From a virus, in the IMG/VR virus record IMGVR_UViG_3300008265_000001: a DNA stretch of 64,000 nucleotides; one strand, 5' to 3'. Below are positions 1 to 64,000 of this stretch, in pieces. The notes below the pieces were generated by a model. The model worked only from the letters and a program-made list of their open reading frames with translations, was not told the origin of the DNA and did not search any database. Within the stretch, counting starts at the first letter, position 1. Every line of letters begins with the position of its first letter. Both the position numbers and the translations under genes were made by a program.

Positions 1-492
1 CAAGATTTTGCAGCTAATTATTTTGATAGTCCTCAGTACCACGCAGACAACTTAATTCGAGAGGCTGCTAGTATCACTGGCAATCCTTTGTTGCAAGGTA
101 TTACGGATAATCCTCTTGACAGACTCACCCCAGCCCAGCAAGCTGAAGTGCAGAAAAGGAGAGGTATTGCCCGATATTCTAGAGGTGCAAGTAAAGTTGC
201 CAATTTCTTTGACCCGATAGTAGCTCCAAGTTTAGCTGTAGGCGGAACACTTTACGGAATTTACACAAAGAAAAAAGCTGCTGAACAACAAGAGGAAGTT
301 TTTCAAGCTCAGAAACTAGCTGCACTCGATGCAATCAAAGATAAACAACTTCGTAGAGGCTTGTTGAATAGGGCGCAAAATACGTTTATTGATGAGGATT
401 CTAAAAATAGAATTATCGATAGTGCTTTTCGAGGTGATGTACATGGAGCTTTGAGAACTGGGTTAAAACGCGCTAATTGGGGTGCTGTATAA
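1..492 (+). CDS. 3' part of a CDS that runs off the left edge; hypothetical virion-module protein (QKRR..ANF motif plus Gly-zipper hydrophobic segment)
   Basis: The frame of ORF 88..492 stays open back to nt 1. Contains AEVQKRR...SKVANFFDPIVAPSLAVGGTLYGIY, resembling 517..2241, 23068..23559 and 46450..47217. Confidence 0.5.
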   Translation, partial: QDFAANYFDSPQYHADNLIREAASITGNPLLQGITDNPLDRLTPAQQAEVQKRRGIARYSRGASKVANFFDPIVAPSLAVGGTLYGIYTKKKAAEQQEEVFQAQKLAALDAIKDKQLRRGLLNRAQNTFIDEDSKNRIIDSAFRGDVHGALRTGLKRANWGAV

Positions 493-516
493 TGTTTCGT
501 ATAAAGGTAAGTAACT

Positions 517-2241
517 ATGTCTAAATTTTCTCGTAAACAAGACTCTATCTACATAGAATTTAAAGATTCTTACGACAAAGCAGTAGCTGATTTTGCACTT
601 CTTTCTGCCGTGCCTAACGCAGTGAAAATCGGTGCAGGTGTTGGCGGCGGACTCGGACTGTTACAAGGTGCTGGCATATTTGAGTCGGATGCAGAAAAGA
701 AGGCTACTAATGTAGGTAATCGTTTAGGTAAAGTACTGACAAGCTCTACTGTAGGGGCTGGACTTGGCGCTGGTGCTGGGTATGGAGTCAATCGCTATCA
801 GTCTGTTGTTGCTCCTCAAAAAGAGTTGCAACGTAGAGAAGCTGTTGTAGCTCAACATGAAGCTGCAAATCCTCGCGGAGTCCGTAAAGCCGTTAAAAGA
901 GTTGGTAAAGAAGTAGAAGCCGTAAAAAATAAAGTTCAAGAAGTTGTAGCACCTAATCTTGACCAAAGAGAAGCTAGAATGGCGGAAGAGTTATTACGTC
1001 AATCTACACGCCCTGAGCCAACACCATTGATTGACCAAGCGATTAACAAAGGTAAACAAGATATAGAAACTACTAAGCAATTTTTTGGTGGTTTACTTGG
1101 TAAGGTCAGAATGAGAAAAGAAACAGGTGGAGGTATCCCGCCCAACACAGTAAACGTAAATTCAACCACAGAGCTAAGTAAAATGATTCGCAAATCCGCT
1201 AATTTCCAAGACCCAGCTACAATTCAACGCTTAATCCAACATGGCAGCACATATATCCCTCAAAATAATACTGGAGTTGTCAGCCTTGAATCTACCTTGC
1301 GCGGCAAGATGCAGAAAAAGAAGCTAAGGGAACCTAAAGTACCTGCAAGTATGGGTGTTAAGGAAATCAACTCGATGATTGAATCTGGCAAACCAGTAGG
1401 CAAGTATTTTAATAAAACTATTCGCAAATCTGCAAACTTCCTCAAGCGGCAACAACAAGCTGAGTTTGGTATTGGCGACCAAATTAATAAAGGTCTTGTA
1501 TCTGCTGGTAAGCTCATCACGCAACCCGCAGCAAAGACATTGAGAAAAGCTGCAACTAAAGCTGGTGGTGGTAATCTAGCTTCTGTAACTGGTAATCGTA
1601 TTGTTGCTGGTCTTCCTTTCGGTATTGCCGACAAAGTTAATTATGGTGCTGCCAAGGCTGCTGTAGGCACTCACGATGCACTACAAGGCGCTGCTAAGGT
1701 GCTTGACACTGACAAAGCTGCTAAATACGCTGCAATTGGTGTTGGCGGTACTGCACTTGCTGGTGGCGGTCTACTTGCTGCTAGTGCTTTGAAAAAGAAA
1801 CAAGAAGATGAAGCGCGTTACAGTAAAAACATTCGCAAGTCTGCATCATTCGGAATTATTCCTACTAACTTGCTTCAAGGCGCTCAAAAGGCTGCTGCTG
1901 GTACTACAAAACGTTTTGCAAGCACTTCTCCTCTCATTAATGCGGCTAATGTAGGCACTGCTGTAGGTGCTGGTCTAGGCGCACTTGAAGGTTCTGGTAT
2001 TAACGAGACTGAAGAGCAGCGAAGAAGTACAGGTTTGGTCGGTCGTGCTGGTAAGGTACTTGGTATGACAGGATTAGGCGCTGGTGTTGGTCGTGGAATT
2101 GGTTCTGTTGCTGGTGCGGGGGTCAATCGTTATCAAGCTAATCAACGTCTACAAAATCGCCGCAAGGATAATCCTGACGCATTCAAAAACCCCAGAAAAG
2201 TTCCACAATCAATCGATATACAACAAGACGGGTTCGACTAA
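517..2241 (+). CDS. 574-aa Gly-zipper / IRKSANF-repeat protein; possible internal virion or ejection protein
   Basis: Long ORF. The N- and C-terminal ~65-aa Gly-rich modules are duplicates, both ending in GVNRYQ. There are three copies of xK-x-IRKSA(N/S)F. Confidence 0.7.
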   Translation: MSKFSRKQDSIYIEFKDSYDKAVADFALLSAVPNAVKIGAGVGGGLGLLQGAGIFESDAEKKATNVGNRLGKVLTSSTVGAGLGAGAGYGVNRYQSVVAPQKELQRREAVVAQHEAANPRGVRKAVKRVGKEVEAVKNKVQEVVAPNLDQREARMAEELLRQSTRPEPTPLIDQAINKGKQDIETTKQFFGGLLGKVRMRKETGGGIPPNTVNVNSTTELSKMIRKSANFQDPATIQRLIQHGSTYIPQNNTGVVSLESTLRGKMQKKKLREPKVPASMGVKEINSMIESGKPVGKYFNKTIRKSANFLKRQQQAEFGIGDQINKGLVSAGKLITQPAAKTLRKAATKAGGGNLASVTGNRIVAGLPFGIADKVNYGAAKAAVGTHDALQGAAKVLDTDKAAKYAAIGVGGTALAGGGLLAASALKKKQEDEARYSKNIRKSASFGIIPTNLLQGAQKAAAGTTKRFASTSPLINAANVGTAVGAGLGALEGSGINETEEQRRSTGLVGRAGKVLGMTGLGAGVGRGIGSVAGAGVNRYQANQRLQNRRKDNPDAFKNPRKVPQSIDIQQDGFD

Positions 2242-2264
2242 CCCCTTACGGGAAAAAGCCATAA

Positions 2265-2298
2265 ATAATGCCATGCTGAGAAATTAGTGTGGCATTAT
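2265..2298 (+). terminator. hairpin after the 574-aa gene (9-bp stem ATAATGCCA/TGGCATTAT, 16-nt loop)
   Basis: Perfect inverted repeat read directly; the downstream T-run is weak. Confidence 0.3.
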
Positions 2299-2330
2299 TA
2301 GTTTAATCCTAAAAAACGAAAATAATAGAA

Positions 2331-3206
2331 ATGGATGACGAACAAGATTTAGGCTCTCAAGAAGCGGGTGTGGAAGGAGAAGGTCAGGCGACCGAACTCA
2401 ATCCAACCAATGCTTTTGGCGAATTACTTCTAGACTTAATTGAAGCCCAATATGAAGGTGACATTGATGCTGGTGTTCAAGCTCTCGTTCAGTCTACTGG
2501 CTTGAGTGAAGAAGATGTAACTGGCTACATTAGCGGCGAAAATATCGTTGATAATGTCGAAGATTTGGAAGCAATGATTTCTGCATTCCCTGATGCCACC
2601 GAAGAAGACTTAGACAAACTTATCGAAGTTGCTGACGGTGTACTGGAACAAGACCGTCAAGCTCTAGAAGCACAATATGAAACTGAAGGAACTGAAGGAG
2701 AAGAAGACCCAGTGACACAACAAGGCGCAGACTATGCGGCTGCTTATAATCCCGCAATCCAAGCAAACTTTAATAAAAGTGTAGCTGCTGAGATTCAACG
2801 AGTTCGTGCAGAAAACGAAGCTCTACACGCTAACTTTGCTCAGGCTCAATTTGAAGCACAACTATCGCAAGCGTTAACCGACTTAAACGCCCGTATTAGC
2901 CAAGATGTTGTAGACGGTGTTATCACCCCTGCAATGAAGGAAGCTCTTATCGGTAATTTTGCTGACCCTCGCCAACGAGTAGCACAATTCACTGGCATTG
3001 CTCAAACTAACGGTGCGCGTGATTTGCAAGAACAACTCAATATGTCGGAGTTTGCGTACAGCTTACTTCGTAATGTTGCTAATGTTACTCAGTTCACCGA
3101 TTTCTCCGTGAGTGCTGAAGAAGTTGCAACTGCTAATTTCTCGGCTAGCCTCGAAGAAGCTGCTAAGGGCGACCTTGTGGCTATGGGTCTGGATTTCGGA
3201 CTATAA
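2331..3206 (+). CDS. acidic protein, scaffolding-protein candidate
   Basis: 291 aa, D/E/Q/A-rich and helical-looking, located just upstream of the capsid-candidate genes; four xANF motifs. Confidence 0.45.
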   Translation: MDDEQDLGSQEAGVEGEGQATELNPTNAFGELLLDLIEAQYEGDIDAGVQALVQSTGLSEEDVTGYISGENIVDNVEDLEAMISAFPDATEEDLDKLIEVADGVLEQDRQALEAQYETEGTEGEEDPVTQQGADYAAAYNPAIQANFNKSVAAEIQRVRAENEALHANFAQAQFEAQLSQALTDLNARISQDVVDGVITPAMKEALIGNFADPRQRVAQFTGIAQTNGARDLQEQLNMSEFAYSLLRNVANVTQFTDFSVSAEEVATANFSASLEEAAKGDLVAMGLDFGL

Positions 3207-3221
3207 GGAGCAAAAAACACA

Positions 3222-4130
3222 ATGTATTTAACAACTCAAAAATTTATTCGTAACGGTAAGGCAATCATTTTTAACGCCGCAGCTAAGAAAGTTGCAATTG
3301 ATGGTGTTGAAATTAAGAGCGCTGATGTCCAACTCGACTCTTTAGGTGTCGCTTCGATTCCTGAAGGTTCTTTTATCGCTACTACTGGCACTTCTGGCGA
3401 AAGAGTTGCCCGTTTTCTCCCTCGCACTCGCCTAAACGCTGCTACTGCTACTAACTCTCCTACAATTCAATTGAAAAGCCCTTGCGCTCAATTCAAGGTT
3501 GGTGATGTACTGTACGCTAAGCATTGCCACGCTAAAGTCAAGTTTATTGGCACTTTTGCAACTGGCGACATCATCACTGCCAAAATTGCTGGTGTAACTT
3601 ACTCTGCAACTGTAGGAGCTACTCAGACTGGTGCTGGTGCTGCTGCTGATTTCGCAACTGCTAACGCTGCTGCTCTATTGACTGCTGGTATTACCTTCGC
3701 TCAAGTTGGTTCCACTGCTGTTGCTACCATTTATGCTAACGATAGCTATAATGTGTATTTCGCTACCTCTGGTGCTGCTGGTCAAGTTGTTGTTGAAACT
3801 ACTGAAGCTGGTTACTTAGGTGACAATCTCACTCCTTTAGGTACGATTCTCGCTATCGGTGCTGAAAATGCTACTACTGGTGTTCGCTCGGTAACTTTGG
3901 CGGCGAATGCGGCTCAAGCTTTACCTATTAACTCTATTGTTGGTATCAATGTCGAAGAAGTCCTTGGCTTGTACCCTGACCCTGTAGACCTCACTAACGA
4001 GCCTGTGCGCCATTTTGCAGTTATCAGTGAAATCGCTGGTATCTACCAAAATAATCTGCCATACATCGATTTACAGTTGAAGCGTTTGTTTGGTTTGCAC
4101 TTGCATATTAAGCCATACTTCAACAAATAA
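3222..4130 (+). CDS. Ala/Thr/Gly-rich head protein (decoration-like position; could instead be a capsid protein)
   Basis: 302 aa. Strongest SD in the block (TAAGGAG about 10 nt upstream). Sits between the scaffold-like and capsid-like genes, matching the lambda Nu3-D-E order. Confidence 0.4.
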   Translation: MYLTTQKFIRNGKAIIFNAAAKKVAIDGVEIKSADVQLDSLGVASIPEGSFIATTGTSGERVARFLPRTRLNAATATNSPTIQLKSPCAQFKVGDVLYAKHCHAKVKFIGTFATGDIITAKIAGVTYSATVGATQTGAGAAADFATANAAALLTAGITFAQVGSTAVATIYANDSYNVYFATSGAAGQVVVETTEAGYLGDNLTPLGTILAIGAENATTGVRSVTLAANAAQALPINSIVGINVEEVLGLYPDPVDLTNEPVRHFAVISEIAGIYQNNLPYIDLQLKRLFGLHLHIKPYFNK

Positions 4131-4148
4131 CGGAGAAATATAAAAAAA

Positions 4149-5399
4149 ATGGCAACAATGTCCCCTATTGAAGCTTTCTTAAAAGAAGCACGTGCTGCTA
4201 AAGCGGCTGACTTGGTTATCAACAATACTCTTCGTCAGACCAAAGAACGCAGCAAAGTTCTCAACACTTATGTACCTTTGATTGAAAAGACAGGTCGTGA
4301 CTGGCTTGCTTACATCGGTACAACCGTTGACCCCATTGCATCTTTGGTTGCCACTGGTCAAGATTACCCTGAAGCGAAAAAAGGCGACTTCTCTCGCATT
4401 CAAGCTCGTAACTTCAAAGCAGCAACTTCGTATCACTGGGATGAAGATACCCAATGGCGTATGCAAGAAGTTAGTGAAATCGCTAAGCTCCGCAACATCA
4501 CCATCCAGAACATCCAAGTTTCTGAAGGTAAAGTACAGTTGGGTCAAGATAACGAATTGGCTAAGGTCATTTTCGGTTCAGTAGCTTCTCTTGTACGTGG
4601 TCACATCAACTTGATTGACTATCTTGCTTGGCAGACTCTTCAAACTGGTAAGATGGCGTATACCGACCGTCGTACAGGTTTGAACGTTTCACTTGACTGG
4701 CGCAAGGCAATGCCCGTCCGCCGCAATATGTTCCCTCAGCCAGTTTATCAAACGGATTACAACGGAACTGAAACTGTTGATAGCTTGAAGCGCGATTGGA
4801 CTCAGCATGAAACTGCTGACCCTTTACAAGACCTTGTAGATATGCACTCGAACTACAAATGGGTTAATGGCTTCCCTGCTGACGAGATTGCTATCTCGGA
4901 GCGTTTGCTTCTGAACATGGTTCGCTGTAAGTCTGTTAAAGAGGCTGTAGTTGCTGCTAATGTTCTAGGCAATGTCATTACTGGCACTCCTAGCATTGAC
5001 CAAGTTAACGAAGTCATGACTCGTAGATTCCTTCCTAAGTTCGTATTGGTTGACGACTATGTTGAACTAACTGACAACGAAGGAAAATCTGTCCCTACTC
5101 GCGTACTAGATGAAGGTACTGTCGTTTTCTTAAGCCGTCAAGGTCAATTTAATCGTATTTTGGGCGGTACTTTAGAAAATGGTGGGCGCAGTGGCGTGTA
5201 CGTCAATACTTACACCAAAGCTGGCGACCCGCCTCTTTCCATCACGAACACTGCTTCAATGCAGTTGATTTCGGCTCCTACTATAGGTCGCACTGGAAGT
5301 GCCAGACGTTTTGCGAAATTGGCTAACTTGGAAAGTTCAGTAAATCTTGCTGAATTTACTACCTTCAACTCTGCTGACGGACTCACTGTAATCTCCTAA
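4149..5399 (+). CDS. major capsid protein candidate (HK97-fold / gpE-like)
   Basis: 416 aa, positioned after the scaffold/decoration-like genes and followed by a strong terminator. Resemblance judged by eye only. Confidence 0.55.
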   Translation: MATMSPIEAFLKEARAAKAADLVINNTLRQTKERSKVLNTYVPLIEKTGRDWLAYIGTTVDPIASLVATGQDYPEAKKGDFSRIQARNFKAATSYHWDEDTQWRMQEVSEIAKLRNITIQNIQVSEGKVQLGQDNELAKVIFGSVASLVRGHINLIDYLAWQTLQTGKMAYTDRRTGLNVSLDWRKAMPVRRNMFPQPVYQTDYNGTETVDSLKRDWTQHETADPLQDLVDMHSNYKWVNGFPADEIAISERLLLNMVRCKSVKEAVVAANVLGNVITGTPSIDQVNEVMTRRFLPKFVLVDDYVELTDNEGKSVPTRVLDEGTVVFLSRQGQFNRILGGTLENGGRSGVYVNTYTKAGDPPLSITNTASMQLISAPTIGRTGSARRFAKLANLESSVNLAEFTTFNSADGLTVIS

Positions 5400-5427
5400 T
5401 CTTAGTTATTTTAACTAAAAAGAAAAT

Positions 5428-5462
5428 CCCTCTTTAGAAGTATATTCTTTAGGGGGTTTTTT
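5428..5462 (+). terminator. rho-independent terminator after the capsid candidate
   Basis: Stem CCCTCTTTAGAA...TTCTTTAGGGGG with a mismatch bubble, followed by TTTTTT. Confidence 0.6.
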
Positions 5463-5470
5463 GTTATACT
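5462..5470 (+). promoter_or_regulatory. extended -10 (TGTTATACT) upstream of the GIY-YIG/AP2 gene
   Basis: TGnTATAcT match. The same 9-mer drives both other GIY-YIG genes. Confidence 0.4.
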
Positions 5471-5556
5471 AAAAATAAGCGAATAGAGATTGCAACTCGA
5501 AAAGGTCTGGTAGCCCTGTCGCTTTTTAAATTTACCAATCTTACCAGTAAAAATTT

Positions 5557-6705
5557 ATGTCTATTCAACAATACCCCTCGACCCAAGGTATCTATAAAAT
5601 TACCAATACCACAAACAACAAATTCTATATTGGGAGCAGCAAACAACTAAATAAACGAATTATTGACCACTTTTCAAGACTAAGGAACAATACACATAAA
5701 AATAAGTTCTTGCAAAGAGCTTTTAACAAATACGGCGAATCTTCTTTTAAAATAGAGATTCTAGAACAGTTTGTTGGTCTGACACAAGAAGAATTACTAA
5801 CTAAAGAGCAACACCATCTTGATTTAATCGAGAATTGGAGAGAATCTTACAATCAAACACGTAGTACAAAATACTTCGGGAAAATTTTACCTGAAGAATA
5901 TGAAAGAAAACAAAATAAAATTGCATCGGTAACTGGAGAAAATAATCCTTTTTATGGTAAAACTCATACTGAACGAGTAAGGAAAATTCTTTCAGAATCT
6001 AATTTTAAAAGTGGCAGCAATGTAACCAAGAAAAAAGACGGGACTTTTGAAGTAAAAATAAAAAGGTCTATTTACATAGGCTCTTTTAAGACCTATGAAG
6101 AGGCTCTAAACTACAGATTGCTTGCGGAACGATATTATTATGATAATGACGAATCAGTAAAACCTTTACTAGATGCAGTAAAAAGGGTTAGAGACTTACC
6201 TAGAGGAGTACTATTTAGAGATGGTAAGTATGTAGCTAAGATTACTTGGAATAAACGTCAGTACCAATTGGGTACTTTTAATACGCCTGAAAAAGCTTCT
6301 CAAGTATATCAAAATGCCGAGAAATACATTAATGAAGGTTGCGAAGAATTTTCCTATTTATTAACAATTAAACAGCCTCACCCATATCCTACAGGTGTGT
6401 GCCTGAAATCTAATGGTAGATTTTCAGTAACTATTGTTGTAAATAGTAAGCAACTTCGTGTTGGAAGCTCTACTACTTTAGAAGAAGCTGTCGATATTCG
6501 TAAAAAAGCCGAAGATTATTATTACAATAATGACCAAACTTTTGCGGCTATGTTTAACAAACCTAAAAAAGAATTACCGAAAGGTATTCGAGAAGTGAGA
6601 GGGTCTTACACGGCTGACTTTAATAAAAAGAGGCTAGGCACATTTAAGACTATACAAGAGGCAATCGCAGCTAGACTAGCCGCCGAGCAATCTCTGCTAT
6701 CATAA
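5557..6705 (+). CDS. free-standing GIY-YIG homing endonuclease with one NUMOD3-like motif and four AP2-like DNA-binding repeats
   Basis: N-terminus GIYKITN...KFYIGSS...R..H...N; NPFYGKTHTERVRKIL. Four repeats of the type GV...g.y.A.I....k...lGtF.T.eeA...Y..ae.yy. Confidence 0.8.
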   Translation: MSIQQYPSTQGIYKITNTTNNKFYIGSSKQLNKRIIDHFSRLRNNTHKNKFLQRAFNKYGESSFKIEILEQFVGLTQEELLTKEQHHLDLIENWRESYNQTRSTKYFGKILPEEYERKQNKIASVTGENNPFYGKTHTERVRKILSESNFKSGSNVTKKKDGTFEVKIKRSIYIGSFKTYEEALNYRLLAERYYYDNDESVKPLLDAVKRVRDLPRGVLFRDGKYVAKITWNKRQYQLGTFNTPEKASQVYQNAEKYINEGCEEFSYLLTIKQPHPYPTGVCLKSNGRFSVTIVVNSKQLRVGSSTTLEEAVDIRKKAEDYYYNNDQTFAAMFNKPKKELPKGIREVRGSYTADFNKKRLGTFKTIQEAIAARLAAEQSLLS

Positions 6706-6727
6706 ATACATCTACACTTATACAAAT

Positions 6728-7255
6728 ATGATTAACAAGCAACCAGCCCGTCGTTATCGTATCTTCCCAGCCTATGTCAATGGTGAAGGTCACACTGTTC
6801 CAGCAGGAGAATATTACGAATATGAAATTAACCTAAATGAAGCTCGTCAACGCAGTACTGCAATTCTAGTAAATGCCAGTGAGTTCCAGACCATCACTCC
6901 CACAAATCCCTCTCCCGACATCTCATTCATCCCTAGTAATGACCTAACCTTCGACAACACAACCACAATTCACACAGTCAAAAAGCTGAAAATCAACTCC
7001 TGTTCAGCATCCGAAATCGAAGCTCTCAAGTTCGTTGGCAAAGTAGCAACCCAAAAAATCGTCGAAGCTCGTAAAGATGCTAAGATTGAATCATACGCGC
7101 AACTAGACAAGATTGCTCCACTCAAGAGCAAAAAATGGGAAGACATCGCCGTTATCGACTTTGAACTGCCCGACCCCACTCATGGTCTAGTATACGAAGG
7201 ACTCAAGACATTCGGCTACACCGCAGAAACTACAAATGGAAAATCAGCTAACTAA
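6728..7255 (+). CDS. hypothetical protein with a possible helix-hairpin-helix motif
   Basis: 175-aa ORF; ASEIEALKFVGKVATQKIVEARKD...QLDKIAPL resembles a ComEA-type HhH. Confidence 0.45.
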   Translation: MINKQPARRYRIFPAYVNGEGHTVPAGEYYEYEINLNEARQRSTAILVNASEFQTITPTNPSPDISFIPSNDLTFDNTTTIHTVKKLKINSCSASEIEALKFVGKVATQKIVEARKDAKIESYAQLDKIAPLKSKKWEDIAVIDFELPDPTHGLVYEGLKTFGYTAETTNGKSAN

Positions 7256-7766
7256 CCCACTCTCAGGGCAAAAAATGAAGCAAGGGGCAATGAAGCCGAT
7301 GTTCGGTGAACGTTTGCCCCAAGCTCGTCCCAATGCGACCAACAAAAAAAGTGGCGGTTTCACAGCACCCGTAGTCAAGCGCCGCAAAGGTGTAATCTCA
7401 GCAGGTATGGGCAAGAACATGACATTCGCATTTATGAACACTAATCTCGCTTCCTTCAGTTCGGCTCACACCTCATCCTCTTTTTCTGCCTCGGAGCGTA
7501 GCGGAGTAGCCGAATTTCTCAACTTGACAGGTCGCCAACGCTATTACAGCATCGATGACATTCCCGATGATGAGCTAGCAAACATGACTGACCAAGAAAT
7601 CAACGAAGCAATCCACCGTCAGCAAGAGGTGGAAGCCAAAAACAAAATCCGCGAGAGTGCCAATGCCAGAGCCAACTACCGAGCCAAGCTAGATACATTC
7701 CGCGAAGGAAAGTCTGCCATTCGCCAAGGTTATCTTCCTTATGTCGGGAAACTACTCTATGGATAA
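7236..7766 (+). CDS. hypothetical basic protein
   Basis: 176-aa ORF overlapping the upstream gene by 20 nt, on the same strand as the head-tail block. Confidence 0.45.
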   Translation: MENQLTNPLSGQKMKQGAMKPMFGERLPQARPNATNKKSGGFTAPVVKRRKGVISAGMGKNMTFAFMNTNLASFSSAHTSSSFSASERSGVAEFLNLTGRQRYYSIDDIPDDELANMTDQEINEAIHRQQEVEAKNKIRESANARANYRAKLDTFREGKSAIRQGYLPYVGKLLYG

Positions 7767-7769
7767 ACC

Positions 7770-8471
7770 ATGAAATACGCAAATCTTCAATCACTTACAC
7801 GCAAGCTGAAAGGTCGCCTTGAAGTTGTACAACAAGAGACATCTGGCATCACTGGTATTGCCACTCAAGAGATTGACACTGAGACTGTTGAGATGCTTGT
7901 AGACGAAGTTGAGTTAGGTGACATCGACACGTATCTTCAAATGATTTATGTGTTCCCTCTCAAACTGACCGAGGCATCAACTGTCAACTACCTAAAGATG
8001 ATTTCGGAAGACATCGCAATTGCGAAAATCATTGACTTCAAATTTCCTCGTCAGACCGACGGAGAAGCTAACAACGATGGATTTAGCCAAGTAACACTAC
8101 AACGTGGCTTGGACAAGCTACAATCGCTATTTGCGGGTACTGGTATCTTCGTAGCTGGTGCAAACGCAGCACTTCAAGCTATTCAAAACGACCCGAACGC
8201 CCCACAACAACAAAATAGAAATATTGTATTAGCAGGAGAAGAATTAAAACCCTTTATTGGTTACGACCTCAACAACGATGGTACAAGCGATACAGATATT
8301 TTTAAAAAGAATCTCAACATTGAGCCTAGTTTTTATTGTGCTGAGGACTTCAATGATGTTGTTGGTACTAATGATAGCGACTTTATCGTAGACGGAGTAC
8401 AAACCCGCCGCGCTCGATACATTGCTCCTTCTGGGAATCTCCGAAATCAAGACACAATTAGCTTCTGGTAG
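7770..8471 (+). CDS. hypothetical protein (head-tail connector region by position)
   Basis: 233-aa ORF, tightly packed (3-nt gaps on both sides). Confidence 0.5.
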   Translation: MKYANLQSLTRKLKGRLEVVQQETSGITGIATQEIDTETVEMLVDEVELGDIDTYLQMIYVFPLKLTEASTVNYLKMISEDIAIAKIIDFKFPRQTDGEANNDGFSQVTLQRGLDKLQSLFAGTGIFVAGANAALQAIQNDPNAPQQQNRNIVLAGEELKPFIGYDLNNDGTSDTDIFKKNLNIEPSFYCAEDFNDVVGTNDSDFIVDGVQTRRARYIAPSGNLRNQDTISFW

Positions 8472-8473
8472 CC

Positions 8474-8956
8474 ATGTTCATAGACCGTCCCACTTACCCT
8501 ATTGACTTCAAGTTTCCTGACATAGACCTTCAGACAATTGCGGCGTACATTAGGAATGAGGTTAATATCACCTTTAGTACGGCTCTAGGCGGCAAATCAG
8601 CTATTTCCAGCTACACAGTAGACAATACCAACAAACTGCCTCTGGGGACGAATATCTACCCACTTCTGAAGATATTTCGTAATGAAGAGTCCACACTATT
8701 CCCAATCGGTGCTGGTGATGTAGTTAGTCTCACGATTGCTTACGTTCTAGCCTATAGCGCCAAGGACACAGCTTCAGGACTGACTTTCCATGTAGCCAAA
8801 GAAATCAAACGCATACTTCAAAACAGCGAAGTTGATGACAATATACCTTTCACTATTGACAAAGAGCAAGGTATTACTATCAAATACGAATCCGCCACAA
8901 CTACTGACCTCATCTACGACTACGCCAAGATAAATTGTGCTGTTTTCGCATACTGA
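8474..8956 (+). CDS. hypothetical protein (head-tail connector region by position)
   Basis: 160-aa ORF, tightly packed. Confidence 0.5.
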   Translation: MFIDRPTYPIDFKFPDIDLQTIAAYIRNEVNITFSTALGGKSAISSYTVDNTNKLPLGTNIYPLLKIFRNEESTLFPIGAGDVVSLTIAYVLAYSAKDTASGLTFHVAKEIKRILQNSEVDDNIPFTIDKEQGITIKYESATTTDLIYDYAKINCAVFAY

Positions 8957-8995
8957 TATAATTAAACTAAATCTTAACGTTAAGAACAAATAACC

Positions 8996-9847
8996 ATGTC
9001 AAACATTCAAATTGCTTTAGGAGTAGCTAATCCTACAGTACTTACAACCCTCGACCTCAGCACGAACCCAATCAAAACAATTGGTGACTCTGAGTACGTT
9101 CCTGTAACTATCGCTGTCACTCAAGCTGATATCACCGCATCCGTTATCCCTATCGCTACTCAGTCCAAATTAAAGGCTGAAGTAGCTGGGGCATTCGATA
9201 AAGTCCGTGTTGGTGATTTTATTACCGCACTGGCAACTGGTTCTTTGACGGCAAAAAGCAACGTAGCAGTCAACAACGTATATCTTGCTTCTGGCTTGAA
9301 GGAAATCACTTACGATGAAAACTACAACAGCACCAACCTCGGAGTCAAGTCTGGCGACGCAATCACTGTCGCTTCTGCTGGTACTGGCATTCCTGCCAAC
9401 ACCATTGTCACAAAAATTGACTATGTAGCTCGTAAAATCTACATTGACAAAGCTCTAACTGAAAGTAAAGTTGCAAGTGTCAGCGTAACCCCCAAAATTC
9501 GCGTCACAGCCGTTCGTAAATCCACTGCTGTAGCTAATCCTAACGAAATCGATTTCGATAGCACCGTAGCGACCACAGGCGTAGCTGGTAACGTCACTAT
9601 CAAAGGTGGTGCAGTTGATGGCGTGTTAACGGTTCTTCGCTTAACTCCTGTTGATAATGCAGTCAATGCAAAAGCCACTCTAAGTATTGCCTCCGCGACT
9701 CTCGATGGTTCTCAGGTTGTCGGTAGCACTGAAGGTTTCAATGGTCTGGTCTACTCAGCCTTGACTTACAGCAATATCGGTCAGTACCAAATTGACCTCA
9801 ACAGTTATCGCACCAAAGCTGGTGTAGCCGCACCTACTGGCGCATAA
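8996..9847 (+). CDS. major tail (tube) protein candidate
   Basis: 283 aa, T/V/A-rich and beta-looking. Lies upstream of the chaperone-frameshift pair and tape measure, and is followed by a strong terminator. Confidence 0.45.
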   Translation: MSNIQIALGVANPTVLTTLDLSTNPIKTIGDSEYVPVTIAVTQADITASVIPIATQSKLKAEVAGAFDKVRVGDFITALATGSLTAKSNVAVNNVYLASGLKEITYDENYNSTNLGVKSGDAITVASAGTGIPANTIVTKIDYVARKIYIDKALTESKVASVSVTPKIRVTAVRKSTAVANPNEIDFDSTVATTGVAGNVTIKGGAVDGVLTVLRLTPVDNAVNAKATLSIASATLDGSQVVGSTEGFNGLVYSALTYSNIGQYQIDLNSYRTKAGVAAPTGA

Positions 9848-9884
9848 ACTTAAATGAGTATCGAATGTGAAGGTACTAAATATT

Positions 9885-9931
9885 TCGCTATCTCAAACCT
9901 CTTTGTCAGGAGTTTGGATAGCGATTTTTTT
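9885..9931 (+). terminator. strong rho-independent terminator after the tail-tube candidate
   Basis: TCGCTATCtCAAACcTC...GAGTTTGGATAGCGA followed by TTTTTTT. Confidence 0.65.
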
Positions 9932-10220
9932 ACGTTCCCTGCCCCTTACCATATTGTTGTTGACTCAGACAAAGCAACAATAGAGATATGCTATGCTAAT
10001 TATTACGAAAGTCCACTCGTATTAGACTACATATTTGACTTGTTTTTCTATGTGATGGCTTTTGACGGTAGGATATGCTCTTTCTTTCTTCGGTCTATAC
10101 ATCAGAAAGAAGACCCACGCAACGAATCTTACGGCTACAAGGCACTTTACGCTTTTCAACCAAAGCTATCTGTGCAAAACAAATCAACTCTCAACGAAAA
10201 AACACAACTAGGACAATTTT

Positions 10221-10742
10221 ATGGCAGCCTCCTCGACATCAAACAAACCATCCTACCAAACCCTAGAGGTCATTCTAGATAGCGGTGAAAAAGTTCGCGT
10301 AAGACGCACTCCACAAAGCAACCTAAAACGCCTGATTGAACTTCAAGGTGAGTTGGTTGGCAAATATCTCGAAGTAAACGGAGCCATCTCAGAGTTATTT
10401 GTTCAAGACGACATTGTTGCACTCATCAAAGAATATTTGGGTCTATTACCAATTCAAGGTAAGGACGAAACCTATTTGGACTACGAAGACCTTAAGGAAA
10501 ATTGGGAACAACTCGTTCGCTTAGTATTCAACGGCTCTATCGACGAAAAGACTCGTAAAGTTGAAGGCACTACAGAACCAGAGGTCAGCAAGCTGCATTT
10601 TTTGCCCTTCGAGCTACAACTCCAGAACCACTACCATCAGTGGAGACTGAATCAGGGCAAACTTCTTCTGGAACGGGAGAAAGAAATCGAAAGTCTGGTC
10701 GAAGCCAACAAGCAAAAACCAACCGAAGACTCACCGAACTAG
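10221..10742 (+). CDS. tail assembly chaperone (gpG-like, zero-frame product)
   Basis: 173-aa ORF immediately upstream of the tape measure, overlapped by a -1 frame ORF. Confidence 0.65.
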   Translation: MAASSTSNKPSYQTLEVILDSGEKVRVRRTPQSNLKRLIELQGELVGKYLEVNGAISELFVQDDIVALIKEYLGLLPIQGKDETYLDYEDLKENWEQLVRLVFNGSIDEKTRKVEGTTEPEVSKLHFLPFELQLQNHYHQWRLNQGKLLLEREKEIESLVEANKQKPTEDSPN

Positions 10743-11050
10743 ATTTCCCTCGATTTAAAGACCCTGTAGAGTTTGAAGTCAGTGATGTAATTCTTGACTG
10801 TCTTCTTTCTGCATATCCAGAGAACGCTCTGGAATTATGGCGCACTCTTGATTATTGGGATATTCGGACACTTTTAGCCCTAAAACGTGAAGCATCCTAT
10901 TCTCCTGATATTAAGATACAAGAAATAAAGAATGAGAAGTTCAACGAGTTGTTGGACAATTTAGGTAACAAGCAAATACCTTGGGAAAATCTAGATAAGC
11001 GAACCCTGAGAGGCATCAAGAAATACAGCTTCGACTTCTTCAATAATTAG
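10221..11050 (+). CDS. tail assembly chaperone fusion (gpGT-like) made by -1 frameshifting at 10598..10604
   Basis: The -1 frame is open from 10598 to the stop at 11050. The slippery T_TTT_TTG is in the correct phase. Position matches the conserved G/GT arrangement. Confidence 0.55.
10598..10604 (+). promoter_or_regulatory. candidate -1 slippery heptamer T TTT TTG
   Basis: The zero frame reads cat ttt ttg (H F L). X XXY YYZ phasing was verified against the ORF translation. Confidence 0.5.
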
Positions 11051-11053
11051 CGA

Positions 11054-11062
11054 TGATACAAT
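11054..11062 (+). promoter_or_regulatory. possible extended -10 (TGATACAAT) before the tape measure gene
   Basis: TGnTAcAAT match 32 nt upstream of the ATG at 11094. Confidence 0.25.
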
Positions 11063-11093
11063 GATTGGATGCAACTAAGAAGTGTAAGGCAAC

Positions 11094-14000
11094 ATGGCAG
11101 CACCCTCGATAGATACATCTCCATCTCAATCAGCAATTAAAGATGCGCTCAATAAAGGCACTCTAAACATTGGTGATGATATTCGGGGTACGCTCGGCAA
11201 CGTAGCTGAACTTGATAAAAGTCTCACTAAATTGTCGGGTACTTGGGCATCTAATATTAGTCAGACGGCTAAGTTAGGTGCTTCTCTTGGTGCGCTCGGT
11301 TCCATCGCTATAAATGCCACGTTTGCTGTAGCCAACATCAGTAGTGCGTTCAACAAGATTCAAGGCGCAAAAAGTATTGTAGATGGTGCTTACACTTCCG
11401 TCAAGAACTTAGTCGGTATCAGTAAGAGTCTCGATTTTAGCGAAGCGATTCTTGGCACGAAAGAGTTTGGCGCGAACATCAAAATTCTCGAAGAAACTAC
11501 TGACGGCGTATTCAATCGCATCAGTACTGCCAGCCAAATCATCTTCGACAACAGTTCATATCAAAAGTGGTCTATCGGCGCGGTTGCAGCATACAGCAAA
11601 GTAGAATCTGCTGCGTTTCGTCTAGCTACAATTACAACCTCTTCTGAAGAATCTGCGCTTAGTGCTGTCGGCGCTCGTATCAAAGCATTGCGCGAATTAC
11701 AACGCGAGACAAACTTTGCAACAAATTCTACACAAACGCTTAACGCTCAATATGACATTGCTTCTGCTGGTTTTAGTTCCAGACAAGCCCAAAAAAGTGT
11801 AGGTAATGCCTCCATTAACTTAGCTGAAGTTGGCTTTGCAAATATTGAAGGAACCAACCAAGGTATTGTCAAGATTCTTGCTGCTAACAAGAACTTAGGC
11901 GATACGTTCAGAGATGCGGATAAACGGGCAGCACAACTATTTGCGACTACTAAGGTAGGTATTCTCACACTTGACCAATTAAATGCTGAGGCGGCTGAAC
12001 TAGCGTCAACTGGTGTAGGTGCTGGTGTTGCTTTTGAAGAAATGGCTACGGCTTTGGCTCTTGTCACCACGCAAGGTCTATCTGCTGGCGAAGGTTCGAC
12101 TGCAATCAAGTCTCTTGTAAACGAAATTGTCAGTAATGTCCCTAAAGCTCAAAGTGCGCTTGCTACCCTAAAAGATGAAGCTGGTAAACCTATTCAATTT
12201 GGATTTGGAGCGCTAAAAGCCGAAGGTCTAATTAAAATCATCGAGCGTATAGGTAAAGCCACTGGTGGTAGTCGTGACGCTCTAAATGGTATCTTCAGTT
12301 CAAGTGAAGCAGCAAAGGCGGCAAATGCTTTATTGCAATCTGGAGGAGAAAACCGCAAAAAGTTTCGTGATGAAATTGATAATGCAGGTAGCGCTGAAGG
12401 CATCGATAAGTTCAGTGAGTCTTCCAAAGAGCGTGGGAAAACATTAGAAGGTGCATTTAGGTCTTCATTCAACAAATCTCAAGCTGCGGTTGAAGAATTT
12501 GGCTCTGGAGTTGGGGAAGGTGTCAAAAAAAATCTAGAAGATACCAACACATTGTTAGGTGTGCTAGGGACTAAAAGTACAAGCACTTTTGGTAGTTTTG
12601 CGGGTTCCATTGATGGTATTGCCAATAAGTTTCAAGCTGTGTCTGGATTTATTGGCAGCGTGTTCAGTGTAGTTGCTCCACTTGCATTTTTCTCTTTTCT
12701 GTTTAAGAATCTTGGACGTTTAGGTGAAAAAATTAAGTCTGCTCTCAAACTTGATGATGGAGATGTCAAGTACGAAACATTAGCGCAAAAAATTGAAGCT
12801 AGTATTGTAAAAATTGCTAAAACAGTTGTATCTAAAGTAAAAGATATCGTCAAGCAAGTCAACGAAGAAATTGCTCAAGTAGGGCAAGAGGTAAAGGAAA
12901 AAACTGGGCTAGGGCAAAGGAAAAGCAACAAAGTTCAACCAGAAGTAATTAAAAACAATGTATCCATTCCTGCTGCAAGCGATGCAGAACTAAAACGTTT
13001 AAACTCTTTCCCTGAAAAAAGTGGCATAGCTGGTATAGGTCGTGCTTTTGGTGGGGCGAAGGAATCTGTTGGAAAACTTACTGGAAGTCTTGGTAAATTG
13101 TGGGAAGCTGCTGCCCCTGTCCGTAATGTGATTGGTGGTGCAGTTGGGGAGTTATTCTCTTTTGCTAAAGGGTTAGGAGTTGTCGGTCTTGCGGGTTTTG
13201 CTGCTTCTACTGCTCTGCAATTTATTGGGAATGTTTTCACTGGCTTAACAAACAAAGCAAGTATACCTGAAATCAAAACTCTGACAGAAGACCTCAAAGA
13301 CTTAAAGAATGTAGGTGGTCTTGACGAATTTGTAAAAGGACTCAGTGATGTTGATGCACAAATAAAAAAACTTGACCAAAGCACCCAAAATTTCTTAGAT
13401 GGCTTAGATAACCTAAAGCAGTTTTACAACACTGTTTCTGGTAAATCTTTCATAAGCGGTATTAACCAAGAAGAGTTTGGCAAAGCAAGAGCGCTTCTAT
13501 CTTCACAAATAGCTAAAAATCAACAAGCTATCAAAAATAAAGATTTCAACCCCCTAAATGACGAAGAGAGAAATGTCGGAAGAAAGATTCAATTAGGAAT
13601 TGTTCTTAGTGAAGAAGACCTTCAAGTAATTAAAAAGAAGGCTGAAAATCAAGTTGACCAGATTGAGAAAGAGATTTCAACTATTGATGCAGCTATTAAA
13701 GATGCACAAGATAATGGTGGGGCTGGTGCTAGAGATTTAGTCCGCGACTTACAAGAGCAAAAAAAGCTTCTTGAAGGTCAAGCAAAATCTAAAAAAGAAG
13801 CTGTAGAAACAGATAGGAAACGAGCAGTTCTTGACAACCAACTACGCCGACTAAACACATTTAAAAGTGATATACCCCTTTCTGTGACACTGACCTCTGC
13901 GGCTAGAAGCTCTGCTAATGCTCAGTTTGCTGATTTGAAGAAAACTCTTGATACTGTGTTCACGGTAGATACTATTGACATATCTAAAGTAGATGTTAAT

Positions 14001-16865
14001 ATTTTGAGTCAGCTAAATTCTCAGATAAAAGATTCTCTTCAAAGTATCGAAGTACAAGCCGACTTAGACCCTCAAGGTGCATTAGATGCTCTTCAGCGCA
14101 TTACAAAAGAAGCCAAGGCAACTCAAGTCATTGCTTCTAATCCTTTGTTGCAAAAAGCTACTGACAACGCTTTCAAAGTTGTTGCAGAAAAAGCAATTGG
14201 TTACAACACTGCAATTGCTAATTCTTACACCAAACTATTCTCTACGTTATCTGGTCTAGGGGCAGTTGGAGGTGAAGCTATAGGTCAAGCAACTGCACGT
14301 AATTTGCAGTCTATACAGAAGAACATAGCTACGTTAAAAGCAGGGTTAGATAAACCTAATATTGATGCTGTTGAGTATGCAAACACACTAAGTAAGATTG
14401 CAGACTTAAGCGCTGAGGCTTTTAATATCAAGAACTCTGGGCAAATTACTGAAGAGCTTGGTAAGCGCAAGCAAGTACTGACTTTCAATCAGCAACTGCT
14501 GGATGTACAGAAAAACATCGTCTCTTTGTTTTCGCAAGAAAGCAAGTTCGGCTCCTTCAGCGTATCACTAGCGCAAGCAAAACTTGCGGCAGCAGAAAAA
14601 GAATTGTCAGTCAAGCAAGAATCTTTGGCTATATCGGCGCGGGAAGAAGAAATCACTAAGCGTAATATTGTTGAGGCAGCTAAAGCAGAAGTAGGTAATA
14701 GAACACAACTATTACAGTCAGTACTTACGAACGGCAAAATATCTGGTAAAGACGCTCAATCTAAGTTTGGCATCGATTCAGCTATTGATTTAGCAAGTAG
14801 CAAAGATGTTGCAAATAAAAAAGCGGAAGCTGATAAAACTATACGGTTGAATCAAGAGAAGTTGAAAGAAAGTGAAAGTAAGACTCAGGAAGGATTTTTT
14901 AAGATTGACCCTGCATCTTTAGAGCAGTTGAAATTATCTCTTTTTAAAGAAGAGTTTGATAGATTTACAAAAGAATCTACTTCTATAATTCCTATAGATA
15001 CCTTACCAGAACTTACAAAAAATGTTGCAAATGATTCGGTAGCTGCTAAACTTTCCAAGCTTATTGGTAAAGATGCGAATGGTACTCAGTTTATAGATAC
15101 CGAAGCAGCTAGAAATTCTGGTTCCGAAGCTATTCGTAAAGCTTATTTTGATGCTGCTGCTCAAATTAAAGCAGAGCAACAGGCATTGCAAACCAATATA
15201 GCTAACGCAAATACAACTAAAAACAATATTACTGGTGGTGCTGACCAACTAAAAGAGCGCGTTGCCAACATCGACATCGAAAGTGCCAAGAAAGTCGTCA
15301 AGCAAGCAGAAGAAGACCTCAAGTTTACAGTTGTCGCAAATCGCCTCAAACAAGAGATTGGCGCACTATCCGAGACTATTGCACGTAACGAAGCTGCCAT
15401 AGACGCAAGTTTTGCTGGTCAACAACGTCTCGTTGATATCTCTAAGGGGGTTGGCGACGCATTCAGTTCGCTGGGTTCTACTGCCTCATCTCTCTTTTCT
15501 GCCTCTTCGCTAGGTGCGGTTTTCAGCAATATTGGTTCCAAGTTTGGTGACAAGCTAAACCAAATTCTGATAGATGCTAACAAGGACATCTCTAAATCAG
15601 CAGCTAAGGTAAACACTCTCAGAGCTACCAGAGACAGAGTTGCAGCAGCAGAGCTAGATGCCCTAAAACAAGGACGTTCAGACCCAGATTTAAACAAAGC
15701 CGAGAAAGACCTTAGTAAACAACTTAAGTCTGCTCAAATTGAATATGACCGCGATGTTCAGTATGTAAAGCAACGCACGATTCTTGAAGGGCTTAATGCC
15801 ACTATGGAACGTTTCAATGCCATTACCAAAGAAGGCGCTGACAAGCTTGAGAAGGTCGCAACACTAGCTAATGCCCGATTAGACTTGCAAGGACGTAGAG
15901 AGGCTTCCACAGTCCAAAGCAATCAAGCTACGAGAGGATTCAGTTCGTCAGTTCTTGGTTTGTTCGGGCAAAACAATCCTGCGGCTGCTGCGCTAATTGG
16001 TCGTAACGAAATTCTTGCGACTATTGAGAAAACTCAAGCTGACAAGAATGAAGCTGGTCGTGCTGGTGAAAAAGAACTCAACACACTTCAAGTTCAAGAG
16101 CAACAACTAAAAACTGAAGAGACAATGCTGGTCAATGCGTTGACTCAGACTAAATTGCTATCGGTACTGGTTTCTAAGCTTGACCCAAGTAGCGGTATTC
16201 AAGTTGGTGACATTAGCGGTGTAAATAAATTCATCGGTGATATTCCCAAAAACATCGCTGACGCTCAGAAGCAGACTCTTGGTTCACTAGCTTTGAATAG
16301 AGAGACGCAAAGCTTTGTTAAGCAAGACACTTTCAGCAAAATCAACAACATTGGTTTGAATGGTCAGAGTCAGATTCTTGATATTGCACAACGAAACCCC
16401 TCTGCTGGATTGATTTCCATAAAAGAAGTAGGTACTGCGCTAAGTACTGGTTTTGCTACTCAACAGCCTATTCAAAATATTACTAACCGAACACCCTTTG
16501 GAGCAGACTTCGAGGCAACCCAAAGACAACTACAAACTATTGGGGGTAGCACTAGAGATTCTGTTCAACAACAAGCACAGCAACTTCAAGACCAAATAAA
16601 CAAAGAGACTCGCAAGATTACTAATGATTTCCGCGATGCTTCTCCTAACAAGCCTCAAACCGCTAGCTCAGTTGGCAATACAACAGACCTTAGAGTTGTA
16701 GTAAATAATTCTATAACTATCGACGGGGTAAAGACTACGTTTGGAGGTGACAGCTTGAATAAAGTTGGCGCTGCTGTCGGTAAAAGTGGTGACGTTATTG
16801 AAAAAGCTCTTACTGGTTTTGGCAAAGCGTTCCTTGATTTATCTAAGACTGCTTTTGGAGTTTAG
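11094..16865 (+). CDS. tape measure protein
   Basis: 1923 aa and follows the G/GT pair. Long coiled-coil-like A/K/E/Q-rich stretches and hydrophobic segments (VFSVVAPLAFFSFLF, GLGVVGLAGFAASTALQFIG). Confidence 0.85.
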   Translation: MAAPSIDTSPSQSAIKDALNKGTLNIGDDIRGTLGNVAELDKSLTKLSGTWASNISQTAKLGASLGALGSIAINATFAVANISSAFNKIQGAKSIVDGAYTSVKNLVGISKSLDFSEAILGTKEFGANIKILEETTDGVFNRISTASQIIFDNSSYQKWSIGAVAAYSKVESAAFRLATITTSSEESALSAVGARIKALRELQRETNFATNSTQTLNAQYDIASAGFSSRQAQKSVGNASINLAEVGFANIEGTNQGIVKILAANKNLGDTFRDADKRAAQLFATTKVGILTLDQLNAEAAELASTGVGAGVAFEEMATALALVTTQGLSAGEGSTAIKSLVNEIVSNVPKAQSALATLKDEAGKPIQFGFGALKAEGLIKIIERIGKATGGSRDALNGIFSSSEAAKAANALLQSGGENRKKFRDEIDNAGSAEGIDKFSESSKERGKTLEGAFRSSFNKSQAAVEEFGSGVGEGVKKNLEDTNTLLGVLGTKSTSTFGSFAGSIDGIANKFQAVSGFIGSVFSVVAPLAFFSFLFKNLGRLGEKIKSALKLDDGDVKYETLAQKIEASIVKIAKTVVSKVKDIVKQVNEEIAQVGQEVKEKTGLGQRKSNKVQPEVIKNNVSIPAASDAELKRLNSFPEKSGIAGIGRAFGGAKESVGKLTGSLGKLWEAAAPVRNVIGGAVGELFSFAKGLGVVGLAGFAASTALQFIGNVFTGLTNKASIPEIKTLTEDLKDLKNVGGLDEFVKGLSDVDAQIKKLDQSTQNFLDGLDNLKQFYNTVSGKSFISGINQEEFGKARALLSSQIAKNQQAIKNKDFNPLNDEERNVGRKIQLGIVLSEEDLQVIKKKAENQVDQIEKEISTIDAAIKDAQDNGGAGARDLVRDLQEQKKLLEGQAKSKKEAVETDRKRAVLDNQLRRLNTFKSDIPLSVTLTSAARSSANAQFADLKKTLDTVFTVDTIDISKVDVNILSQLNSQIKDSLQSIEVQADLDPQGALDALQRITKEAKATQVIASNPLLQKATDNAFKVVAEKAIGYNTAIANSYTKLFSTLSGLGAVGGEAIGQATARNLQSIQKNIATLKAGLDKPNIDAVEYANTLSKIADLSAEAFNIKNSGQITEELGKRKQVLTFNQQLLDVQKNIVSLFSQESKFGSFSVSLAQAKLAAAEKELSVKQESLAISAREEEITKRNIVEAAKAEVGNRTQLLQSVLTNGKISGKDAQSKFGIDSAIDLASSKDVANKKAEADKTIRLNQEKLKESESKTQEGFFKIDPASLEQLKLSLFKEEFDRFTKESTSIIPIDTLPELTKNVANDSVAAKLSKLIGKDANGTQFIDTEAARNSGSEAIRKAYFDAAAQIKAEQQALQTNIANANTTKNNITGGADQLKERVANIDIESAKKVVKQAEEDLKFTVVANRLKQEIGALSETIARNEAAIDASFAGQQRLVDISKGVGDAFSSLGSTASSLFSASSLGAVFSNIGSKFGDKLNQILIDANKDISKSAAKVNTLRATRDRVAAAELDALKQGRSDPDLNKAEKDLSKQLKSAQIEYDRDVQYVKQRTILEGLNATMERFNAITKEGADKLEKVATLANARLDLQGRREASTVQSNQATRGFSSSVLGLFGQNNPAAAALIGRNEILATIEKTQADKNEAGRAGEKELNTLQVQEQQLKTEETMLVNALTQTKLLSVLVSKLDPSSGIQVGDISGVNKFIGDIPKNIADAQKQTLGSLALNRETQSFVKQDTFSKINNIGLNGQSQILDIAQRNPSAGLISIKEVGTALSTGFATQQPIQNITNRTPFGADFEATQRQLQTIGGSTRDSVQQQAQQLQDQINKETRKITNDFRDASPNKPQTASSVGNTTDLRVVVNNSITIDGVKTTFGGDSLNKVGAAVGKSGDVIEKALTGFGKAFLDLSKTAFGV

Positions 16866-16891
16866 TGCAAAATTTGTCAATCTGTCTCAAG

Positions 16892-16900
16892 TGATATAAT
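16892..16900 (+). promoter_or_regulatory. extended -10 (TGATATAAT) with TTGTCA 15 nt upstream
   Basis: Read directly in the 62-nt gap after the tape measure gene. Confidence 0.4.
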
Positions 16901-16927
16901 CAAGTAAAACAGTGAAGAAAAACAACT

Positions 16928-17335
16928 ATGGCATTAAACGTTCAACAAACTAAGCTGTACGGCATCCCTGTACCTTCGGACAAAATTACGGCTGGGGAAC
17001 TGGCAATCGATAGTACCATCGCCAACTTAGGTGACTTCTCTATCGGCGCATCGGTAGTTGCTGTTACTTGGACTTTTGATTTTGGAGGTATCTCCCTTAC
17101 TAAAGTGCAAGAAATCAAAGCTGATGCAAACGCCAACTCTGAAGCCATGTTGCTTAACCAAGTAAACTTGACCGCAGGAACTGGATTGGTAGGTGGTCAA
17201 ACTTACCGTGAGTACACCCTATACCCTTTCTCCTTTGAAGAAAAAGGTGGTATCCGAGTTGGGGCAAGTGATGAATCTCTCAAGAGCTTCCCCGTTACTT
17301 TCGTTACCAACGAATATCGCTCTAAGATTGGGTAA
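16928..17335 (+). CDS. small distal-tail protein, paralog 1
   Basis: 135 aa. Shares QxxKL(Y/F)G(I/Y)P and YR(E/N)YTL motifs with the next gene. Confidence 0.55.
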   Translation: MALNVQQTKLYGIPVPSDKITAGELAIDSTIANLGDFSIGASVVAVTWTFDFGGISLTKVQEIKADANANSEAMLLNQVNLTAGTGLVGGQTYREYTLYPFSFEEKGGIRVGASDESLKSFPVTFVTNEYRSKIG

Positions 17336-17340
17336 TCCTA

Positions 17341-17709
17341 GTGGGTCTTAGTTATTCCCAAGAGAAGCTTTTTGGCTATCCGTTAAAATCGGGTGCGGTT
17401 TCTTTTGGGAAAATTAATGCTCAGAATGCCAATGCTTTCTTTCTGCTCAATGGCTCTAGCTTGCTTGCTGGTGCTGTAACTTACGAGACAGTTACGATAA
17501 ATTTTGAAGGCATGAAAGTAGCTGATATTCCCTTTCAAAAACCCTCTTTACAACAATTTGGCACTCAATTGTTCTCATTTCGAGGACAAACTTGGATAGT
17601 GACAGCAATTGATTACAGTGGCATCTATATTGTCGGTTCATCAGAGTGCTATCGAAACTACACTCTCACAGCAGTAGAATTTAACAATCCAGAATTTGCA
17701 GTGAGTTAA
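17341..17709 (+). CDS. small distal-tail protein, paralog 2 (GTG start)
   Basis: 122 aa; tandem paralog of 16928..17335. Confidence 0.5.
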   Translation: MGLSYSQEKLFGYPLKSGAVSFGKINAQNANAFFLLNGSSLLAGAVTYETVTINFEGMKVADIPFQKPSLQQFGTQLFSFRGQTWIVTAIDYSGIYIVGSSECYRNYTLTAVEFNNPEFAVS

Positions 17710-17714
17710 CTAGC

Positions 17715-18374
17715 GTGTGGAAACTATTTCAAGATACACCCAAACGATTGCCAACTTGGGTTGGAGGTACATCTGTGTCACCATACACAAGTGAAACGAC
17801 TAATACTGTTAATCTTGACCAATACACGGCTCAAGCTGCGTATCTAACTGCAATCCATTTCGACCAGAAGTCCAAGTTGCCTTTTCTTGTTGGTTTCAAC
17901 TTTGTAGCTCTTGGTGCTGATGGATACAACAACTCAGGCTCTCGTTTCGCTACACCTGACCTCAATGCTTGCTATTATCTGACAACTGGCGACTTTCCGA
18001 CTTCAAAAACCGCCACTCTTGACTTCTATTTTTCTGACTTAAATAGCCACAAAGATTTAGATTGGGTCAATTACTATCCCAACGCAATTATTTACAAAGA
18101 CAAAGATACGACTTCCTATAAAGTATCTGACATTAAAGGACTACCCATTACTGACCGCACAACCATCAAAATACGACTTGACTTTGACATACTCTTACCA
18201 TTTCTCGGATTCGCTTCGCTTGTGCAGAAAAAGAAATTGCTCAGGTTAGTAGGGGCGGCTGGTGATGCTGAGAGCGTCAGTTATTACGGGCAAGTTTACC
18301 GATATGACAAGTTCCTGAAGTTTTCACCAAATAGTTTCTTCGCTTCGCAGGGGGATATATTATTGTGTCCTTAG
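17715..18374 (+). CDS. distal tail protein candidate (by position)
   Basis: 219-aa ORF with a GTG start, located after the tape measure. Confidence 0.4.
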   Translation: MWKLFQDTPKRLPTWVGGTSVSPYTSETTNTVNLDQYTAQAAYLTAIHFDQKSKLPFLVGFNFVALGADGYNNSGSRFATPDLNACYYLTTGDFPTSKTATLDFYFSDLNSHKDLDWVNYYPNAIIYKDKDTTSYKVSDIKGLPITDRTTIKIRLDFDILLPFLGFASLVQKKKLLRLVGAAGDAESVSYYGQVYRYDKFLKFSPNSFFASQGDILLCP

Positions 18375-21049
18375 TCTCAAATCTCTCCAGTAGCGCCGAA
18401 AATCCTCTTAGAGCCGTTGTAGGTACTTACACGCTAAATCAGGAGCTTGACCAGCCTCCATCTCTTTCTGCCGTCATTTACGTGGTGACTCTAGATGAAG
18501 TGCCAACATTAGGAAGTGATTTGACATTTGGCAACTACAATTTCTATCTGACCAACTACAGCTACAAAGAATCACCTCAAGTACAAAAAGTCGGTAATGT
18601 GTCGGTTCGGTACGAAGTTTCGCTCAGCTACTCTCATGTCAGCAAGCTTTTTACTGAAAAAGGAATTAATACTGCTAAGTTTGTTTTGGCTTATGGGCGT
18701 TCGGCTCAAATTATCGGTGAGCAGTTCTACCGCTTCCCTTTGATTTCGCTTCTGTCTCAGGTAGCGGCTTTCACTGGTATCAGATGTCCAATTTCAGGGC
18801 TAAGTGGTTTTGTTAATCTTCCATACCGACCAGCTAACACAGATTTTTTCACACTCAGTTCTTTTCTGGCTGAGCGAAGCGTCCTTGATGCCAAAGTAGC
18901 TGTTTACTCACAGTCTGGTATCGATTACGTTGCACTTGGTTCTGGGCGGTCAATCACGGCTGCGCCTCTTACTGAAATTACTCTGACAGATAACGAGACA
19001 CCTTGTTACAAAAATACGCTGCTCAATTGGAATGGCGGCACTAACTATGGACTGCAAAATACTTACGTCCAAGTTACCGATGATGAGTACGTGCTTTACG
19101 AAGGCGACCCCAATCCTCACTTACCTCCAATAGAAGTTGGTGATGGCAGCTTAGTTCCTCGCGACCTCAGTATATTTGTTGACAATGGTGGTTTGAGTAA
19201 GCAATTCAAGATTACTTTGTACAAATATGGACAACCTAACTCGGAAATATCTGGCACTTATGGTTTTAGTCATTCGGCTCTCGAATTGGTTAGCAACCCA
19301 CTAGCACCAGTCAATCTAGACTATTCAATTCTTGATAGGATGCAAAGTAATCCTTCCCAACAAGCTAATGCACTTAAAGGGCTGCTGGGAAACCTTGTCA
19401 ATCAAGCTATGGGGATGGTGGGTACTAATATTTTTGCGCGTCCTATTGTGTGGCGAGTCACTAGCATCAAGCAAACTAATTTTATTTATCAGCCTCTCGA
19501 ACTCGATATCAAGCCACAGGTTCTTGATGCTTTTGGCAATTATGTAAAAATTGAAGTTCCTGCACAATTTGACTACCTCCTTAACTGTAATTCACAAGTA
19601 TTGATAGCTGAGCAGACTGAAGGATGGACTATTAAGCGTTTTGCTAATGAAGATGCAGCTAACTGGACTCAAGGCAGTATTCAGGCATATATCAATCTTG
19701 TTTATCTTTTGCAAATTGGTAATCAGATTGCAAATGATATTGTAAGCCTTCAATATTACTATCTTGAGGTATACAAAGCCAAATGCAAACTTGAGAGCTT
19801 CTTGTATCGCAAAATTCCTATCACTGAGCGCGTAGATTATTTCATAGAGCCATTCAGTAAATACTACAAAGATGGCGACAAAGTTGATTGGAACGTCGAG
19901 TATATCCCTAAAGCTCAATTGCCTAACTCACCTAGCACTCAAGACCCTGTAGCCGTACTTTTCCCTAGTCCTGACTGGGTTCCTAATTTGATGATAGTCA
20001 GTAAGTCGAGATATTCAATTTCTGCTGGTGTCAGTGGGAATCCTGAGTATAATGACCAAGCTGCTTCGCTTTGGGGCAAGAATCCTATTTACTTGACCAC
20101 TGGTGAGGAAGTTTACGAACATACTCGCTACATGATTCGACCAAGCAAGACAACTAAGCAGAATATTGACAAGATTTACGAAACTTTCAATGACCTCAAT
20201 GGTTTGTTAGGCTCGATTAATCAGAACGAGTTGTATAGTGGAACTTACTACCGTCCTTTCAGTTACATGAATGTACCTGATGATGCAGTAATTGGTCAGG
20301 GTGTACCGCCGAGTATTGATATCAACAAAGTCATTCCGACACAACAGAAAAAAGACCCTTCGGCTGTTCCAGCGTATTCGACTGCAAGTAATGATGCCAG
20401 CTTCAAAGACGACTCCTACTCAATCTACGGAACAATCCGCACAGTTGCCGATGCCAGCTTCAAAAGCAACATACAAAGTTCAAGCTTTAGTACAGCTTTG
20501 GGGCGACCTCCTAGCGCTACAGTACGCAAACCAGTTAATCAACTCAACCCTGTTCAAGACAAAAATGGACTTAAAGATTCGCTGACCTATCTAACCTCTA
20601 ATGTGCGTGACCGCAACATATTGAGCGATGTGACAATTACTGGGGCGCAGAATATACAGGAGGCAATTAAAGGCGCTACATTCAAGCTGCACAAAGATGT
20701 GTTTGATGGAGCAAGTCTAAGTACGTCATTTACATGGACACAAAACGCAATCAAGCCAAATAGTGTGTTTCAGTACTTTGGTCAAAAATGGGCAGCTAAG
20801 TCAAGTACGTTCACTACGCAGATTATCAACGGAGGTGCGCTTAATCAGCCCGTCAGCGTCACGTTCGGTGAAGTAGTGCCAGTCACACTCACATCAGTTA
20901 GCACGACCGCTACAGCGCTAAATAGCATCAAGGGTGGGTTGGTGACGACTGTTAACGTGAGTGGGCTTCCTAACCACATCGGAAATAATTTAGATAATGT
21001 TCCCCTAAACTTCGGAAGATGGGTTAGTAGCGGTGGGTCTGGACTTTAG
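18365..21049 (+). CDS. large tail tip / central fibre protein candidate (by position)
   Basis: 894-aa ORF overlapping the upstream gene by 10 nt. Confidence 0.5.
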   Translation: MSLVSNLSSSAENPLRAVVGTYTLNQELDQPPSLSAVIYVVTLDEVPTLGSDLTFGNYNFYLTNYSYKESPQVQKVGNVSVRYEVSLSYSHVSKLFTEKGINTAKFVLAYGRSAQIIGEQFYRFPLISLLSQVAAFTGIRCPISGLSGFVNLPYRPANTDFFTLSSFLAERSVLDAKVAVYSQSGIDYVALGSGRSITAAPLTEITLTDNETPCYKNTLLNWNGGTNYGLQNTYVQVTDDEYVLYEGDPNPHLPPIEVGDGSLVPRDLSIFVDNGGLSKQFKITLYKYGQPNSEISGTYGFSHSALELVSNPLAPVNLDYSILDRMQSNPSQQANALKGLLGNLVNQAMGMVGTNIFARPIVWRVTSIKQTNFIYQPLELDIKPQVLDAFGNYVKIEVPAQFDYLLNCNSQVLIAEQTEGWTIKRFANEDAANWTQGSIQAYINLVYLLQIGNQIANDIVSLQYYYLEVYKAKCKLESFLYRKIPITERVDYFIEPFSKYYKDGDKVDWNVEYIPKAQLPNSPSTQDPVAVLFPSPDWVPNLMIVSKSRYSISAGVSGNPEYNDQAASLWGKNPIYLTTGEEVYEHTRYMIRPSKTTKQNIDKIYETFNDLNGLLGSINQNELYSGTYYRPFSYMNVPDDAVIGQGVPPSIDINKVIPTQQKKDPSAVPAYSTASNDASFKDDSYSIYGTIRTVADASFKSNIQSSSFSTALGRPPSATVRKPVNQLNPVQDKNGLKDSLTYLTSNVRDRNILSDVTITGAQNIQEAIKGATFKLHKDVFDGASLSTSFTWTQNAIKPNSVFQYFGQKWAAKSSTFTTQIINGGALNQPVSVTFGEVVPVTLTSVSTTATALNSIKGGLVTTVNVSGLPNHIGNNLDNVPLNFGRWVSSGGSGL

Positions 21050-21322
21050 ATAGTCTTGATACCATCGTTCTACGCTTGGAGGAAGTTCTCCAATAGAACG
21101 TTGATTTAGATACCAAGATTTTAGGCATTTACTATACCAGTAGTGAATTTCATTAGAGGATTCCATATCTACACCATCCAACTCTTTAAATACTGCAATC
21201 CAGATGATGTTCCCACTGTGCAGGTAGCGATGCCAAATTGCAATTTTGTTTACTTGAAAGCGCTCGTAAGCTCCGCAGTTTTCGAGAGTGCATTCTGATA
21301 GTACGGGATAGTATCTAGTCAT
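21005..21322 (-). CDS. hypothetical protein with a C-terminal RWYQDYLKSR motif
   Basis: 105-aa ORF, last gene of a minus-strand operon. Its 3' end overlaps the convergent 894-aa gene by 45 nt. Confidence 0.4.
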   Translation of the reverse strand: MTRYYPVLSECTLENCGAYERFQVNKIAIWHRYLHSGNIIWIAVFKELDGVDMESSNEIHYWYSKCLKSWYLNQRSIGELPPSVERWYQDYLKSRPTATNPSSEV

Positions 21323-21331
21323 GTTAGTTTC

Positions 21332-21688
21332 TTACACGGCTTTGTTTTGATAATTGGTAAGTTCAGCCTCATTGAAAAGCACCGAACCTCTTATAGAGCC
21401 TTTTACAGCACTTTCAGGGATACGGAAAGCATTCAAGATTCTGCTGTCCAAGTGGTCTTGATACCATCTGAGCATAGTTGCTTTTTGCTCTGGTGTTGGG
21501 GGTGGGGTAATCACATCATCGATGATAATCATGTCGCAGGAGTAGCCTGACTGCGTTTGTCTTTTCTTCAGTTCGGTTAGTACTTTGGACTTGGTGGTTG
21601 TCCAGTCCATCACTTGAGGATTAGCTCGTTTAGTGATGTCACCTGATGCCAAGATGGTGTCGAATAGTGGGTTGTCAGTTTGTGTCAT
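21332..21688 (-). CDS. hypothetical protein with a Walker-B-like MIIIDDV and an RWYQDHLDSR motif
   Basis: 118-aa ORF overlapping the upstream gene by 14 nt. Confidence 0.45.
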   Translation of the reverse strand: MTQTDNPLFDTILASGDITKRANPQVMDWTTTKSKVLTELKKRQTQSGYSCDMIIIDDVITPPPTPEQKATMLRWYQDHLDSRILNAFRIPESAVKGSIRGSVLFNEAELTNYQNKAV

Positions 21689-22388
21689 AGTTTTCTTCTA
21701 GTAAATATACTTTCTTAGGCTCAATCTCTAACGGCAAATCTTTAAAGAAATACTTTACCCTAGAATTTTTGTATTGTACATACTCCCAACCATTAGTTAT
21801 AAGTAAATCTTCAATATCTTTTGTTTTCTTGTTGATATTAGGTAGTTTTTGTTTTAGTTGGGGTATAGTAAATTTTTTGTTTATATTGTAGGCAGTTTCA
21901 ATAATAGCTGTGTCTAATAAAACATTGTCTACATCTTCGACCTCATCTTCGTTCCAGTGGTATGCCTGAATAATAGATTCCGAAAGCATTTTAAAATCTA
22001 TTTCAGCCAACCCAAAACGTTTAAGCAGCTTTCGTCTTAATGAGTTGTAAGCTTTTGTAATTTCGGAAGAACTACTAGAGCCATTATGAAAAATTCTCCA
22101 CACCTTATCTTTCTTCTTTTCATCCACTACTTCTTCAACTGTAAAACCCTCTAAAATTTCAGGGTCTAAGTTGAAACACATGGAAAGGGCTGCGGTTGTG
22201 ACTCTTGGGGTATTTAGTAAAGTGTCTAGTTTTTTATTTATCTGCTGTTGCATACTATATGAATATGCAAATAATTCATTAGCCGCTTGTCTTGTAGCTT
22301 CTGAAGTTTGTGTTGACTCCTGAAGTATTGTGACCAACATATCTACGTCTGGCGGTCTTCTGGTTAATGTGGTTGCTATTCTAGACAT
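21675..22388 (-). CDS. hypothetical protein, putative DNA-binding (C-terminal LLxxGW..Q.YKN..V.Y motif); paralog of 59872..60516
   Basis: 237-aa ORF, first gene downstream of the WGTACW array. N-terminal PPxxxM....E(S/N)....S(E/Q) and C-terminal motifs are shared with the 214-aa protein. Confidence 0.5.
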   Translation of the reverse strand: MSRIATTLTRRPPDVDMLVTILQESTQTSEATRQAANELFAYSYSMQQQINKKLDTLLNTPRVTTAALSMCFNLDPEILEGFTVEEVVDEKKKDKVWRIFHNGSSSSSEITKAYNSLRRKLLKRFGLAEIDFKMLSESIIQAYHWNEDEVEDVDNVLLDTAIIETAYNINKKFTIPQLKQKLPNINKKTKDIEDLLITNGWEYVQYKNSRVKYFFKDLPLEIEPKKVYLLEENYDTN

Positions 22389-22401
22389 GAGCTTTTTTAA
22401 T

Positions 22402-22583
22402 GTACTAAAGTACTATAGCACATCTTTACATTAGTACTTTTACACAGTTTTTAAAAATGTACTGATTCTTTGAACGATATTCAAGGTTTGTAAGCATATA
22501 ACGTTAGTACACAATTAGTACATATAAAACTGTACTAGAGTTGAAAATGTTTGTAGACATCGGTTTGGGAGATTACCTAGTAC
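22402..22583. repeat. array of eight WGTACW palindromic hexamers in a 314-nt intergenic leader
   Basis: GTAC at 22402, 22410, 22434, 22459, 22507, 22518, 22532 and 22580, each in an (A/T)GTAC(A/T) context. About 0.7 occurrences would be expected by chance. Confidence 0.8.
22412..22420 (-). promoter_or_regulatory. extended -10 (TGCTATAGT on the minus strand) for the 237-aa gene
   Basis: 23 nt upstream of the ATG at 22388. Flanked and overlapped by two WGTACW sites. Same 9-mer as upstream of 26154..27002. Confidence 0.45.
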
Positions 22584-22624
22584 ATCCCTATACATTATTA
22601 TTTTTATTGAACATCCCCTCTTCT

Positions 22625-22642
22625 AGCCCTACGGCGACTGAG
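22625..22642. repeat. 18-nt motif AGCCCTACGGCGACTGAG (copy 1 of 2)
   Basis: 17/18 identical to 60808..60825. Both copies lie just downstream of a minus-strand stop codon and upstream of a repeat-rich leader. Confidence 0.8.
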
Positions 22643-22646
22643 TAAC

Positions 22647-22675
22647 AAAAAACCCCCAGTCATTACAACCAGAGG
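22647..22675 (-). terminator. rho-independent terminator after the acidic-protein gene
   Basis: Minus strand reads CCUCUGGU-UGUAAUG-ACUGGGGG (8-bp stem including G.U pairs) followed by UUUUUU. Confidence 0.5.
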
Positions 22676-22702
22676 TCAAGCATCGAGCATACAAACTAGC
22701 GA

Positions 22703-23008
22703 CTAGGCTATAACATAACCGTTTTCATCATATTCAGTGTCATCGCTTTCCTCGTCGTCGTCTTCATAGTCCTCATCTTCGCCATAAAGCGACTCAAACA
22801 AGTCCTCAACATACAATTCGACAAGCTCTTCATCATATTCAGTATCAGGAGGCGTAAGCTCGATACCGTAAGTATAGGTAGCACCTTCTTCAGAGACAAT
22901 AGTACGTGTAACTGTAATTGACGTATCGGACGATGTAACTTCAGCATTTTCGTATTCTTCACGTAATGCTTCGGCTACTTCGACAAATTTCGAGATTGGG
23001 TAGGTCAT
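22703..23008 (-). CDS. very acidic 101-aa protein (34 D/E, 3 K/R); DNA-mimic / anti-restriction candidate
   Basis: Composition counted directly. C-terminus GEDEDYEDDDEESDDTEYDENGY. Monocistronic unit between a promoter and a terminator. Start moved to the ATG at 23008 (MTYPISK). Confidence 0.55.
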   Translation of the reverse strand: MTYPISKFVEVAEALREEYENAEVTSSDTSITVTRTIVSEEGATYTYGIELTPPDTEYDEELVELYVEDLFESLYGEDEDYEDDDEESDDTEYDENGYVIA

Positions 23009-23029
23009 ATTGTTTGGTATATGTTTACT

Positions 23030-23042
23030 TGCTATAATAACA
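23030..23042. promoter_or_regulatory. overlapping divergent extended -10 elements (TGCTATAAT on +, TGTTATTAT on -)
   Basis: Both 9-mers were read in the 59-nt divergent gap between 23008 and 23068. Confidence 0.4.
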
Positions 23043-23067
23043 CATACCACCACTCGCTGTCGCTCGT

Positions 23068-23559
23068 ATGCAGAAAAGAAGGTATACTAGAAACATACTT
23101 AAAATTTCCACTATGCAACACTTCGCTAACTTTGGCACTATTCGTAAAGCCAACAAACTAAAAAAGAAAACTTGGGAAAAAGACACTACTGGTGATGCTA
23201 ATGCTACTAGATGGGATGTCAATGAAGCCCGAAGTATGAGAAATGAAGAAAATCCAGACCCATTGGCTAGCTGGCAACGACCTTACAATAACGGGTTAAC
23301 TGCAAGAAATAAAATAGCTGAACGCAAATTAAACCCTAGAAAAATAAGTGCTAGTGACGACCTTTCCAGACCAAATTTTGACCAATTTACAGATGTTAGA
23401 CCTAATGAAGACTATGCAATTAATGCAGAGTATTTAGGTTTTCGCAAAGACCCCTTTAAGGGATATGGAGGGATGATGGAGGAGCCTGTGGATTATAAGA
23501 AGAAGATTATGGGTCGTGGAATTAACCGATTTGATATGCGTGGAGGAGTAGAGCCATAA
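23068..23559 (+). CDS. basic hypothetical protein, N-terminus MQKRR...MQHFANF (ANF family)
   Basis: 163-aa ORF. Its 5' end carries the 25-nt element GCTGTCGCTCGTATGCAGAAAAGAAG. Confidence 0.55.
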   Translation: MQKRRYTRNILKISTMQHFANFGTIRKANKLKKKTWEKDTTGDANATRWDVNEARSMRNEENPDPLASWQRPYNNGLTARNKIAERKLNPRKISASDDLSRPNFDQFTDVRPNEDYAINAEYLGFRKDPFKGYGGMMEEPVDYKKKIMGRGINRFDMRGGVEP

Positions 23560-23723
23560 TGACTCAAGACTACACACAAGCACTAGCCGACATCAAGCAA
23601 GGATTTCAAAATGCAATTCCGCGAGTGCAAGCTTTGGGTGATAAAGTTGTCATAACCCAAGGAAATGAGAGCATCACGCTACCAATCTCTCCAGTAGTTA
23701 CAACCACCACGATTATGAAATAA
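23559..23723 (+). CDS. small 54-aa ORF not in the supplied track
   Basis: ATG overlaps the upstream stop (TAATG). The ORF exactly fills the gap and ends 2 nt before the ATG at 23726. Confidence 0.45.
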   Translation: MTQDYTQALADIKQGFQNAIPRVQALGDKVVITQGNESITLPISPVVTTTTIMK

Positions 23724-23725
23724 AT

Positions 23726-25336
23726 ATGAAGACAACCTACGCTGCCAGCCGTACACTTTCCGTACCAACCATCACAACTACATCTGGCGGAAGCATCTCC
23801 GCAGGTACATATTTTTTCTGGCTTTGGCGGAGGAATCGCGCTGGGTATACTTCCCCGTCACCCGTAAAATCTCTTGTCGTAGGTGCAAGTGGCACAATTA
23901 CAATAGCTGCCGCAAATTTCACAACTTTATCATACGAAGATATAAAAGAAACTTTAATCAGCGTAAGCACTACAAATGACTACACGACTAGCAGAATTAT
24001 TAGCAAACTCGACCATTTCGAGTCAGACTACATTACCCCAAGAACCTTGGGCGACTTGGTTATTACCTCAAATTCGACCATCAACGGAGCGACCAGCTAC
24101 TCTAACCCTTCGGACATTGCAACACTGGCAGGTGTTATAACTGGCTATCGCGTACAATTATCAGGAAACGGTTTTGTATACGAATTTGTTAGCAGTGCTT
24201 CAGACCCCGTAGATAACGTAACAGTTCTCAACCACAGTAGCGGCAGGTGGCTAAAAACCCGTGAAGCAAGCCTCTACGAAACGACCGCATTAGCCGAAAT
24301 CGACGTAATCAGTGCTGACCAAGAGACTTTACTCGTTGCTCCACTCGAAAATATCAACTCAATACCAGTTCCTGTCAAATACTGGATTATGAACGATACA
24401 GGCGGTACTTTGACGGGTTTGCGCCTCAATTTAAGTGAATACACCTCTGACCCAGCTATTAGGCTCGTATTTGGTGTCAAAATCATTGGCTACGTGAACC
24501 TCACTTCGTTTGTGCTGGATACGACTGGCATTGACAATCTCGGAGTCATTCAAGAGTACCCCACACTCGATATTGCGTTTAACAAGGGAATCCCCAACGG
24601 TTCAGCAGTAGTGATAGAAGTCACACCTTCCTCGCAGCTTCTAGATGGCGTATCCGCACAAAGTTTTATTAGCATCTACCCCAAACTGGTTAATTACTCT
24701 CTTTTACAAGACCTGCTTTTTTGGGACGCTCCAGTGGACAACATTGCGGCGCTCAAGTCACTCAACTCAGTGCAATACAAGTCTGGGCAGGTACGTTTGG
24801 TCGAATCGGTCAACAGACCTTACAAATACGATGCTGCTTCGGTGCTGGCTGATAACGGTGATACAGTTCTGATTCCTAATGCTAATCCGACAACTGGCAG
24901 ATGGGTGATTTTTGACCCTGCACTGCCTGATGGGAGCGTTGGACTGGCAAAGCTGTCTTCAGAGGTGATAACTGCCCTTGGCGACCAAATTAAGACCGAT
25001 ACACGAACCATTAACTCACCGACGAACTATACTTACAGTCTGGATGAAGATTATGACTATATTGTGTTAAATTGTCCTAACACAGACATCAGCAATACAG
25101 TGACTAACATCAACATTAGCGCCACGCTTGCAAATAACCAAACCAAAGCAGTGATTATTGAATTGGTGCAGAAAACAGGGGTAGTGGCTTTTGATAGCAG
25201 TATTCTGTTCCCAAGCGGTGCAACTCCAGTTCTGTCTGGTAACGGGAAGTCTGACATCATTCTTTTTTCTGCACGAAGAGATTCATTAGGGATAGTAAAA
25301 AAACGAGGCAAGATAGCCACAACAGATGCAGGGTAA
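23726..25336 (+). CDS. hypothetical virion protein (tail/fibre-like, T/S/N-rich)
   Basis: 536-aa ORF. Confidence 0.55.
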   Translation: MKTTYAASRTLSVPTITTTSGGSISAGTYFFWLWRRNRAGYTSPSPVKSLVVGASGTITIAAANFTTLSYEDIKETLISVSTTNDYTTSRIISKLDHFESDYITPRTLGDLVITSNSTINGATSYSNPSDIATLAGVITGYRVQLSGNGFVYEFVSSASDPVDNVTVLNHSSGRWLKTREASLYETTALAEIDVISADQETLLVAPLENINSIPVPVKYWIMNDTGGTLTGLRLNLSEYTSDPAIRLVFGVKIIGYVNLTSFVLDTTGIDNLGVIQEYPTLDIAFNKGIPNGSAVVIEVTPSSQLLDGVSAQSFISIYPKLVNYSLLQDLLFWDAPVDNIAALKSLNSVQYKSGQVRLVESVNRPYKYDAASVLADNGDTVLIPNANPTTGRWVIFDPALPDGSVGLAKLSSEVITALGDQIKTDTRTINSPTNYTYSLDEDYDYIVLNCPNTDISNTVTNINISATLANNQTKAVIIELVQKTGVVAFDSSILFPSGATPVLSGNGKSDIILFSARRDSLGIVKKRGKIATTDAG

Positions 25337-25341
25337 CTAAT

Positions 25342-26103
25342 ATGGCTGGATATAACGTTAAAATTGCCCCGAAGGGAGCTTATGGAACAAAACCAGACCC
25401 TAATAAATGGTCTGGAGGCATATACATCAATGATAAGTATAATGCTTTCCCTGAGTTGCCTAGAGAAGTAGGGCAATCAAGAAAGTCAGTGTTAAAAGGT
25501 AAGGGAGGCTCTGTTCATCTGCTTCCAGACTCTTCTAGTTTGACTTTACCTAGAGGTGGTATTCATATCCCAGAATTAGATGAGTTTGGCAATTTGCTCA
25601 CTTCTAATTTTCCTAGCTATGGCACTATGGCTCATGCTGCTAGAGGTTCAGCGCTTATAGGTGGAAAAACATCCAAACTAGACATCCCTGACGATATTCA
25701 AAAAAGTTTACTTCAATTACCAGTTGCAGGTAAAAAGATTGGCTCTACAAGAATGCCAGCAATGGTCGCTATGAAGACTAATAGTAAAATTGCAGATTCT
25801 TTAGGTTTCCCGACTGACCACGTTTATACAGGTCGTCTCAATGTATCTCCAGATGTCAATACAGCAATTATGCAAAGCGTTGCTACAAGACAAAATGCTA
25901 AGACTGGAAAAGTAAGTATTGAAGAACCTAGTATTTGGTATGCAATGCAGAATGCAGGACTAAGACCAGAAGATTTCAAAATTAAGGGTCGCTCTTTAGG
26001 TAGACTTAGAAATAATCGAGACGTAAGTATCCCAGAAGAAATCAACGTAGGATTTAAGCGTGAATTTACACACATGGCAAACTTCAGTAAGACTCGCAGC
26101 TAG
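25342..26103 (+). CDS. hypothetical protein, C-terminus ...THMANFSKTRS
   Basis: 253-aa ORF. Confidence 0.5.
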   Translation: MAGYNVKIAPKGAYGTKPDPNKWSGGIYINDKYNAFPELPREVGQSRKSVLKGKGGSVHLLPDSSSLTLPRGGIHIPELDEFGNLLTSNFPSYGTMAHAARGSALIGGKTSKLDIPDDIQKSLLQLPVAGKKIGSTRMPAMVAMKTNSKIADSLGFPTDHVYTGRLNVSPDVNTAIMQSVATRQNAKTGKVSIEEPSIWYAMQNAGLRPEDFKIKGRSLGRLRNNRDVSIPEEINVGFKREFTHMANFSKTRS

Positions 26104-26106
26104 CGC

Positions 26107-26146
26107 AAGCTGACGCTCGGTGCAGAAAAGAAGTGAGCGTCAGCTT
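26107..26146. repeat. 12-bp perfect inverted repeat (AAGCTGACGCTC / GAGCGTCAGCTT) whose loop carries TGCAGAAAAGAA
   Basis: Read directly between convergent genes. Carries copy 2 of the 25-nt element. No T-run follows. Confidence 0.75.
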
Positions 26147-26153
26147 AGTTGAG

Positions 26154-27002
26154 CTAATTTAGTTTTGCCACTAGTTTCGAGTAGCAAAGATTGAGAAGTA
26201 CAAAATGTTTCTCTGGATAGGCTTGGACGGGGGGTAGTTTGTGACCTTTTGCATTCAACATCTGCTTCTTGGGAGGCATCTCTAAAGCCATCATTTTGTA
26301 CACTGAAGAGGCAAGATTTGCGATAGCGTGTTTGTTACTGCGACTTAATATCAATCCGTCTTGAGCCATTAAAGCCCACTCATTTAACGTGTACACTGGT
26401 TCAGCCTCATCAACATTCTTGCTGGCTTCCAAGAACTCTTTTGCTTCAATACCCTCCATCCATTCGCGAAGTCCACCTAATTCAACTCTAGCGGCGCGAT
26501 ACCCTTCAGTTTGAATGAGTTGCACCTTCATTTCAGTAATCTCTGAAGCCATCAAGTTAAGTTGACTAGAAATCGACTTGAACATTCCAGCAATGTCGTT
26601 GGATTCGGCAAAACCAGTGACCTCTTTAATCCAAGTGTCAATACCAATCTCAGCAAACTTACCAAGGGAAAATTTAGCTTCATCTGTCTGTTTAACTGAC
26701 TCAAAAGCAAAATACCTAATGATACGTGCCGCAACTTTTCCGTTAATGATTTTAGCTTGCTGGTTGCTTCCAAGTGCGAGGTATAAATCCTTACCCTTCA
26801 AGTCTTTGAGGAGATTTTTTGCCTCTACAGTGCGAACGCTAGAACCACCTAGTTTCGTTAAAAGGCTCCGTATACCAGACTCACCAACTCCGCACAACCT
26901 AGCAAGACCTACTTGACTTACACCACAATGCTTTCCGTCAGTACTCACATAGAACTCAATACCGTCAACAATAGTGGGAGAAACAATTTCGATAGAAGAC
27001 AT
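26154..27002 (-). CDS. 282-aa putative DNA-binding / antirepressor-like protein, paralog A
   Basis: Same length as 39886..40734 and collinear similarity with it (IEFYVS.DG...GVS..GL.RLCG, AA..I..(Y/H)(F/Y)A). The upstream region is also conserved. Confidence 0.6.
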   Translation of the reverse strand: MSSIEIVSPTIVDGIEFYVSTDGKHCGVSQVGLARLCGVGESGIRSLLTKLGGSSVRTVEAKNLLKDLKGKDLYLALGSNQQAKIINGKVAARIIRYFAFESVKQTDEAKFSLGKFAEIGIDTWIKEVTGFAESNDIAGMFKSISSQLNLMASEITEMKVQLIQTEGYRAARVELGGLREWMEGIEAKEFLEASKNVDEAEPVYTLNEWALMAQDGLILSRSNKHAIANLASSVYKMMALEMPPKKQMLNAKGHKLPPVQAYPEKHFVLLNLCYSKLVAKLN

Positions 27003-27091
27003 ACAAAAATACGTGGTTAATTGATTACTTTTTTACTATAGCATAGGTAATTTGCAAGTAACTGTATCTTCAGGGGTATATCTAGTCACGG

Positions 27092-27097
27092 TATAAT
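27092..27097 (+). promoter_or_regulatory. TATAAT box ending 6 nt before the ATG at 27104 (leaderless-mRNA geometry)
   Basis: GGTATAATgaaactATG read directly. Confidence 0.35.
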
Positions 27098-27103
27098 GAA
27101 ACT

Positions 27104-30100
27104 ATGGAAGGAAAAACACTCGCAAAATACCTAGCAAGCGCCGATGCCACTAACTCTGTGGTCGAGGACGTATATTTCAACGACGTTATCTTGCTCATAT
27201 CAGGCAACGCAGCCGATAACAGTCGAGGTTTGCCTTTCAGCCGAGATTACTCCAGATATCAGCGCCATGTCAAAAACTACACTGGCACAAACACCGAATC
27301 TTCAATAAACTACCCTATAAATGATATTCCAAGTCTTGCTGGCGTAACCTCTTGTCTTTACATACCCAACTACCTCAATCGCATTAATAGAGCCGCAGAG
27401 CTTAATACTGGGCAAAATGTCTCTAATGTCCTTCCTACCTATGCTGATATTCAACTCAGTGGTTGGTCAGATGGTTTCAGTCTTGGTACTGGTAATTTCA
27501 CTATCGAGCTTTCGTTTTTCACGGACAATATAGTACCAATACAAACTATCTTTTCTGTAAACACTTGCCTCAACTCAAATGTTTTTAATCCTTCCCAATT
27601 GCCAGCATTAGGTGCAACTGGCGGCTATGGCTTATTTTTAGTCAACTCAGACCTTTATTTTTCTGCTAAAGGTGCAAGCTTTAAAATAAACAACTCACCA
27701 ATTGTTACTGGAACGTTCTACACGGTTTGCATTCAGCGTATTGGCAATACTTTACAAACATTCCTTAATTTCCTAGAAACTCATGTATCAGCTTGTAACT
27801 TTAACTTGGCACATTCTGTAGCTAATAATATAGATACAAGAGACTATAGGCTATTCTTAGGTATTTCACCATTTTTTAGTTCGTTCGGCAATCAAGTAAC
27901 TAACCTAATAGATGCAAGCTTTAGCGGTGGTATATCCAACTTTCGTATCACTGAAAATATTGCTAGATACCCCTCGACATTTTATAGCGTCACACTGCCT
28001 TTCCCTAAGTCTGGAATAGCCAACCGTATTGACCCCAACTACTCAGATACTCTTTTCAACTTTCCTCTCCAATTTGACGCTTACAATTACGCCTCAAACC
28101 TAAAACGCCTAGCCAGCCCTACTCTCCGCCAGAACACTCCAAATTTCAATACTGGCTTCTTAGAACTTGACGGCAATACCACATACGTCTCAGAACAAAT
28201 TACGACTAACCTATCTACCTCTACATGGACGCTAGAACTCTATTTAGGGCTTTTTGAGAATAGTGCGCCTCTTACTACAGCAAAAACATTGCTAGATTGG
28301 TTAGCAAACAATCTTTCAAATACTGAAGGTGTCGAAAAAGTCAATCTACTCAAGTTGACATCTAACGGTAAGCTGGTTGCTAGTATCGACTTCAATTTTT
28401 ATGCAGATTATGCTGGTCAAGGGGGTTTTGCACGAACTGCCCCTTACATTAGTTTTAGTGTAAGCGAAGACGGAACCACTTGGCGCAGCTTTGCTTCGGA
28501 AACAAATAACAGCGTCAACCCAACATACCCAACTACAAATTATTTCCTGCCAAGTTCAGATATTATCTTTTATCACAATGCTAGTATCACTTCTAACATA
28601 ACTACAAGCACAACAGCTATTGCCTCTCCTTTTTCTGAACCCAACACTCATTTTGCAGTTTCAAGGGAAGAAAATAACCTATATTTCTATGTTAATGGGG
28701 TTTTGGTTAAGACAGTTGCATATTCAGGAACTTTATACCAAGAGAGCGCTAAGCTAGAACTTAATTTTGGTAGTTTGTATACGCCTTGGGTGTCTTCCAA
28801 CGCATCGTCTAAAAGAAGTCTTGGGGTCAAAGGTTTACGAGTAACAAATACAGCTCGATTTATAAGTACGACAGTTCCTAACGATTATTTCTATTCTCAT
28901 TGTCTTCAACCACTCCCTACTACTACAGGTGTCCTCACTCACCCTAAAGCACGTATTCTTGCAATAGTTCCTGTAATCAATAATCCATCTATCAGCACAG
29001 GTACTTGTCAATGGTATGTTTACGTTGCTCAGGCGTTTGACAGTTTTGTTCTAGCGGATTTTAGCTTGACTCAGATAGAAGGGGTGTCAGGTGCGTCCCT
29101 CGTTTCATTGGTTAAGAATAATGAGTTGGAATATGTTGTAACTGCTAATACTGGAACTGGTAACGGTAAGCTGACTCTCAATTTTGTAGATAGGCGAACG
29201 GTTAAGTATAAAGGAACTAATACGCTTATCTCAAACTACACTGGTGAACTCAGTTTTACTGGTCAAACCTATGTAATTAATAAAAATGCCCCTATACCCA
29301 CAATTACTAGTGGTTCAAGTCCTTATATTAACGAGTCATTTACTTGTACACTCACTTGGGATGCAGCAATCATTACATTTGATATCACTAAGGTTGGAGT
29401 TAGTAACGGAGTTCTTTCCAACTTAGTTTTGATTAACGAGATTACGCAGACATATCAATTCAACGTTACGCCCGAAAAACAAGGTGTAGTATATGTTCAG
29501 GCACTAGAAGGTGCTGGTGTAACCGATGGAGCCATTAGTTCATCGAAAAGCAATTTATTGGCGCGAGTTTATGCCGAAGCTTTCCCAATTTTACAGCTAC
29601 CTTTAGATTTATCCAACACGTTTTACGATGTTTCACCAAACCAATACCAGCTTGACGAAATAATCCCTAACAACACGTTATTTAGCTCGACGGTCTTTCC
29701 TATAGGCACAAACTCCTCTCTTGCCGTAGTGCCTCAATTAGAGCAGTCTGGATTGACGTATGATAACTTCGAGGCGATTGGTCAGGGGTCGTCTTTGGTT
29801 ATGAATGGGGATTGGACTATTGAGTTTCATTATCGCGGCAACACTTTCAATCCTCAAAACACCACTCATCTCTTTTCTGTAGAAAAAGAAGGTACGGGCT
29901 TTGCAATCTTGGCAGTAAATGGGAATATTCAGGTAGTTCGCAGCATCGATTTGACCAGTAACCTGTTTCCTGCGGTCACTCTGCGAGAGTCAGACATTTT
30001 CTCAAGCGGAGCGCCCATTTATCCAGCCTACGAAAATGGGGCATATACTCTTCAACAGAAATTTCCACACTTTGCAATTACTAAGAAAGGTAATGTATAT

Positions 30101-32014
30101 CGCTTTTACCGTAATGGACTGCGTATCGGGCTTGTAGAATCTTCCACAGTACTAAATATCTCAAGTGGAGCGCTCAAAGTTGGTTACTATGAGAATAGGG
30201 TTACCCAAGCCCCTTATTTTCTGTCGAACTTACGCTTGACTGTAGGGAAAGCACTCTACACAGCTTACCAACATGATGTACCTCTGATTCCGTACAACCA
30301 AGTGACAAATATCCTTGATGTTAGCGAACTGCTTGACTACATTTCGCTAGTGTCGGACAACAATGTGCCAAATAAGGCTATCAACGGCAATACGCTGTCG
30401 CTTACCTTCAACAGTATCATCGCACTTACTAACTTGCCTGTAGTGACAATTTTAGGGCAAGCTGCAACTGTTACCAACACCATTTACAATACTTATGTCG
30501 CCACACTTCTAGTAGACGAGACAATTGACCAACAAGTATATTTCAACATTGCTATTCACGATGAGCCAAGCCTACCTAACAAGGATTTTAGCGCGACTAC
30601 TAACGGAACTTCAGTATTTGTTGAGAATAGCCCTTTTACTATTGTTTTGGCGACTACGCAGCCTAACGATAACAGCTTTAAGCTCTATGCAACTGCCACA
30701 CTCAATAAAGATGCCCCAGCGTTCAGTTTGGTTTCGCTGACACTCACTAATTGTATTGTAGGCGGCTTAACAAAAGCAAGTAATAACAACGTATACACTT
30801 TTGAAGTGCAAGCTCTCACAAGCGGAGATTTTAGCTTAGCAGTTTTGGCTAATGCTGTCAACTCTGCAATTGGAACACCTAATTTAGCGTCAAACACATT
30901 GACTAGGGCTGCTGTAGTTCCCGCTTACCTTCCCGACCCCTACTACAACAATTTGCTGCTCTTCATTCAACCCACTGGAACAAATATTATTGATGAGAGC
31001 CAATACGAATGCTCAATTGCAGTAAACAATGTGACCGTAGTAAATGATACTTTCCCTACGGGTTTGCTTAAATCGATGAAGTTTTCAGGTCAGGGTTCAA
31101 GTTTGGTAGCGACACTGAATCAGCCCCTATCAGCCAATCAGGATTATTGCATCGAGTTCTATATCTATCTGTCATCGCTGACCACATTCTCTCTTTCTGC
31201 CCCTATTGCAAGTCCTGCATCGTCGGTTACACCAACTTCATTTGATATTAGTTGGAGTGATGTTGCTGGAGCTACTGATTATGTAGTTGACATCTCAAAT
31301 ACGAGTGATTTTTCTAGGAAAGTGGATGGATTCGATAATAAGTTGGTCGGTGATGTAAATAGTGTCTCAGTTACTAGCAATTCAGCATTGGAATCACCTA
31401 TTGTAGAACTCAATAGAGTTAAGGCAGAAAAAGGATTTGTTGCGGAATGGGGAAAAAGAGCTGGAAGTATAGGATATCGCGTAGTAACTTCTCTCAGTAA
31501 TACATTCAATAGTGCTATTTCTTCTGTTTTTACAAAAAGTAACAATGTGTCAGTGGGAGATTTAACAGATTCATTTGAATATGTGCCAGAATCTGTAGTA
31601 ATCGATGGGGGCTCTTCAAGTGGTTCTTTTTCCTCTAATAGCATCCTTCAAGGCATTCTCTCGTCGGGTTCTAATTCACCAAAAATCTTTGCCTTTAATG
31701 ACGAAAATACAATTCGCTGTTACAAATCACAACCAAACTATACAAGTCCGATGGTAGCTGAAGACATTGAATCAAAACAATGGTTCCATTTGAGTATGGT
31801 TAACTCCTCAGCTACAAAATCTACAAAATTATACCTAGATGGTATTTTGGTTGATAAGCTCAAGAATAGTGATATGGGTTGGGATTCCACCCTAAATTTA
31901 GGCTATGCCATAACCAATTTTAGCGGTTACATAACTGGATTCAGGGTCACGTATGGTGTTCAAAGATATCTGATGGAATTTACTCCTCCGACGCTCCCCC
32001 TTCCAAAAAACTAG
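27104..32014 (+). CDS. 1636-aa adhesin-like virion protein with several LamG (Laminin_G_3-like) jelly-roll units and FN3-like units
   Basis: Recurrent W/F-x-H-hydrophobic...L(Y/F)(V/L)(D/N)G motifs (THFAVSREENNLYFYVNG, PHFAITKKGNVYRFYRNG, QWFHLSMV...KLYLDG). FN3-like PTSFDISWSDVAGATDYVVDIS. Confidence 0.65.
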   Translation: MEGKTLAKYLASADATNSVVEDVYFNDVILLISGNAADNSRGLPFSRDYSRYQRHVKNYTGTNTESSINYPINDIPSLAGVTSCLYIPNYLNRINRAAELNTGQNVSNVLPTYADIQLSGWSDGFSLGTGNFTIELSFFTDNIVPIQTIFSVNTCLNSNVFNPSQLPALGATGGYGLFLVNSDLYFSAKGASFKINNSPIVTGTFYTVCIQRIGNTLQTFLNFLETHVSACNFNLAHSVANNIDTRDYRLFLGISPFFSSFGNQVTNLIDASFSGGISNFRITENIARYPSTFYSVTLPFPKSGIANRIDPNYSDTLFNFPLQFDAYNYASNLKRLASPTLRQNTPNFNTGFLELDGNTTYVSEQITTNLSTSTWTLELYLGLFENSAPLTTAKTLLDWLANNLSNTEGVEKVNLLKLTSNGKLVASIDFNFYADYAGQGGFARTAPYISFSVSEDGTTWRSFASETNNSVNPTYPTTNYFLPSSDIIFYHNASITSNITTSTTAIASPFSEPNTHFAVSREENNLYFYVNGVLVKTVAYSGTLYQESAKLELNFGSLYTPWVSSNASSKRSLGVKGLRVTNTARFISTTVPNDYFYSHCLQPLPTTTGVLTHPKARILAIVPVINNPSISTGTCQWYVYVAQAFDSFVLADFSLTQIEGVSGASLVSLVKNNELEYVVTANTGTGNGKLTLNFVDRRTVKYKGTNTLISNYTGELSFTGQTYVINKNAPIPTITSGSSPYINESFTCTLTWDAAIITFDITKVGVSNGVLSNLVLINEITQTYQFNVTPEKQGVVYVQALEGAGVTDGAISSSKSNLLARVYAEAFPILQLPLDLSNTFYDVSPNQYQLDEIIPNNTLFSSTVFPIGTNSSLAVVPQLEQSGLTYDNFEAIGQGSSLVMNGDWTIEFHYRGNTFNPQNTTHLFSVEKEGTGFAILAVNGNIQVVRSIDLTSNLFPAVTLRESDIFSSGAPIYPAYENGAYTLQQKFPHFAITKKGNVYRFYRNGLRIGLVESSTVLNISSGALKVGYYENRVTQAPYFLSNLRLTVGKALYTAYQHDVPLIPYNQVTNILDVSELLDYISLVSDNNVPNKAINGNTLSLTFNSIIALTNLPVVTILGQAATVTNTIYNTYVATLLVDETIDQQVYFNIAIHDEPSLPNKDFSATTNGTSVFVENSPFTIVLATTQPNDNSFKLYATATLNKDAPAFSLVSLTLTNCIVGGLTKASNNNVYTFEVQALTSGDFSLAVLANAVNSAIGTPNLASNTLTRAAVVPAYLPDPYYNNLLLFIQPTGTNIIDESQYECSIAVNNVTVVNDTFPTGLLKSMKFSGQGSSLVATLNQPLSANQDYCIEFYIYLSSLTTFSLSAPIASPASSVTPTSFDISWSDVAGATDYVVDISNTSDFSRKVDGFDNKLVGDVNSVSVTSNSALESPIVELNRVKAEKGFVAEWGKRAGSIGYRVVTSLSNTFNSAISSVFTKSNNVSVGDLTDSFEYVPESVVIDGGSSSGSFSSNSILQGILSSGSNSPKIFAFNDENTIRCYKSQPNYTSPMVAEDIESKQWFHLSMVNSSATKSTKLYLDGILVDKLKNSDMGWDSTLNLGYAITNFSGYITGFRVTYGVQRYLMEFTPPTLPLPKN

Positions 32015-32876
32015 TAATTTCTTCCTCAGTAGCAAAACGCCACCCTAACCATTCAGGTTCACAACTTTTAAATCTTCTTTGAGCGGTAATGAGAGCTATT
32101 TTTTGAAATCGGGCAGCTTGAGAAATTGATATATAATATTTATCGTCTATTATTACAGGTTTGCTATTAGGAGAAGCTGCCCTCATGTTAGTTTTAGCTT
32201 CTTCTGTAACAATTTTCCCTTTGGCTGACGCACTCATTTTTGCTCTGGTTTCAGGTGAGAATACCCTTCCTTTACCCGCAGCGCTTATTTTGTCTCTAGT
32301 TTCTTTACTACAATTTTTACTATTAATACTAATTTTAGCTTTAGCCTCTTCAGTATGACGATAACCAAGACCATTAGTATTACCTTTACAAGAAATACTT
32401 CTTTTGGCTCTGGTTTCAGGTGATTGTACCTTACCTTTCAGTGAGTTACTTATTTTTTCACGTGTTTGAATATCACGTTCTTTCCCTTTTTTAGCAGCCG
32501 CAATCTTAGCTTTGGTTTCTTGTGTAATAACCTTACCTTTGTTAAAAGCACTAATTTTTGCCTTATGCTCTTCTGTAAGAGCTAAGCCTTTACATCCCCT
32601 TCCACCAATTTTCATATTGTAGATATCTTCACGGCTTATAAACTCTTTATTGACCATCTCTTCTTCAGCTTCATAAGCATCATCGGCGCAGCTAAATTCA
32701 GCTAACGTAGCTCTAGTAAAATTTTCTCTGCCATGTTTATTGATTGCCGCACGTAGACCGTCACCACTACCTAAATATTTCCTAGATTTTGCAGTATTGG
32801 CAACTTTATGTACCCCAACATAAATCTTGCCATTCAACAAATTCGTAGTTTTATACAAAATCCAAGTGTCAGCCAT
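31980..32876 (-). CDS. GIY-YIG homing endonuclease with about 8 NUMOD3 repeats (copy 1)
   Basis: MADTWILYKTTN..NGKIYVGVH...R...H; repeats of x(T/S)(E/P)E(T/H)(K/R)AKIS...KGK. Start moved to the ATG at 32876. The 3' end overlaps 27104..32014 by 35 nt. Confidence 0.8.
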   Translation of the reverse strand: MADTWILYKTTNLLNGKIYVGVHKVANTAKSRKYLGSGDGLRAAINKHGRENFTRATLAEFSCADDAYEAEEEMVNKEFISREDIYNMKIGGRGCKGLALTEEHKAKISAFNKGKVITQETKAKIAAAKKGKERDIQTREKISNSLKGKVQSPETRAKRSISCKGNTNGLGYRHTEEAKAKISINSKNCSKETRDKISAAGKGRVFSPETRAKMSASAKGKIVTEEAKTNMRAASPNSKPVIIDDKYYISISQAARFQKIALITAQRRFKSCEPEWLGWRFATEEEITSFLEGGASEE

Positions 32877-32893
32877 TGCAAATATCCCATATC

Positions 32894-32918
32894 CATGTAT
32901 AATAAATACAGTATAACA
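32894..32918. promoter_or_regulatory. 25-nt conserved core CATGTATAATAAATACAGTATAACA holding back-to-back -10 boxes (TATAAT towards RHH, TGTTATACT towards GIY-YIG)
   Basis: Identical 25-mer, reverse-complemented, at 37405..37429. Confidence 0.55.
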
Positions 32919-32932
32919 CACGTGAGTACAAA

Positions 32933-33085
32933 ATGCGTCCTGATAAAAGCAAAAGATTAAATGCGAAATTGTCCGTAAAAAGACATGAAAAGTTGATGAA
33001 ATATGCCGAGTCGCAAGATAAGGATATGACATCAGCTATAGAGTGCTGGATTGATAGTCTTCCAGAAGTCCAAGTGTTAAACTAA
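32933..33085 (+). CDS. 50-aa ribbon-helix-helix (CopG/Arc-like) protein, copy 1; not in the supplied track
   Basis: MRPDKSKRLNAKLSVKRHEKLMKYAESQDKDMTSAIECWIDSLPEVQVLN has a beta-helix-helix pattern. A paralog of the same length lies at 37235..37387. Confidence 0.55.
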   Translation: MRPDKSKRLNAKLSVKRHEKLMKYAESQDKDMTSAIECWIDSLPEVQVLN

Positions 33086-33110
33086 AGTAAACACTTCCAT
33101 TACCAACCCA

Positions 33111-33575
33111 ATGACATACCAAACTTCAGACTTCTTTTTTAAAAGTTTAGCTACTCAAGGTCAAGCCATCATAAACACTTTGAAAAACAAAGGTCAACAA
33201 GCGTTAGTGCCTAAAACAAAGCAAAGCGCTATAGATGCGTTCAATCAAAAGAATGTAGCAGCTATTGGCAATCAAAAACTGAATAACTCACCATTCTCAC
33301 TAACTCGCGACCAACGCTCTGCAAATGTGAAGTATGGAACTGCTCCAGATGCCCGTGTAGAGGCTTTGGCATCACAGTCTGTAGGCAGAGGATTATCTAA
33401 GCAACAAGCTCCTAGACAGCCCCAAAGAAAGCTTGCGCCTGATGAATTCTATGATGCGGCGGGAGTGATACGTCGAAAAATGAGTGTTGGTAATTGGAAG
33501 AGTCAACAACAATTCCAGACGGGGCAATATGGAGGATTTTCAGCGCCTAATTTCGTACATTTTGCAAATTTCTAA
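33111..33575 (+). CDS. Q/N/K-rich hypothetical protein ending ...FVHFANF
   Basis: 154-aa ORF. Confidence 0.5.
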   Translation: MTYQTSDFFFKSLATQGQAIINTLKNKGQQALVPKTKQSAIDAFNQKNVAAIGNQKLNNSPFSLTRDQRSANVKYGTAPDARVEALASQSVGRGLSKQQAPRQPQRKLAPDEFYDAAGVIRRKMSVGNWKSQQQFQTGQYGGFSAPNFVHFANF

Positions 33576-33577
33576 AA

Positions 33578-35512
33578 ATGGGGAAATTTGTCAAACGTGA
33601 GAACAATGGGCGCGTATTCCTAAAAGACTCGCAAACAGATGAGTGGTTACTTATATCGAACCAATCGACCGTAGACACAAAAGTACAAACGAGAACGAAA
33701 CAAAGAACCAGTAAGGAATCCCTCTTTAAACTTGTTACAGTAAAAAGATTAGAAGGTATTTCTTTAGAAACTATCACTTCTCGACTAAGAACTTCTCAAG
33801 CCAACTTAGAAAGAGCTGCTGTATTAGCCCAATTTCCTATTCCAGCGCCTGTTAAGTTCCCAGAAACAGATGAGGATGCTATAAACTATTTCTCTGTTTT
33901 TATTGATGAAGATTTGAGGGGTAGTAATGAGCCAATCTTCACTTTTTTCTCTTCTAGCTACCAAACACAAATCCGCGCCTATGTTAGCGCCAATTCTGCC
34001 AATCGTGGTGGTTGGAGTGTTCACTTAGCTTATGTCAAATCGGTTAAAGACAAGCAAGATGGGCTTAAAGAAATCGACTGGACTTTGGTTAGCATCGATA
34101 ACGCAGATATAGCCCCTTATGGTGGTTCTACGCCTATAACAGAGCGTCAGACATACCAACTAGACCTAGATGCCACTGGATTGCCTCGGTGCTTCAAGTC
34201 AAACTTCTCACTCGATAATTTGACTTATCTTGGTGGAGGTATATGGTCATGCCTAGTTATCGACCCAGAAGACCGCATACCTGTTTACGGTGTAGCTTCC
34301 ACCAGCGATACCCGCTATAAACGTATTTCTAATGGTGTAGGAGGGAACTCGGTCACTGTGACATCATATAGTGTCACTCCAACATACTCTTTTACGTGGT
34401 GTCGTGGTCAGTCAGTACTTAGAAAGCGTACTCGTAGTGCAGCAGTTGAGTTTGACCAAGAAGCATTTGATGACAGCGCTGTGCTTGTGCAGAAAAGGAA
34501 ATCATTCTACTCTCTTGACCTAACTTTGCGTCCTGAAATGTCGAGCAATCAATTGGTGCAAAAGACAATCACTGAAGTATGCAACTCAGAGGCTACTTAT
34601 GTCGGTAACACCAATTATTTTCTGTTCTCTCCAAGGCAGTCGCCCGATTATGGGACAGATTTAGCTCGATTCAGCTTACAAAAATATCAGCAGCAGTCTA
34701 ACGTCATTCGTCCTAATGCTTGGGGTGTTTTGGCAGCATCTAAGGAAGGCTCATTGCTTTTGCACCTCGATATGGGCATGGCAGAAGGAAAAATCGAGCA
34801 TCCTTACGAAATCAAGAGTACGGTTGGCAAAAGAGGTGTTAGTTACGAGTGGCAATACAAAAGTTGGTGGGCATACGGGAAAATTCAGGATTATTACCCA
34901 TTAACTAAAAATCAGTATACCTATTTTGTCAGTCGAACATTTGGCACTGAGGTTCCTTCGACTTTATTTGTTGATGGTAGTGCGCCTTATGGAGCTTTGA
35001 TAAAAACTGCGCCAAATCAAGTACAAACTACTTGGGATGCACCGCCTTTGCCTGAGACTGGCTATTTTCCGATTCGTCGAGGAGAATTTAGCTTCGTGTT
35101 GCGGTATTCGATGCCACCATTCTTTTCGCACGAAGGTTGTTACTACTATCAAGTCAATCCAGAGCGTATAGGCTCAAGCTCGTCATCTGGTGACAGGGTT
35201 TACGATAATAGTGTTGCACCAGCACAGCCTAGCTTCAGTCTAGCGCCATCTTTCAGTTCACAAGATGATACTAACCCAAATTCCAAGCAAAACGGCTATA
35301 TAGCTACATACACGCAAATTTTAGGGGCTTTAGATGGTGCAAGTGTTAGTAGCTTCAATATTGGATATAGACCGATTGCTGCAAGTGATACTGAGTCGAT
35401 TTTGGTACTTTCACCTAATCCAGAGCAGAAGTTGAGATTGAGCCAAGAGCCATCGTTATTTCCTAATGCTTTTATAGGAAGTGTAAATGAGAATATTGTA
35501 ATTAATGATTAA
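33578..35512 (+). CDS. hypothetical large protein
   Basis: 644-aa ORF; no motif recognised. Confidence 0.55.
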   Translation: MGKFVKRENNGRVFLKDSQTDEWLLISNQSTVDTKVQTRTKQRTSKESLFKLVTVKRLEGISLETITSRLRTSQANLERAAVLAQFPIPAPVKFPETDEDAINYFSVFIDEDLRGSNEPIFTFFSSSYQTQIRAYVSANSANRGGWSVHLAYVKSVKDKQDGLKEIDWTLVSIDNADIAPYGGSTPITERQTYQLDLDATGLPRCFKSNFSLDNLTYLGGGIWSCLVIDPEDRIPVYGVASTSDTRYKRISNGVGGNSVTVTSYSVTPTYSFTWCRGQSVLRKRTRSAAVEFDQEAFDDSAVLVQKRKSFYSLDLTLRPEMSSNQLVQKTITEVCNSEATYVGNTNYFLFSPRQSPDYGTDLARFSLQKYQQQSNVIRPNAWGVLAASKEGSLLLHLDMGMAEGKIEHPYEIKSTVGKRGVSYEWQYKSWWAYGKIQDYYPLTKNQYTYFVSRTFGTEVPSTLFVDGSAPYGALIKTAPNQVQTTWDAPPLPETGYFPIRRGEFSFVLRYSMPPFFSHEGCYYYQVNPERIGSSSSSGDRVYDNSVAPAQPSFSLAPSFSSQDDTNPNSKQNGYIATYTQILGALDGASVSSFNIGYRPIAASDTESILVLSPNPEQKLRLSQEPSLFPNAFIGSVNENIVIND

Positions 35513-35582
35513 GCGGTTGAGGAATTACGATATCCTGACTCCTACTTGGAAGGTAGGCATATTTCCTCTATACTACAACCGC
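35512..35582 (-). tRNA. tRNA-Gly(UCC)-like gene with a non-canonical T-loop
   Basis: Minus strand: GCGGTTG-TA-GTAT-AGAGGAA-ATAT-G-CCTAC-CTTCCAA-GTAGG-AGTC-AGGAT-ATCGTAA-TTCCT-CAACCGC-T. Perfect 7-bp acceptor and 5-bp anticodon stems. U8, A14, G18G19, A21, U33, A37, C48 and U73 are present. The T-loop is ATCGTAA rather than TTCRANY and 53:61 is T.T. Confidence 0.55.
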
Positions 35583-35698
35583 ATGAACACCAATATTAGC
35601 TTCCGTCTCCACCTGTGGTAGCCTAGCCTTTATGCGGCTAGACGCAGCGTTGAAACTGCCACTTTCACTAAGCAATCCGAGACACTCGGAAGGGTGTA

Positions 35699-35778
35699 AG
35701 CCAGTCGCGGGAATCGAACAAACCGCTATCTGTTGGTTATGAGCCAACCGTGATTATTATCCATGTCACTCCACTGGC
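35699..35778 (-). tRNA. tRNA-like element with a CAU anticodon (Met or Ile2), aberrant T-stem; possibly a pseudo-tRNA
   Basis: Minus strand: GCCAGTG-GA-GTGA-CATGGATAATAA-TCAC-G-GTTGG-CTCATAA-CCAAC-AGATA-GCGG(TTT)G-TTCGATT-CCCGC-GACTGGC-T. Canonical anticodon and T loops, but a 3-nt bulge in the T-stem, G8, a 7:66 G.G pair and a 12-nt D-loop. Confidence 0.35.
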
Positions 35779-35827
35779 ATTTATTAATATAACACAATAT
35801 TATTGACTTACATATCTATCTTAAGGA

Positions 35828-36244
35828 CTATTCTGCAAATTCTCCATATTTCAAGTATTTTTCCAAAGCTTTGTGTGAGGCAATATATTCTTTACGCAAT
35901 CGATGAAACTGTTTGTCAGCAATCTCGTTGAAATGACTATAACAAAGGAAGCAGTAGCTAAATCCCTCGTTGTCGATACGGTCGTGAAGTGCTTGCAAAT
36001 CTTCGTCACTAAGGTTGATACTAGTAGATTCCACAAGCTCTACAGTATTAACATTTAGTCTTGCAGGAGTAGTTTCACCGTTAACCCAATATACTTCAAA
36101 ATGACCACCAGCTAAATTAGCTTCATCGTAGTCAGATACTGTACCAACTGTACCTGACGGAATTAAAGCTTCACCGTAGACTATTTGTGCAATAGCTACA
36201 ACTTTGTCGCCTCTGTTTATTGACATATTATCTCCAAGGAACAA
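35828..36244 (-). CDS. hypothetical protein (likely start at the MSINRGDKV ATG, 36226)
   Basis: 138-aa ORF in the minus-strand operon. Confidence 0.5.
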   Translation of the reverse strand: MFLGDNMSINRGDKVVAIAQIVYGEALIPSGTVGTVSDYDEANLAGGHFEVYWVNGETTPARLNVNTVELVESTSINLSDEDLQALHDRIDNEGFSYCFLCYSHFNEIADKQFHRLRKEYIASHKALEKYLKYGEFAE

Positions 36245-36284
36245 ATTTCATAACAAGCAAAATTGCCAAAATCCAAGTAATCAC

Positions 36285-36479
36285 TTATTTTTCCTCGTCA
36301 GGTGCAACTTCGTAAACTTCAGAAATCAGTAATCTATGCTGACCGAACAAAGACGTGCCAACATTTATTTCTATGTCCGTAGTGTGAAATTCACCTTGGT
36401 CAAGTCCAATAGTTGCTTCTGGGTATTCTGCTTCAAAAGATTGAAGATATTTGATAAATTCTGGAAGTGTGTATTTCAT
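36285..36479 (-). CDS. small acidic hypothetical protein
   Basis: 64-aa ORF in the same operon. Confidence 0.4.
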   Translation of the reverse strand: MKYTLPEFIKYLQSFEAEYPEATIGLDQGEFHTTDIEINVGTSLFGQHRLLISEVYEVAPDEEK

Positions 36480-36488
36480 AATTACTAG

Positions 36489-37235
36489 TTAACCATAAAA
36501 GCATGAAACATTATATGTAACCAGAGAGGTATCTTGCTGTTCTGGTCGAAAACTGCGGTCTTCGCTGTAAGTTTGTAAATATTGCACATTGCTGCCAAAA
36601 ATGCCGTAAATATCAGCCGTGAAAATTGATTGTCGTTCTGGGAGTTGTTGCCAAGAGGTATTGCTGCTACTTGGGTAGGTTTTGGTAGGTTCTAGGCATC
36701 TGTAGTAGCGATTGGTGTATTTTACTAAACTTCCTTTTGCGAATGGCTCAAAGACGCTGCTAGGACTTGCTCCAAGGTCTGCGAATTGGTCTGTGGGTTT
36801 TTGGATTGTGTTGGTTATAAACTTGCTGTCAACAATCAGAGAATAACGTGGGTCAAACTTGGGAATGAGAAACTCACGAAAATATACGGTATTCAAGGCA
36901 AGCCCAGAATTACCTAGAATTGGATGAATTTCGCTTTTTCGACCGATTTCGCGCCTGTTGATTTTCTCTTTAAAGATTTGTGGAGTGACGGAGCCTGTAA
37001 GTCGGGTTTCTGTGCCGAGACGATTTATGAGTGAAATCGTTGGGCGGTAAGAGGTGGAGGCATTTATGATGTTGGTAAGGGCATAGAGGGGGAAGTGCTT
37101 GTCAAAACTTCCGTTTAAGCTGAAATGGGCATCATTGTCCTCAGCGATGAATAGCGTAGAGAATGGTTTTCCAACTTGGTTTCGAGGAGCGAGGAATGAG
37201 TGACCAGAGACGACTGGGAAGGTGAAATCGGGCAT
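36489..37235 (-). CDS. hypothetical protein with a possible CBM5/12-like carbohydrate-binding motif
   Basis: 248 aa. FAKGSLVKYTNRYYRCLEPTKTYPSSSNTSWQQL fits Y..G..V.Y.g..Y.c......P.....W. The ATG overlaps the RHH-2 stop (TAATG). Confidence 0.5.
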   Translation of the reverse strand: MPDFTFPVVSGHSFLAPRNQVGKPFSTLFIAEDNDAHFSLNGSFDKHFPLYALTNIINASTSYRPTISLINRLGTETRLTGSVTPQIFKEKINRREIGRKSEIHPILGNSGLALNTVYFREFLIPKFDPRYSLIVDSKFITNTIQKPTDQFADLGASPSSVFEPFAKGSLVKYTNRYYRCLEPTKTYPSSSNTSWQQLPERQSIFTADIYGIFGSNVQYLQTYSEDRSFRPEQQDTSLVTYNVSCFYG

Positions 37236-37387
37236 TATTTTGCTGTTGTGTCAGGTAAAGAGTCAATCCAATCCTCAAAAAGACAGGTCATCTTTTTTTG
37301 GCGGGAGTCAGCATAGTTCTTGAATTTATCCATGCGCTTCTCAGATATAACCGCATTAAATCTTTTGCTTTTATCGATATTGCTCAT
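37235..37387 (-). CDS. 50-aa ribbon-helix-helix protein, copy 2; not in the supplied track
   Basis: MSNIDKSKRFNAVISEKRMDKFKNYADSRQKKMTCLFEDWIDSLPDTTAK. Shares DKSKR(L/F)NA and (C/D)WIDSLP with copy 1, plus a 17-nt identical stretch GATAAAAGCAAAAGATT. Confidence 0.55.
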   Translation of the reverse strand: MSNIDKSKRFNAVISEKRMDKFKNYADSRQKKMTCLFEDWIDSLPDTTAK

Positions 37388-37404
37388 TGTTTATGTTTTT
37401 TATA

Positions 37405-37429
37405 TGTTATACTGTATTTATTATACATG
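37405..37429. promoter_or_regulatory. second copy of the 25-nt back-to-back promoter core (TGTTATACTGTATTTATTATACATG)
   Basis: Exact reverse complement of 32894..32918. Confidence 0.55.
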
Positions 37430-37447
37430 AAAGGATGGGTATGTGCA

Positions 37448-38224
37448 ATGGCTGAGACTTGGATATTATATCGAACTACGAATTTGTTGAATGGCAAGAT
37501 TTATGTTGGGGTACATAAAGTATCTGATACCAAGCACTCAAGACGTTATTTAGGTAGCGGAACAATTCTAAAGCCAGCTATTGAAAAATACGGCAGGAAA
37601 AATTTTACTAGGACTACATTGGCAGAATTTAATAATTGTAAAGATGCCTATAAAGCTGAAGCAGAAATGGTTAATGAGGAGTTCCTTAAACGCACTGATA
37701 TTTACAATGTAAAACTGGGAGGGGAGGGTAGTGTAGGCTTTAAACCTACCGAGCAGACTAAAATAAAGATGAGTATTGCAAACAGAGGGAGAGTTGCTAA
37801 CGAAGAACAAAAGCTAAATTACAGCAGAGGTCAACTTGGTAATAAAAAATGGTTAGGTAAACACCATACGGAGGAGTCTAAAGCGAAAATCAGTGCTGCT
37901 AACAAGGGACATACACGCACTGTAGGTAAAATTTTAACTCCAGAAAATAAAGCTAAACTAATAGCTTCAAATATAGGTAGGGTTAAATCCAAAGAAGAGA
38001 TTGAAAAACTCAGGGTAGCTAATAGCGGAGCAAATAACTCTGGAAGTATAGCAGTTGTGATAAATGGGGTATATTATCCTACAAAAAAATTTGCAGCCGA
38101 AGGGGAAAAAGTAGTTCCAGCTACTGTATCGGACAGAATTAAAAGTCCTAAGTCGAAATGGGATGGTTGGAGACTGGCTACTGATGAAGAAAAATCTATC
38201 TATGGTTCTAGTACGCTAGAATAG
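37448..38224 (+). CDS. GIY-YIG homing endonuclease with NUMOD3 repeats (copy 2)
   Basis: MAETWILYRTTN..NGKIYVGVH. A 48-nt stretch (37474..37521) is identical to copy 1 (32803..32850, minus strand). Start moved to the ATG at 37448. Confidence 0.8.
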   Translation: MAETWILYRTTNLLNGKIYVGVHKVSDTKHSRRYLGSGTILKPAIEKYGRKNFTRTTLAEFNNCKDAYKAEAEMVNEEFLKRTDIYNVKLGGEGSVGFKPTEQTKIKMSIANRGRVANEEQKLNYSRGQLGNKKWLGKHHTEESKAKISAANKGHTRTVGKILTPENKAKLIASNIGRVKSKEEIEKLRVANSGANNSGSIAVVINGVYYPTKKFAAEGEKVVPATVSDRIKSPKSKWDGWRLATDEEKSIYGSSTLE

Positions 38225-38251
38225 ACTAATACTTTAATATAAAAACTAAAA

Positions 38252-39781
38252 ATGCCTGTCGCAGAAGAAGCCATACAATTAAGCTTATTAGAAGACCTAG
38301 ACGATTCTTTGTTGTTTGCTGGGACTCCTACTCCAATGGCAGCACTTCGCCAAGGGCAATATACGAGCGAGTACCAGAGCCTCACGACAGACGCACTTGC
38401 ATCGATAACTCACCCTAACGAAAACGAGCGCCCTCCACTGAAATTGCTCAGCGAGATGGCAAACCGCGACCCCATAGCTGCCCAGTGTCTAGCTTTCAAG
38501 GCACTACGCGCCCAAAATTCGTTTGGTTCATACGTCCATCCTAAGAAAGAGATAGAAGCTTTTGTAAATAGCAATCTCAAAACTCTCCCTAAAAGTTTTA
38601 AGAAAATTCTGTTTCAATTATTCTCCTCAGTCATCCTACACGGTGTCGCGGTCGCAGAATTTACAAAATCATCGAAGGTGCGAGGATATAGGGGGCAGTG
38701 GCGAATTGCGAATATTAACGTATTAAATCCTGAAAATATCATTAGTTTCGGAAAAACGATAAATAAGGGTGGGCATATAGAATTTATCGAGTACGACAAT
38801 GGAAATGGAAAAATAGTGAAAATTCCATATCAGAAATGTCTGCATATTACGAATAATTCAGGTTCCGCCTTTGACCGCATGGCTGTTTGGGGTATTGGTG
38901 ACGGTCTGAGCGCTCTGAATTATTACAAATTAAAAAAAATTGTGCTCACACATCTAGCTCTCCGCATCAAAAACGACAGCGAAGGTCTACTCTGGGCAAA
39001 AACACCTAACAACGGCACAACCACAATGGTTGATACCCAAGGTAACGTCAAAAAAGATTCCAAGGGCAAGCCACTTCAATTAACAAAACAAGCTGCTCTC
39101 AGTCATCAACTAAAAGACATTCAAAAACGCGGATTCATTGTTACTGACAACGATGTTGAACTCAGCCGCATCCAAATTCAAAACACCAGCGAAAATCACT
39201 TCAAAGCGCTAGAATACATCGACAGAGGCATTCAATCAAGCTTTGCTATACCTTCGGGCATCTTTGACGTTAATAGTGGCTCAGGCACAACAAATCTAGG
39301 TAACAACGGCTTTGGTCAAAACTTCAAGATGACCTTTGACTCGACAATCTTTGCCTTAACAACCACACTCAAACACGAAATTATCCACAAGATGATTCGT
39401 GGCTTATTGCACGATAACTTCCCTTCCAGTTGGTTCAGTGAAGATTGGGGCGAGTTTGTATTCGATGTCGAAGAAGACCAAGCAACAGTTAACGGTCGTC
39501 TTAGCACCATCACCTCTCTCATTGCATCTGGCATTATCCCTGCTGATGACGTTGAGGTACTTGGGCTTATCCGTAAGAATCTCGGATTACCTTCGCTTGA
39601 CGATGAGGAAAAACGCAAAAAAGAAGAAGACGCGCTCAAGGCTGAGGTACAAAAAGAACTTGAGAAACAAAGTCAGGTACTATCCTTACAGGCTCAGATA
39701 AATCAGCTTCAGGCTCCTCCTGCACCGCCAGAAGGACAAGCTGAACAATATCCTCCTCAAGAGGGAGGTCAAGAAGGTTAG
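38252..39781 (+). CDS. portal protein candidate (DUF935/Mu gp29-like pattern)
   Basis: 509 aa. RDPIAAQCLAFKALRAQ..., HGVAVAEF, WGIGDGLSALNYYKLKK and a coiled-coil acidic/Pro-rich C-terminus. Judged by eye only. Confidence 0.5.
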   Translation: MPVAEEAIQLSLLEDLDDSLLFAGTPTPMAALRQGQYTSEYQSLTTDALASITHPNENERPPLKLLSEMANRDPIAAQCLAFKALRAQNSFGSYVHPKKEIEAFVNSNLKTLPKSFKKILFQLFSSVILHGVAVAEFTKSSKVRGYRGQWRIANINVLNPENIISFGKTINKGGHIEFIEYDNGNGKIVKIPYQKCLHITNNSGSAFDRMAVWGIGDGLSALNYYKLKKIVLTHLALRIKNDSEGLLWAKTPNNGTTTMVDTQGNVKKDSKGKPLQLTKQAALSHQLKDIQKRGFIVTDNDVELSRIQIQNTSENHFKALEYIDRGIQSSFAIPSGIFDVNSGSGTTNLGNNGFGQNFKMTFDSTIFALTTTLKHEIIHKMIRGLLHDNFPSSWFSEDWGEFVFDVEEDQATVNGRLSTITSLIASGIIPADDVEVLGLIRKNLGLPSLDDEEKRKKEEDALKAEVQKELEKQSQVLSLQAQINQLQAPPAPPEGQAEQYPPQEGGQEG

Positions 39782-39849
39782 GGTTTGTGTTATATTAAGT
39801 AGATACGATTTCTGTATTCATAAAAATAATTTGTTTCATTACACGTGAA

Positions 39850-39884
39850 CCCCTCTAATTAGTTTTAGAGGGGTTTTTCTTTTG
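39850..39884. terminator. bidirectional rho-independent terminator between convergent genes
   Basis: CCCCTCTAA-ttagtt-TTAGAGGGG, followed by TTTTTCTTTT on the + strand. Confidence 0.7.
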
Positions 39885-39885
39885 T

Positions 39886-40734
39886 CTAAGCCATGAACTT
39901 AGTAAAAGTCACACCTAAGATTGGAAAATCCTCTTTAGAGTAGACGGCAACTTTAGCTTGATTGCCGTTGATAATGCGATACCCACGCTTAATAGGTTGT
40001 TGGCGCAAAGTTTTGTACGTCTCTGCAATTGCACGACCTAGACCAAGCATTTTACCTCGTTCAAGACCGCCAGCAAGAATGCCCTTCTCTTGAGCAAGCC
40101 ATTCGGTCACACTCCAAGTACGCTCGTTAGCTGGGGCAAGAATGTAGTCCGAATCCTCTTTTTCAAGTTCAGCAAGTTCGATTTCTTCAAAAAGAACATT
40201 AAGTCCTTTCATGTGATTATCAGCAACTGTCTTTACAGTACGCCAAGATTTCACCTCTTTTGTTAGCGACTCGACGTTTTGATTGGTTGAACGGACATCA
40301 GCAAGAAGGGCATTGAGAGTCTCGTTTAAGCTGTGATGACTCATTGAATCTGAAAATCCAGTAACTTTTTTGACCCAACTTGTGAATCCCATTTCTAGGA
40401 ATTTATCCAGAGAACGTTTAGCAATTTCAGTTGGTGTCTTGGCATCTGTCGCGTAATGCTTGATAACTTGTGCAGCTACTCTAGCGGTAACAATTCTAGC
40501 ACCTCTCACGCCAGTTAGAGACTGGTGAAAAATCTCATCTGCAAAGGGTTTCAGCGATTCGGGCAGTGTTTTAGAGACACCTGAAAACATTTCACTTAAA
40601 TAGCCCCGACTAATACCACAGAGCCTAGAAAGCCCTGCAATAGATACCCCTGCTTCAGTGCCGTCATTACTCACATAAAACTCAATACCGTTTTCAGCGA
40701 CAATTGGTTTTACTGTTTCGATTTGTGCATTCAT
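39886..40734 (-). CDS. 282-aa putative DNA-binding / antirepressor-like protein, paralog B
   Basis: See 26154..27002. Confidence 0.6.
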   Translation of the reverse strand: MNAQIETVKPIVAENGIEFYVSNDGTEAGVSIAGLSRLCGISRGYLSEMFSGVSKTLPESLKPFADEIFHQSLTGVRGARIVTARVAAQVIKHYATDAKTPTEIAKRSLDKFLEMGFTSWVKKVTGFSDSMSHHSLNETLNALLADVRSTNQNVESLTKEVKSWRTVKTVADNHMKGLNVLFEEIELAELEKEDSDYILAPANERTWSVTEWLAQEKGILAGGLERGKMLGLGRAIAETYKTLRQQPIKRGYRIINGNQAKVAVYSKEDFPILGVTFTKFMA

Positions 40735-40764
40735 AAAAATAAGTTAGTGATTGACTACCTAATT

Positions 40765-40773
40765 AATATAGCA
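40765..40773 (-). promoter_or_regulatory. extended -10 (TGCTATATT on the minus strand) for paralog B
   Basis: Aligns with TGCTATAGT upstream of paralog A, and both are followed by GTA(A/G)TCAAT...TATTTTT..ATG. Confidence 0.45.
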
Positions 40774-40798
40774 CACAATTTTATAAACCGCACAATAA

Positions 40799-40875
40799 AT
40801 TTTTGTCCGAACGCCCTTTCCTTGTTCAGTATGACTTTCAAGCTATTTTTGTCCTCTAAATGCGCGAACGCCCTT
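40799..40875. repeat. two copies of ATTTTTGTC+CGAACGCCCTT, the second split by a 12-nt insert
   Basis: Copy 1 is contiguous at 40799..40818. Copy 2 is 40844..40852 plus 40865..40875. Confidence 0.7.
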
Positions 40876-41029
40876 AGCCTTCTTTTTCTGCCTCTGCTTG
40901 CTCTTTTTTCTTTCTGACGTATTTTTTAGTTTCTTTCTCTACAACAGGACTGATTAAATTTTGTAGCCCTGTTTGATAAATATTTGCAAAATTGCTATTA
41001 GGTGCAGCAAAGTAAGTAAAGTGTTTCAT
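40874..41029 (-). CDS. small 51-aa ORF not in the supplied track (MKHFTYFAAPNSNFANIYQ..., Lys/Glu-rich tail)
   Basis: ATG lies 7 nt after the stop of the FN3 gene on the same strand. Confidence 0.4.
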   Translation of the reverse strand: MKHFTYFAAPNSNFANIYQTGLQNLISPVVEKETKKYVRKKKEQAEAEKEG

Positions 41030-41036
41030 AATTCTG

Positions 41037-43736
41037 TTATGGAGTAGTATCGATTGTTACAGTAGATGAGTAGTTTGAGATTTTGTTACTATTGAACCCG
41101 TAGATTCGGGCAAAGTATTGAATTGTCCCGCTTAATCCAAATATAACAAATTTGTTATCGGCACTTCTTGTAACACTAAGCTCTTCCAAAATAGTAAAAG
41201 TATTTGCACGACTAATTTCAAGTGTGTAATCAGTTGCATTACTTACTTGCGAAAAAGTTAGTTCTGCCTGACTCTCATCAATTATATTGACATTAGTGAT
41301 ACTTGGCGCAGAAGAAATAGCAAGCTCAGTGTACGGCTCAGCAGGTGTATTGATTGTCAGTGTAGTTGATGGCGAAGCAGTGCGATTAGTTCCGTCATAT
41401 CCATAAGCACGTAAATAATATGTGCGGTTAGGCTTAAGTAGCAGTTCTAAATTATTGGCTTCGCTTTCAATATAGGTGTTGTCAAGCGTAAAACCACTAT
41501 CTCGCGCCAAATTGAGTAAATACTTGGAATAACCACTTAACACTATGCTTGCTCGGTCAAAATCAGCGCTTCCGCTAAGAGCTACTGTAGGAATCGTAAG
41601 AGATGCAGTGCTAGGTTCTTCTGTATCACTAAACAGATTAGTTTTGAATAAGTATGGTATAGAAACGTTCGAGTTTGAGTCATAAATTAGTACCTGATAT
41701 TGTGTGTCAGCAGAAAGAGACTCGAATGTGTAGCTATTAACATCCCCAACATTTTTTGGGAACGTGAAGCCACTTAGAGGCACATAATTGCCAGTATCTA
41801 GCACTTTTAGTTGGACGCTATACGAAGTAGCTCCAGCACTGCGTTTCCAGAGGGCAGAAAAGGAGGTTTTTCCAATTATGCCTTTATAGACCGCCAAAGC
41901 TGATGTATTGACTGTATTGGAGTAAATGCCCCCATTAAAGTTGCCTCGGATATAGTAATTGGTACTAGAGTCGAGCAAATTTTCTACATTGAAGCTGCCA
42001 TTGTCTGCTACGCTCCTCGGATACCCCTTTAGCAAGAATTTGAAGTCAGAGTCAGTACTAACTTCGAGATTGTTGAGGTTGTACGTCCAAGTAAGTAGAT
42101 TTTTAGCTAGTTGCAGTATGGGGGCAGCAGCTTTGGTGGTGAATGTCTGTATCGCAGTTGTTTTTGTGTCTCCAGATGCAGTCTTACCAGTGATTGTGTA
42201 GCTGTAATTGCTGCTCGGCTCCAAAAATAGGTCGATTGTATGTGTGTTGGTGTTGCCGAGACTCTTGTTACGATAGAAGTTGACTCCTAAGTAAGCATTT
42301 GACTCAGTTTTCCACACTGAAAGCAAATAATCTGTGTAGCTACCATTTAAAGTCCACCCAATGACTGCCGAAGTATCGGTAATGCTAGTTGTAGCAACTC
42401 CAGTGATGCTTGTAAGGGCTGCTGAGGTCGTTGTAGTGACTGAATTGGAGTAATCTGAGGACTGGCTTGAATTGAGCGCCCTAATACGTGAATAGTATGT
42501 AGTTGCAGGGCTAATTCCTTCATTTAGTAGCAAAGACCCAACATTGCCAACAATAGTTGAATAAGCAATAGAAGCAAAAACTGATGAAGTACTTAATTCA
42601 AATAAATAACGGTTGGCGTAACTGCGTAAAACCCACTGAAACAAAATGCTTCGAGAAGTGATTGTTGTTGGAGTTAGTAATTGTGGAGGATTCAGTGACG
42701 AGTTAAGTGAAAGAGTAGCGACAATTTGAGTAGCTGAATATGCAGTTGTTTGCCATACAGAAATTGCCCTGACTCGAACGTAATAAATTGTATTTGCCGT
42801 TAGTCCTGTGAAATTGGCAAAGTTATTTTTGGTAGTTACGGTTTGAGTAATAACACTAAAATCTGAAGTTGCTGAAATCTGGATACTGTAACTATCCGCC
42901 AAAGTCACTTTGCCCCAGTATGCAGAAAAAGAACTTAGGTAAATGTCGGTAATATTACTAATATTGGGAGTTGCAAGGTTCTGGAATTGCTCGTCGTAAG
43001 TTAGTGCGTCATGGAGCGTCGTAAAAGTGACTACATTGCTGTTTGCTGACGTAGTTGTGCCATCGGAAGCTCTGACACGGTAATAGTATTGAGTGAGCGC
43101 CGTAAGTGACCCTATATCGCGAAAACTAACATCTCCAGCGTTGACATTGTTGAGGATTAGTGAAGTGAAAGCGGCATCGGTTGCCAAATCTACAAAATAA
43201 GTGGTAGCGTCAGTTACTTTGCCCCAATTAAGTCGAGCCGCAATAGCTGTGAGATTAGTTGTGCCTAAAGCATCGGAAATGGGGAAGTTTGGTATGGTTG
43301 AGAGCGAAGCAGAAGTCCACGCCGAAAGTCCAGTTGCATTAGAGAAGCGTAAACGATAATAGTAGAGTGTGTTTGCCGTCAAGCCGCCAATAGTGAGTGC
43401 TATAGTTTCTTTTTCTGTCCCAACTACGTTGCTGCCAAGCAAGAACGTCAAATTGGAGTAAAGTGGTGCGCTGAAATCGGCATTTACTGATACGTCTAGT
43501 TTTAATTCTTTTATGTACTCATTAGGTGCAGATTTTTGTATTTCTATTTTTAAGGAACTACTGTTTTTTTCTGCTGCTATTATTATTGGTTGAGAAGGTG
43601 ATGGAGGCGTAACGCCAATACCAAGTGAGGATGCAGGAGTAGTTACCGATACTATGTTTGAGTATGCAGATTCACCATCAAGATTGACAGCTTTAGTGCG
43701 GTAGTAGTAGGTAGTTGAAGGTTTAATTAAAGTCAT
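41037..43736 (-). CDS. 899-aa protein built from about ten tandem FN3-like repeats
   Basis: A periodic ~90-aa unit, each ending in a (T)xYYxR(V/I)RAxxxxxxSxxSxxV-type motif (YYYRTKAVN, YYYRLRFSN, YYYRVRASD, YYVRVRAIS, YYSRIRALN, and others). Confidence 0.7.
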   Translation of the reverse strand: MTLIKPSTTYYYRTKAVNLDGESAYSNIVSVTTPASSLGIGVTPPSPSQPIIIAAEKNSSSLKIEIQKSAPNEYIKELKLDVSVNADFSAPLYSNLTFLLGSNVVGTEKETIALTIGGLTANTLYYYRLRFSNATGLSAWTSASLSTIPNFPISDALGTTNLTAIAARLNWGKVTDATTYFVDLATDAAFTSLILNNVNAGDVSFRDIGSLTALTQYYYRVRASDGTTTSANSNVVTFTTLHDALTYDEQFQNLATPNISNITDIYLSSFSAYWGKVTLADSYSIQISATSDFSVITQTVTTKNNFANFTGLTANTIYYVRVRAISVWQTTAYSATQIVATLSLNSSLNPPQLLTPTTITSRSILFQWVLRSYANRYLFELSTSSVFASIAYSTIVGNVGSLLLNEGISPATTYYSRIRALNSSQSSDYSNSVTTTTSAALTSITGVATTSITDTSAVIGWTLNGSYTDYLLSVWKTESNAYLGVNFYRNKSLGNTNTHTIDLFLEPSSNYSYTITGKTASGDTKTTAIQTFTTKAAAPILQLAKNLLTWTYNLNNLEVSTDSDFKFLLKGYPRSVADNGSFNVENLLDSSTNYYIRGNFNGGIYSNTVNTSALAVYKGIIGKTSFSALWKRSAGATSYSVQLKVLDTGNYVPLSGFTFPKNVGDVNSYTFESLSADTQYQVLIYDSNSNVSIPYLFKTNLFSDTEEPSTASLTIPTVALSGSADFDRASIVLSGYSKYLLNLARDSGFTLDNTYIESEANNLELLLKPNRTYYLRAYGYDGTNRTASPSTTLTINTPAEPYTELAISSAPSITNVNIIDESQAELTFSQVSNATDYTLEISRANTFTILEELSVTRSADNKFVIFGLSGTIQYFARIYGFNSNKISNYSSTVTIDTTP

Positions 43737-43740
43737 TGTA

Positions 43741-44568
43741 TTAAGCTAACGGAGGGGAATTTTTATAACGGTGGGAGTTTGGAAGATTTGATGTTATTCC
43801 CCATTTATGATGTAGGCGACCTATTATTTTATCTGTTAAATCTGTTGATAAACTTATAGGAGTTATAACCAACTCGCATATTTCTCCTTCAAATCTTAAA
43901 GCAGCATAATTAGCCCATTGACCTATGTAAAATGGGCTAGATGAGATATTAGGGATAGAGGTAGAGTGTCCAGTAGATACATCTAATATTCCATTTGTTT
44001 GTGCAATAGATGTACTTGCAATTTGACCAACTTTTTTAATATAGGCTTGAGTTAGAAACGTGTTATTTAATACGGATTTAATCTTGAAAGGCTGAGCGCC
44101 AGCATAAGCATATTGGGTGAAAGTATTGTCATCATATATCCCAAAAGCCTTTAAAGCTGTTCCAACATCTCCCCAACCATAAACTACACCTTTTGTAGTA
44201 TTAGTTTTCTTATATAAAATAAATACTGAAAACTGAGGATTACCAGTTAAAGGGAAATTAGTACCAGAAGCCATAAAATGATTAATACCATCAAATCTTA
44301 TGGTATTTAGACTATTTAACCCACCAGTAATATAAGTAGGTTGATTGGTTGAAGTTGATTGTAAAAGATTTATAGAATTACCTGACTTATCATTCCATTG
44401 ACTTACACCTGTTGAAATTGTAATAGTGGAAGAGTCTGAAGCATCTAGCCAAAGTAATAGATTAAGTTTATCAAAGTCCCATAGTTTAGTAGTTATTTTA
44501 GGTAAATTATATAAACCATTCTCTATTCCTAAATTTTTTGGAAATCCGAATAATCCATTACTAGACAT
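43741..44568 (-). CDS. LamG-like (Laminin_G_3) protein
   Basis: WLDASDSSTI...QWNDKSGN...L.Q.....QPTY...GLN..N.IRFDG. Start set at the ATG at 44568, which has AAGGAGG 8 nt upstream and overlaps the upstream stop (ATGTCTAG). Confidence 0.65.
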   Translation of the reverse strand: MSSNGLFGFPKNLGIENGLYNLPKITTKLWDFDKLNLLLWLDASDSSTITISTGVSQWNDKSGNSINLLQSTSTNQPTYITGGLNSLNTIRFDGINHFMASGTNFPLTGNPQFSVFILYKKTNTTKGVVYGWGDVGTALKAFGIYDDNTFTQYAYAGAQPFKIKSVLNNTFLTQAYIKKVGQIASTSIAQTNGILDVSTGHSTSIPNISSSPFYIGQWANYAALRFEGEICELVITPISLSTDLTDKIIGRLHHKWGITSNLPNSHRYKNSPPLA

Positions 44569-44950
44569 CGAAATCTCCTCCTTCAACTATTATTCTAAAA
44601 TTTTCGCTATTATGAGTGGAGGCTTTTATACTTTTTCCAGCAGCTATAATCCACCCTAAATTAATAACCTCAAAAGTAAAAGCTTTAACTGTGCTACTTG
44701 GGGTAATTGCAGACACTGTAATCTCCAGTTTTAAATCTGTATTTATACCATCAAAAATATAAAAACGAATCATACCGTTAGTTGTTGTATCAGTAGCCGT
44801 TATAGTTATTCTTTCAACCCTAGACCCTAAAGTAGGATGTGCAATAAATAAGCTTACTGTAGTACCAGTACCATCTCTATTAGTATTAGCTACTGATAAT
44901 AAACCACGTTCGGTACGTGGGGTTTTTGTAAAGTTGGGTGTTATTGCCAT
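44561..44950 (-). CDS. small beta-rich protein downstream of the fibre gene (fibre accessory candidate)
   Basis: 129 aa. TAATG overlap with the fibre gene. Analogous in position and pattern to 54133..54483. Confidence 0.5.
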   Translation of the reverse strand: MAITPNFTKTPRTERGLLSVANTNRDGTGTTVSLFIAHPTLGSRVERITITATDTTTNGMIRFYIFDGINTDLKLEITVSAITPSSTVKAFTFEVINLGWIIAAGKSIKASTHNSENFRIIVEGGDFDV

Positions 44951-45984
44951 TAGGTGAAATTATTCCACTCGTAAAGTCCTGATTTGCTACCTTCTATTGT
45001 AACAGTTACATCACCTCCAGTATTTGTCGCTATCACACCCGCACCAACAAAATTAAGACTAGTTGCCGCAGATGTCAATGTAGAACCTTCATTAAGCACT
45101 GTAATACTAGCTGCACTGCCGCTTGGAGTACCCCAACTACCATCTTCGCGCAAGTATCTAGATGTGCCACTTCCTGTTGGTGCAGGAACAAGACCCGCAA
45201 CTGTATATGTGAATACAGCAAGGTCAGTCATATCGGATTTTACTAGAGTTCGCCAAGTTGGATTAGCTGAATTAGTTCCGTCTCCTGTTTGACTGAGTAC
45301 TTTTAGTTGAGTTGTTGTATTTCCTGAAAATCTTGTAGGCGTACCACTTGCCCCTCCTATAATAAGGTCGCCAAGAGTTGTCATTGGGTTAGCAAAACCT
45401 CCAGATGTACCATTGGTTGCGGCTGTTACACGACCTTTACTATCTACAGTGATGTTTGGATTAACATAGCTACCTGCGGTAACTCCCGAATTTGCAAGAG
45501 TCAGCGTTATACTTGTTGCCCCACTGCCAGTTGCATCACCAGATATAGTAATATTTTGGTTTGCTGAAAGTTTACTCGCTAGGTCGCTCGTCAGGTTTGT
45601 AATTTTTGACTGACTAAGGCTGCTAACTTGTGAATCTCCAATGCTCCCGCCAACCACAGAAAAAGTAAGTGCGTTGGCTGCATCATTATAACTAGCGCTG
45701 ATTGTTGAGCTATTTTGTACGAGCGCCGCAATTCTGTCATCTACCGTCTCGTTGAAATTAAGAATATCACTCGTTGCAACATCAGCCTTAAGCTTGAACC
45801 ATCTACCTATTCCTGATGCTGGCAACAACACCGAAACATCATCCGCAGTAGCGGTAGAAGTGCTGCCATAGCTAAACCATGCATTAACTGACCTGCAAAG
45901 CCGCGCATAGCCATCCAGAAGCAAAGCTGTTGGGAGTGCCTTGATTGCGCTTATGTCACTGATTGAATATCCTATTTTGACCAT
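44950..45984 (-). CDS. tail fibre protein
   Basis: ANSGVTAGSYVNPNITVDSKGRVTAATNG and RYLREDGSWGTPSG are classic phage tail-fibre repeat motifs. Start moved to MVKIGYS (45984). Confidence 0.7.
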   Translation of the reverse strand: MVKIGYSISDISAIKALPTALLLDGYARLCRSVNAWFSYGSTSTATADDVSVLLPASGIGRWFKLKADVATSDILNFNETVDDRIAALVQNSSTISASYNDAANALTFSVVGGSIGDSQVSSLSQSKITNLTSDLASKLSANQNITISGDATGSGATSITLTLANSGVTAGSYVNPNITVDSKGRVTAATNGTSGGFANPMTTLGDLIIGGASGTPTRFSGNTTTQLKVLSQTGDGTNSANPTWRTLVKSDMTDLAVFTYTVAGLVPAPTGSGTSRYLREDGSWGTPSGSAASITVLNEGSTLTSAATSLNFVGAGVIATNTGGDVTVTIEGSKSGLYEWNNFT

Positions 45985-46024
45985 GATATTATTGTAGTAT
46001 ATAAATTTAAAAAGCAAAAAGCGA

Positions 46025-46427
46025 ATGGCGCTCACAGATAAATTAACCGCAGAAAAAGCTGGGTTGGAGTCTTATTTAGATTCTGAGCGTGGAGCTAGGC
46101 TTGAGCAGAGTCAAATCTGGACAGTAAATAACAAAATTTTTACACCTGATTGGGAGGGGTTGAAGAACAGAGCATTGGGGGGGTGATTTATATCCTATTT
46201 TTCAACGACTTACTATTGCATCATTAGCTTCTGAAGCTAACACAATTAACACGGCAAGAGGTGACATTACCGATGCTATTTTAACAGTAAAAGTTGAAGC
46301 TGCACTTGCCAGTGGTTTTCAACTATTGACACAAATTGGTGGCTATCAGTTTACACAAGAAGAGAAGGATTTATGGCAATCTGCTATAGATGAGTTACAT
46401 TTTAGCTCTTTAGTTTACTTACCTTAA
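46025..46427 (+). pseudogene. ORF split at a G7 homopolymer (46177..46183): 53-aa ATG-initiated part plus an 88-codon startless continuation in the +1 frame
   Basis: Frame A reads ATG 46025 ... ttg ggg ggg TGA (46184..46186). Frame B is open from 46164 to TAA 46427 with no start codon before 46340. Removing one G fuses the two frames. Confidence 0.6.
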
Positions 46428-46449
46428 TGCAACAATATATTTTTAATTT

Positions 46450-47217
46450 ATGAGAATTTCAGCATACGCAAGAGCAACAAATCCTAAATACGCCAATTTT
46501 GCTGTAGATTGGGCAGGTTTAGCAGGTCAGCTTGGTACTAAGGCTGGTAAAGCTTTATCCACTACTGGAGGCACAGCTAAACTTGGTGCTGGCATCGGCG
46601 CAGGTGTCGGTGCAATTAACTATCTCAGGAGTGAAGACAAGTCGATTGGCAATCTTGCAGGTCAAGTAGCTGGTGGTGCTGCATTGGGTGGCGCTGCTGG
46701 TTATGGTGGGTCAAGTCTACGAAATGCTTGGCAAGCACGTAAGGCTGGCAATCAGGCTATGTTGGCTCCTGCGGCTTCTACAATGCCTCAACCACAAGCA
46801 CCAGTCCCTACAAGTAATGGTCAACCTATCCAAACTGCTCCACCTAAACAACAAGCTCAATTACCTGCGGCTCAACCTATTCAACGACCACAGCCTACTC
46901 AGAATGGGGTAATAGTAACACCTGCCCCTGCAAGTCAGCAGACTATTGATACTACGGCTATCACTGTCCCAAATGCAAGTGGAAAAACCCAATCTGGCAA
47001 TTCTCAGCCATATCCTTTAGCTAATCAAAATACTCAAGGAGTGGGACAAGAACAAATCGGTACACTTTCACAAAAACGTAGGAAAGTTCAATTAAAAACT
47101 GCCCCAGCAGGAACGTATCAAACTAATGGATTGCCTCCTACTATAAGTAACAACAGTAAAGCTGAATCCCCTTTTGCCAATTTTAAAGTGCGTCGTTACA
47201 ACGGCTTTGTGTATTAG
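46450..47217 (+). CDS. ANF / Gly-zipper family protein with a P/Q-rich linker
   Basis: 255 aa. N-terminus NPKYANFAVDW...AKLGAGIGAGVGAINYL...GGAALGGAAGYGG; C-terminus SPFANFKVRRYNGFVY. Confidence 0.6.
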   Translation: MRISAYARATNPKYANFAVDWAGLAGQLGTKAGKALSTTGGTAKLGAGIGAGVGAINYLRSEDKSIGNLAGQVAGGAALGGAAGYGGSSLRNAWQARKAGNQAMLAPAASTMPQPQAPVPTSNGQPIQTAPPKQQAQLPAAQPIQRPQPTQNGVIVTPAPASQQTIDTTAITVPNASGKTQSGNSQPYPLANQNTQGVGQEQIGTLSQKRRKVQLKTAPAGTYQTNGLPPTISNNSKAESPFANFKVRRYNGFVY

Positions 47218-47224
47218 TGAAGTT

Positions 47225-48130
47225 TTATCCTACTGAATCCCATAGCGACTCACTCATACCATCCCACTGCTCATTTGACAGGGAATCCCATAGGTAGCTT
47301 GCAATTACTATTAAGGAACTACTAAACAACAATCTTGAATTTGCCTCTAAGTTTCGGATTTTTATCGGTAATTGAAATTTAATATGTGGGGCAGAAAGAG
47401 ATGAAGTTGCCAGCTCTAGTTTGCTTTCGGTTGTCAGCAGCAATTTGTCAAATTTTAACTCTGACTGCGGTATATAATCCGATACCCGTCTTCCAAGCTC
47501 TAAAAGATGTACATTTTCAATAGCTGGCACAAAAAGCAAGAAATTAAGCAACTCACCCCCAAATCCTTCTCCTAAAACAAACGAAGATAAATTTGGTAAC
47601 ATATATCCAGCATCAAGCTTGGTATTTTGTTGGAAATCAGCTAAATTTATCGATGTGTTGGTCATTCCAGTAACAACATCATGTGAAAGTAGGCAAACTT
47701 GTGTAGTTTCGAGGTCGCCAAAAGCTAATTCTCGGTCAGCAACGTTAAGTCGAGAGTAGTTTTGAGCAAAGTTTGTAGATGTGTAGTCAATTTCTAATAG
47801 TTTGGGCAGATTTGGATTGATTTTACCTACTTTTAGCAGTGAGTTGTTAGAGTTTTTTGATACGATGAGCAGAGAATAGCTGGAAGCACCAGAAATGATG
47901 CCTGAGACGCGAGGAAATAGTTTCTGGGTAGAAGTGAAGGTCATGCCTTGAGCACCACGTATAGGAAAGTTTAGTGCGCCTGTAGAAATGAAGTCGTAAT
48001 CTGTGTTGCCAGTAAGGTTTAGCTGAGTGAAGGTTGACCCAACAATAGATGTATAAGCCATATTGGTAAAGTCCAAGTAACTACGGCATGGAAGTGAATT
48101 TGTCTCGATATAATCTAGGGATAATGTCAT
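47225..48130 (-). CDS. hypothetical protein
   Basis: 301-aa ORF, convergent with 46450..47217 (7-nt gap). Confidence 0.5.
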   Translation of the reverse strand: MTLSLDYIETNSLPCRSYLDFTNMAYTSIVGSTFTQLNLTGNTDYDFISTGALNFPIRGAQGMTFTSTQKLFPRVSGIISGASSYSLLIVSKNSNNSLLKVGKINPNLPKLLEIDYTSTNFAQNYSRLNVADRELAFGDLETTQVCLLSHDVVTGMTNTSINLADFQQNTKLDAGYMLPNLSSFVLGEGFGGELLNFLLFVPAIENVHLLELGRRVSDYIPQSELKFDKLLLTTESKLELATSSLSAPHIKFQLPIKIRNLEANSRLLFSSSLIVIASYLWDSLSNEQWDGMSESLWDSVG

Positions 48131-48164
48131 GTGTTAGGCTTAGTATTATTTATATTTTACTATT

Positions 48165-48650
48165 ATGACCATTTATCTAGCTTGCGATATCGGCTTCAGG
48201 AATCTCGGTTTCTCTGTGATACAGGCAGAAAAAGAGAGTCTTAAGTTACTGTACGCTGAAAATTTTGTTACAACTGGCAAGACTATATCTGAAAATTTAA
48301 ATGAAATAGCGACACATTTCAAGCAATTAGTTAAACAATATCAGCCAGACACTTACATTTTTGAAGACCCTGTGATGAAGGGTGCAACTGGGGCAAAGTT
48401 GAATCAGGTAATTGGTTTGCTGAGATATTTATCGTATAAGTATGAGTTAGCTGAATTTTGTTATAAGCCAACTGAAGTTAAGAAAGCGGTCACATCAGGA
48501 GGTGGGGCAGATAAGCAACAGGTGATTGATGCAGTTGAAAAAGTATTCCCAGAACGTAAGTTCTCTTTAAGAGATAACCACTGCGCGGATAGTACGGCAG
48601 TGGCGCTTTGTCATATTTATAAAACTAAAATTCAGATTGCGGGTTTATGA
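48165..48650 (+). CDS. ruvC: RuvC-like Holliday junction resolvase
   Basis: IYLACDIGFRNLGFSVI, YIFEDPVM, KPTEVKKAVTSGGGADKQQV and DNHCADSTAVALCH match the RuvC catalytic D/E/D pattern and spacing. Confidence 0.8.
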   Translation: MTIYLACDIGFRNLGFSVIQAEKESLKLLYAENFVTTGKTISENLNEIATHFKQLVKQYQPDTYIFEDPVMKGATGAKLNQVIGLLRYLSYKYELAEFCYKPTEVKKAVTSGGGADKQQVIDAVEKVFPERKFSLRDNHCADSTAVALCHIYKTKIQIAGL

Positions 48651-48909
48651 GTTTGTAAAGAAGTCTGCCAACATTTATATCAACACTATTTTGCATCTTT
48701 TTACGGTCTGGCTTAGTTAAAAACTCTTCTGGAGTATAGGTTAACTCTAAATTGTACGTCTTGCCGTCTTTAGTACGCATTTTACGAGTAAGGCATATAG
48801 CTTCAGGTGATTTTACAATTTCACAAGAAATATCTTTCCGTTCCCCAACAACACCTAAACAACTCTCTAGATACATTTCTAGAATTTCTAACTTTTTCAT
48901 GTTTTTCAC
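48625..48909 (-). CDS. hypothetical protein
   Basis: 94-aa ORF. Its 3' end overlaps the ruvC 3' end by 26 nt. Confidence 0.4.
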   Translation of the reverse strand: MKNMKKLEILEMYLESCLGVVGERKDISCEIVKSPEAICLTRKMRTKDGKTYNLELTYTPEEFLTKPDRKKMQNSVDINVGRLLYKLINPQSEF

Positions 48910-48999
48910 TATTCACTAGAAATTACTATAGCATAATTGTCGTGTAGTAAATATTTAGTGTATAATAAATATGTAGTAAATAATTTCCTAACCTATATT

Positions 49000-49677
49000 A
49001 TGTTCTCAGAATTAATTTCACAATCTCAGCGTGTTTCCGATGATTACGTCAATGTAACTTTGTGGTGTAAAAAATTTGATAAAAAATGGGCGCAATTCAT
49101 GCACCTTGCAGAAGCTATCAATTTCATTGAGTCTCTATCATTAAATCTAAAGGTTGCCAAACCCAACCTTATAGAAACTAAACGTGGAAAAGGAGGCGGT
49201 ACATGGGTTCATCCCCTTCTGGCAATTAAAATTGCAGAATGGCTCAGTCCAGATTTTGAGGTTTTTGTCAAGCAGACTTTTGCGGCTTACCTAAAAGCTG
49301 ATATGTCTCTTGCAGACTCTATCGTTGAACGTAGTGATGACCTTGAAGCAATTACTCGTCACAACACTAAATCAGTTGCGAGACAAAAGCAACTTGAAAA
49401 ATATCATGGACTCATGGGCGAACTTCGAGGTCGTGAATGTGAAGATATGCACTTTGCTACTGTCAACAAACACAATAACAAGCTTGTGGGTATTGAAACC
49501 CGTAAAAATGGTCTAACTGCTGATGAAGTAACTATTGTGTCTCTACTTGAAGATTTTGAAAAATTGCAACTGTCTCGCAACCCAGACGCAAAAAAGTGGA
49601 AGGCTGTTAATTCAGTTAAAGATTCTGGCGACAAACTCATGGGGTTCCTAGACCAAAACTTACTTCCCGCAATCTAG
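49000..49677 (+). CDS. KilA-N domain protein
   Basis: DDYVNVTLWCKKFDKKW..F......FI..L......LIETKRGKGGGTWVHPLLAIKIAEWLSPDFEVFV. Start moved to the ATG at 49000. A TATAAT box lies at 48961..48966. Confidence 0.7.
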   Translation: MFSELISQSQRVSDDYVNVTLWCKKFDKKWAQFMHLAEAINFIESLSLNLKVAKPNLIETKRGKGGGTWVHPLLAIKIAEWLSPDFEVFVKQTFAAYLKADMSLADSIVERSDDLEAITRHNTKSVARQKQLEKYHGLMGELRGRECEDMHFATVNKHNNKLVGIETRKNGLTADEVTIVSLLEDFEKLQLSRNPDAKKWKAVNSVKDSGDKLMGFLDQNLLPAI

Positions 49678-49817
49678 CCGCGAACACACAATTAGCTTAC
49701 AGTAAGGGTTTCGGATTTCTAATTTTACTTTAGAGGTCTGGAATCCTTAGTTTACGTTGTTTAAGCCGCGAACTAGCTTGTGGTCTATACTTAATAGATA
49801 TAGATAAGCGCAGAAAA

Positions 49818-50174
49818 ATGGCTGACACAATAAAACCGCACAAAAAGGGCGACACTTGGGACGGAGTTGAGTTTCACTTCGAGACTGAAAATAATGGCAT
49901 ATATTCTGACATGGACTTAACTGGCTATTCTTTTTCTGCCAAATTTAAAACTAGCCCTCAAGGTTCTGTAATTTGGGAATTTAGTACTACTAATGATAAA
50001 ATCACTTGTCCAGTACCTACAAATGGCAAGATATATTTTATGCCTCAAGTTATACAATACAATCCTCAACGCTACATATTTGGTATAGAAATGACTGCTC
50101 CTGATGGACGAGTTACCACTATTACAGACGGTGCTAACCCGTTAGTGTGGACTATTTTACCTGATATAACATAA
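49818..50174 (+). CDS. small Ig-like baseplate/fibre-module protein
   Basis: 118 aa. The pattern KKGDTWDGVEF.F......DLTGYSFSAKFK resembles BppU-N-type domains. Confidence 0.45.
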   Translation: MADTIKPHKKGDTWDGVEFHFETENNGIYSDMDLTGYSFSAKFKTSPQGSVIWEFSTTNDKITCPVPTNGKIYFMPQVIQYNPQRYIFGIEMTAPDGRVTTITDGANPLVWTILPDIT

Positions 50175-50602
50175 TGAGAGTAACAGTAAATCAAACCACT
50201 CAAGAATATAGAATAACTGCAACTGAAAATATAAATCAGTTTCGTATTCTTGTTTCAGAGTCATTAGCAACTAACATACGAGTTACAGTAGCATCTTTAG
50301 GAGTTAGTGGTCTTAGTGCTTATACTATAGCCTTGATAAACGGTTTTGTTGGTACTGAGCAGGAGTGGCTTCAAAGTTTGAAAGGGCAAGAAGCAACTTT
50401 AAACACTTGGATTTACTATGTAAGCACTTGGGACACTGCTCCTACATTTGTAGAGAATATTGTAGGTGGCTCAGTCTACAGCTATACCTACAATGCTACA
50501 ATTAGGTATAGATTTGTACCCTCTCCTTATACGCCTTCTCAAGATGCTTTTTACAGCACTTACAATAGTCCAACTTTAAGCGGTTTAATAGTTTCAAGAT
50601 AA
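50174..50602 (+). CDS. fibre-module protein with a G.SAY..A...GFVGTE.EWL.SLKG motif
   Basis: GLSAYTIALINGFVGTEQEWLQSLKGQEAT is a motif common in phage tail-fibre proteins. TAATG overlap with the upstream gene. Confidence 0.55.
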   Translation: MRVTVNQTTQEYRITATENINQFRILVSESLATNIRVTVASLGVSGLSAYTIALINGFVGTEQEWLQSLKGQEATLNTWIYYVSTWDTAPTFVENIVGGSVYSYTYNATIRYRFVPSPYTPSQDAFYSTYNSPTLSGLIVSR

Positions 50603-50603
50603 A

Positions 50604-51011
50604 ATGAGTAAATCAAATACTTACGAAAATGACTTGATGTTATTCACTTTTAATGCTACTGCAATCAGTGGTATTGGTGGTAACTTATTTGTCTCTCTGC
50701 ATAACGCAGATGTTGGTGAAGCTGGTGTTCAAACTACATCAGAAATTTCTTATACAGGTTATGCTCGGATATCTGTACCGAGAGATAATACAGGATGGAC
50801 TGTTGTAGATAATAACGCAGTAAACGCAGCTCAAATTCAATTTGCCAACTGTACAGGAGGAACTGACACTGCTACTCACTGGGCTATTGGGACAGCTTCC
50901 ACAGGCACAGGAAAAGTACTTTATAAGGGCGCATTAAACTCTTCTCTTGCTATCTCACTAAATATTCAACCAATTATCGGTGCTGGCGCTTTAAGCATCA
51001 CAGAGGACTAA
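50604..51011 (+). CDS. conserved phage virion/fibre-associated small protein
   Basis: 135 aa. Pattern L.LFTFN....LFVSLHNAD.GEAG...EISYTGYARISV.R...W......N...I.F...TG.....HWAIG. Confidence 0.5.
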   Translation: MSKSNTYENDLMLFTFNATAISGIGGNLFVSLHNADVGEAGVQTTSEISYTGYARISVPRDNTGWTVVDNNAVNAAQIQFANCTGGTDTATHWAIGTASTGTGKVLYKGALNSSLAISLNIQPIIGAGALSITED

Positions 51012-51016
51012 AGTAA

Positions 51017-51919
51017 ATGGGTTTTTCAAGTATCGATGCTCTTGTCAATGCAATTACAGTAAATAATACAATTGCAAAATTAGGTTTTAATAGAACTATT
51101 CAAACTGGCGCAACTTCAGCAGCAGGTAGATGGCATGAATTATTATCCGCAGGTGGTACTGGAGGTCAGATGGTCTTAACTGGTACTGCTGGGATAGGTA
51201 TTTCAAGAAACCGTTCTAGTGTGGGTGCTTTGCCTCTTAATGCGGATGTTGCTACTCTTACTCGTCATTTATTATCAATGACAGCAATTACGCCCTCAGC
51301 AACGGCAGTGCCTTCTTATTTGCTACTTACAGATATTATTCATTTGTATCCGTCACTAGCTTTAACTGGCGCTCCTAGCACTTTATCAAATCACCCAACT
51401 TGGACAGGCACTGGAAACACTCGATTAACCAATGCTAACGGTGTACAAGCTTCACTTATTGTCACAACTGCTACAACTGCTGGTAACGGTCAAATCACCT
51501 TAACTTATACAAATGAAGCTGGTACTTCTGGACGTACTACAGTGGCTCCTACAGGGTCACTTTTTGCTCCTGCTACAGCAACTCCAGTTGGTGCTTGTTA
51601 TGGTCAAACTAATACGGCTGTTACAGTTGGAGGTCTTTTCCATCCAATGCAAGCAGGGGATTTAGGTATTCAATCTGTCCAGTCTTATGTAATCAATACT
51701 GGAGCAACTTCTGGTGTAGGTTGCCTAGTTTTACATCGTCCAATTGCATATATCCCTCTTGTTGCTGCTAACGTAGCTGGCGAACGCGATTTTCTTAACC
51801 AAATTCCAGCTTTACCTAGAATTTATGATGATTCTTGCTTGGGAATGTTTATTCAAGTTGGCGGAGCTTTAACTGCGGGTAGTGTTGTCTTTGGAGAAAT
51901 TCAATATGCTTGGAACTAG
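51017..51919 (+). CDS. hypothetical virion protein
   Basis: 300-aa ORF. Confidence 0.5.
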   Translation: MGFSSIDALVNAITVNNTIAKLGFNRTIQTGATSAAGRWHELLSAGGTGGQMVLTGTAGIGISRNRSSVGALPLNADVATLTRHLLSMTAITPSATAVPSYLLLTDIIHLYPSLALTGAPSTLSNHPTWTGTGNTRLTNANGVQASLIVTTATTAGNGQITLTYTNEAGTSGRTTVAPTGSLFAPATATPVGACYGQTNTAVTVGGLFHPMQAGDLGIQSVQSYVINTGATSGVGCLVLHRPIAYIPLVAANVAGERDFLNQIPALPRIYDDSCLGMFIQVGGALTAGSVVFGEIQYAWN

Positions 51920-52076
51920 TTTAAAAATCCCATTAGCTGCACCGCCTTATAATGAAGGTACTGTAGTAGGTTTTGAAGTTGTTGATGGAAGATTTATTAG
52001 AGTTAACAGTAAACAAGAAGCTCTAGATTTAATTATTGCCCTGCAAACTATAGCAGATAATTGGAATGCTAACTAA
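51906..52076 (+). CDS. small hypothetical protein
   Basis: 56 aa from the internal ATG; overlaps both neighbours by 11-14 nt. Confidence 0.35.
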   Translation: MLGTSLKIPLAAPPYNEGTVVGFEVVDGRFIRVNSKQEALDLIIALQTIADNWNAN

Positions 52077-54132
52077 TAACGGGATAACTGCTAATGGTAT
52101 TAGATTTCTTGGTGGTGGGGCAGCCTCTACTTCTATAGATTCTCTCAATAGAGTTGGTCGGTCTATGGCTAATAGAGTAGCTTTCAGTAAAACAACCTCA
52201 TTTCCTGTAGGCTATTACGAAAATGCTTTAAAGCGACCATTATCTGTAGGTGAAATTGGTAGCACTTTTAGAACTTTTGGTGCAGCTACAACCTCAAGCT
52301 CTCTTTTTGGTATAGGTTCTGTAGTAGCGACACTTAATCTTGCTGGATTAATTACAAGCACAGGATTTTTAATACGAGGTGTTGTAAAATCTGGTTCTGC
52401 TGCTGGTATTGCTACTTTTGAACCATTAACTTTAGACGGAAAAGGTATTATTGGAGCCACTTTAAATATCGGCTTTAAACCTTCAGCATTTGATATTGCC
52501 CAAGAAGTTTGGGGGGCAATTGCTTCACTTAACAATGTAATTGGAACAATGGGAGAAGTTCTGAACAGTGCGACAGGTGGAGGCGGTGGAGGCGGTGGAG
52601 GCGGTGGAGCTAGTGCATCTAGTATTGCTACTGCTGTTTGGGATAGATTATTATCTGGGCATCAAATATCTGGAAGTGCAGGTAAAGCTTTATCTGATGC
52701 TGGTGGTGGTAGTTCTCCTAGTACTATTGCTGGTGCAGTTAGAACCGAACTTTCTACAGAATTAGGGAGAATTGATGCAACTGTTTCTAGTCGCTTAGCT
52801 TCTGCTGGATACACAGCACCTGATAACGCAACAATATCTACCATAAACACTAAATTAGGGACACCTTCTGTTTCCCTTAGTGCTGACATTGCAACCAGAG
52901 CATCTCAAACTAGTGTTAATTCCATACCAGTCACAACATTACTTTCTTCTGACCTTAGACTTAATAATCTCGATGCTGCAATAAGCAGCCGATTACCCAC
53001 CGCAAGTTATTCTGCACCTATATCTGCCTCTACTATTTCATCTCAAGTAAGGACGGAGCTTTCCACAGAGTTGGCACGAATTGATGTAGCTATCTCAAGC
53101 AGAAATGCAACTACTCCGCCTACAGTTTCTCAAATTAGAACAGAACTTGATACCAACTCTACTAAGTTAGATGTTGCAGTCAGCACAAGACTAGCTGGAG
53201 TTACCTATACAATACCTCCAACAGCTTCTCAAGTTGCCACGCAAGTTCGTACCGAATTAACAACTGAACTTGGAAGAATTGACGCAGCAATTTCCACTCG
53301 CTTATCTTCTGCTGGATATACTTCTCCAGATAATACAACAATTGAAACTATAAATACAAAAATAGGTACTCCATCTATTTCTTTATCTGATGACATAGCT
53401 ACTAGAGCATCACAAACAACTTTAGATGCAATACCAACTAATACGTTGTTATCGAATGATTCTAGACTTAATAATCTTGATGCAACTATATCTAGCAGAT
53501 TGGCAACAACAGGATACTCTGCCCCAGTTTCTGCTGGTACATTAGCTTCCCAAGTAAGAACTGAACTTTCTGTAGAACTTTCAAGAATAGATGTTGCAAC
53601 TTCAAGTCGATTAGCAAGTGTTTCTTATACAATCCCCCCTACCGTAGCCGCTATTCGTTCGGAAATTGACACTAATTCAACAAAACTAGATGTAGCAATA
53701 AGCACACGCTTAGCTTTTGGGGCTTATAGCACACCTCCTACAGCTTCAGTTATTGCTGGTCAAGTCCGAACTGAACTTGCTACAGAATTATCTAGGATTG
53801 ATGTTCCAACTTCAACTAGACTTGCATCAGCTAATTACACAATACCAAATAATTCTGGTATTGCATCTATTCTTGAAGATACCAATGAATTACAAAATAA
53901 TCAAAATCAATGGATAACTGCGACAGGTTTTGCTACACCAACTAATGTAAGCAATGCTCAAACAGCTATAATAAGTGAGATTAATACTAACGAAACTAAA
54001 TTAGATAGTATTAAGGCTAAAACAGACATTTTAGTTAATACAGATTTATCAAGTATAGAAGCTGATTTAGTTATTATTAATGAAGGTGTTAAAAAAGCTA
54101 GTCTACTTGTACCACACTCAGAGGATTTATAA
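52066..54132 (+). CDS. repetitive tail fibre protein (poly-Gly hinge plus tandemly duplicated 169/173-aa unit)
   Basis: 688 aa, with G11 and the motif VRTEL..EL.RID...S.RLA...Y..P recurring 5 times. Confidence 0.65.
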   Translation: MLTNNGITANGIRFLGGGAASTSIDSLNRVGRSMANRVAFSKTTSFPVGYYENALKRPLSVGEIGSTFRTFGAATTSSSLFGIGSVVATLNLAGLITSTGFLIRGVVKSGSAAGIATFEPLTLDGKGIIGATLNIGFKPSAFDIAQEVWGAIASLNNVIGTMGEVLNSATGGGGGGGGGGGASASSIATAVWDRLLSGHQISGSAGKALSDAGGGSSPSTIAGAVRTELSTELGRIDATVSSRLASAGYTAPDNATISTINTKLGTPSVSLSADIATRASQTSVNSIPVTTLLSSDLRLNNLDAAISSRLPTASYSAPISASTISSQVRTELSTELARIDVAISSRNATTPPTVSQIRTELDTNSTKLDVAVSTRLAGVTYTIPPTASQVATQVRTELTTELGRIDAAISTRLSSAGYTSPDNTTIETINTKIGTPSISLSDDIATRASQTTLDAIPTNTLLSNDSRLNNLDATISSRLATTGYSAPVSAGTLASQVRTELSVELSRIDVATSSRLASVSYTIPPTVAAIRSEIDTNSTKLDVAISTRLAFGAYSTPPTASVIAGQVRTELATELSRIDVPTSTRLASANYTIPNNSGIASILEDTNELQNNQNQWITATGFATPTNVSNAQTAIISEINTNETKLDSIKAKTDILVNTDLSSIEADLVIINEGVKKASLLVPHSEDL
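52576..52608 (+). repeat. (GGTGGAGGC)x3 + GGTGGA encoding Gly11
   Basis: Read directly; a 9-nt in-frame tandem repeat. Confidence 0.9.
52738..53763 (+). repeat. intragenic tandem duplication: 507-nt unit (52738..53244) followed by a 519-nt unit (53245..53763)
   Basis: Units A1(103 aa)+B1(66 aa) and A2(103 aa)+B2(70 aa) align residue by residue. Confidence 0.85.
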
Positions 54133-54483
54133 TTGGATACTTTTCAGAAGTCGATTTTAGGTGGTAGCACAAATGGTTTGCCAATAGCCATCAATGCTAC
54201 TACTTCAGGTAGTGCCAACACTATACACACTGCGGGGTCTACTGATATTCATGAACTCTGGGTATCGGCATTTAACTATTCTAATATTGACCAAACTTTA
54301 TATGTGTTAATAGGAGGTTCGAGCGCCTCTCAAATATTCTCACAAGTAATTCCAGCAGGTCGTGGACTAGTGCCAATTCTTTCTGGAGTCACAGTAACTG
54401 GGAGTTTAGTAATTAAGGCTTACGCTTCGCTTACTGCTTCGATTAGTGTAGTTGGTTTTGCTAATGTCATTGTAACGGTATAA
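54133..54483 (+). CDS. small beta-rich protein downstream of the fibre gene (fibre accessory candidate; TTG start)
   Basis: 116 aa; analogous in position to 44561..44950. Confidence 0.45.
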   Translation: MDTFQKSILGGSTNGLPIAINATTSGSANTIHTAGSTDIHELWVSAFNYSNIDQTLYVLIGGSSASQIFSQVIPAGRGLVPILSGVTVTGSLVIKAYASLTASISVVGFANVIVTV

Positions 54484-54485
54484 CG

Positions 54486-57400
54486 ATGCACCCACGCTTT
54501 ACTTTTGCCCCTGAGCCACTCCAACTCACAGAATCAGAGCAGAATTACCTTCCTACTCTTCTAGACGTATATGACAGCAGCACGACCGCTTACTCCGCAT
54601 CCTCTACAAGCTACTCAGCCGTAACAAACAAGTACGATTTTTCCTTTTTTGGGCAATTTTATCCCTCTGGAGTTATAAATCAAACTTTATTCACTGTAGG
54701 GGATATTTTCTACTTTGCAATCGTATCTGGTGTGCTAGTAATTAAGCGTCAGATAGCTTCGGGCATCTTCGAGACTGTATCCAGTGGTCTTACTATAAAC
54801 GATGCCTCTTGGTCGCTGCTGCGCGTTGTCAGAAAGGGAAGTGTGCTGAGTATTAAGGTGAATGAGTCGTCGGCTACCCTCACCTTCAACTACAAGATTC
54901 AGTCTGGCACTTTTAAGATTGGCAACTTTACTGGTGATGTTAAAAATATCGGCTACAAGTCTGTGGCATTACCTTGGCTTTTATCAATAAGTGCAGATGT
55001 TTTCGCTAGCGCGTTGACGGCTTACAGACCGAGCAACAACCAAATCTGCTATTTAAAATATGCTGATGAAATTGGCAACTTCACAAAACTCATAGACACA
55101 ACTACAAATGACTACAAAACACAGACAAAGCTAGTAACGCCAAATTCCCTTGCCATACAAAGCGCCCGACCTCTCACATCAAGTTTTACAGTCGAGCTAC
55201 GTTTTTTATCGGCTAACATCGGCGCAAATGTAGAACTACTAAGCTACTGGGACTCGCCCAACCTCAGTTTTTTTGTAAGGAAACTAGACAATCTACTGAA
55301 ATTTGGCAGACTCAACTCAAATGCCATTAATCTGCAAGACATTGGCAGTTTTGACCCTTCCAACGAGGTTCAGGTACTGAAGCTGGAGTTTAACCAGTTT
55401 GCAGTCAAAGTATGGCTCAATGGCTTACTAAAGCTTACTACGACGCTGCAAATAAAAATACCGAGCTACAAGTTCTGGTTTAATTCAAGTAAATATCAAG
55501 CGCCTACAGGAAACTTTAGCCTAATTTCTTTTTCTGCCTATGAGCGCATAGCGAATCTTGACCAATATTTTCCTCAAGTCGCTACGCTCCTTCCTCAATC
55601 CAAGGTCGAGCAGTTTTACCCAATTAATTTCAGGAACAAAACGTCTTCAACTTTTCAGGGGATTTTTTCTAGGCGAATTTTTTCTGTCGCTGGAAGCTCA
55701 GCCGTCGCCCCTAACTCAACAACTACTTATACAATCACCCAAACTGGCAGCTACTCAGATTCCACAGTGTACTTTTTACACTTACTAATACCTGATAATT
55801 CCGACTGGCAAGTAAATGAAGCGACTCTAAATGTTAGTACTGTGTCTGTAGCACCTAATTCACTAACAGCTACTTTCCAGTTAGTTCTTAGTAATTTTGC
55901 AGTACGACCAGCCCGAACTCCAATCACTATAAGGGTTTCAAACGGCACTTACTATCAAGACTACGAAGTAAGTCTCAATGAATCACGTACTTTTGGCATC
56001 ACAAACATTTCTGGCTATCTTGATGGCTACTTTGCTAAATCGAGCATCACAAGCGGCACAATACCTAATCTCACCGCAACAGCCAATGCAACAACAAGCT
56101 CAACACTAGAAACTTCGCTTTTATACGGCAAGACCTACAACATCGCAAGCTCAGGGCAGAAAATAAATCTGGCAGCTTCTATTGCAGGAGTTCGCACCTT
56201 GTTTTTTGTATATCGAGAGTTGGCGGCTAAGTCGTATCGCAAATATGTTGGCTCAAGTTCTGGTTACACATTTAATGGCGGCTCTGGTACTCAACTGGTC
56301 GGCTCACTTCAGTTTACGTCTGGTGATTTTGTAAAAGTGTCTACGCAGTCTGGTCGCTTCAGTAAAGTTGCAATTTCGGAAGATGAAAGTAATTTAGTTT
56401 ACATTGACGACTTGGCGAACACAGTCAAAGTAGTGCGGCGAATCACTGGAGTTTGGGCATTTGGCTCGGCAGTAACTTTGCCTTTGACTTCTGGTGATGC
56501 GGCTGCTCTAGCTAATGCTTCACTGCAAATAAACAGCACTGGCGACTTGATTTGTATCGGTGTCAAGAATAGCAACTTGGGTGAAGGGCGCGTACTTCAC
56601 TTCACTCGAACTGGTGTCGCTACATGGACATCGAGCCTCAATTTAGGGCAAACTAGCCCAGTACCTTACGTGGATGGTTTTGGTCTTTCAGCTTTTGTAA
56701 AAGATGACAATACAGCACTTTTAGCTTCAGTCCAAGGAAGCAATCATATATATAAATTTACTTCTTCTGCTGGAATCTACAACACGACCCCCAGTAACGT
56801 CTTCAACTTTTTAGGGAAAAAAATTCTGGGCAATTTTGATTTGTCGCGATGGGCGGCGATGGACAACTCAGGTAATGTTCGGGTTTTCGACTCAGACGCA
56901 CTTACACAAACGATTACAGGCGCAGATTTGGATTTTGCGCTGAAGGATGATTACTTGGCGACCGCTAATTTCTCTGGTGAGGTGAAAATTTGGAAATACG
57001 AAACTGGCGCTTGGACAGTCATCAAGACCATCACAAGCTCAACTACCAACTTTGGATACTCACTATCCTTTAACGCCAGCTATGACCTGCTAGTGGGAAG
57101 CCCGAACGAAAGTACCTCTTTTCTGTACCTCTTTTCTGGCAACTGGGCTACACCGACTACGTTTGCCAGTACTGGGCTATATGGCTATGCGAATGCTCTA
57201 ACGGCTGATAGTGTTCTGATAAGCAACTACACAGACCAATTGGAGTTCTACAGTAGCGATGGAGCAAGTATTCCTCAAATAATTACAGATGTGCGACAAA
57301 AAAAAGCATCTGTAGCACTCACAAGTAATGTGGATAGCACAGACGCTCAGGTATTGGTATTTAGTTCAAGCAGTGGGCTGACGATTGATTCAATAGCATC

Positions 57401-57527
57401 AGACATAAACGGATTGTGGTTAGGCTGCTTGCTTTATAATAGACAGCTTACTACGGCTGAGATTCAGGGAATCGAACAAAACATTGAAGAGTATCTTGGG
57501 CTGGCGGAGAGGTCACTTTACGTTTAA
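54486..57527 (+). CDS. 1013-aa LamG-like plus FG-GAP/beta-propeller-like adhesin candidate
   Basis: N-terminal LamG-like unit (NDASWSLLRVVRKGSVLSIKVNES). C-terminal FG-GAP-like repeats (TNFGYSLSFNASYDLLVGSPNES, STGDLICIGVKNSNLGEGRVLHF, DGFGLSAFV). Confidence 0.6.
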   Translation: MHPRFTFAPEPLQLTESEQNYLPTLLDVYDSSTTAYSASSTSYSAVTNKYDFSFFGQFYPSGVINQTLFTVGDIFYFAIVSGVLVIKRQIASGIFETVSSGLTINDASWSLLRVVRKGSVLSIKVNESSATLTFNYKIQSGTFKIGNFTGDVKNIGYKSVALPWLLSISADVFASALTAYRPSNNQICYLKYADEIGNFTKLIDTTTNDYKTQTKLVTPNSLAIQSARPLTSSFTVELRFLSANIGANVELLSYWDSPNLSFFVRKLDNLLKFGRLNSNAINLQDIGSFDPSNEVQVLKLEFNQFAVKVWLNGLLKLTTTLQIKIPSYKFWFNSSKYQAPTGNFSLISFSAYERIANLDQYFPQVATLLPQSKVEQFYPINFRNKTSSTFQGIFSRRIFSVAGSSAVAPNSTTTYTITQTGSYSDSTVYFLHLLIPDNSDWQVNEATLNVSTVSVAPNSLTATFQLVLSNFAVRPARTPITIRVSNGTYYQDYEVSLNESRTFGITNISGYLDGYFAKSSITSGTIPNLTATANATTSSTLETSLLYGKTYNIASSGQKINLAASIAGVRTLFFVYRELAAKSYRKYVGSSSGYTFNGGSGTQLVGSLQFTSGDFVKVSTQSGRFSKVAISEDESNLVYIDDLANTVKVVRRITGVWAFGSAVTLPLTSGDAAALANASLQINSTGDLICIGVKNSNLGEGRVLHFTRTGVATWTSSLNLGQTSPVPYVDGFGLSAFVKDDNTALLASVQGSNHIYKFTSSAGIYNTTPSNVFNFLGKKILGNFDLSRWAAMDNSGNVRVFDSDALTQTITGADLDFALKDDYLATANFSGEVKIWKYETGAWTVIKTITSSTTNFGYSLSFNASYDLLVGSPNESTSFLYLFSGNWATPTTFASTGLYGYANALTADSVLISNYTDQLEFYSSDGASIPQIITDVRQKKASVALTSNVDSTDAQVLVFSSSSGLTIDSIASDINGLWLGCLLYNRQLTTAEIQGIEQNIEEYLGLAERSLYV

Positions 57528-57988
57528 ACTTCTTCACCTACCCTGAAGGCTGATTCGTAAATATCTTTGAGTAACTCCTCATTAAACTTATCTTTGTCGT
57601 CAAAGTATTGGTCGAGAGAGGTGTTTATTTCTTCGATGATGCTGGAATGCCATTTGTCAAGAGTTTTATAATCTGTATTAGCATCGAAAGCTAATCTCTG
57701 TACGCGAACACCCTCACCGAAAATTTTCTCAAAGTGTATATCACCAATTGTCGTTTCTGTTGTAGGGAAGGAGATTAAATAGAGTGTTTTGAGTGGGTTG
57801 ACGTTCTCGCCTGTCTTAAGGTACTTAAACAGCTTGTCTACATACTCTCTTTCTGCGGGTAAGTCTATAACAATGTTACGGTTGTGAGCAAATAGTGAGA
57901 TACTTCCAGACTCGTAAACTTCAAGACGGATTGGAAAGTCTTGTTGTGAGACGATTTCTTCGATTTCAGATTGTGTTGTAAGTGTCAT
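57524..57988 (-). CDS. hypothetical acidic protein
   Basis: 154-aa ORF; its stop overlaps the convergent gene end by 4 nt. Confidence 0.5.
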   Translation of the reverse strand: MTLTTQSEIEEIVSQQDFPIRLEVYESGSISLFAHNRNIVIDLPAEREYVDKLFKYLKTGENVNPLKTLYLISFPTTETTIGDIHFEKIFGEGVRVQRLAFDANTDYKTLDKWHSSIIEEINTSLDQYFDDKDKFNEELLKDIYESAFRVGEEV

Positions 57989-58123
57989 GTTTTTAGTTGT
58001 GTGTATGTTGCAATGTAGTAAATAGTCATTTGCGTATAAAGTATGTCGAGAGAAATCCCAAAGTTAAAGGTAGGACTATATTAAATAGTAACCACCAAAA
58101 AAGTAATCCAGATTCAATATTAG

Positions 58124-58408
58124 TCATTTACTGTACCAAAAGCTCCCATTAATTTGCCACCAGATGAATCTCAGGCTAAAGTAAGTGTAATCTTCCTTCA
58201 TGTATTGATTATTGATGAACCGAGTTGCAATGTAGAACTGGAACAGAGGAATGAAGATTACTCCTCCAAGCTTCCAAGGCTTTTCCCAGATGACACTTCG
58301 CTCGACTCCATCACGACATTTGTGTTTGCCGCGAATGAAGTTAACGGGGAAGATTGTTACGAATCGATGTTTGATGCGAGGGTCGTTTTTTGCTAGACCA
58401 TTATACAT
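58124..58408 (-). CDS. hypothetical W/F/Y-rich protein with one hydrophobic segment
   Basis: 94-aa ORF, 1-nt gap to the upstream gene. Confidence 0.4.
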   Translation of the reverse strand: MYNGLAKNDPRIKHRFVTIFPVNFIRGKHKCRDGVERSVIWEKPWKLGGVIFIPLFQFYIATRFINNQYMKEDYTYFSLRFIWWQINGSFWYSK

Positions 58409-58409
58409 A

Positions 58410-58889
58410 TTACACCTTAATTGCTACTTCATAGGTCGCTTCAGGCTCAGGCAGTGCCGCAACACGTTGTTTGAAGTCGAACTCCATGAACTCAATCTCT
58501 TCGTTGGTTTGGAGCGCTGCAATCTTTTGTTGGAATAGTTCAATCTGTTTTTGCAACTTTTGAACTTCGCCTTCATTAGCTGCAATCAAATCAGTTCTAG
58601 CCCCATCAATGTTGTTTGCCAGTTCAAGTAGCTCGTCGGTTAGCACGATTTTGCCAGCCTTGCGCTTGACTTGAATGCTCGATTTGCCCAGCTTCGCGAT
58701 TGTGCCAGTTTTCGCTACGTCAAAGCGTTTTGTGAAGAGTTCTGTCACTTTTACCTTTACGTCTTTCAACTCGGCTTGGACGCTCTTTTCTTGGCTGCTG
58801 AGATTGATTGCAGAAAGGAGTAACTCGTTCTCTTCTGGTGAAAGTTCGGTGGTGGCGTTAGATACAGCGAGAATTTGTGGTGCAGTCAT
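58410..58889 (-). CDS. coiled-coil hypothetical protein
   Basis: 159-aa ORF. Confidence 0.5.
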   Translation of the reverse strand: MTAPQILAVSNATTELSPEENELLLSAINLSSQEKSVQAELKDVKVKVTELFTKRFDVAKTGTIAKLGKSSIQVKRKAGKIVLTDELLELANNIDGARTDLIAANEGEVQKLQKQIELFQQKIAALQTNEEIEFMEFDFKQRVAALPEPEATYEVAIKV

Positions 58890-58892
58890 GTG

Positions 58893-58985
58893 TTAGTTAC
58901 CAAAGTAAAGTTTAAGTGCAATGTAGCAAAGGAATGCAGGAATACCGAGTGCCAATGTAAGTGGCAAGATTAGGTGAAGGAACAT
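58893..58985 (-). CDS. 30-aa hydrophobic peptide (MFLHLILPLTLALGIPAFLCYIALKLYFGN); not in the supplied track
   Basis: ATG..TAA read directly; packed 1 nt after the upstream ORF and 3 nt before the downstream ORF. Confidence 0.4.
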   Translation of the reverse strand: MFLHLILPLTLALGIPAFLCYIALKLYFGN

Positions 58986-58986
58986 A

Positions 58987-59133
58987 TTATTTTTTGCGTC
59001 CTCGCAACGATTGAATATATCCCAACAATACTTCAAAAGCTACAGATAAAAGTAGTAATATCGTCAGGACTAAAAACAAAGATATTGCACTTAGTAAGAG
59101 AAAGGTGCATAGAGCAGTTAGTGTTTCAATCAT
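58987..59133 (-). CDS. 48-aa membrane peptide with a basic C-terminus (MIETLTALCTFLLLSAISLFLVLTILLLLSVAFEVLLGYIQSLRGRKK); holin-like candidate; not in the supplied track
   Basis: 147-nt ORF read codon by codon. A long hydrophobic stretch is followed by RGRKK. Confidence 0.45.
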   Translation of the reverse strand: MIETLTALCTFLLLSAISLFLVLTILLLLSVAFEVLLGYIQSLRGRKK

Positions 59134-59197
59134 AATAATTTAATAGTAAACGTCAGTTCTATTGTCTGCATCCATCTTTAGATACATTTGTTTTATA

Positions 59198-59206
59198 TGT
59201 TATGGT
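59198..59206 (+). promoter_or_regulatory. extended -10 (TGTTATGGT) upstream of the RlpA-like gene
   Basis: 32 nt upstream of the TTG start; AAGGA lies 8 nt before the start. Confidence 0.3.
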
Positions 59207-59237
59207 GGTTTACGAACTTAAGTAAAGGAATCACGAT

Positions 59238-59594
59238 TTGCTTATCAAAACATTATCGGCAGCAAGTTTGGCACTACTAGCAACAGTCTCAAACCCTGCA
59301 AACGCCCTAGCTGAATGCTTCAACGCCACTGCAACTTATTACTCGGATTACTACGAAGGTAGGCAAACCGCAAACGGCGAAACGTTCAGTAATTCAGGCT
59401 ATACAGCCGCAATAGCAGACTGGAGGAGTTTCGGTAGCTACAGAGTCACAAACGAGCGTACAGGAGCATCTGTGGAGGTCTACGCGAATGATAGAGGTGA
59501 CTTTGGAGATAATATCGATTTGTCACAAGCTGCATTTGATGCTATTGGGAATTTAGACAGTGGAGTGTTAGATGTACAGGTCTGTAGGCTTTAG
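59238..59594 (+). CDS. secreted RlpA-like double-psi beta-barrel (DPBB) protein; peptidoglycan-binding / lytic transglycosylase-like
   Basis: Signal peptide LIKTLSAASLALLATVSNPANALA, then ATYYSDYYEGRQTANGETF....YTAA......FGSYRVTN..TGASVEVYANDRG.....IDLSQAAFDAIG, which matches the RlpA consensus. Confidence 0.7.
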   Translation: MLIKTLSAASLALLATVSNPANALAECFNATATYYSDYYEGRQTANGETFSNSGYTAAIADWRSFGSYRVTNERTGASVEVYANDRGDFGDNIDLSQAAFDAIGNLDSGVLDVQVCRL

Positions 59595-59875
59595 CTAAGC
59601 AATTGCCTCAGAGCTTCTTCATGTTTTGGGGCGAAGTAAATAGATTCTCCGTAAGTGGAGTCTTCTGGCTCAACATCAGCAAAAATATAGAAAAGATAAA
59701 GTAAATTCATGTAAGGCTCCCCAATATTAGTCTGGCAAATCCTTTGAGGAATAATTTGGCGTACAACACCTTCACTGATGAGGTATACCTTATTTTCGAT
59801 TTTGAATACAGATTGGTGGTTATCGAAGCGGAGTGTGGGATGAGAACGGAAGTTCGTGAGTACTTTGTTGTTCAT
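59591..59875 (-). CDS. hypothetical protein
   Basis: 94-aa ORF; 4-nt overlaps at both ends. Confidence 0.45.
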   Translation of the reverse strand: MNNKVLTNFRSHPTLRFDNHQSVFKIENKVYLISEGVVRQIIPQRICQTNIGEPYMNLLYLFYIFADVEPEDSTYGESIYFAPKHEEALRQLLS

Positions 59876-60516
59876 GGTTTTAGGTAAAATACTGCTCCAT
59901 TTTTATACGTTTGTTTAGACCAACCTAAGCGGAGTAGTGAATCAGCAACAACTTTCTTGTCAAGTCCTTGGGTATCTTTAAGAATCTCAGACACTGTAAT
60001 TCGCGCTTTGCGAGTACCTTCAAGCAACTTAGTGATAACTCGGTCAACATACTCAACTGTTTCCACTGAGCCTTGATGTTTTGCAAGTTTTAGAGCTTTC
60101 TTCAAAGCGGTAAGAAGAAATTTATACTCAAAGTTGTATCGATAGTTGAAATTCTCACTCAACTTGCTGCTCAGTATGTCAATTGGGCTAAGGTCAAACC
60201 CATAGGCTCCTTTTTCTGCTTCTACACCATTGAAAATGATTTTTTGGGTATCTTTATCAATATCAAATCCACGAAGGTACTCAGGGTTGCTACGAAGGAA
60301 ATTAGCAAGACCGTCAACTTGTGCAATTTGAGCAGTGTCGAGGCTGTACTTATTTAGTGTGTTTGCTTGGTCGGCAAGAGCGATTGCTACCATTTTCCAA
60401 AGATTTTCTTGACTCTCTCTTGGACTGTTTTCGACCATGCAAGAAATTTTATCCATAGGTATCGGGGGCTTGAGTAGGCGTACTAATTCGATTTCCGTAA
60501 TCTTGGTTATATTCAT
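59872..60516 (-). CDS. hypothetical protein, putative DNA-binding; paralog of 21675..22388
   Basis: Start moved to MNITKI (60516) because an extended -10 lies at 60542..60550. The C-terminus LLRLGWSKQTYKNGAVFYLKP aligns with LLITNGWEYVQYKNSRVKYFFK. Confidence 0.5.
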   Translation of the reverse strand: MNITKITEIELVRLLKPPIPMDKISCMVENSPRESQENLWKMVAIALADQANTLNKYSLDTAQIAQVDGLANFLRSNPEYLRGFDIDKDTQKIIFNGVEAEKGAYGFDLSPIDILSSKLSENFNYRYNFEYKFLLTALKKALKLAKHQGSVETVEYVDRVITKLLEGTRKARITVSEILKDTQGLDKKVVADSLLRLGWSKQTYKNGAVFYLKP

Positions 60517-60541
60517 TAATGAGTTTTTGTTTCTTTTTATT

Positions 60542-60550
60542 AATATAACA
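60542..60550 (-). promoter_or_regulatory. extended -10 (TGTTATATT on the minus strand)
   Basis: 25 nt upstream of the ATG at 60516, abutted by a TTTGTGGTTTGTG repeat. Confidence 0.4.
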
Positions 60551-60695
60551 CAAACCACAAAGAAGGCTATATCTATCTAAAGGAGTACTCAATATCAAAC
60601 CCTAAAACCACAACAAAACACCAACTTAACTTTCTTTGGCGAAGCAGACCTCACAAAAAGCACAACCTCACCAAAATTAAATCACAAACCACAAA
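60549..60695. repeat. 13-nt direct repeat CACAAACCACAAA (60549..60561 and 60683..60695) bracketing a C/A-only-rich, strand-asymmetric tract
   Basis: Read directly. CACAAC/CACAAA variants also occur at 60608-60625 and 60661-60675. Confidence 0.7.
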
Positions 60696-60807
60696 TCCGT
60701 TTTTTAGACTGTATTGTAGAATCCTTACACAGATTGAATTTCGAGCTTACTAATTTTTGTGTTTAATTCGCTAGGAATACTCCTACTACTTCTACTAAAA
60801 TCTTCAC

Positions 60808-60825
60808 AGCCCTGCGGCGACTGAG
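60808..60825. repeat. 18-nt motif AGCCCTGCGGCGACTGAG (copy 2 of 2)
   Basis: See 22625..22642. Confidence 0.8.
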
Positions 60826-60837
60826 CATCTACTAGCT

Positions 60838-61194
60838 TCAATGCCACCAACTAGGCACTTCAATTTTGTGCTGATTCTTAGCAACCCACTCTTTAGCTCT
60901 GGCATACTCATAATCCCTTATGCTACGCTCTGCATCTCTGCAGAACTCGAAAGGTCGGTCACAGACAATACCGTTGTATTTTTTGCAAACATACCAAGCA
61001 CTACCGTAAAACGGGTCATCTTGCACATTAATCGCGTAGGCATCTTTGACAATACCTTCAGCAACTTTTTCAGCAAACGCATCCAAATAGTCTAGTGTGC
61101 GCTGCTTCTTATCTATAACAGGATATTTGCGCCCTGACCAAGACTCGGTAGCTTCGTACAGAGATTCAATCCAACTGCGTAATAATTTTTTCAT
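60838..61194 (-). CDS. hypothetical protein
   Basis: 118-aa ORF. Confidence 0.5.
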   Translation of the reverse strand: MKKLLRSWIESLYEATESWSGRKYPVIDKKQRTLDYLDAFAEKVAEGIVKDAYAINVQDDPFYGSAWYVCKKYNGIVCDRPFEFCRDAERSIRDYEYARAKEWVAKNQHKIEVPSWWH

Positions 61195-61195
61195 G

Positions 61196-61828
61196 TTAAG
61201 CTACAGCCTCTAGGTAGGGATTCCGAACAGTAATCACAGTTTCCTCGTCAGTAATCTCCGACTCAAGCGCAGGATAGCCGCTAGTATTCATGACAGCATC
61301 TTTCCAAAGAATATCTTCGCCATTCACATCTATCATGTTATGCCAAGCTATATGTGGGTAAGAAGGGTCATGAGCCGAGTAGTCCGTCTTGTAAACCGCC
61401 ACATAGGAAATCTCAACAATCTCAGGATTGAGCAACCACCACTTTTTACGCATCAACTGCACAAAGCGCTCGTTGTTATCTTTCTGCTGCTGGTTCAGGT
61501 ATTCGGTGATAGCGCAGTTTTTATTCAGTTGTTCTTCGTAGATAGATTCTAATGTGTCTGAGTGCGACAATTTAATCTCAACGCTTGCTGAAGGTAACTG
61601 CTCTGCAATCTCTTTCAAGTGCTTGATACCTCTGTCAACCAACTCTTCAACTCTAGTAACTGACCAGTCTAAATCTGGCTCATCAGTGTATTTAACTTTA
61701 AGACCTTCACCCTCAAAAGTAATAGAGCGCTCATCCCAATCGATGTCGAAAGTGAAATGAAGTCTCTGAGTACCTCTGGTGAGATATAGATGTTTTTCGG
61801 TAAGGCTGACTTCTGCTGTAAAACTCAT
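61196..61828 (-). CDS. hypothetical protein
   Basis: 210-aa ORF, 1-nt gap to the downstream gene. Confidence 0.5.
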   Translation of the reverse strand: MSFTAEVSLTEKHLYLTRGTQRLHFTFDIDWDERSITFEGEGLKVKYTDEPDLDWSVTRVEELVDRGIKHLKEIAEQLPSASVEIKLSHSDTLESIYEEQLNKNCAITEYLNQQQKDNNERFVQLMRKKWWLLNPEIVEISYVAVYKTDYSAHDPSYPHIAWHNMIDVNGEDILWKDAVMNTSGYPALESEITDEETVITVRNPYLEAVA

Positions 61829-61861
61829 GTTAATAACCTCTAAAATTATTTAATGTGACTC

Positions 61862-61898
61862 GCAGCTAGCGTCAGCTGACGCTAGCTGCAGAAAAGAA
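61862..61898. repeat. 28-nt perfect palindrome GCAGCTAGCGTCAGCTGACGCTAGCTGC overlapping copy 3 of the GCTGACGCT...TGCAGAAAAGAA element
   Basis: Read directly in the 86-nt gap between minus-strand genes. Confidence 0.8.
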
Positions 61899-61914
61899 CG
61901 CCAGTTAAATTGAT

Positions 61915-62358
61915 TTATTGAAACAATGCTATCCAGTCAATCTCATCAACACGTTTCTGAGTTATACTTCCGTCTGTGTTGCTGAAATCCATCAAAGTGT
62001 CATCTACAAAAGGTTTGCCAGCAAATCGGTCTTGATAAAACTGGTCGGTAAATCTCATGATAGTTCTAGTAAGGCATTCATGTAGTGAGTGAATATTTAC
62101 TCGTAGCCATTCAGCCGAAGGCTCTGACCAGTTTAGAGTCTTTTCGTCAAAGAAATAGTCGATAGCCAATGCTTTGTCTTTAGAGGTATGGGGGATAGTG
62201 CGCCTAAAAGATACTTGCCCCTTTTCCCAAGCGAAGTAAATTCTGACTGTGATGCCTAGTTTAGTGCAAAGTCCGACAAGATAAGTCTCAATAATATCTT
62301 GATACTTACTGAGTTGATTTGGGTGAGTTGACATATTATGCCTGTGTAATGTTCTCAC
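61915..62358 (-). CDS. hypothetical protein
   Basis: 147-aa ORF. Confidence 0.5.
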   Translation of the reverse strand: MRTLHRHNMSTHPNQLSKYQDIIETYLVGLCTKLGITVRIYFAWEKGQVSFRRTIPHTSKDKALAIDYFFDEKTLNWSEPSAEWLRVNIHSLHECLTRTIMRFTDQFYQDRFAGKPFVDDTLMDFSNTDGSITQKRVDEIDWIALFQ

Positions 62359-62397
62359 TTAGATTAACACAACCTCACCCGCATTGCAATACCTCTT

Positions 62398-62406
62398 TGG
62401 TACAAT
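62398..62406 (+). promoter_or_regulatory. extended -10 (TGGTACAAT) ending 6 nt before the ATG at 62413 (leaderless-mRNA geometry)
   Basis: TGGTACAATagattcATG read directly. Confidence 0.4.
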
Positions 62407-62412
62407 AGATTC

Positions 62413-63813
62413 ATGACCATACTCTTCAGCATTTGCGTTGACACCACAGAAAAAGTAATTAAGCAGCAAACCATCACAGCCGCTTCTTTACCTATCATAG
62501 CAACTATTCTCAACTCATCTGATGTAAATATCACATCAACACTGTTTGGCATCTCCTCTCTACCATTAGACGCAAGCTACTGGACAGTCACAGGCAACAC
62601 CTGCAATAATAGCAGTGATATAAATTTTGGATTCGCCCTAACTGACTATGCGTTACCCCTCAAACTCCGCCTTACTACCTCTGACGGCATTATCGTTGCT
62701 AATGCTGCACTTTTGGATGTAACCGTAGAAACTGGCTCAGAACTGACTTTATACGCTGATACAGGCGTAACACTGACACTGGACTTCGGCACGGCTACGC
62801 TCAGCAACGCGATACTCAACCTACTCTTCAAGGGTAACAACACTTTCCCCAGCGCACTCAGTGCCAAATATTACGACAACAGCGATGCATTGCAAGCAAC
62901 CATTTCCCTGATGCCGAGCAAATGGTCAGAAAAAGAAGTCGGTACACTTGGCGAGATATTTTTCGAGTATGGTAACACACAGACGCTCCCTACGATAAAC
63001 AGTATTGTGAATTTGGCGCGAATAACTGATGCCAGTAACAATATTTGGTTCGAGGCAGACATATCTATACCTACGAACTTGAAGCCAAGTTCTATCATTT
63101 ACTCTAATAGCTTAGTATTAAGAATCCAAGACCCAGAGATAAATCTGGCGACATATACTTCGCCAAGCAACAATTCGAGCCTTCTGCACTTAGATTTCAA
63201 TGGACGGCTGAGTGACCAAAGCAGTAATTCAAAAATTGCATCGATGTCGGGTATCGAGTATGACTCAGAAAATAAATTATTTGGAACTGAGTGTCTAGTG
63301 GCTTCTGCGGGTACATCTATATCTTACGAGGGAGTAGTGTTTCCTAATGAATTTACACTGAATGCTTTTGTATATTTTACGACAGCCGCAGCAGGTCGTT
63401 TGACGACGTTGGCAGAAAAGAATGGGGTGTTCAAGTTAGCCAAAACTTCGAGTAATAACCTTGAGGTGTCAATAAACAATTCGGTGATTATTTCAACTTC
63501 GTGGGTTCCAGCTATAAATACATGGAATCACGTTTGGGTGCAAAAAACAGGCTCTCAGCTACGTTTGCGGGTCAATAGTGCAGACATAAACACGATAGCT
63601 TCTTATGCGACTACAACAGCAAGCAACAGCAACCCATTCGTAGTTTGCTCAGGGATTTTGGGGCTTTGCAACGGAATTTACCTCAGTTCAAGTAGTGCCG
63701 AGACTTTTGCGCCTTTTGTCCAGCCGTTGCCGAAGAGACGAAATTGTTGGGATGATATTTCGGTTTACGAGTGGCTAAATCTGGGGTTTTTACAATTGAA
63801 GAGCTATTTTTAG
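62413..63813 (+). CDS. 466-aa LamG-like fibre/adhesin protein
   Basis: LHLDFNGRLSDQSSNS...FTLNAFVYF...NTWNHVWVQKTGSQLRLRVNS is a Laminin_G_3-type pattern. The N-terminal half resembles 50604..51011. Confidence 0.6.
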   Translation: MTILFSICVDTTEKVIKQQTITAASLPIIATILNSSDVNITSTLFGISSLPLDASYWTVTGNTCNNSSDINFGFALTDYALPLKLRLTTSDGIIVANAALLDVTVETGSELTLYADTGVTLTLDFGTATLSNAILNLLFKGNNTFPSALSAKYYDNSDALQATISLMPSKWSEKEVGTLGEIFFEYGNTQTLPTINSIVNLARITDASNNIWFEADISIPTNLKPSSIIYSNSLVLRIQDPEINLATYTSPSNNSSLLHLDFNGRLSDQSSNSKIASMSGIEYDSENKLFGTECLVASAGTSISYEGVVFPNEFTLNAFVYFTTAAAGRLTTLAEKNGVFKLAKTSSNNLEVSINNSVIISTSWVPAINTWNHVWVQKTGSQLRLRVNSADINTIASYATTTASNSNPFVVCSGILGLCNGIYLSSSSAETFAPFVQPLPKRRNCWDDISVYEWLNLGFLQLKSYF

Positions 63814-63844
63814 GGTAGAATAAATAAAACCTAAAGGAACAAAC

Positions 63845-64000
63845 ATGGAACTCGATTTTAGTAAGCTTACGGAAAATCAGATACGAATCGCGGAGAAGGC
63901 TCAGGGGCTGGCTTTAGTAGACTTGAGTGAGAAAAATAGTGAAATGGTGTCGGAGCATCTTTCGATATTGTTTCAGATTCTGGAAATGAGCGAAGTTTTT
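63845..64000 (+). CDS. 5' part of a CDS running off the right edge
   Basis: ATG preceded by AAAGGAA 7 nt upstream; open for 52 codons to the window end. Confidence 0.4.
   Translation, partial: MELDFSKLTENQIRIAEKAQGLALVDLSEKNSEMVSEHLSILFQILEMSEVF

Follow-up and report, generated by a model that had tools for sequence, protein, structure and literature searches.

Why does a cyanophage carry eight copies of a short GTAC-centered word in front of a minus-strand operon, and what protein reads them? A first-pass annotation of the 64,000-nt stretch analyzed here (the window, which comes from a Pseudanabaena-type cyanophage related to PA-SR01 and Pam2) had pointed to a density of GTAC far above chance at this locus. 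Counting bears this out. Eight GTAC lie within the 182 nt from 22402 to 22583 (at positions 22402, 22410, 22434, 22459, 22507, 22518, 22532 and 22580), against the 0.54 expected per 182 nt from the 190 GTAC in the remaining 63.8 kb of the window. The Poisson probability of at least eight is 1.1e-7, or approximately 4e-5 once all 182-nt windows are allowed for, and 5,000 dinucleotide shuffles of the local 240 nt contained 1.56 GTAC on average and 7 at most. The genome-wide count that had been proposed as a check identifies the array as the unique maximum of the window, since no other 200-nt stretch holds more than 4. All eight sites fit WGTACW, as had been reported, and five of them read TAGTACA. 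The accompanying description of the sites as 6-bp palindromes or half-palindromes needs refinement: the conserved unit turned out to be an asymmetric heptamer, TAGTACA/T, which occurs in both orientations and at irregular spacings (48, 14, 11, 48, 25, 24 and 8 nt). No second cluster of a TAGTACA-type word was found elsewhere in the 64-kb window.

We compared the array across six lineages: the window, L013, L003, L004, L010 and L019, the relatives' downstream proteins being 99, 88, 66, 53 and 41% identical, respectively. Overall, the distances of the GTAC words from the ATG were nearly constant while the spacers diverged. The offsets are 195, 147, 133, 122, 74, 49, 25 and 17 nt in the window, and, for example, 197, 149, 135, 124, 77, 51, 26 and 18 nt or 194, 152, 137, 126, 75, 57 and 15 nt in relatives. 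Identity to the window was 0.88 in the cores versus 0.48 in the non-motif columns (permutation p=2e-4). Each lineage was also enriched when taken alone, with 7-9 GTAC versus 1.2-2.2 in shuffles, and all seven sites of L019 are perfect TAGTACA. These data bear directly on the simplest explanations, namely that the cluster arose by chance, that the DNA is of low complexity or that the sites belong to a structured RNA leader. The region is indeed A+T-rich (34% G+C), which would favor chance matches; nevertheless, none of 5,000 composition-matched shuffles reached the observed count in any of the six lineages, and the site positions are kept across them. As for an RNA leader, the predicted fold of the array region was no better than that of shuffled sequence (z=-0.17), the window gave no Rfam match, and the occurrence of both site orientations suits recognition of double-stranded DNA. 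We regard the probability of all these explanations as negligible. An 8-nt periodicity of GTAC-like tetramers between 22402 and 22445 was discarded, as it is not kept in L004, L010 or L019. Beyond these lineages, a scan of JGI metagenomes with the family alignment returned no loci. A pattern scan with the array core gave 18 matches in genomes, about the chance level and none of them cyanobacterial, and seven matches in viruses, one of which is a true relative.

The positions of the sites relate closely to a predicted promoter. The first gene after the array (21675-22388, minus strand) encodes a 237-aa protein, and its core promoter would consist of a predicted -35 region and the extended -10 TGCTATAGT (TGnTATAGT; 22412-22420, minus strand, read from the sequence), with transcription probably starting near 22405 and leaving a leader of about 17 nt. 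This promoter was not listed by a consensus promoter scan because its -35 is poor, but TGnTATA(G/C)T is kept in all five of the lineages window, L003, L004, L010 and L019. Three heptamers fall on it. Heptamer 8 (TAGTACA; 22401-22407, minus strand), whose GTAC (22402-22405) is 17 nt before the ATG, coincides with the predicted start, and its core TAGTAC is invariant in 5/5 lineages of the clade. Heptamer 7 (TAGTACT; 22409-22415, minus strand) overlaps the 3' end of the -10 hexamer with its GTAC (22410-22413), and heptamer 6 (TAGTACT, or AGTACTA in gene orientation; 22432-22438, plus strand) places its GTAC (22434-22437) in the -35 region.

The remaining five heptamers lie further upstream. Heptamer 5 (CAGTACA; 22458-22464, minus strand) has its GTAC 74 nt before the ATG, a position kept in L003, L013 and L004 (77 nt) and in L019 (75 nt). 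Heptamer 4 (TAGTACA; 22505-22511, plus strand; 122 nt before the ATG) appears in gene orientation as TGTACTA, a block invariant in the clade. Heptamer 3 (TAGTACA; 22516-22522, plus strand; 133 nt) follows 11 nt away and forms an inverted pair, 14 nt centre to centre, with heptamer 2 (TAGTACA; 22531-22537, minus strand; 147 nt), whose TAGTAC block is likewise invariant in the clade. Heptamer 1 (TAGTACA; 22578-22584, plus strand; 195 nt) marks the distal end. The earlier placement of the array in the operon's leader was therefore imprecise, because the sites lie mainly upstream of the predicted transcription start, in promoter and upstream DNA. Some sites are as far as 178 nt upstream of that start, a distance at which they would be superfluous for simple occlusion.

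At the distal edge of the array lies an A+T-rich box, GTTCAATAAAAATAATAATGTATAGGG (22586-22612, minus strand), which occurs once in the window. Versions of it, (C/G)AATAATA..AATAnTATAG(G), are found approximately 200-230 nt upstream of most genes of the 237-aa protein's family, including those with other words. The annotation had also noted a terminator and an 18-nt motif ahead of the array on the minus strand, and we located both. The motif CTCAGTCGCCGTAGGGCT (22642-22625, minus strand) is a module boundary element. The window contains exactly two copies, one at the far edge of either family module; the motif also occurs upstream of Pam2_82 and is kept in L003, L004, L010, L021, L022 and PA-SR01. 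Beyond it, an intrinsic-terminator-like hairpin with a T-run (22644-22677, minus strand; hairpin 22677-22651) ends the upstream gene for an acidic protein, and the hairpin is kept in PA-SR01, Pam2, L010, L011, L013, L021 and L022. On the other side, the operon continues downstream with genes for 118-aa and 105-aa proteins (21005-21688, minus strand). This cargo varies between lineages and is absent in L009-L012, where the family gene is the sole gene after the array.

The heptamer has a look-alike among host regulatory sites. The consensus of the cyanobacterial LexA box is AGTACWNWTGTACT, with the half-site AGTACA, which TAGTACA contains (PMC3091678); in its general form, (A/T)GTAC(A/T), the half-site fits all eight sites. 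If the GTAC sites were LexA boxes, host LexA would repress the operon, and DNA damage or a different LexA-linked signal would induce it. Heptamers 7 and 8, the sole pair 8 nt apart, form a box with the correct spacing (AGTACTTTAGTACA, 22401-22414) over the -10 and the start, and the equivalent box in L003 scored 14.0 bits with a weight matrix that we trained on 48 published sites (training median 16.0 bits, lower quartile 14.1). However, the box at 22401-22414, the best in the array, scored only 9.5 bits and ranked 11th in the window, below ten unrelated places. Its 8-nt spacing holds in the window, L003, L013 and L004, becomes 9 nt in L010 and L011, and there is no such pair in L019 or PA-SR01, and, of the eight conserved sites, six lack a partner at 8 nt. 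Moreover, sister modules in the same phages, including one in this window, have unrelated words, for which a single host factor cannot account, and the fold matches of the 237-aa protein included no LexA structure. Overall, control by host LexA seems very unlikely. By eye, the array spacings do not fit two other regulators either: NtcA, which recognizes GTA-N8-TAC, and RpaB, which recognizes HLR1 repeats.

We then considered the protein encoded next to the array, for which a winged-helix-like C-terminus had been suggested. A structure model built from 23 sequences (pLDDT 78.6, with a pTM of only 0.44) comprises a helical N-terminal part, a beta-hairpin at residues 82-101 and a C-terminal winged helix at about residues 155-218. 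Over its C-terminal 63-73 residues, the model superposes at 2.3-2.7 A on DNA-binding winged helices: on PerR 4i7h_A (probability 0.99, 2.3 A), on Rpc34 (probability 0.96, 2.7 A) and on a viral Z-binding domain (probability 1.00, 2.5 A), these matches being local, with weak library-wide E-values of 0.03-0.3. The model thus agrees with the suggestion, and we infer that the C-terminus folds as a winged helix. Neither the 237-aa protein, nor its neighbors, nor the 23 family members gave a consistent match to Pfam, PHROG or PADLOC, and a sequence-profile search against the PDB returned nothing meaningful.

The family comprises 36 representative clusters at 50% identity, with 2-3 copies in each Pseudanabaena phage genome. 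Its winged-helix domain is also found at the C-terminus of the GIY-YIG nucleases P0037 and P0029 (E of about 1e-20 to 1e-22), with 57% identity to P0008 over 54 aa. The winged-helix recognition segments are near-identical in the GIY-YIG nuclease fusions of related phages. The nuclease that adjoins a family gene in L019 does not share its recognition residues with that gene's protein.

Other members of the family also bear on what reads the heptamers. The window contains a second module, B (59872-60837, minus strand), which consists of a gene for a 214-aa protein (59872-60516) and a 321-nt upstream region. The 214-aa protein belongs to the family (hmmsearch E=8.5e-12; hhalign probability 96.3%), and the upstream region contains seven copies of TTGTG, an extended -10 (TGTGTTATATT) and the 18-nt motif (60825-60808). 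The two modules use different words: module A has eight GTAC and one TTGTG, whereas module B has seven TTGTG and one GTAC. In PA-SR01 (33% protein identity) the word is TTGTACA (p=0.006), and in L020 (36% protein identity) it is TGTATAT (p=0.01); both words occupy the equivalent position, and their flanks are the same. Three word classes, TAGTACA, TTGTACA and TGTATAT, are significant, and the repeated words upstream of the distant members L022, L023, L017, L018 and PA-SR01b are borderline or not significant. The wing of the protein reads (S/N)RVKYF in every GTAC-core lineage and differs in the others, and P0007, although 59% identical to PA-SR01a, has the wing SRMRYF and the word TGTATAA; the independent contrasts behind this co-variation between residues and words are few, and phylogeny confounds it. 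Gene and array are always found together, and the word appears to shift with the protein, even between the two paralogues of the window.

Could the binder nevertheless be something else, with the 237-aa protein merely as the regulated product? Candidates would be a host protein different from LexA, or a phage protein whose gene lies beyond the window. The footprint attests to selection on the sites and is silent on the identity of the binder; the window covers only 64 kb of a genome of approximately 140 kb, and the genomes of relatives include genes for a sigma factor and for HTH regulators. On the other hand, the words differ between paralogous modules of the same genome and appear to shift along with the adjacent protein. 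A factor acting in trans would need to co-vary from a distance. The modules of L009-L012 contain the adjacent gene alone, and the window has no other cluster of the heptamer word. Likewise, the whole PA-SR01 genome has no other cluster of its own word; a minor group of TTGTAC at 2.8-3.1 kb, adjoining a gene for a 'DNA-binding domain protein', comprises three scattered sites and was judged to be chance. A separate binder is, in our view, unlikely. Private words within one genome favor the adjacent protein over a host factor, and the 237-aa protein is, judging from these sequence comparisons, most probably the binder of the heptamers.

A replication origin had been put forward as another option, with the heptamers as iterons, the adjacent protein as initiator and the A+T-rich box as unwinding element. 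Several features are in line with it: the array is linked in cis to a predicted winged-helix protein of private specificity, as in Rep/iteron incompatibility groups; the A+T-rich box at 22586-22612 is conserved; and there are weak fold matches to ORC, viral replication initiator and primase-type proteins (probability 0.1-0.4). Iteron origins, however, are essential and consist of direct repeats of approximately 17-22 bp that all point the same way and keep helical phase, typically with a single origin-initiator pair per replicon, whereas the sites here are 7 bp long, run in both orientations and are irregularly spaced, and each genome has two to three family modules. The module is located among the clustered tail genes, far away from those for replication, and it is missing from the tail locus of Pam2, a close relative with the same replication genes, where the insertion/deletion difference stops at the 18-nt motif. 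Furthermore, cumulative GC skew, which is noisy in this genome, has no inflection near 22 kb, and the 237-aa protein has no sequence similarity to any Rep family. With short unphased sites, multiple copies, absence from Pam2 and no skew signal, the origin option did not hold up well, and we give it a slim chance.

The last option raised earlier involves a GTAC-specific enzyme, for which the cluster would serve as a decoy or as a methylation-sensing region. GTAC is a known type II target (RsaI, Csp6I), the sites are short palindromes, and the pac site of phage P1, a cluster of methylatable hexamers, provides a precedent. By contrast, GTAC is only mildly depleted, with observed/expected ratios of 0.74 in the window and 0.78 in PA-SR01, whereas neither the window nor either of the two complete genomes (PA-SR01 and Pam2) contains a single GATC, GGCC or CCGG; GTAC therefore does not look like a restriction target in this lineage. 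The asymmetric flanks (TA-GTAC-A) are also under selection, which would be irrelevant to an enzyme with a 4-bp target, and homologous modules carry words without GTAC. No GTAC-specific methyltransferase or nuclease is present among the annotations of PA-SR01 or Pam2. With GTAC not avoided and related modules using GTAC-free words, this option lost its ground and appears extremely unlikely.

The operator array with the 237-aa protein as candidate regulator, which the annotation had favored, is the best-supported reading, on account of the footprint, the overlap with the promoter, the winged-helix model and the linkage of gene and array. We consider it probable that the array is an autoregulatory operator made up of putative sites for the winged-helix protein encoded just downstream. 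The host-type extended -10 promoter (TGCTATAGT) would be active early; as the protein accumulates, it would fill the three heptamers over the -35 region, the -10 and the start site, and the five upstream heptamers may assist via cooperative or oligomeric assembly. The operon would then be switched off, the sign of regulation that we infer being negative. Gene and array would constitute a self-contained cassette, bounded by the conserved 18-nt motif and the terminator, and paralogous and orthologous cassettes would have diverged to private recognition words. With private words, we propose, there would be no cross-regulation between cassettes.

A broader role for such cassettes seems rather unlikely, but it deserves mention. 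They may be autonomous, exchangeable units bounded by the 18-nt motif, each with a private DNA-recognition code, whose arrays do more than regulate transcription. The arrays could be targets in inter-phage competition or homing, in which a nuclease cuts a rival's array and the resident protein shields its own; this idea arises because related phages encode GIY-YIG nucleases fused to the same winged-helix domain. Another possibility is that replication or recombination uses the arrays as auxiliary start sites. If either were true, the cassettes would represent a cyanophage family of orthogonal protein-operator pairs that had not been described before.

The analysis gives an unannotated protein family a testable role, namely sequence-specific DNA binding to TAGTACA heptamers, and it delineates a recurring cyanophage cassette composed of a terminator, an 18-nt motif, an A+T-rich box, a private word array, an extended -10 promoter, a regulator and variable cargo. 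If the predicted binding is true, TAGTACA, TTGTACA, TGTATAT and TTGTG would define naturally orthogonal repressor-operator pairs for cyanobacterial RNA polymerase, usable as genetic parts in cyanobacteria and in engineered cyanophages. It also carries a caution, in that look-alikes of LexA half-sites need not be LexA sites.

How does this arrangement compare with known systems? Phages of the T4 type have mobile regulatory cassettes, in which promoter-early stem-loop elements flank variable genes. The likeness lies in conserved boundaries, here a terminator stem-loop and the 18-nt motif, around variable cargo led by a promoter; to our knowledge, a specific DNA-binding protein and an operator array of their own have not been reported for the T4-type elements. 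Arrays of very short words are familiar from plasmids, where the Omega repressor of inc18 plasmids binds 7-bp WATCACW heptads, direct or inverted, and ParG of TP228 binds arrays of ACTC tetramer boxes. As here, the regulator's own operon is preceded by many such words in differing orientations, but Omega and ParG are ribbon-helix-helix proteins with contiguous or evenly spaced heptads, whereas the present protein is a predicted winged helix and its sites are 8-48 nt apart. The LexA box (AGTACWNWTGTACT, PMC3091678) resembles the array in its half-site, which matches the heptamer, and in the one pair with 8-nt spacing over the promoter; it differs in that the dyad here has 9.5 bits versus a median of 16, its spacing is not conserved and most sites are unpaired. 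Rep-iteron origins share a predicted winged-helix protein beside a site array, an A+T-rich segment and lineage-specific specificity, and are set apart by the short, unphased, two-orientation sites of the present array, the several modules per genome and a copy that is dispensable in Pam2.

Typical winged-helix dimers read dyads of 14-20 bp, and relative to these the isolated 7-bp sites with irregular spacing and mixed orientation are unusual. A further parallel is provided by autoregulated phage and plasmid repressors with multi-site operators, such as the Aca regulators of anti-CRISPR operons, phage 186 CI and the Mu repressor. There, as predicted here, a small DNA-binding protein adjoins a promoter in which the sequence that the protein recognizes is repeated several times, with some copies over the -35, the -10 and the start, and specificity diverges between relatives. 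An acidic protein labelled 'putative anti-CRISPR' in Pam2 is encoded upstream of the array, beyond the terminator. Nevertheless, the 237-aa family has no annotation, and none of the HTH family models matches it; specifically, the 237-aa protein has no Pfam HTH or PADLOC match that would place it among Aca-type regulators, and its gene is the first of the operon, not the last. Finally, those repressors act through one or two dyads, whereas the cyanophage array spreads eight 7-bp sites, with irregular but conserved spacing, over 180 bp.

Two minus-strand genes, encoding a 237-aa ORF (21675-22388) and a small acidic ORF (22703-23008/23053), flank the intergenic region 22389-22702, which carries GTAC at 22402, 22410, 22434, 22459, 22507, 22518, 22532 and 22580. 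The whole 64-kb window contains 198 GTAC against 193 +/- 12 in shuffles, so the anomaly is the local density. Eight GTAC fall in the 182-nt array stretch where 0.54 are expected (Poisson P=1.1e-7); when the local 240 nt were shuffled with their dinucleotide composition kept, the mean was 1.56 and eight was reached in 0 of 5,000 trials. By the window-wide count, the local enrichment reported in the first-pass annotation holds, the maximum elsewhere being 4 per 200 nt, and its description of every site as WGTACW was correct for 8/8. Since TAGTAC occurs in 7/8 sites and TAGTACA in 5/8, on one strand or the other, the unit is an asymmetric heptamer that occurs in either orientation. Dense GTAC arrays also occur in two unrelated phages, one of high G+C content (L031 8351-8447, a contiguous GTACTAG/GTACTAGGCTA tandem repeat with 12 GTAC in about 100 nt) and one A+T-rich (L034 4597-4717, 8 GTAC in about 120 nt); the gene family of the 237-aa protein was found in neither viral contig.

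The region sits within a tail-gene cluster and matches two Pseudanabaena phages, PA-SR01 (137 kb) and Pam2 (143 kb), with a nucleotide identity of about 75%. The minus-strand module is also present in PA-SR01, and Pam2 has a plus-strand gene at this locus instead. The small, very acidic protein with a D/E-rich tail encoded upstream of the array (22703-23008, minus strand) is kept in both phages and annotated in Pam2 as 'putative anti-CRISPR' (Pam2_38). It resembles a DNA mimic, but no function of any kind is backed by a family match.

Close homologues of the 237-aa protein are very few, and in lineages at 99, 88, 66, 53 and 41% protein identity the GTAC-to-ATG distances are nearly constant. 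They are 195, 147, 133, 122, 74, 49, 25 and 17 nt in the window, L013 and L003; 197, 149, 135, 124, 77, 51, 26 and 18 nt in L004; 183, 167, 135, 124, 111, 59, 48, 25 and 16 nt in L010; and 194, 152, 137, 126, 75, 57 and 15 nt in L019, where 7/7 sites are perfect TAGTACA. The DNA between sites has diverged: across five aligned lineages, identity with the window was 0.88 at GTAC cores, 0.80 at the two bases beside them and 0.48 in the remaining columns (permutation p=2e-4). Taken singly, each lineage is enriched in GTAC. The cyanobacterial LexA box has been published as AGTACWNWTGTACT (PMC3091678), so TAGTACA is its half-site, and the pair at 22401-22414 is correctly spaced for a box. Nevertheless, the box reaches 9.5 bits, the training median being 16, and ranks below ten unrelated places in the window; in L010 the two halves are 9 nt apart, and L019 and PA-SR01 lack a pair of this kind. 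We therefore consider it quite unlikely that the array consists of LexA boxes.

The other invariant island across lineages is an extended -10 element, TGnTATA(G/C)T, present in the window as TGCTATAGT (22420-22412, minus strand). With the transcription start set about 7 nt downstream of the -10, near 22405, heptamer 8, the nearest to the ATG, would lie on the predicted start, heptamer 7 would overlie the 3' end of the predicted -10, and heptamer 6 would fall within the -35 region; the remaining five would stand about 55 to 178 nt upstream. On this placement the array is mostly promoter and upstream DNA, so that the earlier term 'leader' does not suit most of it. The RNA gave no Rfam match and a fold z-score of -0.17, and we give almost no credence to a structured RNA leader, chance or low-complexity DNA as the source of the array.

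As the protein diverges, the repeated word changes too. At this locus PA-SR01 (33% protein identity) carries TTGTACA(A) (p=0.006) and L020 (36%) TGTATAT(A) (p=0.01), while TGTATAA in L021 (34%) and AACATTGTAA in L024 (29%) are borderline; exact-word counting gave no significant word in L022, L023, L017 and L018 (22-32%). Upstream of Pam2_82, which belongs to the second paralogue class, CTTACAAAGATA occurs three to four times; this word is too long for the 6-/7-mer counting test, whose best words for the region reached p=0.07-0.15. The terminator, 18-nt motif and A+T-rich box flanking L021 and L022 are those of the window, and these records therefore represent the same locus with a different pair of protein and word. 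Family members lie at 46 and 83 kb in PA-SR01 and at 77 and 122 kb in Pam2, plus a weak third. For PA-SR01 QIW88480 the annotated start probably lies 12 codons too far upstream (L001 4767-4803); the family alignment begins with the Met at L001 4767, and with that start the promoter region gains two GTAC sites.

The window itself encodes a second member of 214 aa (59872-60516, minus strand; hmmsearch E=8.5e-12, hhalign probability 96%), whose module (59872-60837) provides the best internal control for the array. Its 321-nt upstream region has the same layout, with the extended -10 TGTGTTATATT on the minus strand and the 18-nt motif at the distal edge, and contains seven copies of TTGTG, all in one orientation (p about 0.01), and a single GTAC; the first module contains TTGTG once. 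Mutually exclusive words in two paralogues of one genome, in the same host, cannot be explained by a common host factor. The parsimonious reading is that each family protein would bind the array adjoining its own gene. The wing segment (S/N)RVKYF occurs in every GTAC-core lineage, the PA-SR01 member at this locus included. That member is closest to P0007 (59% identity), which has the wing SRMRYF and the word TGTATAA; this covariation is suggestive and falls short of proof. The window has exactly two copies of the 18-nt motif, CTCAGTCGCCGYAGGGCT, on the minus strand at each module's distal edge (22625-22642 and 60808-60825), and a diverged copy (Pam2 record 78070) marks an insertion/deletion point between Pam2 and the window; the motif may be a cassette boundary or recombination junction.

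The first-pass annotation had also proposed a replication origin or a restriction/methylation target. An origin is unlikely, given that the sites are short, unphased and bidirectional, each genome has several modules, Pam2 dispenses with the module at this locus, and skew is flat. A target cluster is very improbable: GTAC stands at 0.74-0.78 of expectation while GATC, GGCC and CCGG are absent from the window and both complete genomes, selection extends to the asymmetric flanks, and the sister modules lack the GTAC cluster. The absence of GATC, GGCC and CCGG, for which about 179, 90 and 59 are expected in the window, is itself an extreme avoidance of restriction or Dam/Dcm-type sites, shared by PA-SR01 and Pam2; CATG is at 0.57-0.62 of expectation.

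The 237-aa protein had no match in Pfam, PHROGs or PADLOC and no sequence match to any solved structure; a profile search of 1.8 billion representatives returned 36 relatives of 200-240 aa. Its AlphaFold model (pLDDT 78.6, 23-sequence alignment) gave no significant whole-chain fold match, and the C-terminal 63-73 residues superpose on winged-helix DNA-binding domains, namely PerR (probability 0.99, 2.3 A), Rpc34 (0.96, 2.7 A), a viral Z-binding domain (1.00, 2.5 A), BigR, SmtB and HlyU. Two GIY-YIG/T5orf172 nucleases, P0037 and P0029, have the same domain at their C-terminus (E about 1e-20 to 1e-22); the domains of P0029 and P0008 are 57% identical over 54 residues. In GIY-YIG homing enzymes, the non-catalytic end is the DNA-targeting module. 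The fold matches and the nuclease-borne domain thus support, as a prediction, the earlier remark that the C-terminus is winged-helix-like. Nucleases of this type (P0029, P0037, L019 940-1431, L020 2428-2943, Pam2_184 and PA-SR01 QIW88435) often have their gene directly behind one of the family, and some of them, P0029 and P0037, carry the domain.

Several other features of the window were recorded. TGCAGAAAAGAA has seven plus-strand matches against 0.9 expected, four exact (690-701, 23069-23080, 26121-26132, 61887-61898) and three with one mismatch (149, 34488, 63411). It often follows a G+C-rich palindrome, as at 26091-26132 and 61857-61898 (90% alike), with TATACT downstream just before plus-strand genes, and probably acts as a promoter or regulatory signal specific to the phage; a sigma factor gene is present in Pam2 (Pam2_08). 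In the structural region, a 4.4-kb segment is bracketed by inverted repeats of about 270 nt (32693-32965 and 37352-37631), which include arms of 195 nt at 76% identity, a perfect 25 nt and 24 nt at 96%; the arrangement may represent either an inverted duplication or an invertible segment. Within a 688-aa ORF (52066-54132), an 86-nt coding repeat is present in six diverged copies (52735-53846), so the ORF product is internally repetitive; it may be fibre-like.

We propose that the host-type promoter would drive an early pulse of operon expression, after which the product would bind the heptamers, three of them on the core promoter, with the five upstream adding avidity or oligomer assembly, and would then repress its own operon. 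The downstream cargo differs between lineages; in the window it comprises proteins of 118 and 105 aa (21332-21688 and 21005-21322, minus strand), which have a common motif near their C-terminal ends (RWYQDHLDSR / RWYQDYLKSR) and for which no family match was found. We found no description of such a system in the searchable literature. Systems in which a DNA-binding protein has an array of cognate sites over its own promoter are well known; the novelty lies in the protein family, the operator grammar of many 7-bp sites at conserved irregular spacing, and a cassette architecture in which paralogues have private words.

Follow-up and report, generated by a model that had tools for sequence, protein, structure and literature searches.

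Layout and coding content of the two cassettes

The window, a 64-kb stretch of cyanophage DNA, contains two copies of a selfish cassette of about 1 kb, each consisting of a GIY-YIG homing endonuclease gene and a 50-aa ribbon-helix-helix (RHH) gene arranged head-to-head. A sequence-only reading had previously described the features of this region, and all of them proved to be present and correctly placed. The two cassettes flank a segment of resident phage DNA as follows:

31980..32876 (−), GIY-YIG/NUMOD3 homing endonuclease gene 1, 298 aa, left site
32877-32932, spacer of the left cassette, 56 nt
32933..33085 (+), RHH gene 1, type A, 50 aa
33086..37234, phage DNA resident between the two cassettes, outside the mobile units; 154-aa and 644-aa genes (+), 138-, 64- and 248-aa genes (−)
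35512-35582 (−), tRNA-Gly within the resident segment
37235..37387 (−), RHH gene 2, type B, 50 aa
37388-37447, spacer of the right cassette, 60 nt
37448..38224 (+), GIY-YIG/NUMOD3 homing endonuclease gene 2, 258 aa, right site

Both endonucleases matched NUMOD3 in Pfam (2.7e-18 for gene 1 and 6.9e-11 for gene 2) and PHROG 314, 'homing endonuclease' (3.8e-51 and 2.2e-47, respectively), and both gave below-threshold matches only to the GIY-YIG models of Pfam. The C-terminus of endonuclease 1 resembles the DNA-binding domain of I-TevI (1i3j, E=0.016). At the left site, homology with phage Pam2 stops at window position 32029; the final ~16 codons of endonuclease gene 1 (31980-32029) are supplied by pre-existing phage sequence, and the gene overlaps the 3′ end of a 1636-aa fibre-like gene by 35 nt. 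Endonuclease gene 2 is co-directional with the portal gene, which starts at 38252.

Judged by their pattern of substitution (dN/dS of 0.03-0.15 at a dS of ~1), both 50-aa ORFs are real, conserved coding genes under purifying selection. Their products share 49% identity, and neither matched any Pfam or PHROG model. The RHH fold proposed for them by the sequence-only reading was nevertheless borne out by predicted topology, structural matches and the profile matches of their family. AF2 run on a 94-sequence alignment (pLDDT 90.7) predicted an extended segment at residues 1-14 followed by helices at 15-27 and 32-42, the ribbon-helix-helix order, while a shallow 12-sequence alignment yielded one long helix instead. 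Nearly all Foldseek matches in the PDB were RHH proteins such as PutA, CopG, Arc (1myl, TM 0.78), AmrZ and ORF56, with an rmsd of 0.9-1.4 Å across 37-38 residues; the tiny size of the protein kept their E-values weak (1.5-10). A search of BFVD returned the orthologue from phage PA-SR01 first, then CopG- and Arc-type viral proteins. Members of the family matched DUF6364, 56B_RHH, RHH_10, CopG_antitoxin, RHH_1, ParG and Arc in Pfam, and the PDB profiles of ParG, HP0222, 56B, ParD, KacA and CopG.

Distribution of the cassette and exchange between its copies

We compared the two sites with those of related Pseudanabaena phages. Neither site is occupied in Pam2, only the left one is occupied in PA-SR01 and both are occupied in the window: the two genes come and go together, in keeping with the mobile unit inferred by the sequence-only reading. 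At the right site, both Pam2 and PA-SR01 have a 42-nt spacer dividing the 248-aa and portal genes. The segment 33086..37234 is collinear in these two phages, which lack one or both cassettes. Each of the ten close RHH homologues has a GIY-YIG/NUMOD3 gene as its head-to-head neighbour, an RHH gene is found ~55 nt upstream in 20 of the 27 closest endonuclease relatives, and the RHH-endonuclease pairs are spread over at least four insertion sites. The remaining seven endonuclease relatives (L105, L109, L106, L112, L113, L117 and L119) have no RHH gene; two of them occupy the left and right sites themselves, and other sites are represented as well. Since RHH-less homologues exist at the same sites, the nuclease does not need the RHH protein. 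The counter-case named by the sequence-only reading itself, a GIY-YIG gene moving without the small ORF, is thus partly borne out by these 7/27 relatives: the partnership is frequent but optional, and the unit is not obligatory.

The inverted arms 32693-32887 and 37437-37631 (195 nt) are 76% complementary, and a third patch (32942-32965 and 37352-37375) is 96% complementary. Within the arms lies an identical tract of 48 nt:

32803..32850, 48-nt identical tract, left, encoding TTNLLNGKIYVGVHKV
37474..37521, 48-nt identical tract, right

Third-codon positions are identical at 16/16 inside this tract versus 37/81 outside, and none of 20000 permutations reached an identity run of such length. The closest orthologue, L005, differs at 8 of the 48 positions, and no other of the 24 cassettes exceeds 41/48. 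By this pattern of identity, the tract arose recently through intragenomic gene conversion involving both cassette copies.

The conversion tract means that the arms do pair and recombine, which bears on the earlier suggestion that the inverted cassettes may let 33.1-37.2 kb flip by homologous recombination, and on the further reading in which such flips would have functional consequences. The arms offer two exact stretches, one of 48 nt and one of 25 nt, and the RHH types are swapped between genomes (A left and B right in the window, B left and A right in L003) while the RHH C-terminal tails remain site-specific, a pattern that past double exchanges could explain. However, this mosaic is explained equally well by homing-associated gene conversion in co-infection, the identity tracts are short, and the cassette encodes no site-specific recombinase. 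The inverted isomer was not found: all 24 junction-spanning sequences, including those of four genomes in which the left and the right site are both occupied, are in the orientation of the window. Moreover, an inversion by crossover in the core would keep an equivalent promoter on every operon, and no phenotype would therefore be expected. We found no positive evidence for an invertible segment and consider it very improbable.

Predicted promoters and a candidate operator in the spacer

The spacers share a 25-nt core and carry the following predicted elements:

32894..32918, 25-nt core, left, with both −10 boxes, 6 nt apart
37405..37429, 25-nt core, right, exact reverse complement of 32894-32918
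32876..32903 (+), predicted RHH gene 1 promoter: TTGCAA 32876-32881, 16 nt, TATAAT 32898-32903
32910..32918 (−), predicted extended −10 of endonuclease gene 1, TGTTATACT
37405-37413 (+), TGTTATACT towards endonuclease gene 2
37447-37442 and 37425-37420 (−), predicted RHH gene 2 promoter: −35 TGCACA and TATAAT
32911..32929, candidate type-A RHH operator, inferred: imperfect palindrome GTATAACAC-AC-GTGAGTAC

Even with up to 3 mismatches allowed, the 25-mer occurs only twice in the 64 kb (0 expected), and an identical allele of the core is found in L005, L009, L108 and L118. The predicted promoter of RHH gene 1, whose TTGCAA overlaps the start codon of endonuclease gene 1, matches the consensus at 10/12 positions, is among the three best in the region and has a counterpart in the other cassette; consensus promoter matches as a whole were not enriched in the region (21 compared to 15.9 ± 4 in shuffles). 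TGTTATAYT occurs seven times in the window versus 1.8 expected, mostly upstream of co-directional genes. Transcription is predicted to start at ~32910 for RHH gene 1 and at ~32903, within the −10 box of the RHH promoter, for endonuclease gene 1. Because each predicted start falls inside the opposite −10 box, two RNA polymerases could not occupy both promoters at once. This geometry is conserved in 24 cassettes, consistent with the sequence-only reading: despite divergence of the flanking spacer sequence, the 54-60-nt spacer always retains TTGnnn-16/17-TATAAT towards the RHH gene and, in 24/24, an extended −10 of the form TGnTATAnT towards the nuclease gene (n varying between T, C and A); 0-6 nt separate the two −10 boxes.

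The candidate operator lies downstream of the RHH −10 box and ahead of the start codon of the RHH gene, and its palindrome is kept in all type-A cassettes despite core indels of 0-4 nt. Repeat statistics for the phage cassettes were not significant, no operator repeat rising above the AT-rich background. RHH homologues carry repeats of their own at the same position: an exact repeat of at least 7 nt lies within the 34 nt before the ATG in 68% of those examined, compared to 4.9% in shuffles. The sequence of the repeat follows that of the β-strand, GLNLRIS going with two copies of TGTAGAT at a period of 11, RLNLR(I/L)S with AAGAC..GTCTT and SIRVRLS with ATGTATC..GATACAT. Repeats of this kind, specific to each subfamily and placed after the −10 box but before the ATG of the RHH gene, suggest autoregulation of the homologues.

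The family to which the window RHH proteins belong is cyanobacterial. Homologues lie head-to-head with TnpB, 53-75 nt apart, in Microcystis, Crinalium, Calothrix, Nostoc and other cyanobacteria, and a phage pRha-domain gene is the head-to-head partner of one member. Solo genes nevertheless make up most of the cyanobacterial homologues, TnpB being adjacent at only ~7 of 80 loci; the family is probably one of general autoregulated regulators rather than dedicated nuclease controllers.

Both RHH genes are co-oriented with the next phage genes. RHH gene 1 is the first gene of a rightward unit continuing with the 154-aa and 644-aa genes, and the stop codon of RHH gene 2 and the ATG of the 248-aa gene share nucleotides (TAATG, 37233-37237), an overlap that recurs in the right-site cassettes L003, L004 and L007. 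The module might then mainly serve the phage, replacing promoters that the insertion had displaced and driving or insulating adjacent resident genes, with the RHH gene as the autoregulated first gene of resident operons. The right-site insertion did replace a native divergent spacer, and endonuclease insertions in T4 carry promoters that favour their own retention (PMC2988022). Endonuclease-only variants at the same sites, however, have a 55-nt spacer and no RHH gene; moreover, RHH genes accompany the nuclease at four different sites whose downstream genes are unrelated, and their family is paired elsewhere with TnpB and the pRha gene. We thus hold a mainly phage-serving role to be unlikely, if worth keeping in mind; it overlaps the repressor model set out below and does not exclude it.

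Related regulatory systems and a proposed mechanism

The immI region of phage P22 encodes two RHH repressors, Arc and Mnt, acting at the overlapping divergent promoters Pant and Pmnt, and its regulated product is an antirepressor. The cassette putatively shares with immI small RHH repressors and two overlapping, mutually exclusive promoters of opposite direction, and the burst-then-shut-off expression after phage DNA entry that we propose for it is also P22-like. Unlike in P22, the regulated product would be a nuclease; nor is immI a mobile unit that some relatives have and others lack.

Homing endonucleases of T4, I-TevI among them, are restrained through transcriptional autorepression and the embedding of promoters (Edgell, Gibb & Belfort 2010, PMC2988022). 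The window endonucleases resemble I-TevI in their plan of GIY-YIG domain, linker and C-terminal helix-turn-helix and, putatively, in being restrained by operator binding at their own promoter; as with T4 homing endonucleases, their genes are free-standing, lie between other genes and are carried by some related phages only. In T4, in contrast, the endonuclease represses itself or its gene is a promoter-less cassette, a separate repressor gene not being described there, whereas in the cassette this task apparently falls to a separate RHH gene moving with the nuclease.

A close parallel is provided by IS605-family transposons, whose Arc-like RHH repressors were first noted in a 2023 preprint (Zedaveinyte et al. 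2023, PMC10690162) and bind and repress the divergent tnpB promoter (Moon, Zedaveinyte, Wiegand & Sternberg 2026 preprint, bioRxiv 10.64898/2026.09.24.754181). In both systems a small RHH gene (~50 aa or less) diverges from the nuclease gene of a mobile element across a short bidirectional promoter, and homologues of the window RHH proteins are themselves paired with TnpB. For IS605 Arc, binding sites overlapping promoter elements and repression were demonstrated experimentally by those authors; in the window cassette they are putative. The study tested a Clostridial Arc clade, while only 3/94 members of the window RHH family match Arc in Pfam. The partner also differs, being a protein-guided GIY-YIG endonuclease that homes into fixed intergenic sites of phages rather than the RNA-guided TnpB that accompanies TnpA in a transposing bacterial IS, and the two −10 boxes of window-type cassettes, unlike those of IS605, face each other 0-6 nt apart. 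Both surveys noted Arc-like genes adjoining homing endonucleases, never characterised; the partnership is therefore not unknown, contrary to what the sequence-only reading had supposed.

Archaeal RHH/MazE-TnpB pairs, in which a small RHH gene likewise adjoins a nuclease gene derived from a mobile element, have been proposed to be toxin-antitoxin modules (Altae-Tran et al. 2023, PMC10691335). By extension, the window RHH protein could be an antitoxin-like inhibitor binding the endonuclease protein, making the pair an addiction module. RHH proteins commonly serve as type II antitoxins, and RHH antitoxins bind the toxin through a longer C-terminal extension. The family also gives weak matches to CopG_antitoxin, Antitox_RHH, TacA1 and ParD models. 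However, at 47-50 aa, with ~8 residues past helix 2, the window-type proteins barely exceed the bare fold and so have no antitoxin-style tail for binding a toxin. What tail there is varies with the insertion site and not with the nuclease, and close nuclease homologues lack the RHH gene. The genes are also divergent and form no toxin-antitoxin-type operon, whereas the archaeal pairs have the RHH gene upstream and co-oriented, with inhibition proposed at the protein level. An antitoxin role is therefore highly doubtful.

Control of the nuclease promoter by the RHH protein, as put forward in the sequence-only reading, is the best-supported mechanism by analogy with Arc in IS605 and from the operator-like repeats upstream of homologues. 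A portable regulatory module in which the RHH protein represses the nuclease promoter is, putatively, the best explanation of the cassette, and we consider it somewhat probable. In this reading, each cassette is a free-standing GIY-YIG endonuclease gene that has inserted between genes of a PA-SR01-like Pseudanabaena phage, bringing with it a regulatory module, namely a 47-50-aa Arc/CopG-type RHH gene and a 54-60-bp bidirectional promoter in which the predicted RHH promoter and extended −10 promoter of the nuclease face each other. Since no RHH protein is present on cell entry, the nuclease would be made in a burst. An RHH dimer or tetramer would most likely bind at the core or just RHH-proximal to it, repressing both the nuclease promoter and its own, and as the protein accumulates expression would drop to a low autoregulated level. 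Such repression would limit the toxicity of the nuclease, as well as unwanted transcription into, or antisense to, neighbouring structural genes.

An endonuclease gene and a small RHH gene in two inverted cassettes

Two cassettes were found in the window, each consisting of a GIY-YIG/NUMOD3 endonuclease gene placed head-to-head with a small ribbon-helix-helix (RHH) gene across a short spacer:

31980..32876, minus strand: endonuclease gene 1 (GIY-YIG/NUMOD3), cassette 1, left site
32933..33085, plus strand: RHH gene 1, a 50-aa ORF of type A, 56 nt from endonuclease gene 1
37235..37387, minus strand: RHH gene 2, a 50-aa ORF of type B, 60 nt from endonuclease gene 2
37448..38224, plus strand: endonuclease gene 2 (GIY-YIG/NUMOD3), cassette 2, right site

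All the coordinates that a sequence-only reading had proposed for both nucleases, both 50-aa ORFs, the gaps and a shared 25-mer hold, and its description of two inverted paralogous cassettes agrees with the presence of exactly two copies of each cassette gene. A search of the 64-kb window found no further cassettes. No TnpB or TnpA is encoded at the window's cassette loci, where the partner is the GIY-YIG gene.

Both endonucleases scored below the cut-offs of the Pfam GIY-YIG model (15.7 and 12 bits versus 22.6) and of the SegE_GIY-YIG model (17.9 and 20.3 bits versus 25). They strongly matched PHROG 314, 'homing endonuclease' (3.8e-51 and 2.2e-47), and the GIY-YIG motif residues (W-I-L-Y, K-I-Y-V-G and the Arg, Glu and Asn positions) are invariant across 6 homologues. 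NUMOD3 scored 66 and 42 bits against a cut-off of 20.4, with 6 and 2 repeats, and the I-TevI DNA-binding domain (1i3j) aligned with the C-terminus (E=0.016). Both proteins are predicted to possess a modular DNA-binding region made of NUMOD3 repeats and a C-terminal helix-turn-helix.

Both 50-aa ORFs are genuine RHH genes: comparison of the cassettes showed near-saturated synonymous sites and a conserved protein (dN/dS 0.03-0.15). Direct searches of the two window proteins against Pfam and PHROG returned no match, so that their relatedness was revealed only by the family profile. An exhaustive profile search with the family yielded 208 relatives of 45-80 aa with the consensus MKxKRLxxRxSxxRxxKLRxYAxxxDKTMTQxIEDWIDxLP. 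Among 94 family members, Pfam matches were to 56B_RHH (27), RHH_10 (26), CopG_antitoxin (18), RHH_1 (11) and ParG (9). The best PDB match of the profile was ParG (1p94, E=1.2e-3), ahead of other RHH chains, the matched set comprising ParG, HP0222, 56B, ParD, KacA and CopG. By sequence profile, the small proteins thus appear related to curated RHH families.

AF2 modelling with a 94-sequence alignment (pLDDT 90.7) gave an extended N-terminus followed by helices 15-27 and 32-42 in all five models, for which reason the single long helix (pLDDT 88) obtained with a 12-sequence alignment was set aside as a shallow-alignment artefact. Nearly all Foldseek PDB neighbours of the RHH model were RHH proteins and its named BFVD neighbours were mostly of the RHH, CopG or Arc type; the E-values were poor solely on account of the protein's very small size. 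The RHH pattern noticed in the sequence-only reading is thereby upheld, with a predicted strand-helix-helix topology of ~45 residues. For archaeal RHH-TnpB pairs, a toxin-antitoxin reading has been proposed (Altae-Tran et al. 2023, PMC10691335). That the RHH protein of the phage cassettes is a protein-level antitoxin is unlikely, since it has no extension beyond the RHH fold.

Insertion sites, mosaicism and the question of inversion

The region shares ~80% identity with the Pseudanabaena phages PA-SR01 and Pam2. Both sites are empty in Pam2, in which a fibre-like gene is directly followed by a 131-aa gene and 42 nt separate a 248-aa gene from the portal gene. PA-SR01 carries the left cassette only, its small ORF being annotated as a hypothetical protein, and its right site is identical to that of Pam2; both sites are filled in the window. 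These fixed intergenic sites are polymorphic for presence or absence of the cassette among otherwise collinear genomes. The left insert (~1.05 kb, about 32030-33080) and the right insert (~0.99 kb, 37236 to about 38225) contain the two genes and their spacer, and nothing else. The last ~16 residues of endonuclease 1 are encoded by pre-existing phage sequence that is also found in cassette-free Pam2. The 3′ end of endonuclease gene 1 (31980-32029) extends beyond the insertion boundary into the fibre-like gene on the opposite strand; the two genes overlap by 35 nt (positions given with 31980-32029: 32012-32014).

The sequence-only reading had regarded the pair as a self-contained unit. Presence or absence of the whole insert agrees with this view, as does the RHH gene located ~55 nt upstream in 20 of the 27 closest endonuclease relatives in viral contigs; against it stand seven close nuclease homologues that lack an RHH gene, so the pair travels as a unit mostly, but not always. 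Ten of ten close RHH homologues are head-to-head with a GIY-YIG/NUMOD3 gene, in PA-SR01-like contigs, and none of 53 more distant GIY-YIG genes has an RHH gene beside it. At two nuclease-only loci, L105 (left site) and L109 (right site), only ~55 nt lie between the nuclease and the neighbouring gene; each site therefore exists in three states, namely empty, nuclease only, and nuclease plus RHH. Endonuclease homologues occur at six sites across related contigs, and the pair occurs at at least four:

between the fibre gene and the 131-154-aa gene
between the 248-aa gene and the portal gene
adjoining the homologue of window 62413-63813
adjoining the homologue of window 23726-25336

Four further sites, empty in the window (counterparts near 62413, 23726, 39781-41037 and 47217-47225), hold homologous endonuclease genes in related phages (loci L102-L104, L110-L113, L106, L117 and L119). 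The 93-kb contig IMGVR_UViG_3300008121_000001 encodes three endonuclease paralogues, just one of which has an RHH gene. At the left site of two related loci (L100 and L114), a homologue of the 644-aa gene directly follows the RHH gene and the 131-154-aa gene is missing.

The cassettes are mosaics: the sequence of the nuclease C-terminal domain tracks the insertion site, as do the last few RHH residues, and the nuclease N-terminus, the spacer and the RHH core reassort among cassettes. RHH proteins fall into type A (MRPDKSKRLN..) and type B (..DK(S)KRFN..). All five genomes or contigs with two RHH cassettes (the window, L003, L098+L101, L100+L120 and L111+L122) have one A-family and one B-family RHH, the site assignment being swapped between the window and L003; the chance of this 5/5 pairing is ~0.03 if the lineages are independent, which may not hold.

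A 48-nt tract is identical in both cassettes, including 16 of 16 third positions, a run length reached in 0 of 20000 permutations. The closest orthologue (L005, 94.5% identity over 291 nt) has 8 mismatches within the 48 nt, and the match is at most 41/48 in all others of the 24 cassettes. The tract is the product of a recent intragenomic gene conversion private to this genome, which indicates that the inverted arms do recombine. The 25-mer was also considered as a recent conversion product, and this was rejected because the same allele is found in cassettes of other phages. The sequence-only reading had further suggested that the 33.1-37.2 kb segment is invertible. This was not borne out: all 24 junction-spanning sequences, including those of four genomes with left- and right-site cassettes, are in one orientation, as read from assemblies, which are blind to minority isomers, and neither in the cassettes nor next to them is there a recombinase or invertase gene. 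Inversion through the core would leave the linkage between operon and promoter unchanged.

The 'tRNA-like genes' said to lie between the cassettes come down to one detectable tRNA, Gly-UCC (35512-35582, minus strand). Pam2 annotates four tRNAs (Arg, Lys, Asn and Gly), compared to the one found in window 35512-35830. The ~200 nt at 35583-35790 align poorly to Pam2 and PA-SR01 and matched no Rfam family; the other tRNA-like genes may have decayed or been replaced.

The promoter-bearing spacer and the wider RHH family

The spacer measures 54-60 nt in 24 cassettes, all of which have three conserved elements:

element 1: CAT-TG, a -35 TTGnnn overlapping the nuclease start codon
element 2: TATAAT (rarely TATACT), facing the RHH gene, 16-17 nt after the -35
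element 3: TGnTATAnT on the opposite strand, facing the nuclease gene, with n = T, C or A

Variation at n in TGnTATAnT is what a working extended -10 should show. In the 24 cassettes, 0-6 nt (6 nt in the window) separate the -10 hexamers, so that each predicted start falls inside the -10 box of the other promoter, and the known size of RNA polymerase footprints implies that occupancy of the two predicted promoters is mutually exclusive. Both RHH promoters were among the top three matches of a consensus promoter scan, and the region overall shows no enrichment of such matches. The extended -10-like sequence TGTTATAYT occurs 7 times in the window (5462, 32910, 35786, 37405, 39788, 41140 and 60542) versus 1.8 expected, most copies lying shortly before a co-directional gene or the tRNA, and GTGTTATAYT occurs 4 times versus 0.4 expected. 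TGTTATAYT may represent a general promoter type of the phage, possibly an early-promoter -10 element.

The 25-mer at 32894-32918 recurs once, inverted, at 37405-37429, with no other match in the 64 kb even with up to three mismatches. No operator repeat was found within the phage spacers, in which nothing longer than the two -10-like boxes is repeated; repeats of at least 6 nt are weakly enriched (53% of spacers versus 32% of shuffles). Type-A cassettes keep an imperfect palindrome, GTATAACAC-N2-3-GTGAGTAC (window 32911-32929), despite adjacent indels, and this would be a candidate operator overlapping the nuclease -10 box. The predicted layout, an RHH gene divergent from a nuclease gene across a short promoter-bearing spacer, is that of the IS605 Arc module. 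The spacer measures 53-75 nt in TnpB-linked homologues, and the phage cassettes differ from IS605 Arc in having a GIY-YIG gene rather than tnpB/tnpA as partner.

A scan limited to one genome per species, with a 20-sequence subset alignment, returned 178 relatives, of which 80 loci were kept. All 80 are cyanobacterial, often multi-copy per genome. Some relatives are head-to-head with TnpB across 53-75 nt, among them those of Microcystis, with the pair in more than one flanking context, of Crinalium PCC 9333 and of about 7 of the 80 loci; with TnpB adjacent at so few of these, we rejected the idea that the family is always TnpB-linked. The IS605-type setting, with tnpB and/or tnpA beside the RHH gene, occurs in the cyanobacterial homologues only, not in the window. 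P0015, a close relative from outside the phage cassettes, is TnpB-linked and its spacer has GTTATAGTATAACACA, similar to the phage core. The 50-aa homologue P0016 and a 272-aa Phage_pRha-domain gene form another head-to-head pair, 53 nt apart, with ..TACAGTATACAC..TGAGTA in the spacer. Its locus (L177:1306-2330) is on an unrelated 16-kb phage-like contig and adjoins KilA-N and D5_N/primase genes, the pRha-domain gene being a third kind of partner for the RHH-plus-promoter module.

For the majority of the 80 loci no neighbouring gene recurs, most homologues being solo genes. Solo genes occur in several copies per genome; Scytonema HK-05, for instance, has 4 loci. Upstream of most of them, about 40-75 nt from the RHH start in the cyanobacterial loci L016-L095, is a conserved hairpin-like motif, GGGTCAnCGACC, followed by TATAAT or TATATT, which resembles the subterminal hairpin of an element, IS200/IS605-type or PATE-like, with RHH as its only gene.

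Autoregulated repressors are classically marked by an operator repeat lying between their -10 box and ATG. In the repeat analysis, which covered 74 of the 80 kept loci, an exact repeat of at least 7 nt was present in the 34 nt before the ATG at 68% of RHH loci versus 4.9% of shuffles, and its sequence tracks that of the RHH beta-strand:

beta-strand GLNLRI(S/T): repeat TGTAGAT twice, period 11
beta-strand RLNLR(I/L)S: repeat AAGAC..GTCTT
beta-strand SIR(V/I)RLS: repeat ATGTATC..GATACAT

Judged from sequence, these beta-strand-specific repeats in the homologues are the signature of an autoregulated repressor, and they are indirect evidence that RHH proteins of this family may dimerise and bind operator DNA through their paired beta-strands.

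A candidate repressor travelling with a homing endonuclease gene

Arc-like RHH ORFs were reported in IStrons (Zedaveinyte et al. 2023, PMC10690162). ChIP-seq, reporters and mutants subsequently revealed that Arc binds and represses a bidirectional promoter between tnpB and arc/tnpA, and adjacency to homing endonucleases was noted again, unstudied (Moon et al. 2026, bioRxiv 10.64898/2026.09.24.754181). The sequence-only reading, which knew of no such partnership, has been overtaken at survey level by these reports; its observation is confirmed and its interpretation partly supported. The T4 literature describes I-TevI autorepression and seg and mob genes that lack or embed promoters, and no separate repressor gene for a homing endonuclease (PMC2988022). 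New here are the partner nuclease, the mobility mode, the phage host and the unusually compact face-to-face promoter pair, the novelty being moderate given the 2023 and 2026 work.

Beyond anatomy and homology, we infer every step of the mechanism. An Arc-type RHH repressor would bind the overlapping promoter pair and shut off the nuclease promoter along with its own, allowing a nuclease burst as the DNA enters, after which expression would be low and autoregulated. Repression would limit nuclease toxicity and also unwanted transcription, which at cassette 1 would run antisense to the fibre gene and at cassette 2 would enter the portal gene and the 248-aa operon. The main rival, that the module replaces displaced phage promoters, is compatible with this repressor model and may hold; it draws on each RHH gene standing at the head of the neighbouring resident operon and on the overlap of the RHH gene 2 stop with the start of the 248-aa gene (TAATG). 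At the right site this overlap is seen in the window (37233-37237), L003:1235, L004:2686 and L007:1661, and its retention in several phages suggests translational coupling of the mobile gene to the resident operon.

A broader reading, which as a whole we hold to be possible but rather doubtful, is that the RHH gene and its ~57-bp two-way promoter form a portable self-silencing module. It would have passed between cyanobacterial IS605/TnpB elements and phage homing endonuclease genes, with one or more exchanges involving a pRha-domain gene. Its role in phages would be to set nuclease timing, with an initial burst upon entry and then a shut-off; co-infecting cassettes would repress one another in trans, and types A and B would be orthogonal specificities kept apart in two-cassette genomes (5/5).

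Free-standing homing endonucleases are thought to limit their cost through host promoters, self-repression or RNA structure. The cassette would add a fourth solution, a dedicated candidate micro-repressor travelling with the nuclease gene, and it illustrates that a mobile element can have as its regulatory half a 50-aa gene which ORF tracks leave out. One RHH family found with GIY-YIG in phages and TnpB in the host phylum extends the Arc/IS605 finding to phages and connects, through a shared regulatory module, selfish nucleases of very unlike kinds: a homing enzyme guided by protein and a transposon-encoded one guided by RNA. As a case of a homing endonuclease cassette that brings a regulator with it, the finding is well defined and open to test: with the sites available in three natural states, the effects of the module on homing frequency and phage fitness can be tested directly, and the two RHH types provide a further experimental handle.

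Follow-up and report, generated by a model that had tools for sequence, protein, structure and literature searches.

Introduction

The tRNA cluster of bacteriophage T4, which infects Escherichia coli, encodes two small stable RNAs, species 1 and 2 (rnaC/rnaD). These structured, non-tRNA molecules are cotranscribed with the tRNAs and freed by tRNA-processing enzymes, and their function is still unknown. The T4 tRNAs read A-ending codons (Gly UCC, Arg UCU, Pro UGG, Thr UGU, Ser UGA, and Gln UUG, with Ile CAU reading AUA), and the homing endonuclease gene segB is located inside the cluster. In gut phages, theta ribozymes adjoin tRNAs, often tRNA-Met (PMC10879173). Among the phages most closely related to the one described here, Pam2 (ON014754) has an array of four annotated tRNAs, and one gene of PA-SR01 (MT234670, 58579..58502) was called tRNA-Met(CAT) by tRNAscan-SE 2.0 (PMC10286775, Table 2).

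Here, we analyzed a stretch of viral DNA of 64,000 nucleotides (nt) (IMG/VR record IMGVR_UViG_3300008265_000001), termed the window herein, whose host is a cyanobacterium rather than E. coli. We consider it likely that this phage, a Pseudanabaena-type siphovirus with Pam2 and PA-SR01 among its relatives, carries a self-contained tRNA operon in a gap between two of its open reading frames (ORFs). The operon would consist of a CAU tRNA, a structured spacer RNA (element A), and a tRNA-Gly(UCC). Like the T4 cluster, it would be a phage tRNA operon with a structured RNA that is not a tRNA, a likeness by description.

A tRNA array with its own promoter-like motif

The gap (35513..35827, 315 nt) and its surroundings contain the following features, in order of position.

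33578..35512, plus strand: convergent ORF of 644 amino acids (aa), one boundary of the array, used as synteny anchor
35512..35582, minus strand: tRNA-Gly(UCC), with orthologues in Pam2 and the related contig L036
35586..35697, minus strand: element A, defined by alignment A3, its consensus fold, and covariance model R2
35698..35779, minus strand: atypical tRNA(CAU) gene (cloverleaf core 35778..35699), defined by family model R1 and covarying syntenic homologues
35786..35796, minus strand: extended −10 promoter-like motif TGTGTTATATT (TGn plus TATATT), conserved ahead of the CAU gene
35812..35825, minus strand: conserved block CTTAAGATAGATAT, directly after the stop codon of the 138-aa ORF
35828..36244, minus strand: upstream 138-aa ORF, the other boundary of the array

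An initial annotation, made from the sequence alone, had described a GC-richer, ORF-free gap of this length, and both properties hold: the GC content is 0.455 to 0.475, compared to 0.36 to 0.38 in the immediate flanks and 0.409 in the whole window, and the single ORF that crosses the gap (59 aa, TTG start) was judged spurious. Neither the 644-aa nor the 138-aa ORF matched a Pfam family. Homologues of the 644-aa ORF and of the upstream ORF flank tRNA arrays in the syntenic gap of Pam2, PA-SR01, and IMG/VR relatives, and a metagenome scan with the 644-aa protein yielded only two loci, one of them useful. ORF insertions, as well as truncated or chimeric tRNAs, in related arrays mark the locus as a hot spot of rearrangement.

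The CTTAAGATAGATAT block is found ahead of the array, with at most two changes, in the window, Pam2, PA-SR01, L008, L009, L012, L036, and L039, and is a candidate regulator site or upstream promoter element. Every related array has TG[T/C]TATATT ahead of the CAU gene; the CAU acceptor helix starts 6 to 8 nt past the hexamer. We infer that TGTGTTATATT acts as a promoter; lacking a −35 hexamer, it was not picked up by a simple −35/−10 scan. The initial annotation had placed the tRNA-like genes at the 3′ end of a minus-strand operon. With a conserved extended −10 motif directly in front of them, they need not depend on that operon.

The tRNA-Gly(UCC) gene has an unusual but conserved T arm

The Gly cloverleaf was recovered as initially annotated: ARAGORN called it at default settings (35582..35512), and it matched RF00005 with 46.6 bits (E value, 1.2e-8; gathering score, 29) when a 901-nt region was searched. 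An Rfam search of the whole window at gathering scores listed nothing, not even this true tRNA, because the speed filters lost the match, and we therefore relied on searches of short regions. The gene has a perfect acceptor stem of 7 bp and an anticodon stem of 5 bp with the loop CUUCCAA, and the convergent 644-aa ORF overlaps it by its stop codon, at the discriminator U73. The T arm lacks the canonical features (closing pair G53-C61, U54-A58 reverse-Hoogsteen pair, and UUCRANN loop): its stem is closed by U53·U61, and its loop is AUCGUAA, i.e., A54/U58. This closing pair and this loop are kept in three lineages whose T stems differ by compensated changes (AGGAU/UUCCU, GGGAU/UUCCC, and GAGAU/UUCUC), whereas the orthologues in L008 and L038 retain U53·U61 and have the loop UUCAAAA, i.e., U54/A58. 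No half-swapped form occurs among the Gly copies compared, and together with the U54/A58 sister copies this supports the earlier proposal of a swap that preserves the tertiary pair. These comparisons identify the Gly gene as a real tRNA with an unusual yet conserved T arm, and they suggest a lineage-specific inversion of the 54-58 tertiary pair. A literature search for an A54/U58 T loop found no paper.

The corresponding gene of Pam2, Pam2_tRNA04, shares the anticodon UCC, U53·U61, the loop AUCGUAA, a short D loop with AGAGG, and the location in the array; its acceptor, anticodon, and outer T-stem sequences differ from those of the window gene, with compensation. In Pam2, tRNA-Gly is followed by Asn, Lys, and Arg genes, which the window does not have. 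The bacterial tRNA-Gly identity set comprises G1:C72, C2:G71, G3:C70, U73, C35, and C36, and by sequence and Infernal alignment the window gene has the full set; its charging with glycine is a prediction. GGA makes up 22% of the Gly codons in the long ORFs of the window.

The CAU gene heads every related array

The second cloverleaf, with the loops CTCATAA and TTCGATT, a TTT bulge, and a 12-nt D loop, is likewise present as annotated (35778..35699). Its acceptor has a 6-bp core (GCCAGT/ACTGGC) with U·U above and G·G below, the D stem is GTGA/TCAC, the anticodon stem is GTTGG/CCAAC, and the T arm is GCGG-UUU-G/C-CCGC; CCA is not encoded. The gene thus has six Watson-Crick acceptor pairs rather than seven, and a 3-nt bulge interrupts the 5-bp T stem. 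The initial annotation had not mentioned the G7·G66 mismatch in this cloverleaf.

The ARAGORN and RF00005 checks proposed with that annotation, which recovered the Gly gene, gave little for this element. ARAGORN did not call it at default settings and reported exactly 35778..35699 only from -ps90, a setting that adds three spurious calls inside ORFs. The search of the 901-nt region gave no match of 35779..35698 to any Rfam family, RF00005 included, at an E value of ≤10, and the copy scores below about 17 bits on RF00005. As a control for false calls, ARAGORN was run with -ps80 on simulated 64-kb sequences and made about 25 calls in each; relaxed ARAGORN calls were dropped as support for the gene. 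The minimum-energy fold of the window copy is not a cloverleaf (z score, −0.9), the z scores of the CAU genes are unremarkable (−1.4 to +0.5), and the cloverleaf is the minimum-energy fold in some copies only. Given these false calls, the window cloverleaf taken alone is no better than chance, and the case for the gene rests on comparative evidence.

This evidence begins with position. A CAU gene follows TG[T/C]TATATT at the head of the array in 11 of the 11 array types found, ten of which are atypical (nine distinct sequences) and one canonical; in four contigs (L003 to L006), it is the sole tRNA-like gene, and in the GenBank record of Pam2 it is not annotated. Because MAFFT placed the acceptor strands wrongly when all CAU variants were aligned, we counted pairs in explicitly extracted segments, and the model-fitted alignment A8 was left out of the counts because other tRNAs are mixed into it. 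Across the nine atypical variants, the acceptor core, D, anticodon, and T stems covary as a four-helix cloverleaf. The acceptor core pairs in 54 of 54 cells, with five sequence types, and the anticodon stem in 41 of 45 (40 Watson-Crick pairs and 1 G·U pair, with 4 mismatches), with at least two pair types per position. Between Pam2 and L007, these two stems have four double compensated changes and zero disruption; between the window and L038, three pairs of the anticodon stem and one of the lower T stem (A-U to G-C) are changed on both sides. The anticodon loop pattern YU-CAU-AM is invariant, and N-CCA is encoded in register in six of the nine atypical variants.

Model R1, a covariance model built from two relatives with the window left out, found the window copy with 58.4 bits (E value, 1.3e-14; next window match, 0.44) and the PA-SR01 copy with 45.8 bits. 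By synteny and by this match, the window copy belongs to what we define here as the PA-SR01-type tRNA(CAU) family. In both phages, no other gene lies between this one and the conserved promoter-like motif of the syntenic gap. The two copies share the D-arm sequence GAGTGA, the anticodon loop CTCATAA, and the variable loop AGATA; both have an extended T stem with a U bulge, capped by a TTCGAYT loop. Their acceptor and anticodon stem sequences differ, with compensation. ACCA is encoded in PA-SR01, whereas the window copy encodes no CCA; the D loop measures 6 nt in PA-SR01 and 12 nt in the window, and the bulge 2 nt and 3 nt, respectively, with one pair fewer in the window. The syntenic comparison thus assigns the CAU element to a conserved, covarying gene family that heads every related array and of which the T-stem bulge is a trait, not a sign of simple decay.

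Decay or function of the window copy

The initial annotation had offered functional unusual phage tRNAs or decaying tRNAs as readings of both genes. Function is the best fit of the options it listed, with a real Gly tRNA and a conserved, covarying CAU family. The T arm of the Gly gene is conserved in three lineages, and the bulge of the CAU gene is a family trait; the window CAU copy may nevertheless be decaying. It is the most deviant family member, with one pair above a 3-nt T-stem bulge and a 12-nt D loop. Relative to its closest relative, L038, G52 is replaced by U and one C is missing from the 3′ strand, which leaves a single G-C pair above UUU, and the D loop has five extra nucleotides. 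Its tRNA-model score is the lowest of its subgroup (no RF00005 match, compared to 19.3 bits for the L038 type and 23.6 for L003), and, as described above, ARAGORN detects it only from -ps90. The loss of one more T-stem pair (52:62) and the 5-nt gain in the D loop make it possible, though on balance doubtful, that the family is real and the window copy a recently decaying pseudogene that gives no working tRNA. However, the remaining stems are intact and the changes relative to L038 compensated, the promoter, anticodon loop, and T loop are unchanged, and every member of the family has some bulge at the T-stem site, so the fold tolerates one there.

If the gene is functional, it would read AUG, or AUA after lysidine modification of C34. 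Reading of AUA fits because the other array tRNAs target A-ending codons (UCC, UCU, UUU, UGU, UGG, UUG, and UGA); AUA accounts for 22% of the Ile codons in the long ORFs of the window (14.5 per 1,000). Methionine fits because the body of the canonical counterpart in one relative is of the initiator type. This array-head tRNA(CAU), found in L036/L037 and scoring 62.6 bits, is 78% identical to E. coli metZWV (initiator tRNA-fMet), with which it shares an initiator-type D arm (UGGAGCAG...GCU, A11:U24) and the loop CUCAUAA, and the D-arm sequence is kept by the atypical L009 and L022 genes. Unlike tRNA-fMet, all CAU copies lack the three consecutive G-C pairs of the initiator anticodon stem (several atypical genes have U·U at 30:40), and the L036 gene has a paired G1:C72 according to Infernal. 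The window copy has two of the G-C pairs (30:40 and 31:39), U11:A24, and either U·U or G-C at 1:72, depending on the register. Its sequence does not support an initiator function.

An unlikely reading is that the CAU genes are tRNA-like RNAs without a role in translation, e.g., decoys or nuclease-resistant replacements in an arms race with host defences that target tRNAs. With about 60% identity, the family varies far more than the neighbouring element A (92%), and all of its atypical copies are rejected by general tRNA models (the PA-SR01 copy scores 24.8 bits on RF00005). Several lineages have no D-loop GG together with G55 or U56 in the T loop, and hence lack canonical tertiary partners; the layer above the acceptor core is weak or mismatched in every atypical gene; and the discriminator varies (U, A, or C), an unusual trait if a single synthetase charges the tRNA. 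However, YU-CAU-AM is strictly retained, six of the nine variants have CCA in register, a fully canonical tRNA(CAU) occupies the same position in one relative, and the analysis linked no nuclease, defence, or anti-defence gene to the locus.

The spacer is the most conserved part of the region

The 116-nt spacer between the two genes (35583..35698) does not fold as a cloverleaf, as had been noted, but the initial annotation treated it as filler, and it contains the most conserved element of the region. Element A adjoins the 3′ end of the upstream tRNA (0 to 1 nt) and ends 3 nt before tRNA-Gly. Its closing helix (35697..35693 with 35591..35587) surrounds five hairpins; these include one that is invariant (CCGAG-UGU-CUCGG), a second with the pattern GCAGY-UUCAAY-RCUGC, and a variable, fully compensated 8-bp hairpin (35643..35621), and a 17-nt unpaired stretch follows the hairpins at the 3′ side. 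The element occurs in seven related contigs. In alignment A3 (seven variants; 92% column identity; no indels), 98.7% of the cells are paired and four pairs are changed on both sides, the covariation score was reached by 0 of 500 shuffles, and the G·U pairs fit the array strand only. Model R2 found one copy in the window (138.7 bits), and element A is also single copy in two complete relatives. Pam2, PA-SR01, and one nearly complete relative lack it, so it is dispensable. A scan of a genome collection returned only a misbinned copy of the L038 array, and a looser pattern applied to IMG/VR added nothing but chance matches in coding DNA.

Copies from the window, L007, L008, L036, and L040 had no match in Rfam 15 at an E value of ≤10, and a search of the 5′ part against the Rfam CRISPR-DR families, for the idea of CRISPR repeat mimicry, gave none either. 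A coding function was rejected: there are two open frames, with mostly nonsynonymous substitutions, and one change removes the only start codon. We read element A as a functional, accessory RNA, which is probably cut out as a stable RNA during tRNA processing. Recent exchange, rather than constraint, could explain why its copies in distant phages are nearly identical.

Theta ribozymes resemble element A in being structured, non-tRNA RNAs located only a few nucleotides away from the end of a phage tRNA (PMC10879173), and element A directly abuts its upstream tRNA and stops shortly before the next; a near-invariant junction with one freely covarying peripheral hairpin is also typical of catalytic or ligand-binding RNAs. 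We nonetheless regard it as distinctly unlikely that element A serves to release the neighbouring tRNAs, whether as a self-cleaving ribozyme or as some other processing device. By eye, it is a nested junction of simple hairpins and, with its 5′ strand paired to the outermost 3′ bases, cannot accommodate the HDV-like double pseudoknot of theta ribozymes. In that fold, the 5′ strand (P1) pairs internally, P2 pairs with the 3′ end, and a catalytic C is located in J4/2. Small self-cleaving ribozymes gave no fit, whether HDV-like and hammerhead types by eye or all Rfam ribozyme families by search (E value, ≤10). A minimal HDV-like ribozyme is about half the size of element A. Moreover, in contrast to the phages with theta ribozymes, the phage studied here is a cyanophage with no sign of recoding, and the arrays of Pam2, PA-SR01, and L009, which do not have element A, evidently process the same tRNAs.

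A model of the operon

Our preferred reading remains a self-contained tRNA operon. The conserved extended −10 motif would serve as its promoter, with transcription starting at the 5′ end of the first gene or no more than about 2 nt away, and give one transcript with three RNAs end to end: the atypical tRNA(CAU), the 112-nt element A, and tRNA-Gly(UCC). Host enzymes would process it, with RNase P acting at the 5′ end of the Gly tRNA and 3′ endo- or exonucleases behind each tRNA, and since the window encodes no CCA, the host CCA-adding enzyme would be needed to finish the 3′ ends. The cuts at both tRNAs would free element A as a discrete RNA of about 115 nt. tRNA-Gly(UCC) is the predicted reader of GGA/GGG, and the CAU gene, the one constant member of the arrays, would be a fast-evolving, structurally deviant tRNA.

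That the tRNA-like elements are instead DNA sites, either attachment sites or targets of GIY-YIG homing endonucleases, is very improbable: two GIY-YIG/NUMOD3 genes do lie in the neighbourhood (31980..33032 and 37298..38224) of this rearrangement hot spot, but over 1.5 kb separates them from the gap, arrays occur in relatives with or without them, no integrase came to notice next to the locus, compensatory changes and G·U pairs confined to one strand point to selection on the RNA, and the published relatives are described as lytic. The decoy, attachment site, and endonuclease target options of the initial annotation gained no support.

A bolder version of the operon reading, which we hold to be rather doubtful, would make element A a new class of structured RNA with an activity of its own (ribozyme, protein sponge, or anti-defence RNA), an accessory module of cyanophage tRNA operons, and the CAU gene an initiator-derived tRNA reshaped in each lineage, so that it escapes host tRNA-targeting nucleases yet stays usable. 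Mimics of the host CRISPR repeat or of a tRNA-processing substrate are examples of what an anti-defence RNA could be.

Significance

Standard pipelines (ARAGORN at default settings, the Rfam threshold) miss the one tRNA gene that is kept by every phage of the group; as a result, cyanophage tRNAs may be undercounted and arguments about codon supply incomplete. The deviations of the CAU and Gly genes (6-bp acceptor core, bulged T stem, lost D-loop GG, and inverted 54-58 pair) provide natural test cases for how much deviation a tRNA tolerates. Element A is an unreported, strongly conserved RNA inside a tRNA operon, much like the stable RNAs of T4, in contrast to which it is accessory within its own phage group, and because Pseudanabaena phages of this group are in culture, it is directly testable.

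A conserved structured RNA lies between two tRNA-like genes

The array gap is flanked by two ORFs and, as the initial annotation had noted, it is richer in GC (0.455 to 0.475) than the adjacent flanks (0.36 to 0.38; window, 0.409) and holds two tRNA-like genes.

Features of the array gap and its surroundings
31980..33032, minus strand: ORF with domain matches to NUMOD3 and, weakly, SegE-type GIY-YIG
35512: end of the convergent 644-aa ORF, downstream side of the gap
35513..35827, minus strand: array gap, 315 nt
35582..35512, minus strand: tRNA-Gly(UCC)
35697..35586, minus strand: structured RNA (element A)
35779..35698, minus strand: atypical tRNA-like gene with anticodon CAU (CAU gene)
35830..35828, minus strand: stop codon of the upstream 138-aa ORF, bordering the gap on one side
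37298..38224, plus strand: ORF with domain matches to NUMOD3 and, weakly, SegE-type GIY-YIG

The 116-nt stretch that separates the two tRNAs had been described as a spacer, and while its position and length stand, it is more than that. It recurs in seven related contig types and holds a conserved RNA, element A, with 92% column identity, no indels, and almost no variation in the first 54 positions, compared to 65 to 88% identity for the flanking 644-aa protein and ∼60% for the CAU genes. This element, overlooked in the initial annotation, is the main new point. Its upstream neighbor varies by array (CAU, Pro, Tyr, or Ser tRNA), and its downstream neighbor is Gly, Ile, or a second non-tRNA element. 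RNAalifold predicted a closing helix that encloses five hairpins and is followed by an unpaired 3′ stretch of 17 nt; 98.7% of cells are paired, and four pairs are altered on both sides. The covariation score was reached by none of 500 shuffles, and slid controls fell to ∼37% paired. Among these seven close sequences, covariation chiefly supports two of the hairpins, GCAGY-UUCAAY-RCUGC and the variable one at 35643..35621; the remaining helices show no variation. Fourteen G.U cells are compatible solely with the tRNA strand.

A coding function was rejected, as the substitution pattern is not coding-like. HDV-like/theta ribozymes are known to adjoin phage tRNAs (PMC10879173), and the topology of element A does not fit them. 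No Rfam family matched any copy examined. A model of element A found a single copy in the window (138.7 bits) and in each of two complete relatives, and none in the Pseudanabaena phages Pam2 (ON014754) and PA-SR01 (MT234670) or in a 98%-complete relative; beyond this phage group, a scan of the genome collection yielded merely one mis-binned copy.

tRNA-Gly may keep an inverted tertiary pair

ARAGORN and the Rfam tRNA model, among the checks initially suggested, both recovered the Gly gene: tRNA-Gly(UCC) was the single ARAGORN call in the whole window, and it scored 46.6 bits on RF00005 (gathering score, 29) in a 901-nt search, the whole-window Rfam search having missed it because of its speed filters. 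The Infernal alignment reproduced the features initially reported: the acceptor and anticodon stems are perfect, U53.U61 is a mismatch, and the T loop is AUCGUAA. This mismatch and loop are common to three lineages (the window, Pam2, and the related contig L036) whose T stems differ yet are compensated, and a truncated Gly gene of the same type (type A, 3′ half) lies about 240 to 290 nt beyond the 644-aa ORF in contig L007. L008 and L038 have orthologues that share the acceptor stem and D loop and again carry U53.U61, here with the loop UUCAAAA. Positions 54/58 thus differ between the two sets (A/U with AUCGUAA, U/A with UUCAAAA), with no half-swapped form among the copies compared, which supports the earlier suggestion that the A54/T58 swap preserves the tertiary pair in inverted form. 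The bacterial glycine identity nucleotides are all present.

The CAU gene belongs to a family of tRNA-like genes

The CAU cloverleaf can be drawn at 35778..35699 as initially proposed, with a G7.G66 mismatch to be added. It received no default ARAGORN call and matched no Rfam family at an E value of ≤10. Relaxed ARAGORN did call it, from -ps90 onward, together with three spurious calls inside ORFs; since -ps80 gives ∼25 calls per simulated 64-kb sequence, the cloverleaf alone is no better than chance.

Comparison with relatives was more informative. A gene with a YU-CAU-AM loop heads the array in 11/11 array types, always 6 to 8 nt past a conserved TG[T/C]TATATT (extended −10), and it is the sole tRNA-like gene of the array in contigs L003 to L006. 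L036/L037 have a canonical tRNA at this position (62.6 bits on RF00005), most similar in E. coli to the initiator cluster metZWV (78% identity). The other 10 array types carry atypical forms (nine distinct sequences), of which PA-SR01 scored 24.8 bits, L003 23.6, the L038 type 19.3, and the others nothing.

Stems of the atypical CAU genes
Acceptor core (6 bp): 54/54 cells Watson-Crick; five sequence types
Anticodon stem: 45 cells, with 40 Watson-Crick, 1 G.U, and 4 U.U; two or more pair types at each position
T stem of the five unbulged variants: paired in 25/25 cells; four sequence types
T stem, L038: GCAG-UU-GG / CC-CUGC
T stem, PA-SR01: AUG-UU-GGG / CCC-CAU
T stem, L003: GUA-U-UGG / CCA-UAC
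T stem, window: GCGG-UUU-G / C-CCGC

Covariation of the helices is strong. Between Pam2 and L007, the acceptor and anticodon stems show four double compensated changes and none that is disruptive. Compared with L038, its closest relative here, the window has three double changes in the anticodon stem, plus a G-C pair in place of A-U in the lower T stem. The T-stem bulge characterizes the window's subgroup, in which one to three U's interrupt the 5′ strand of an extended T stem; in the window copy, the stem is one inner pair shorter and the D loop five nucleotides longer. The layer above the acceptor core is weak or mismatched in all copies (A-U, U.U, U.C, A.G, A.C), and the layer below is mostly mismatched (G.G, A.A, G.U, A.C). 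With the base preceding the core taken as position 1, N-CCA is encoded in register in 6/9 variants, the register of the tRNAscan-SE call of tRNA-Met CAT at 58579..58502 in PA-SR01 (PMC10286775). A covariance model built from L038 and L003 only gave the window copy as its top outside match (58.4 bits; E = 1.3e-14; sole other match in the window, E = 0.44) and also retrieved PA-SR01 (45.8 bits), the canonical L036 gene (34.2 bits), L022, L009, L008, and, weakly, Pam2, whose copy is unannotated in GenBank. From these sequence comparisons, we conclude that selection acts on a tRNA-like fold in the CAU elements, and that these form a real gene family that includes the window element.

The CAU tRNA may read either AUA, as a lysidine-modified Ile2 type, or Met codons. 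AUA makes up 22% of the Ile codons in the window and is commoner than AUG, and the other array members mainly read A-ending codons (UCC, UCU, UUU, UGU, UGG, UUG, UGA). The tRNA set of phage T4 follows the same logic, including a CAU tRNA that reads AUA. Met is favored by the initiator type of the canonical L036 gene, by the retention of its D-arm sequence in L009 and L022, and by the typing of the PA-SR01 copy as Met (PMC10286775); against initiator function, the three G-C pairs of the anticodon stem are missing in all CAU copies, and the window copy has U11:A24. Awkwardly, the variable discriminator fits any single synthetase poorly. Some relatives possess two CAU species: far from its array, the L008 phage genome has a second locus of tRNA genes (L044:338-409 and L044:190-262; G002 contig, about 129.7 kb), where a further CAU tRNA (T loop, TTAGAAT), which default ARAGORN calls, lies beside a tRNA-like gene whose anticodon loop is aberrant.

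Related arrays are variable and hold further structured elements

Pam2 and PA-SR01 match the 644-aa ORF in its C-terminal part, and in both the syntenic gap holds a tRNA array (Gly-Asn-Lys-Arg, all annotated, and Asp(AUC)-Gly-Arg by ARAGORN, respectively). Protein-anchored and pattern scans of IMG/VR, a metagenome collection, and a genome collection added eight array types. Their content is highly variable, including Thr, Pro, Gln, Ser, Tyr, Ile, Asp, and Glu genes, truncated and chimeric tRNAs (a Lys/Thr chimera at L009:4932-4998 and a truncated Asn gene at L040:2520-2560), and ORFs inserted between tRNAs (L007, L012, and L040). In five complete or nearly complete relatives, tRNA-model matches were confined to this array, except for the extra locus of the L008 genome. 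Judging from the sequences, the array locus evolves via deletion, recombination, and gene insertion.

Odd tRNAs occur at L002:5709-5781 and L002:5927-5998 (PA-SR01 array) and at L022:4437-4508. The PA-SR01 "tRNA-Asp" has the anticodon AUC, U37, and the loop CTATCTA (its L038 counterpart has GUC), and C33 replaces U33 in the PA-SR01 Arg(UCU) gene (loop CCTCTAA) and in a Thr-like gene of L022 (loop CCTGTAA).

A second conserved non-tRNA structured element of about 125 nt, element B, was seen at L036:2735-2840, L040:2150-2270, and L039:2565-2680 (approximate), with a remnant at L002:5782-5850. It has an outer stem, ATAAGAG/CTCTTAT, and a hairpin, CTACAT-TACGTGAGT-ATGTAG, covarying with TTGCAT/ATGCAA; it is absent from the window, and its L036 and L040 copies had no Rfam match. 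Certain tRNAs of L008, L038/L040, L002, and L039 are followed by a small conserved hairpin, TTGGCTTRATYGCCAA (TTGGCAATCGATTGCCAA in L039), which is absent from the window and may be a processing or termination signal.

Predicted expression of the array

The tRNA-Gly discriminator (35512) is the complement of the final base of the stop codon of the convergent ORF, an overlap that leaves no room for a terminator separating the two; array and ORF abut equally tightly in Pam2 and PA-SR01. The initial observation is confirmed. The earlier readings of the genes as decoys, attachment sites, or endonuclease targets found no support. That they are functional, if unusual, tRNAs is supported for tRNA-Gly and for the CAU family, with less certainty for the CAU copy of the window itself. 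The anatomy of the locus suggests that one promoter would give a short precursor starting at or beside the 5′ end of the CAU tRNA, and that host tRNA-processing enzymes would excise the two tRNAs, to which host enzymes would add CCA, thereby freeing element A as an RNA of ∼115 nt.
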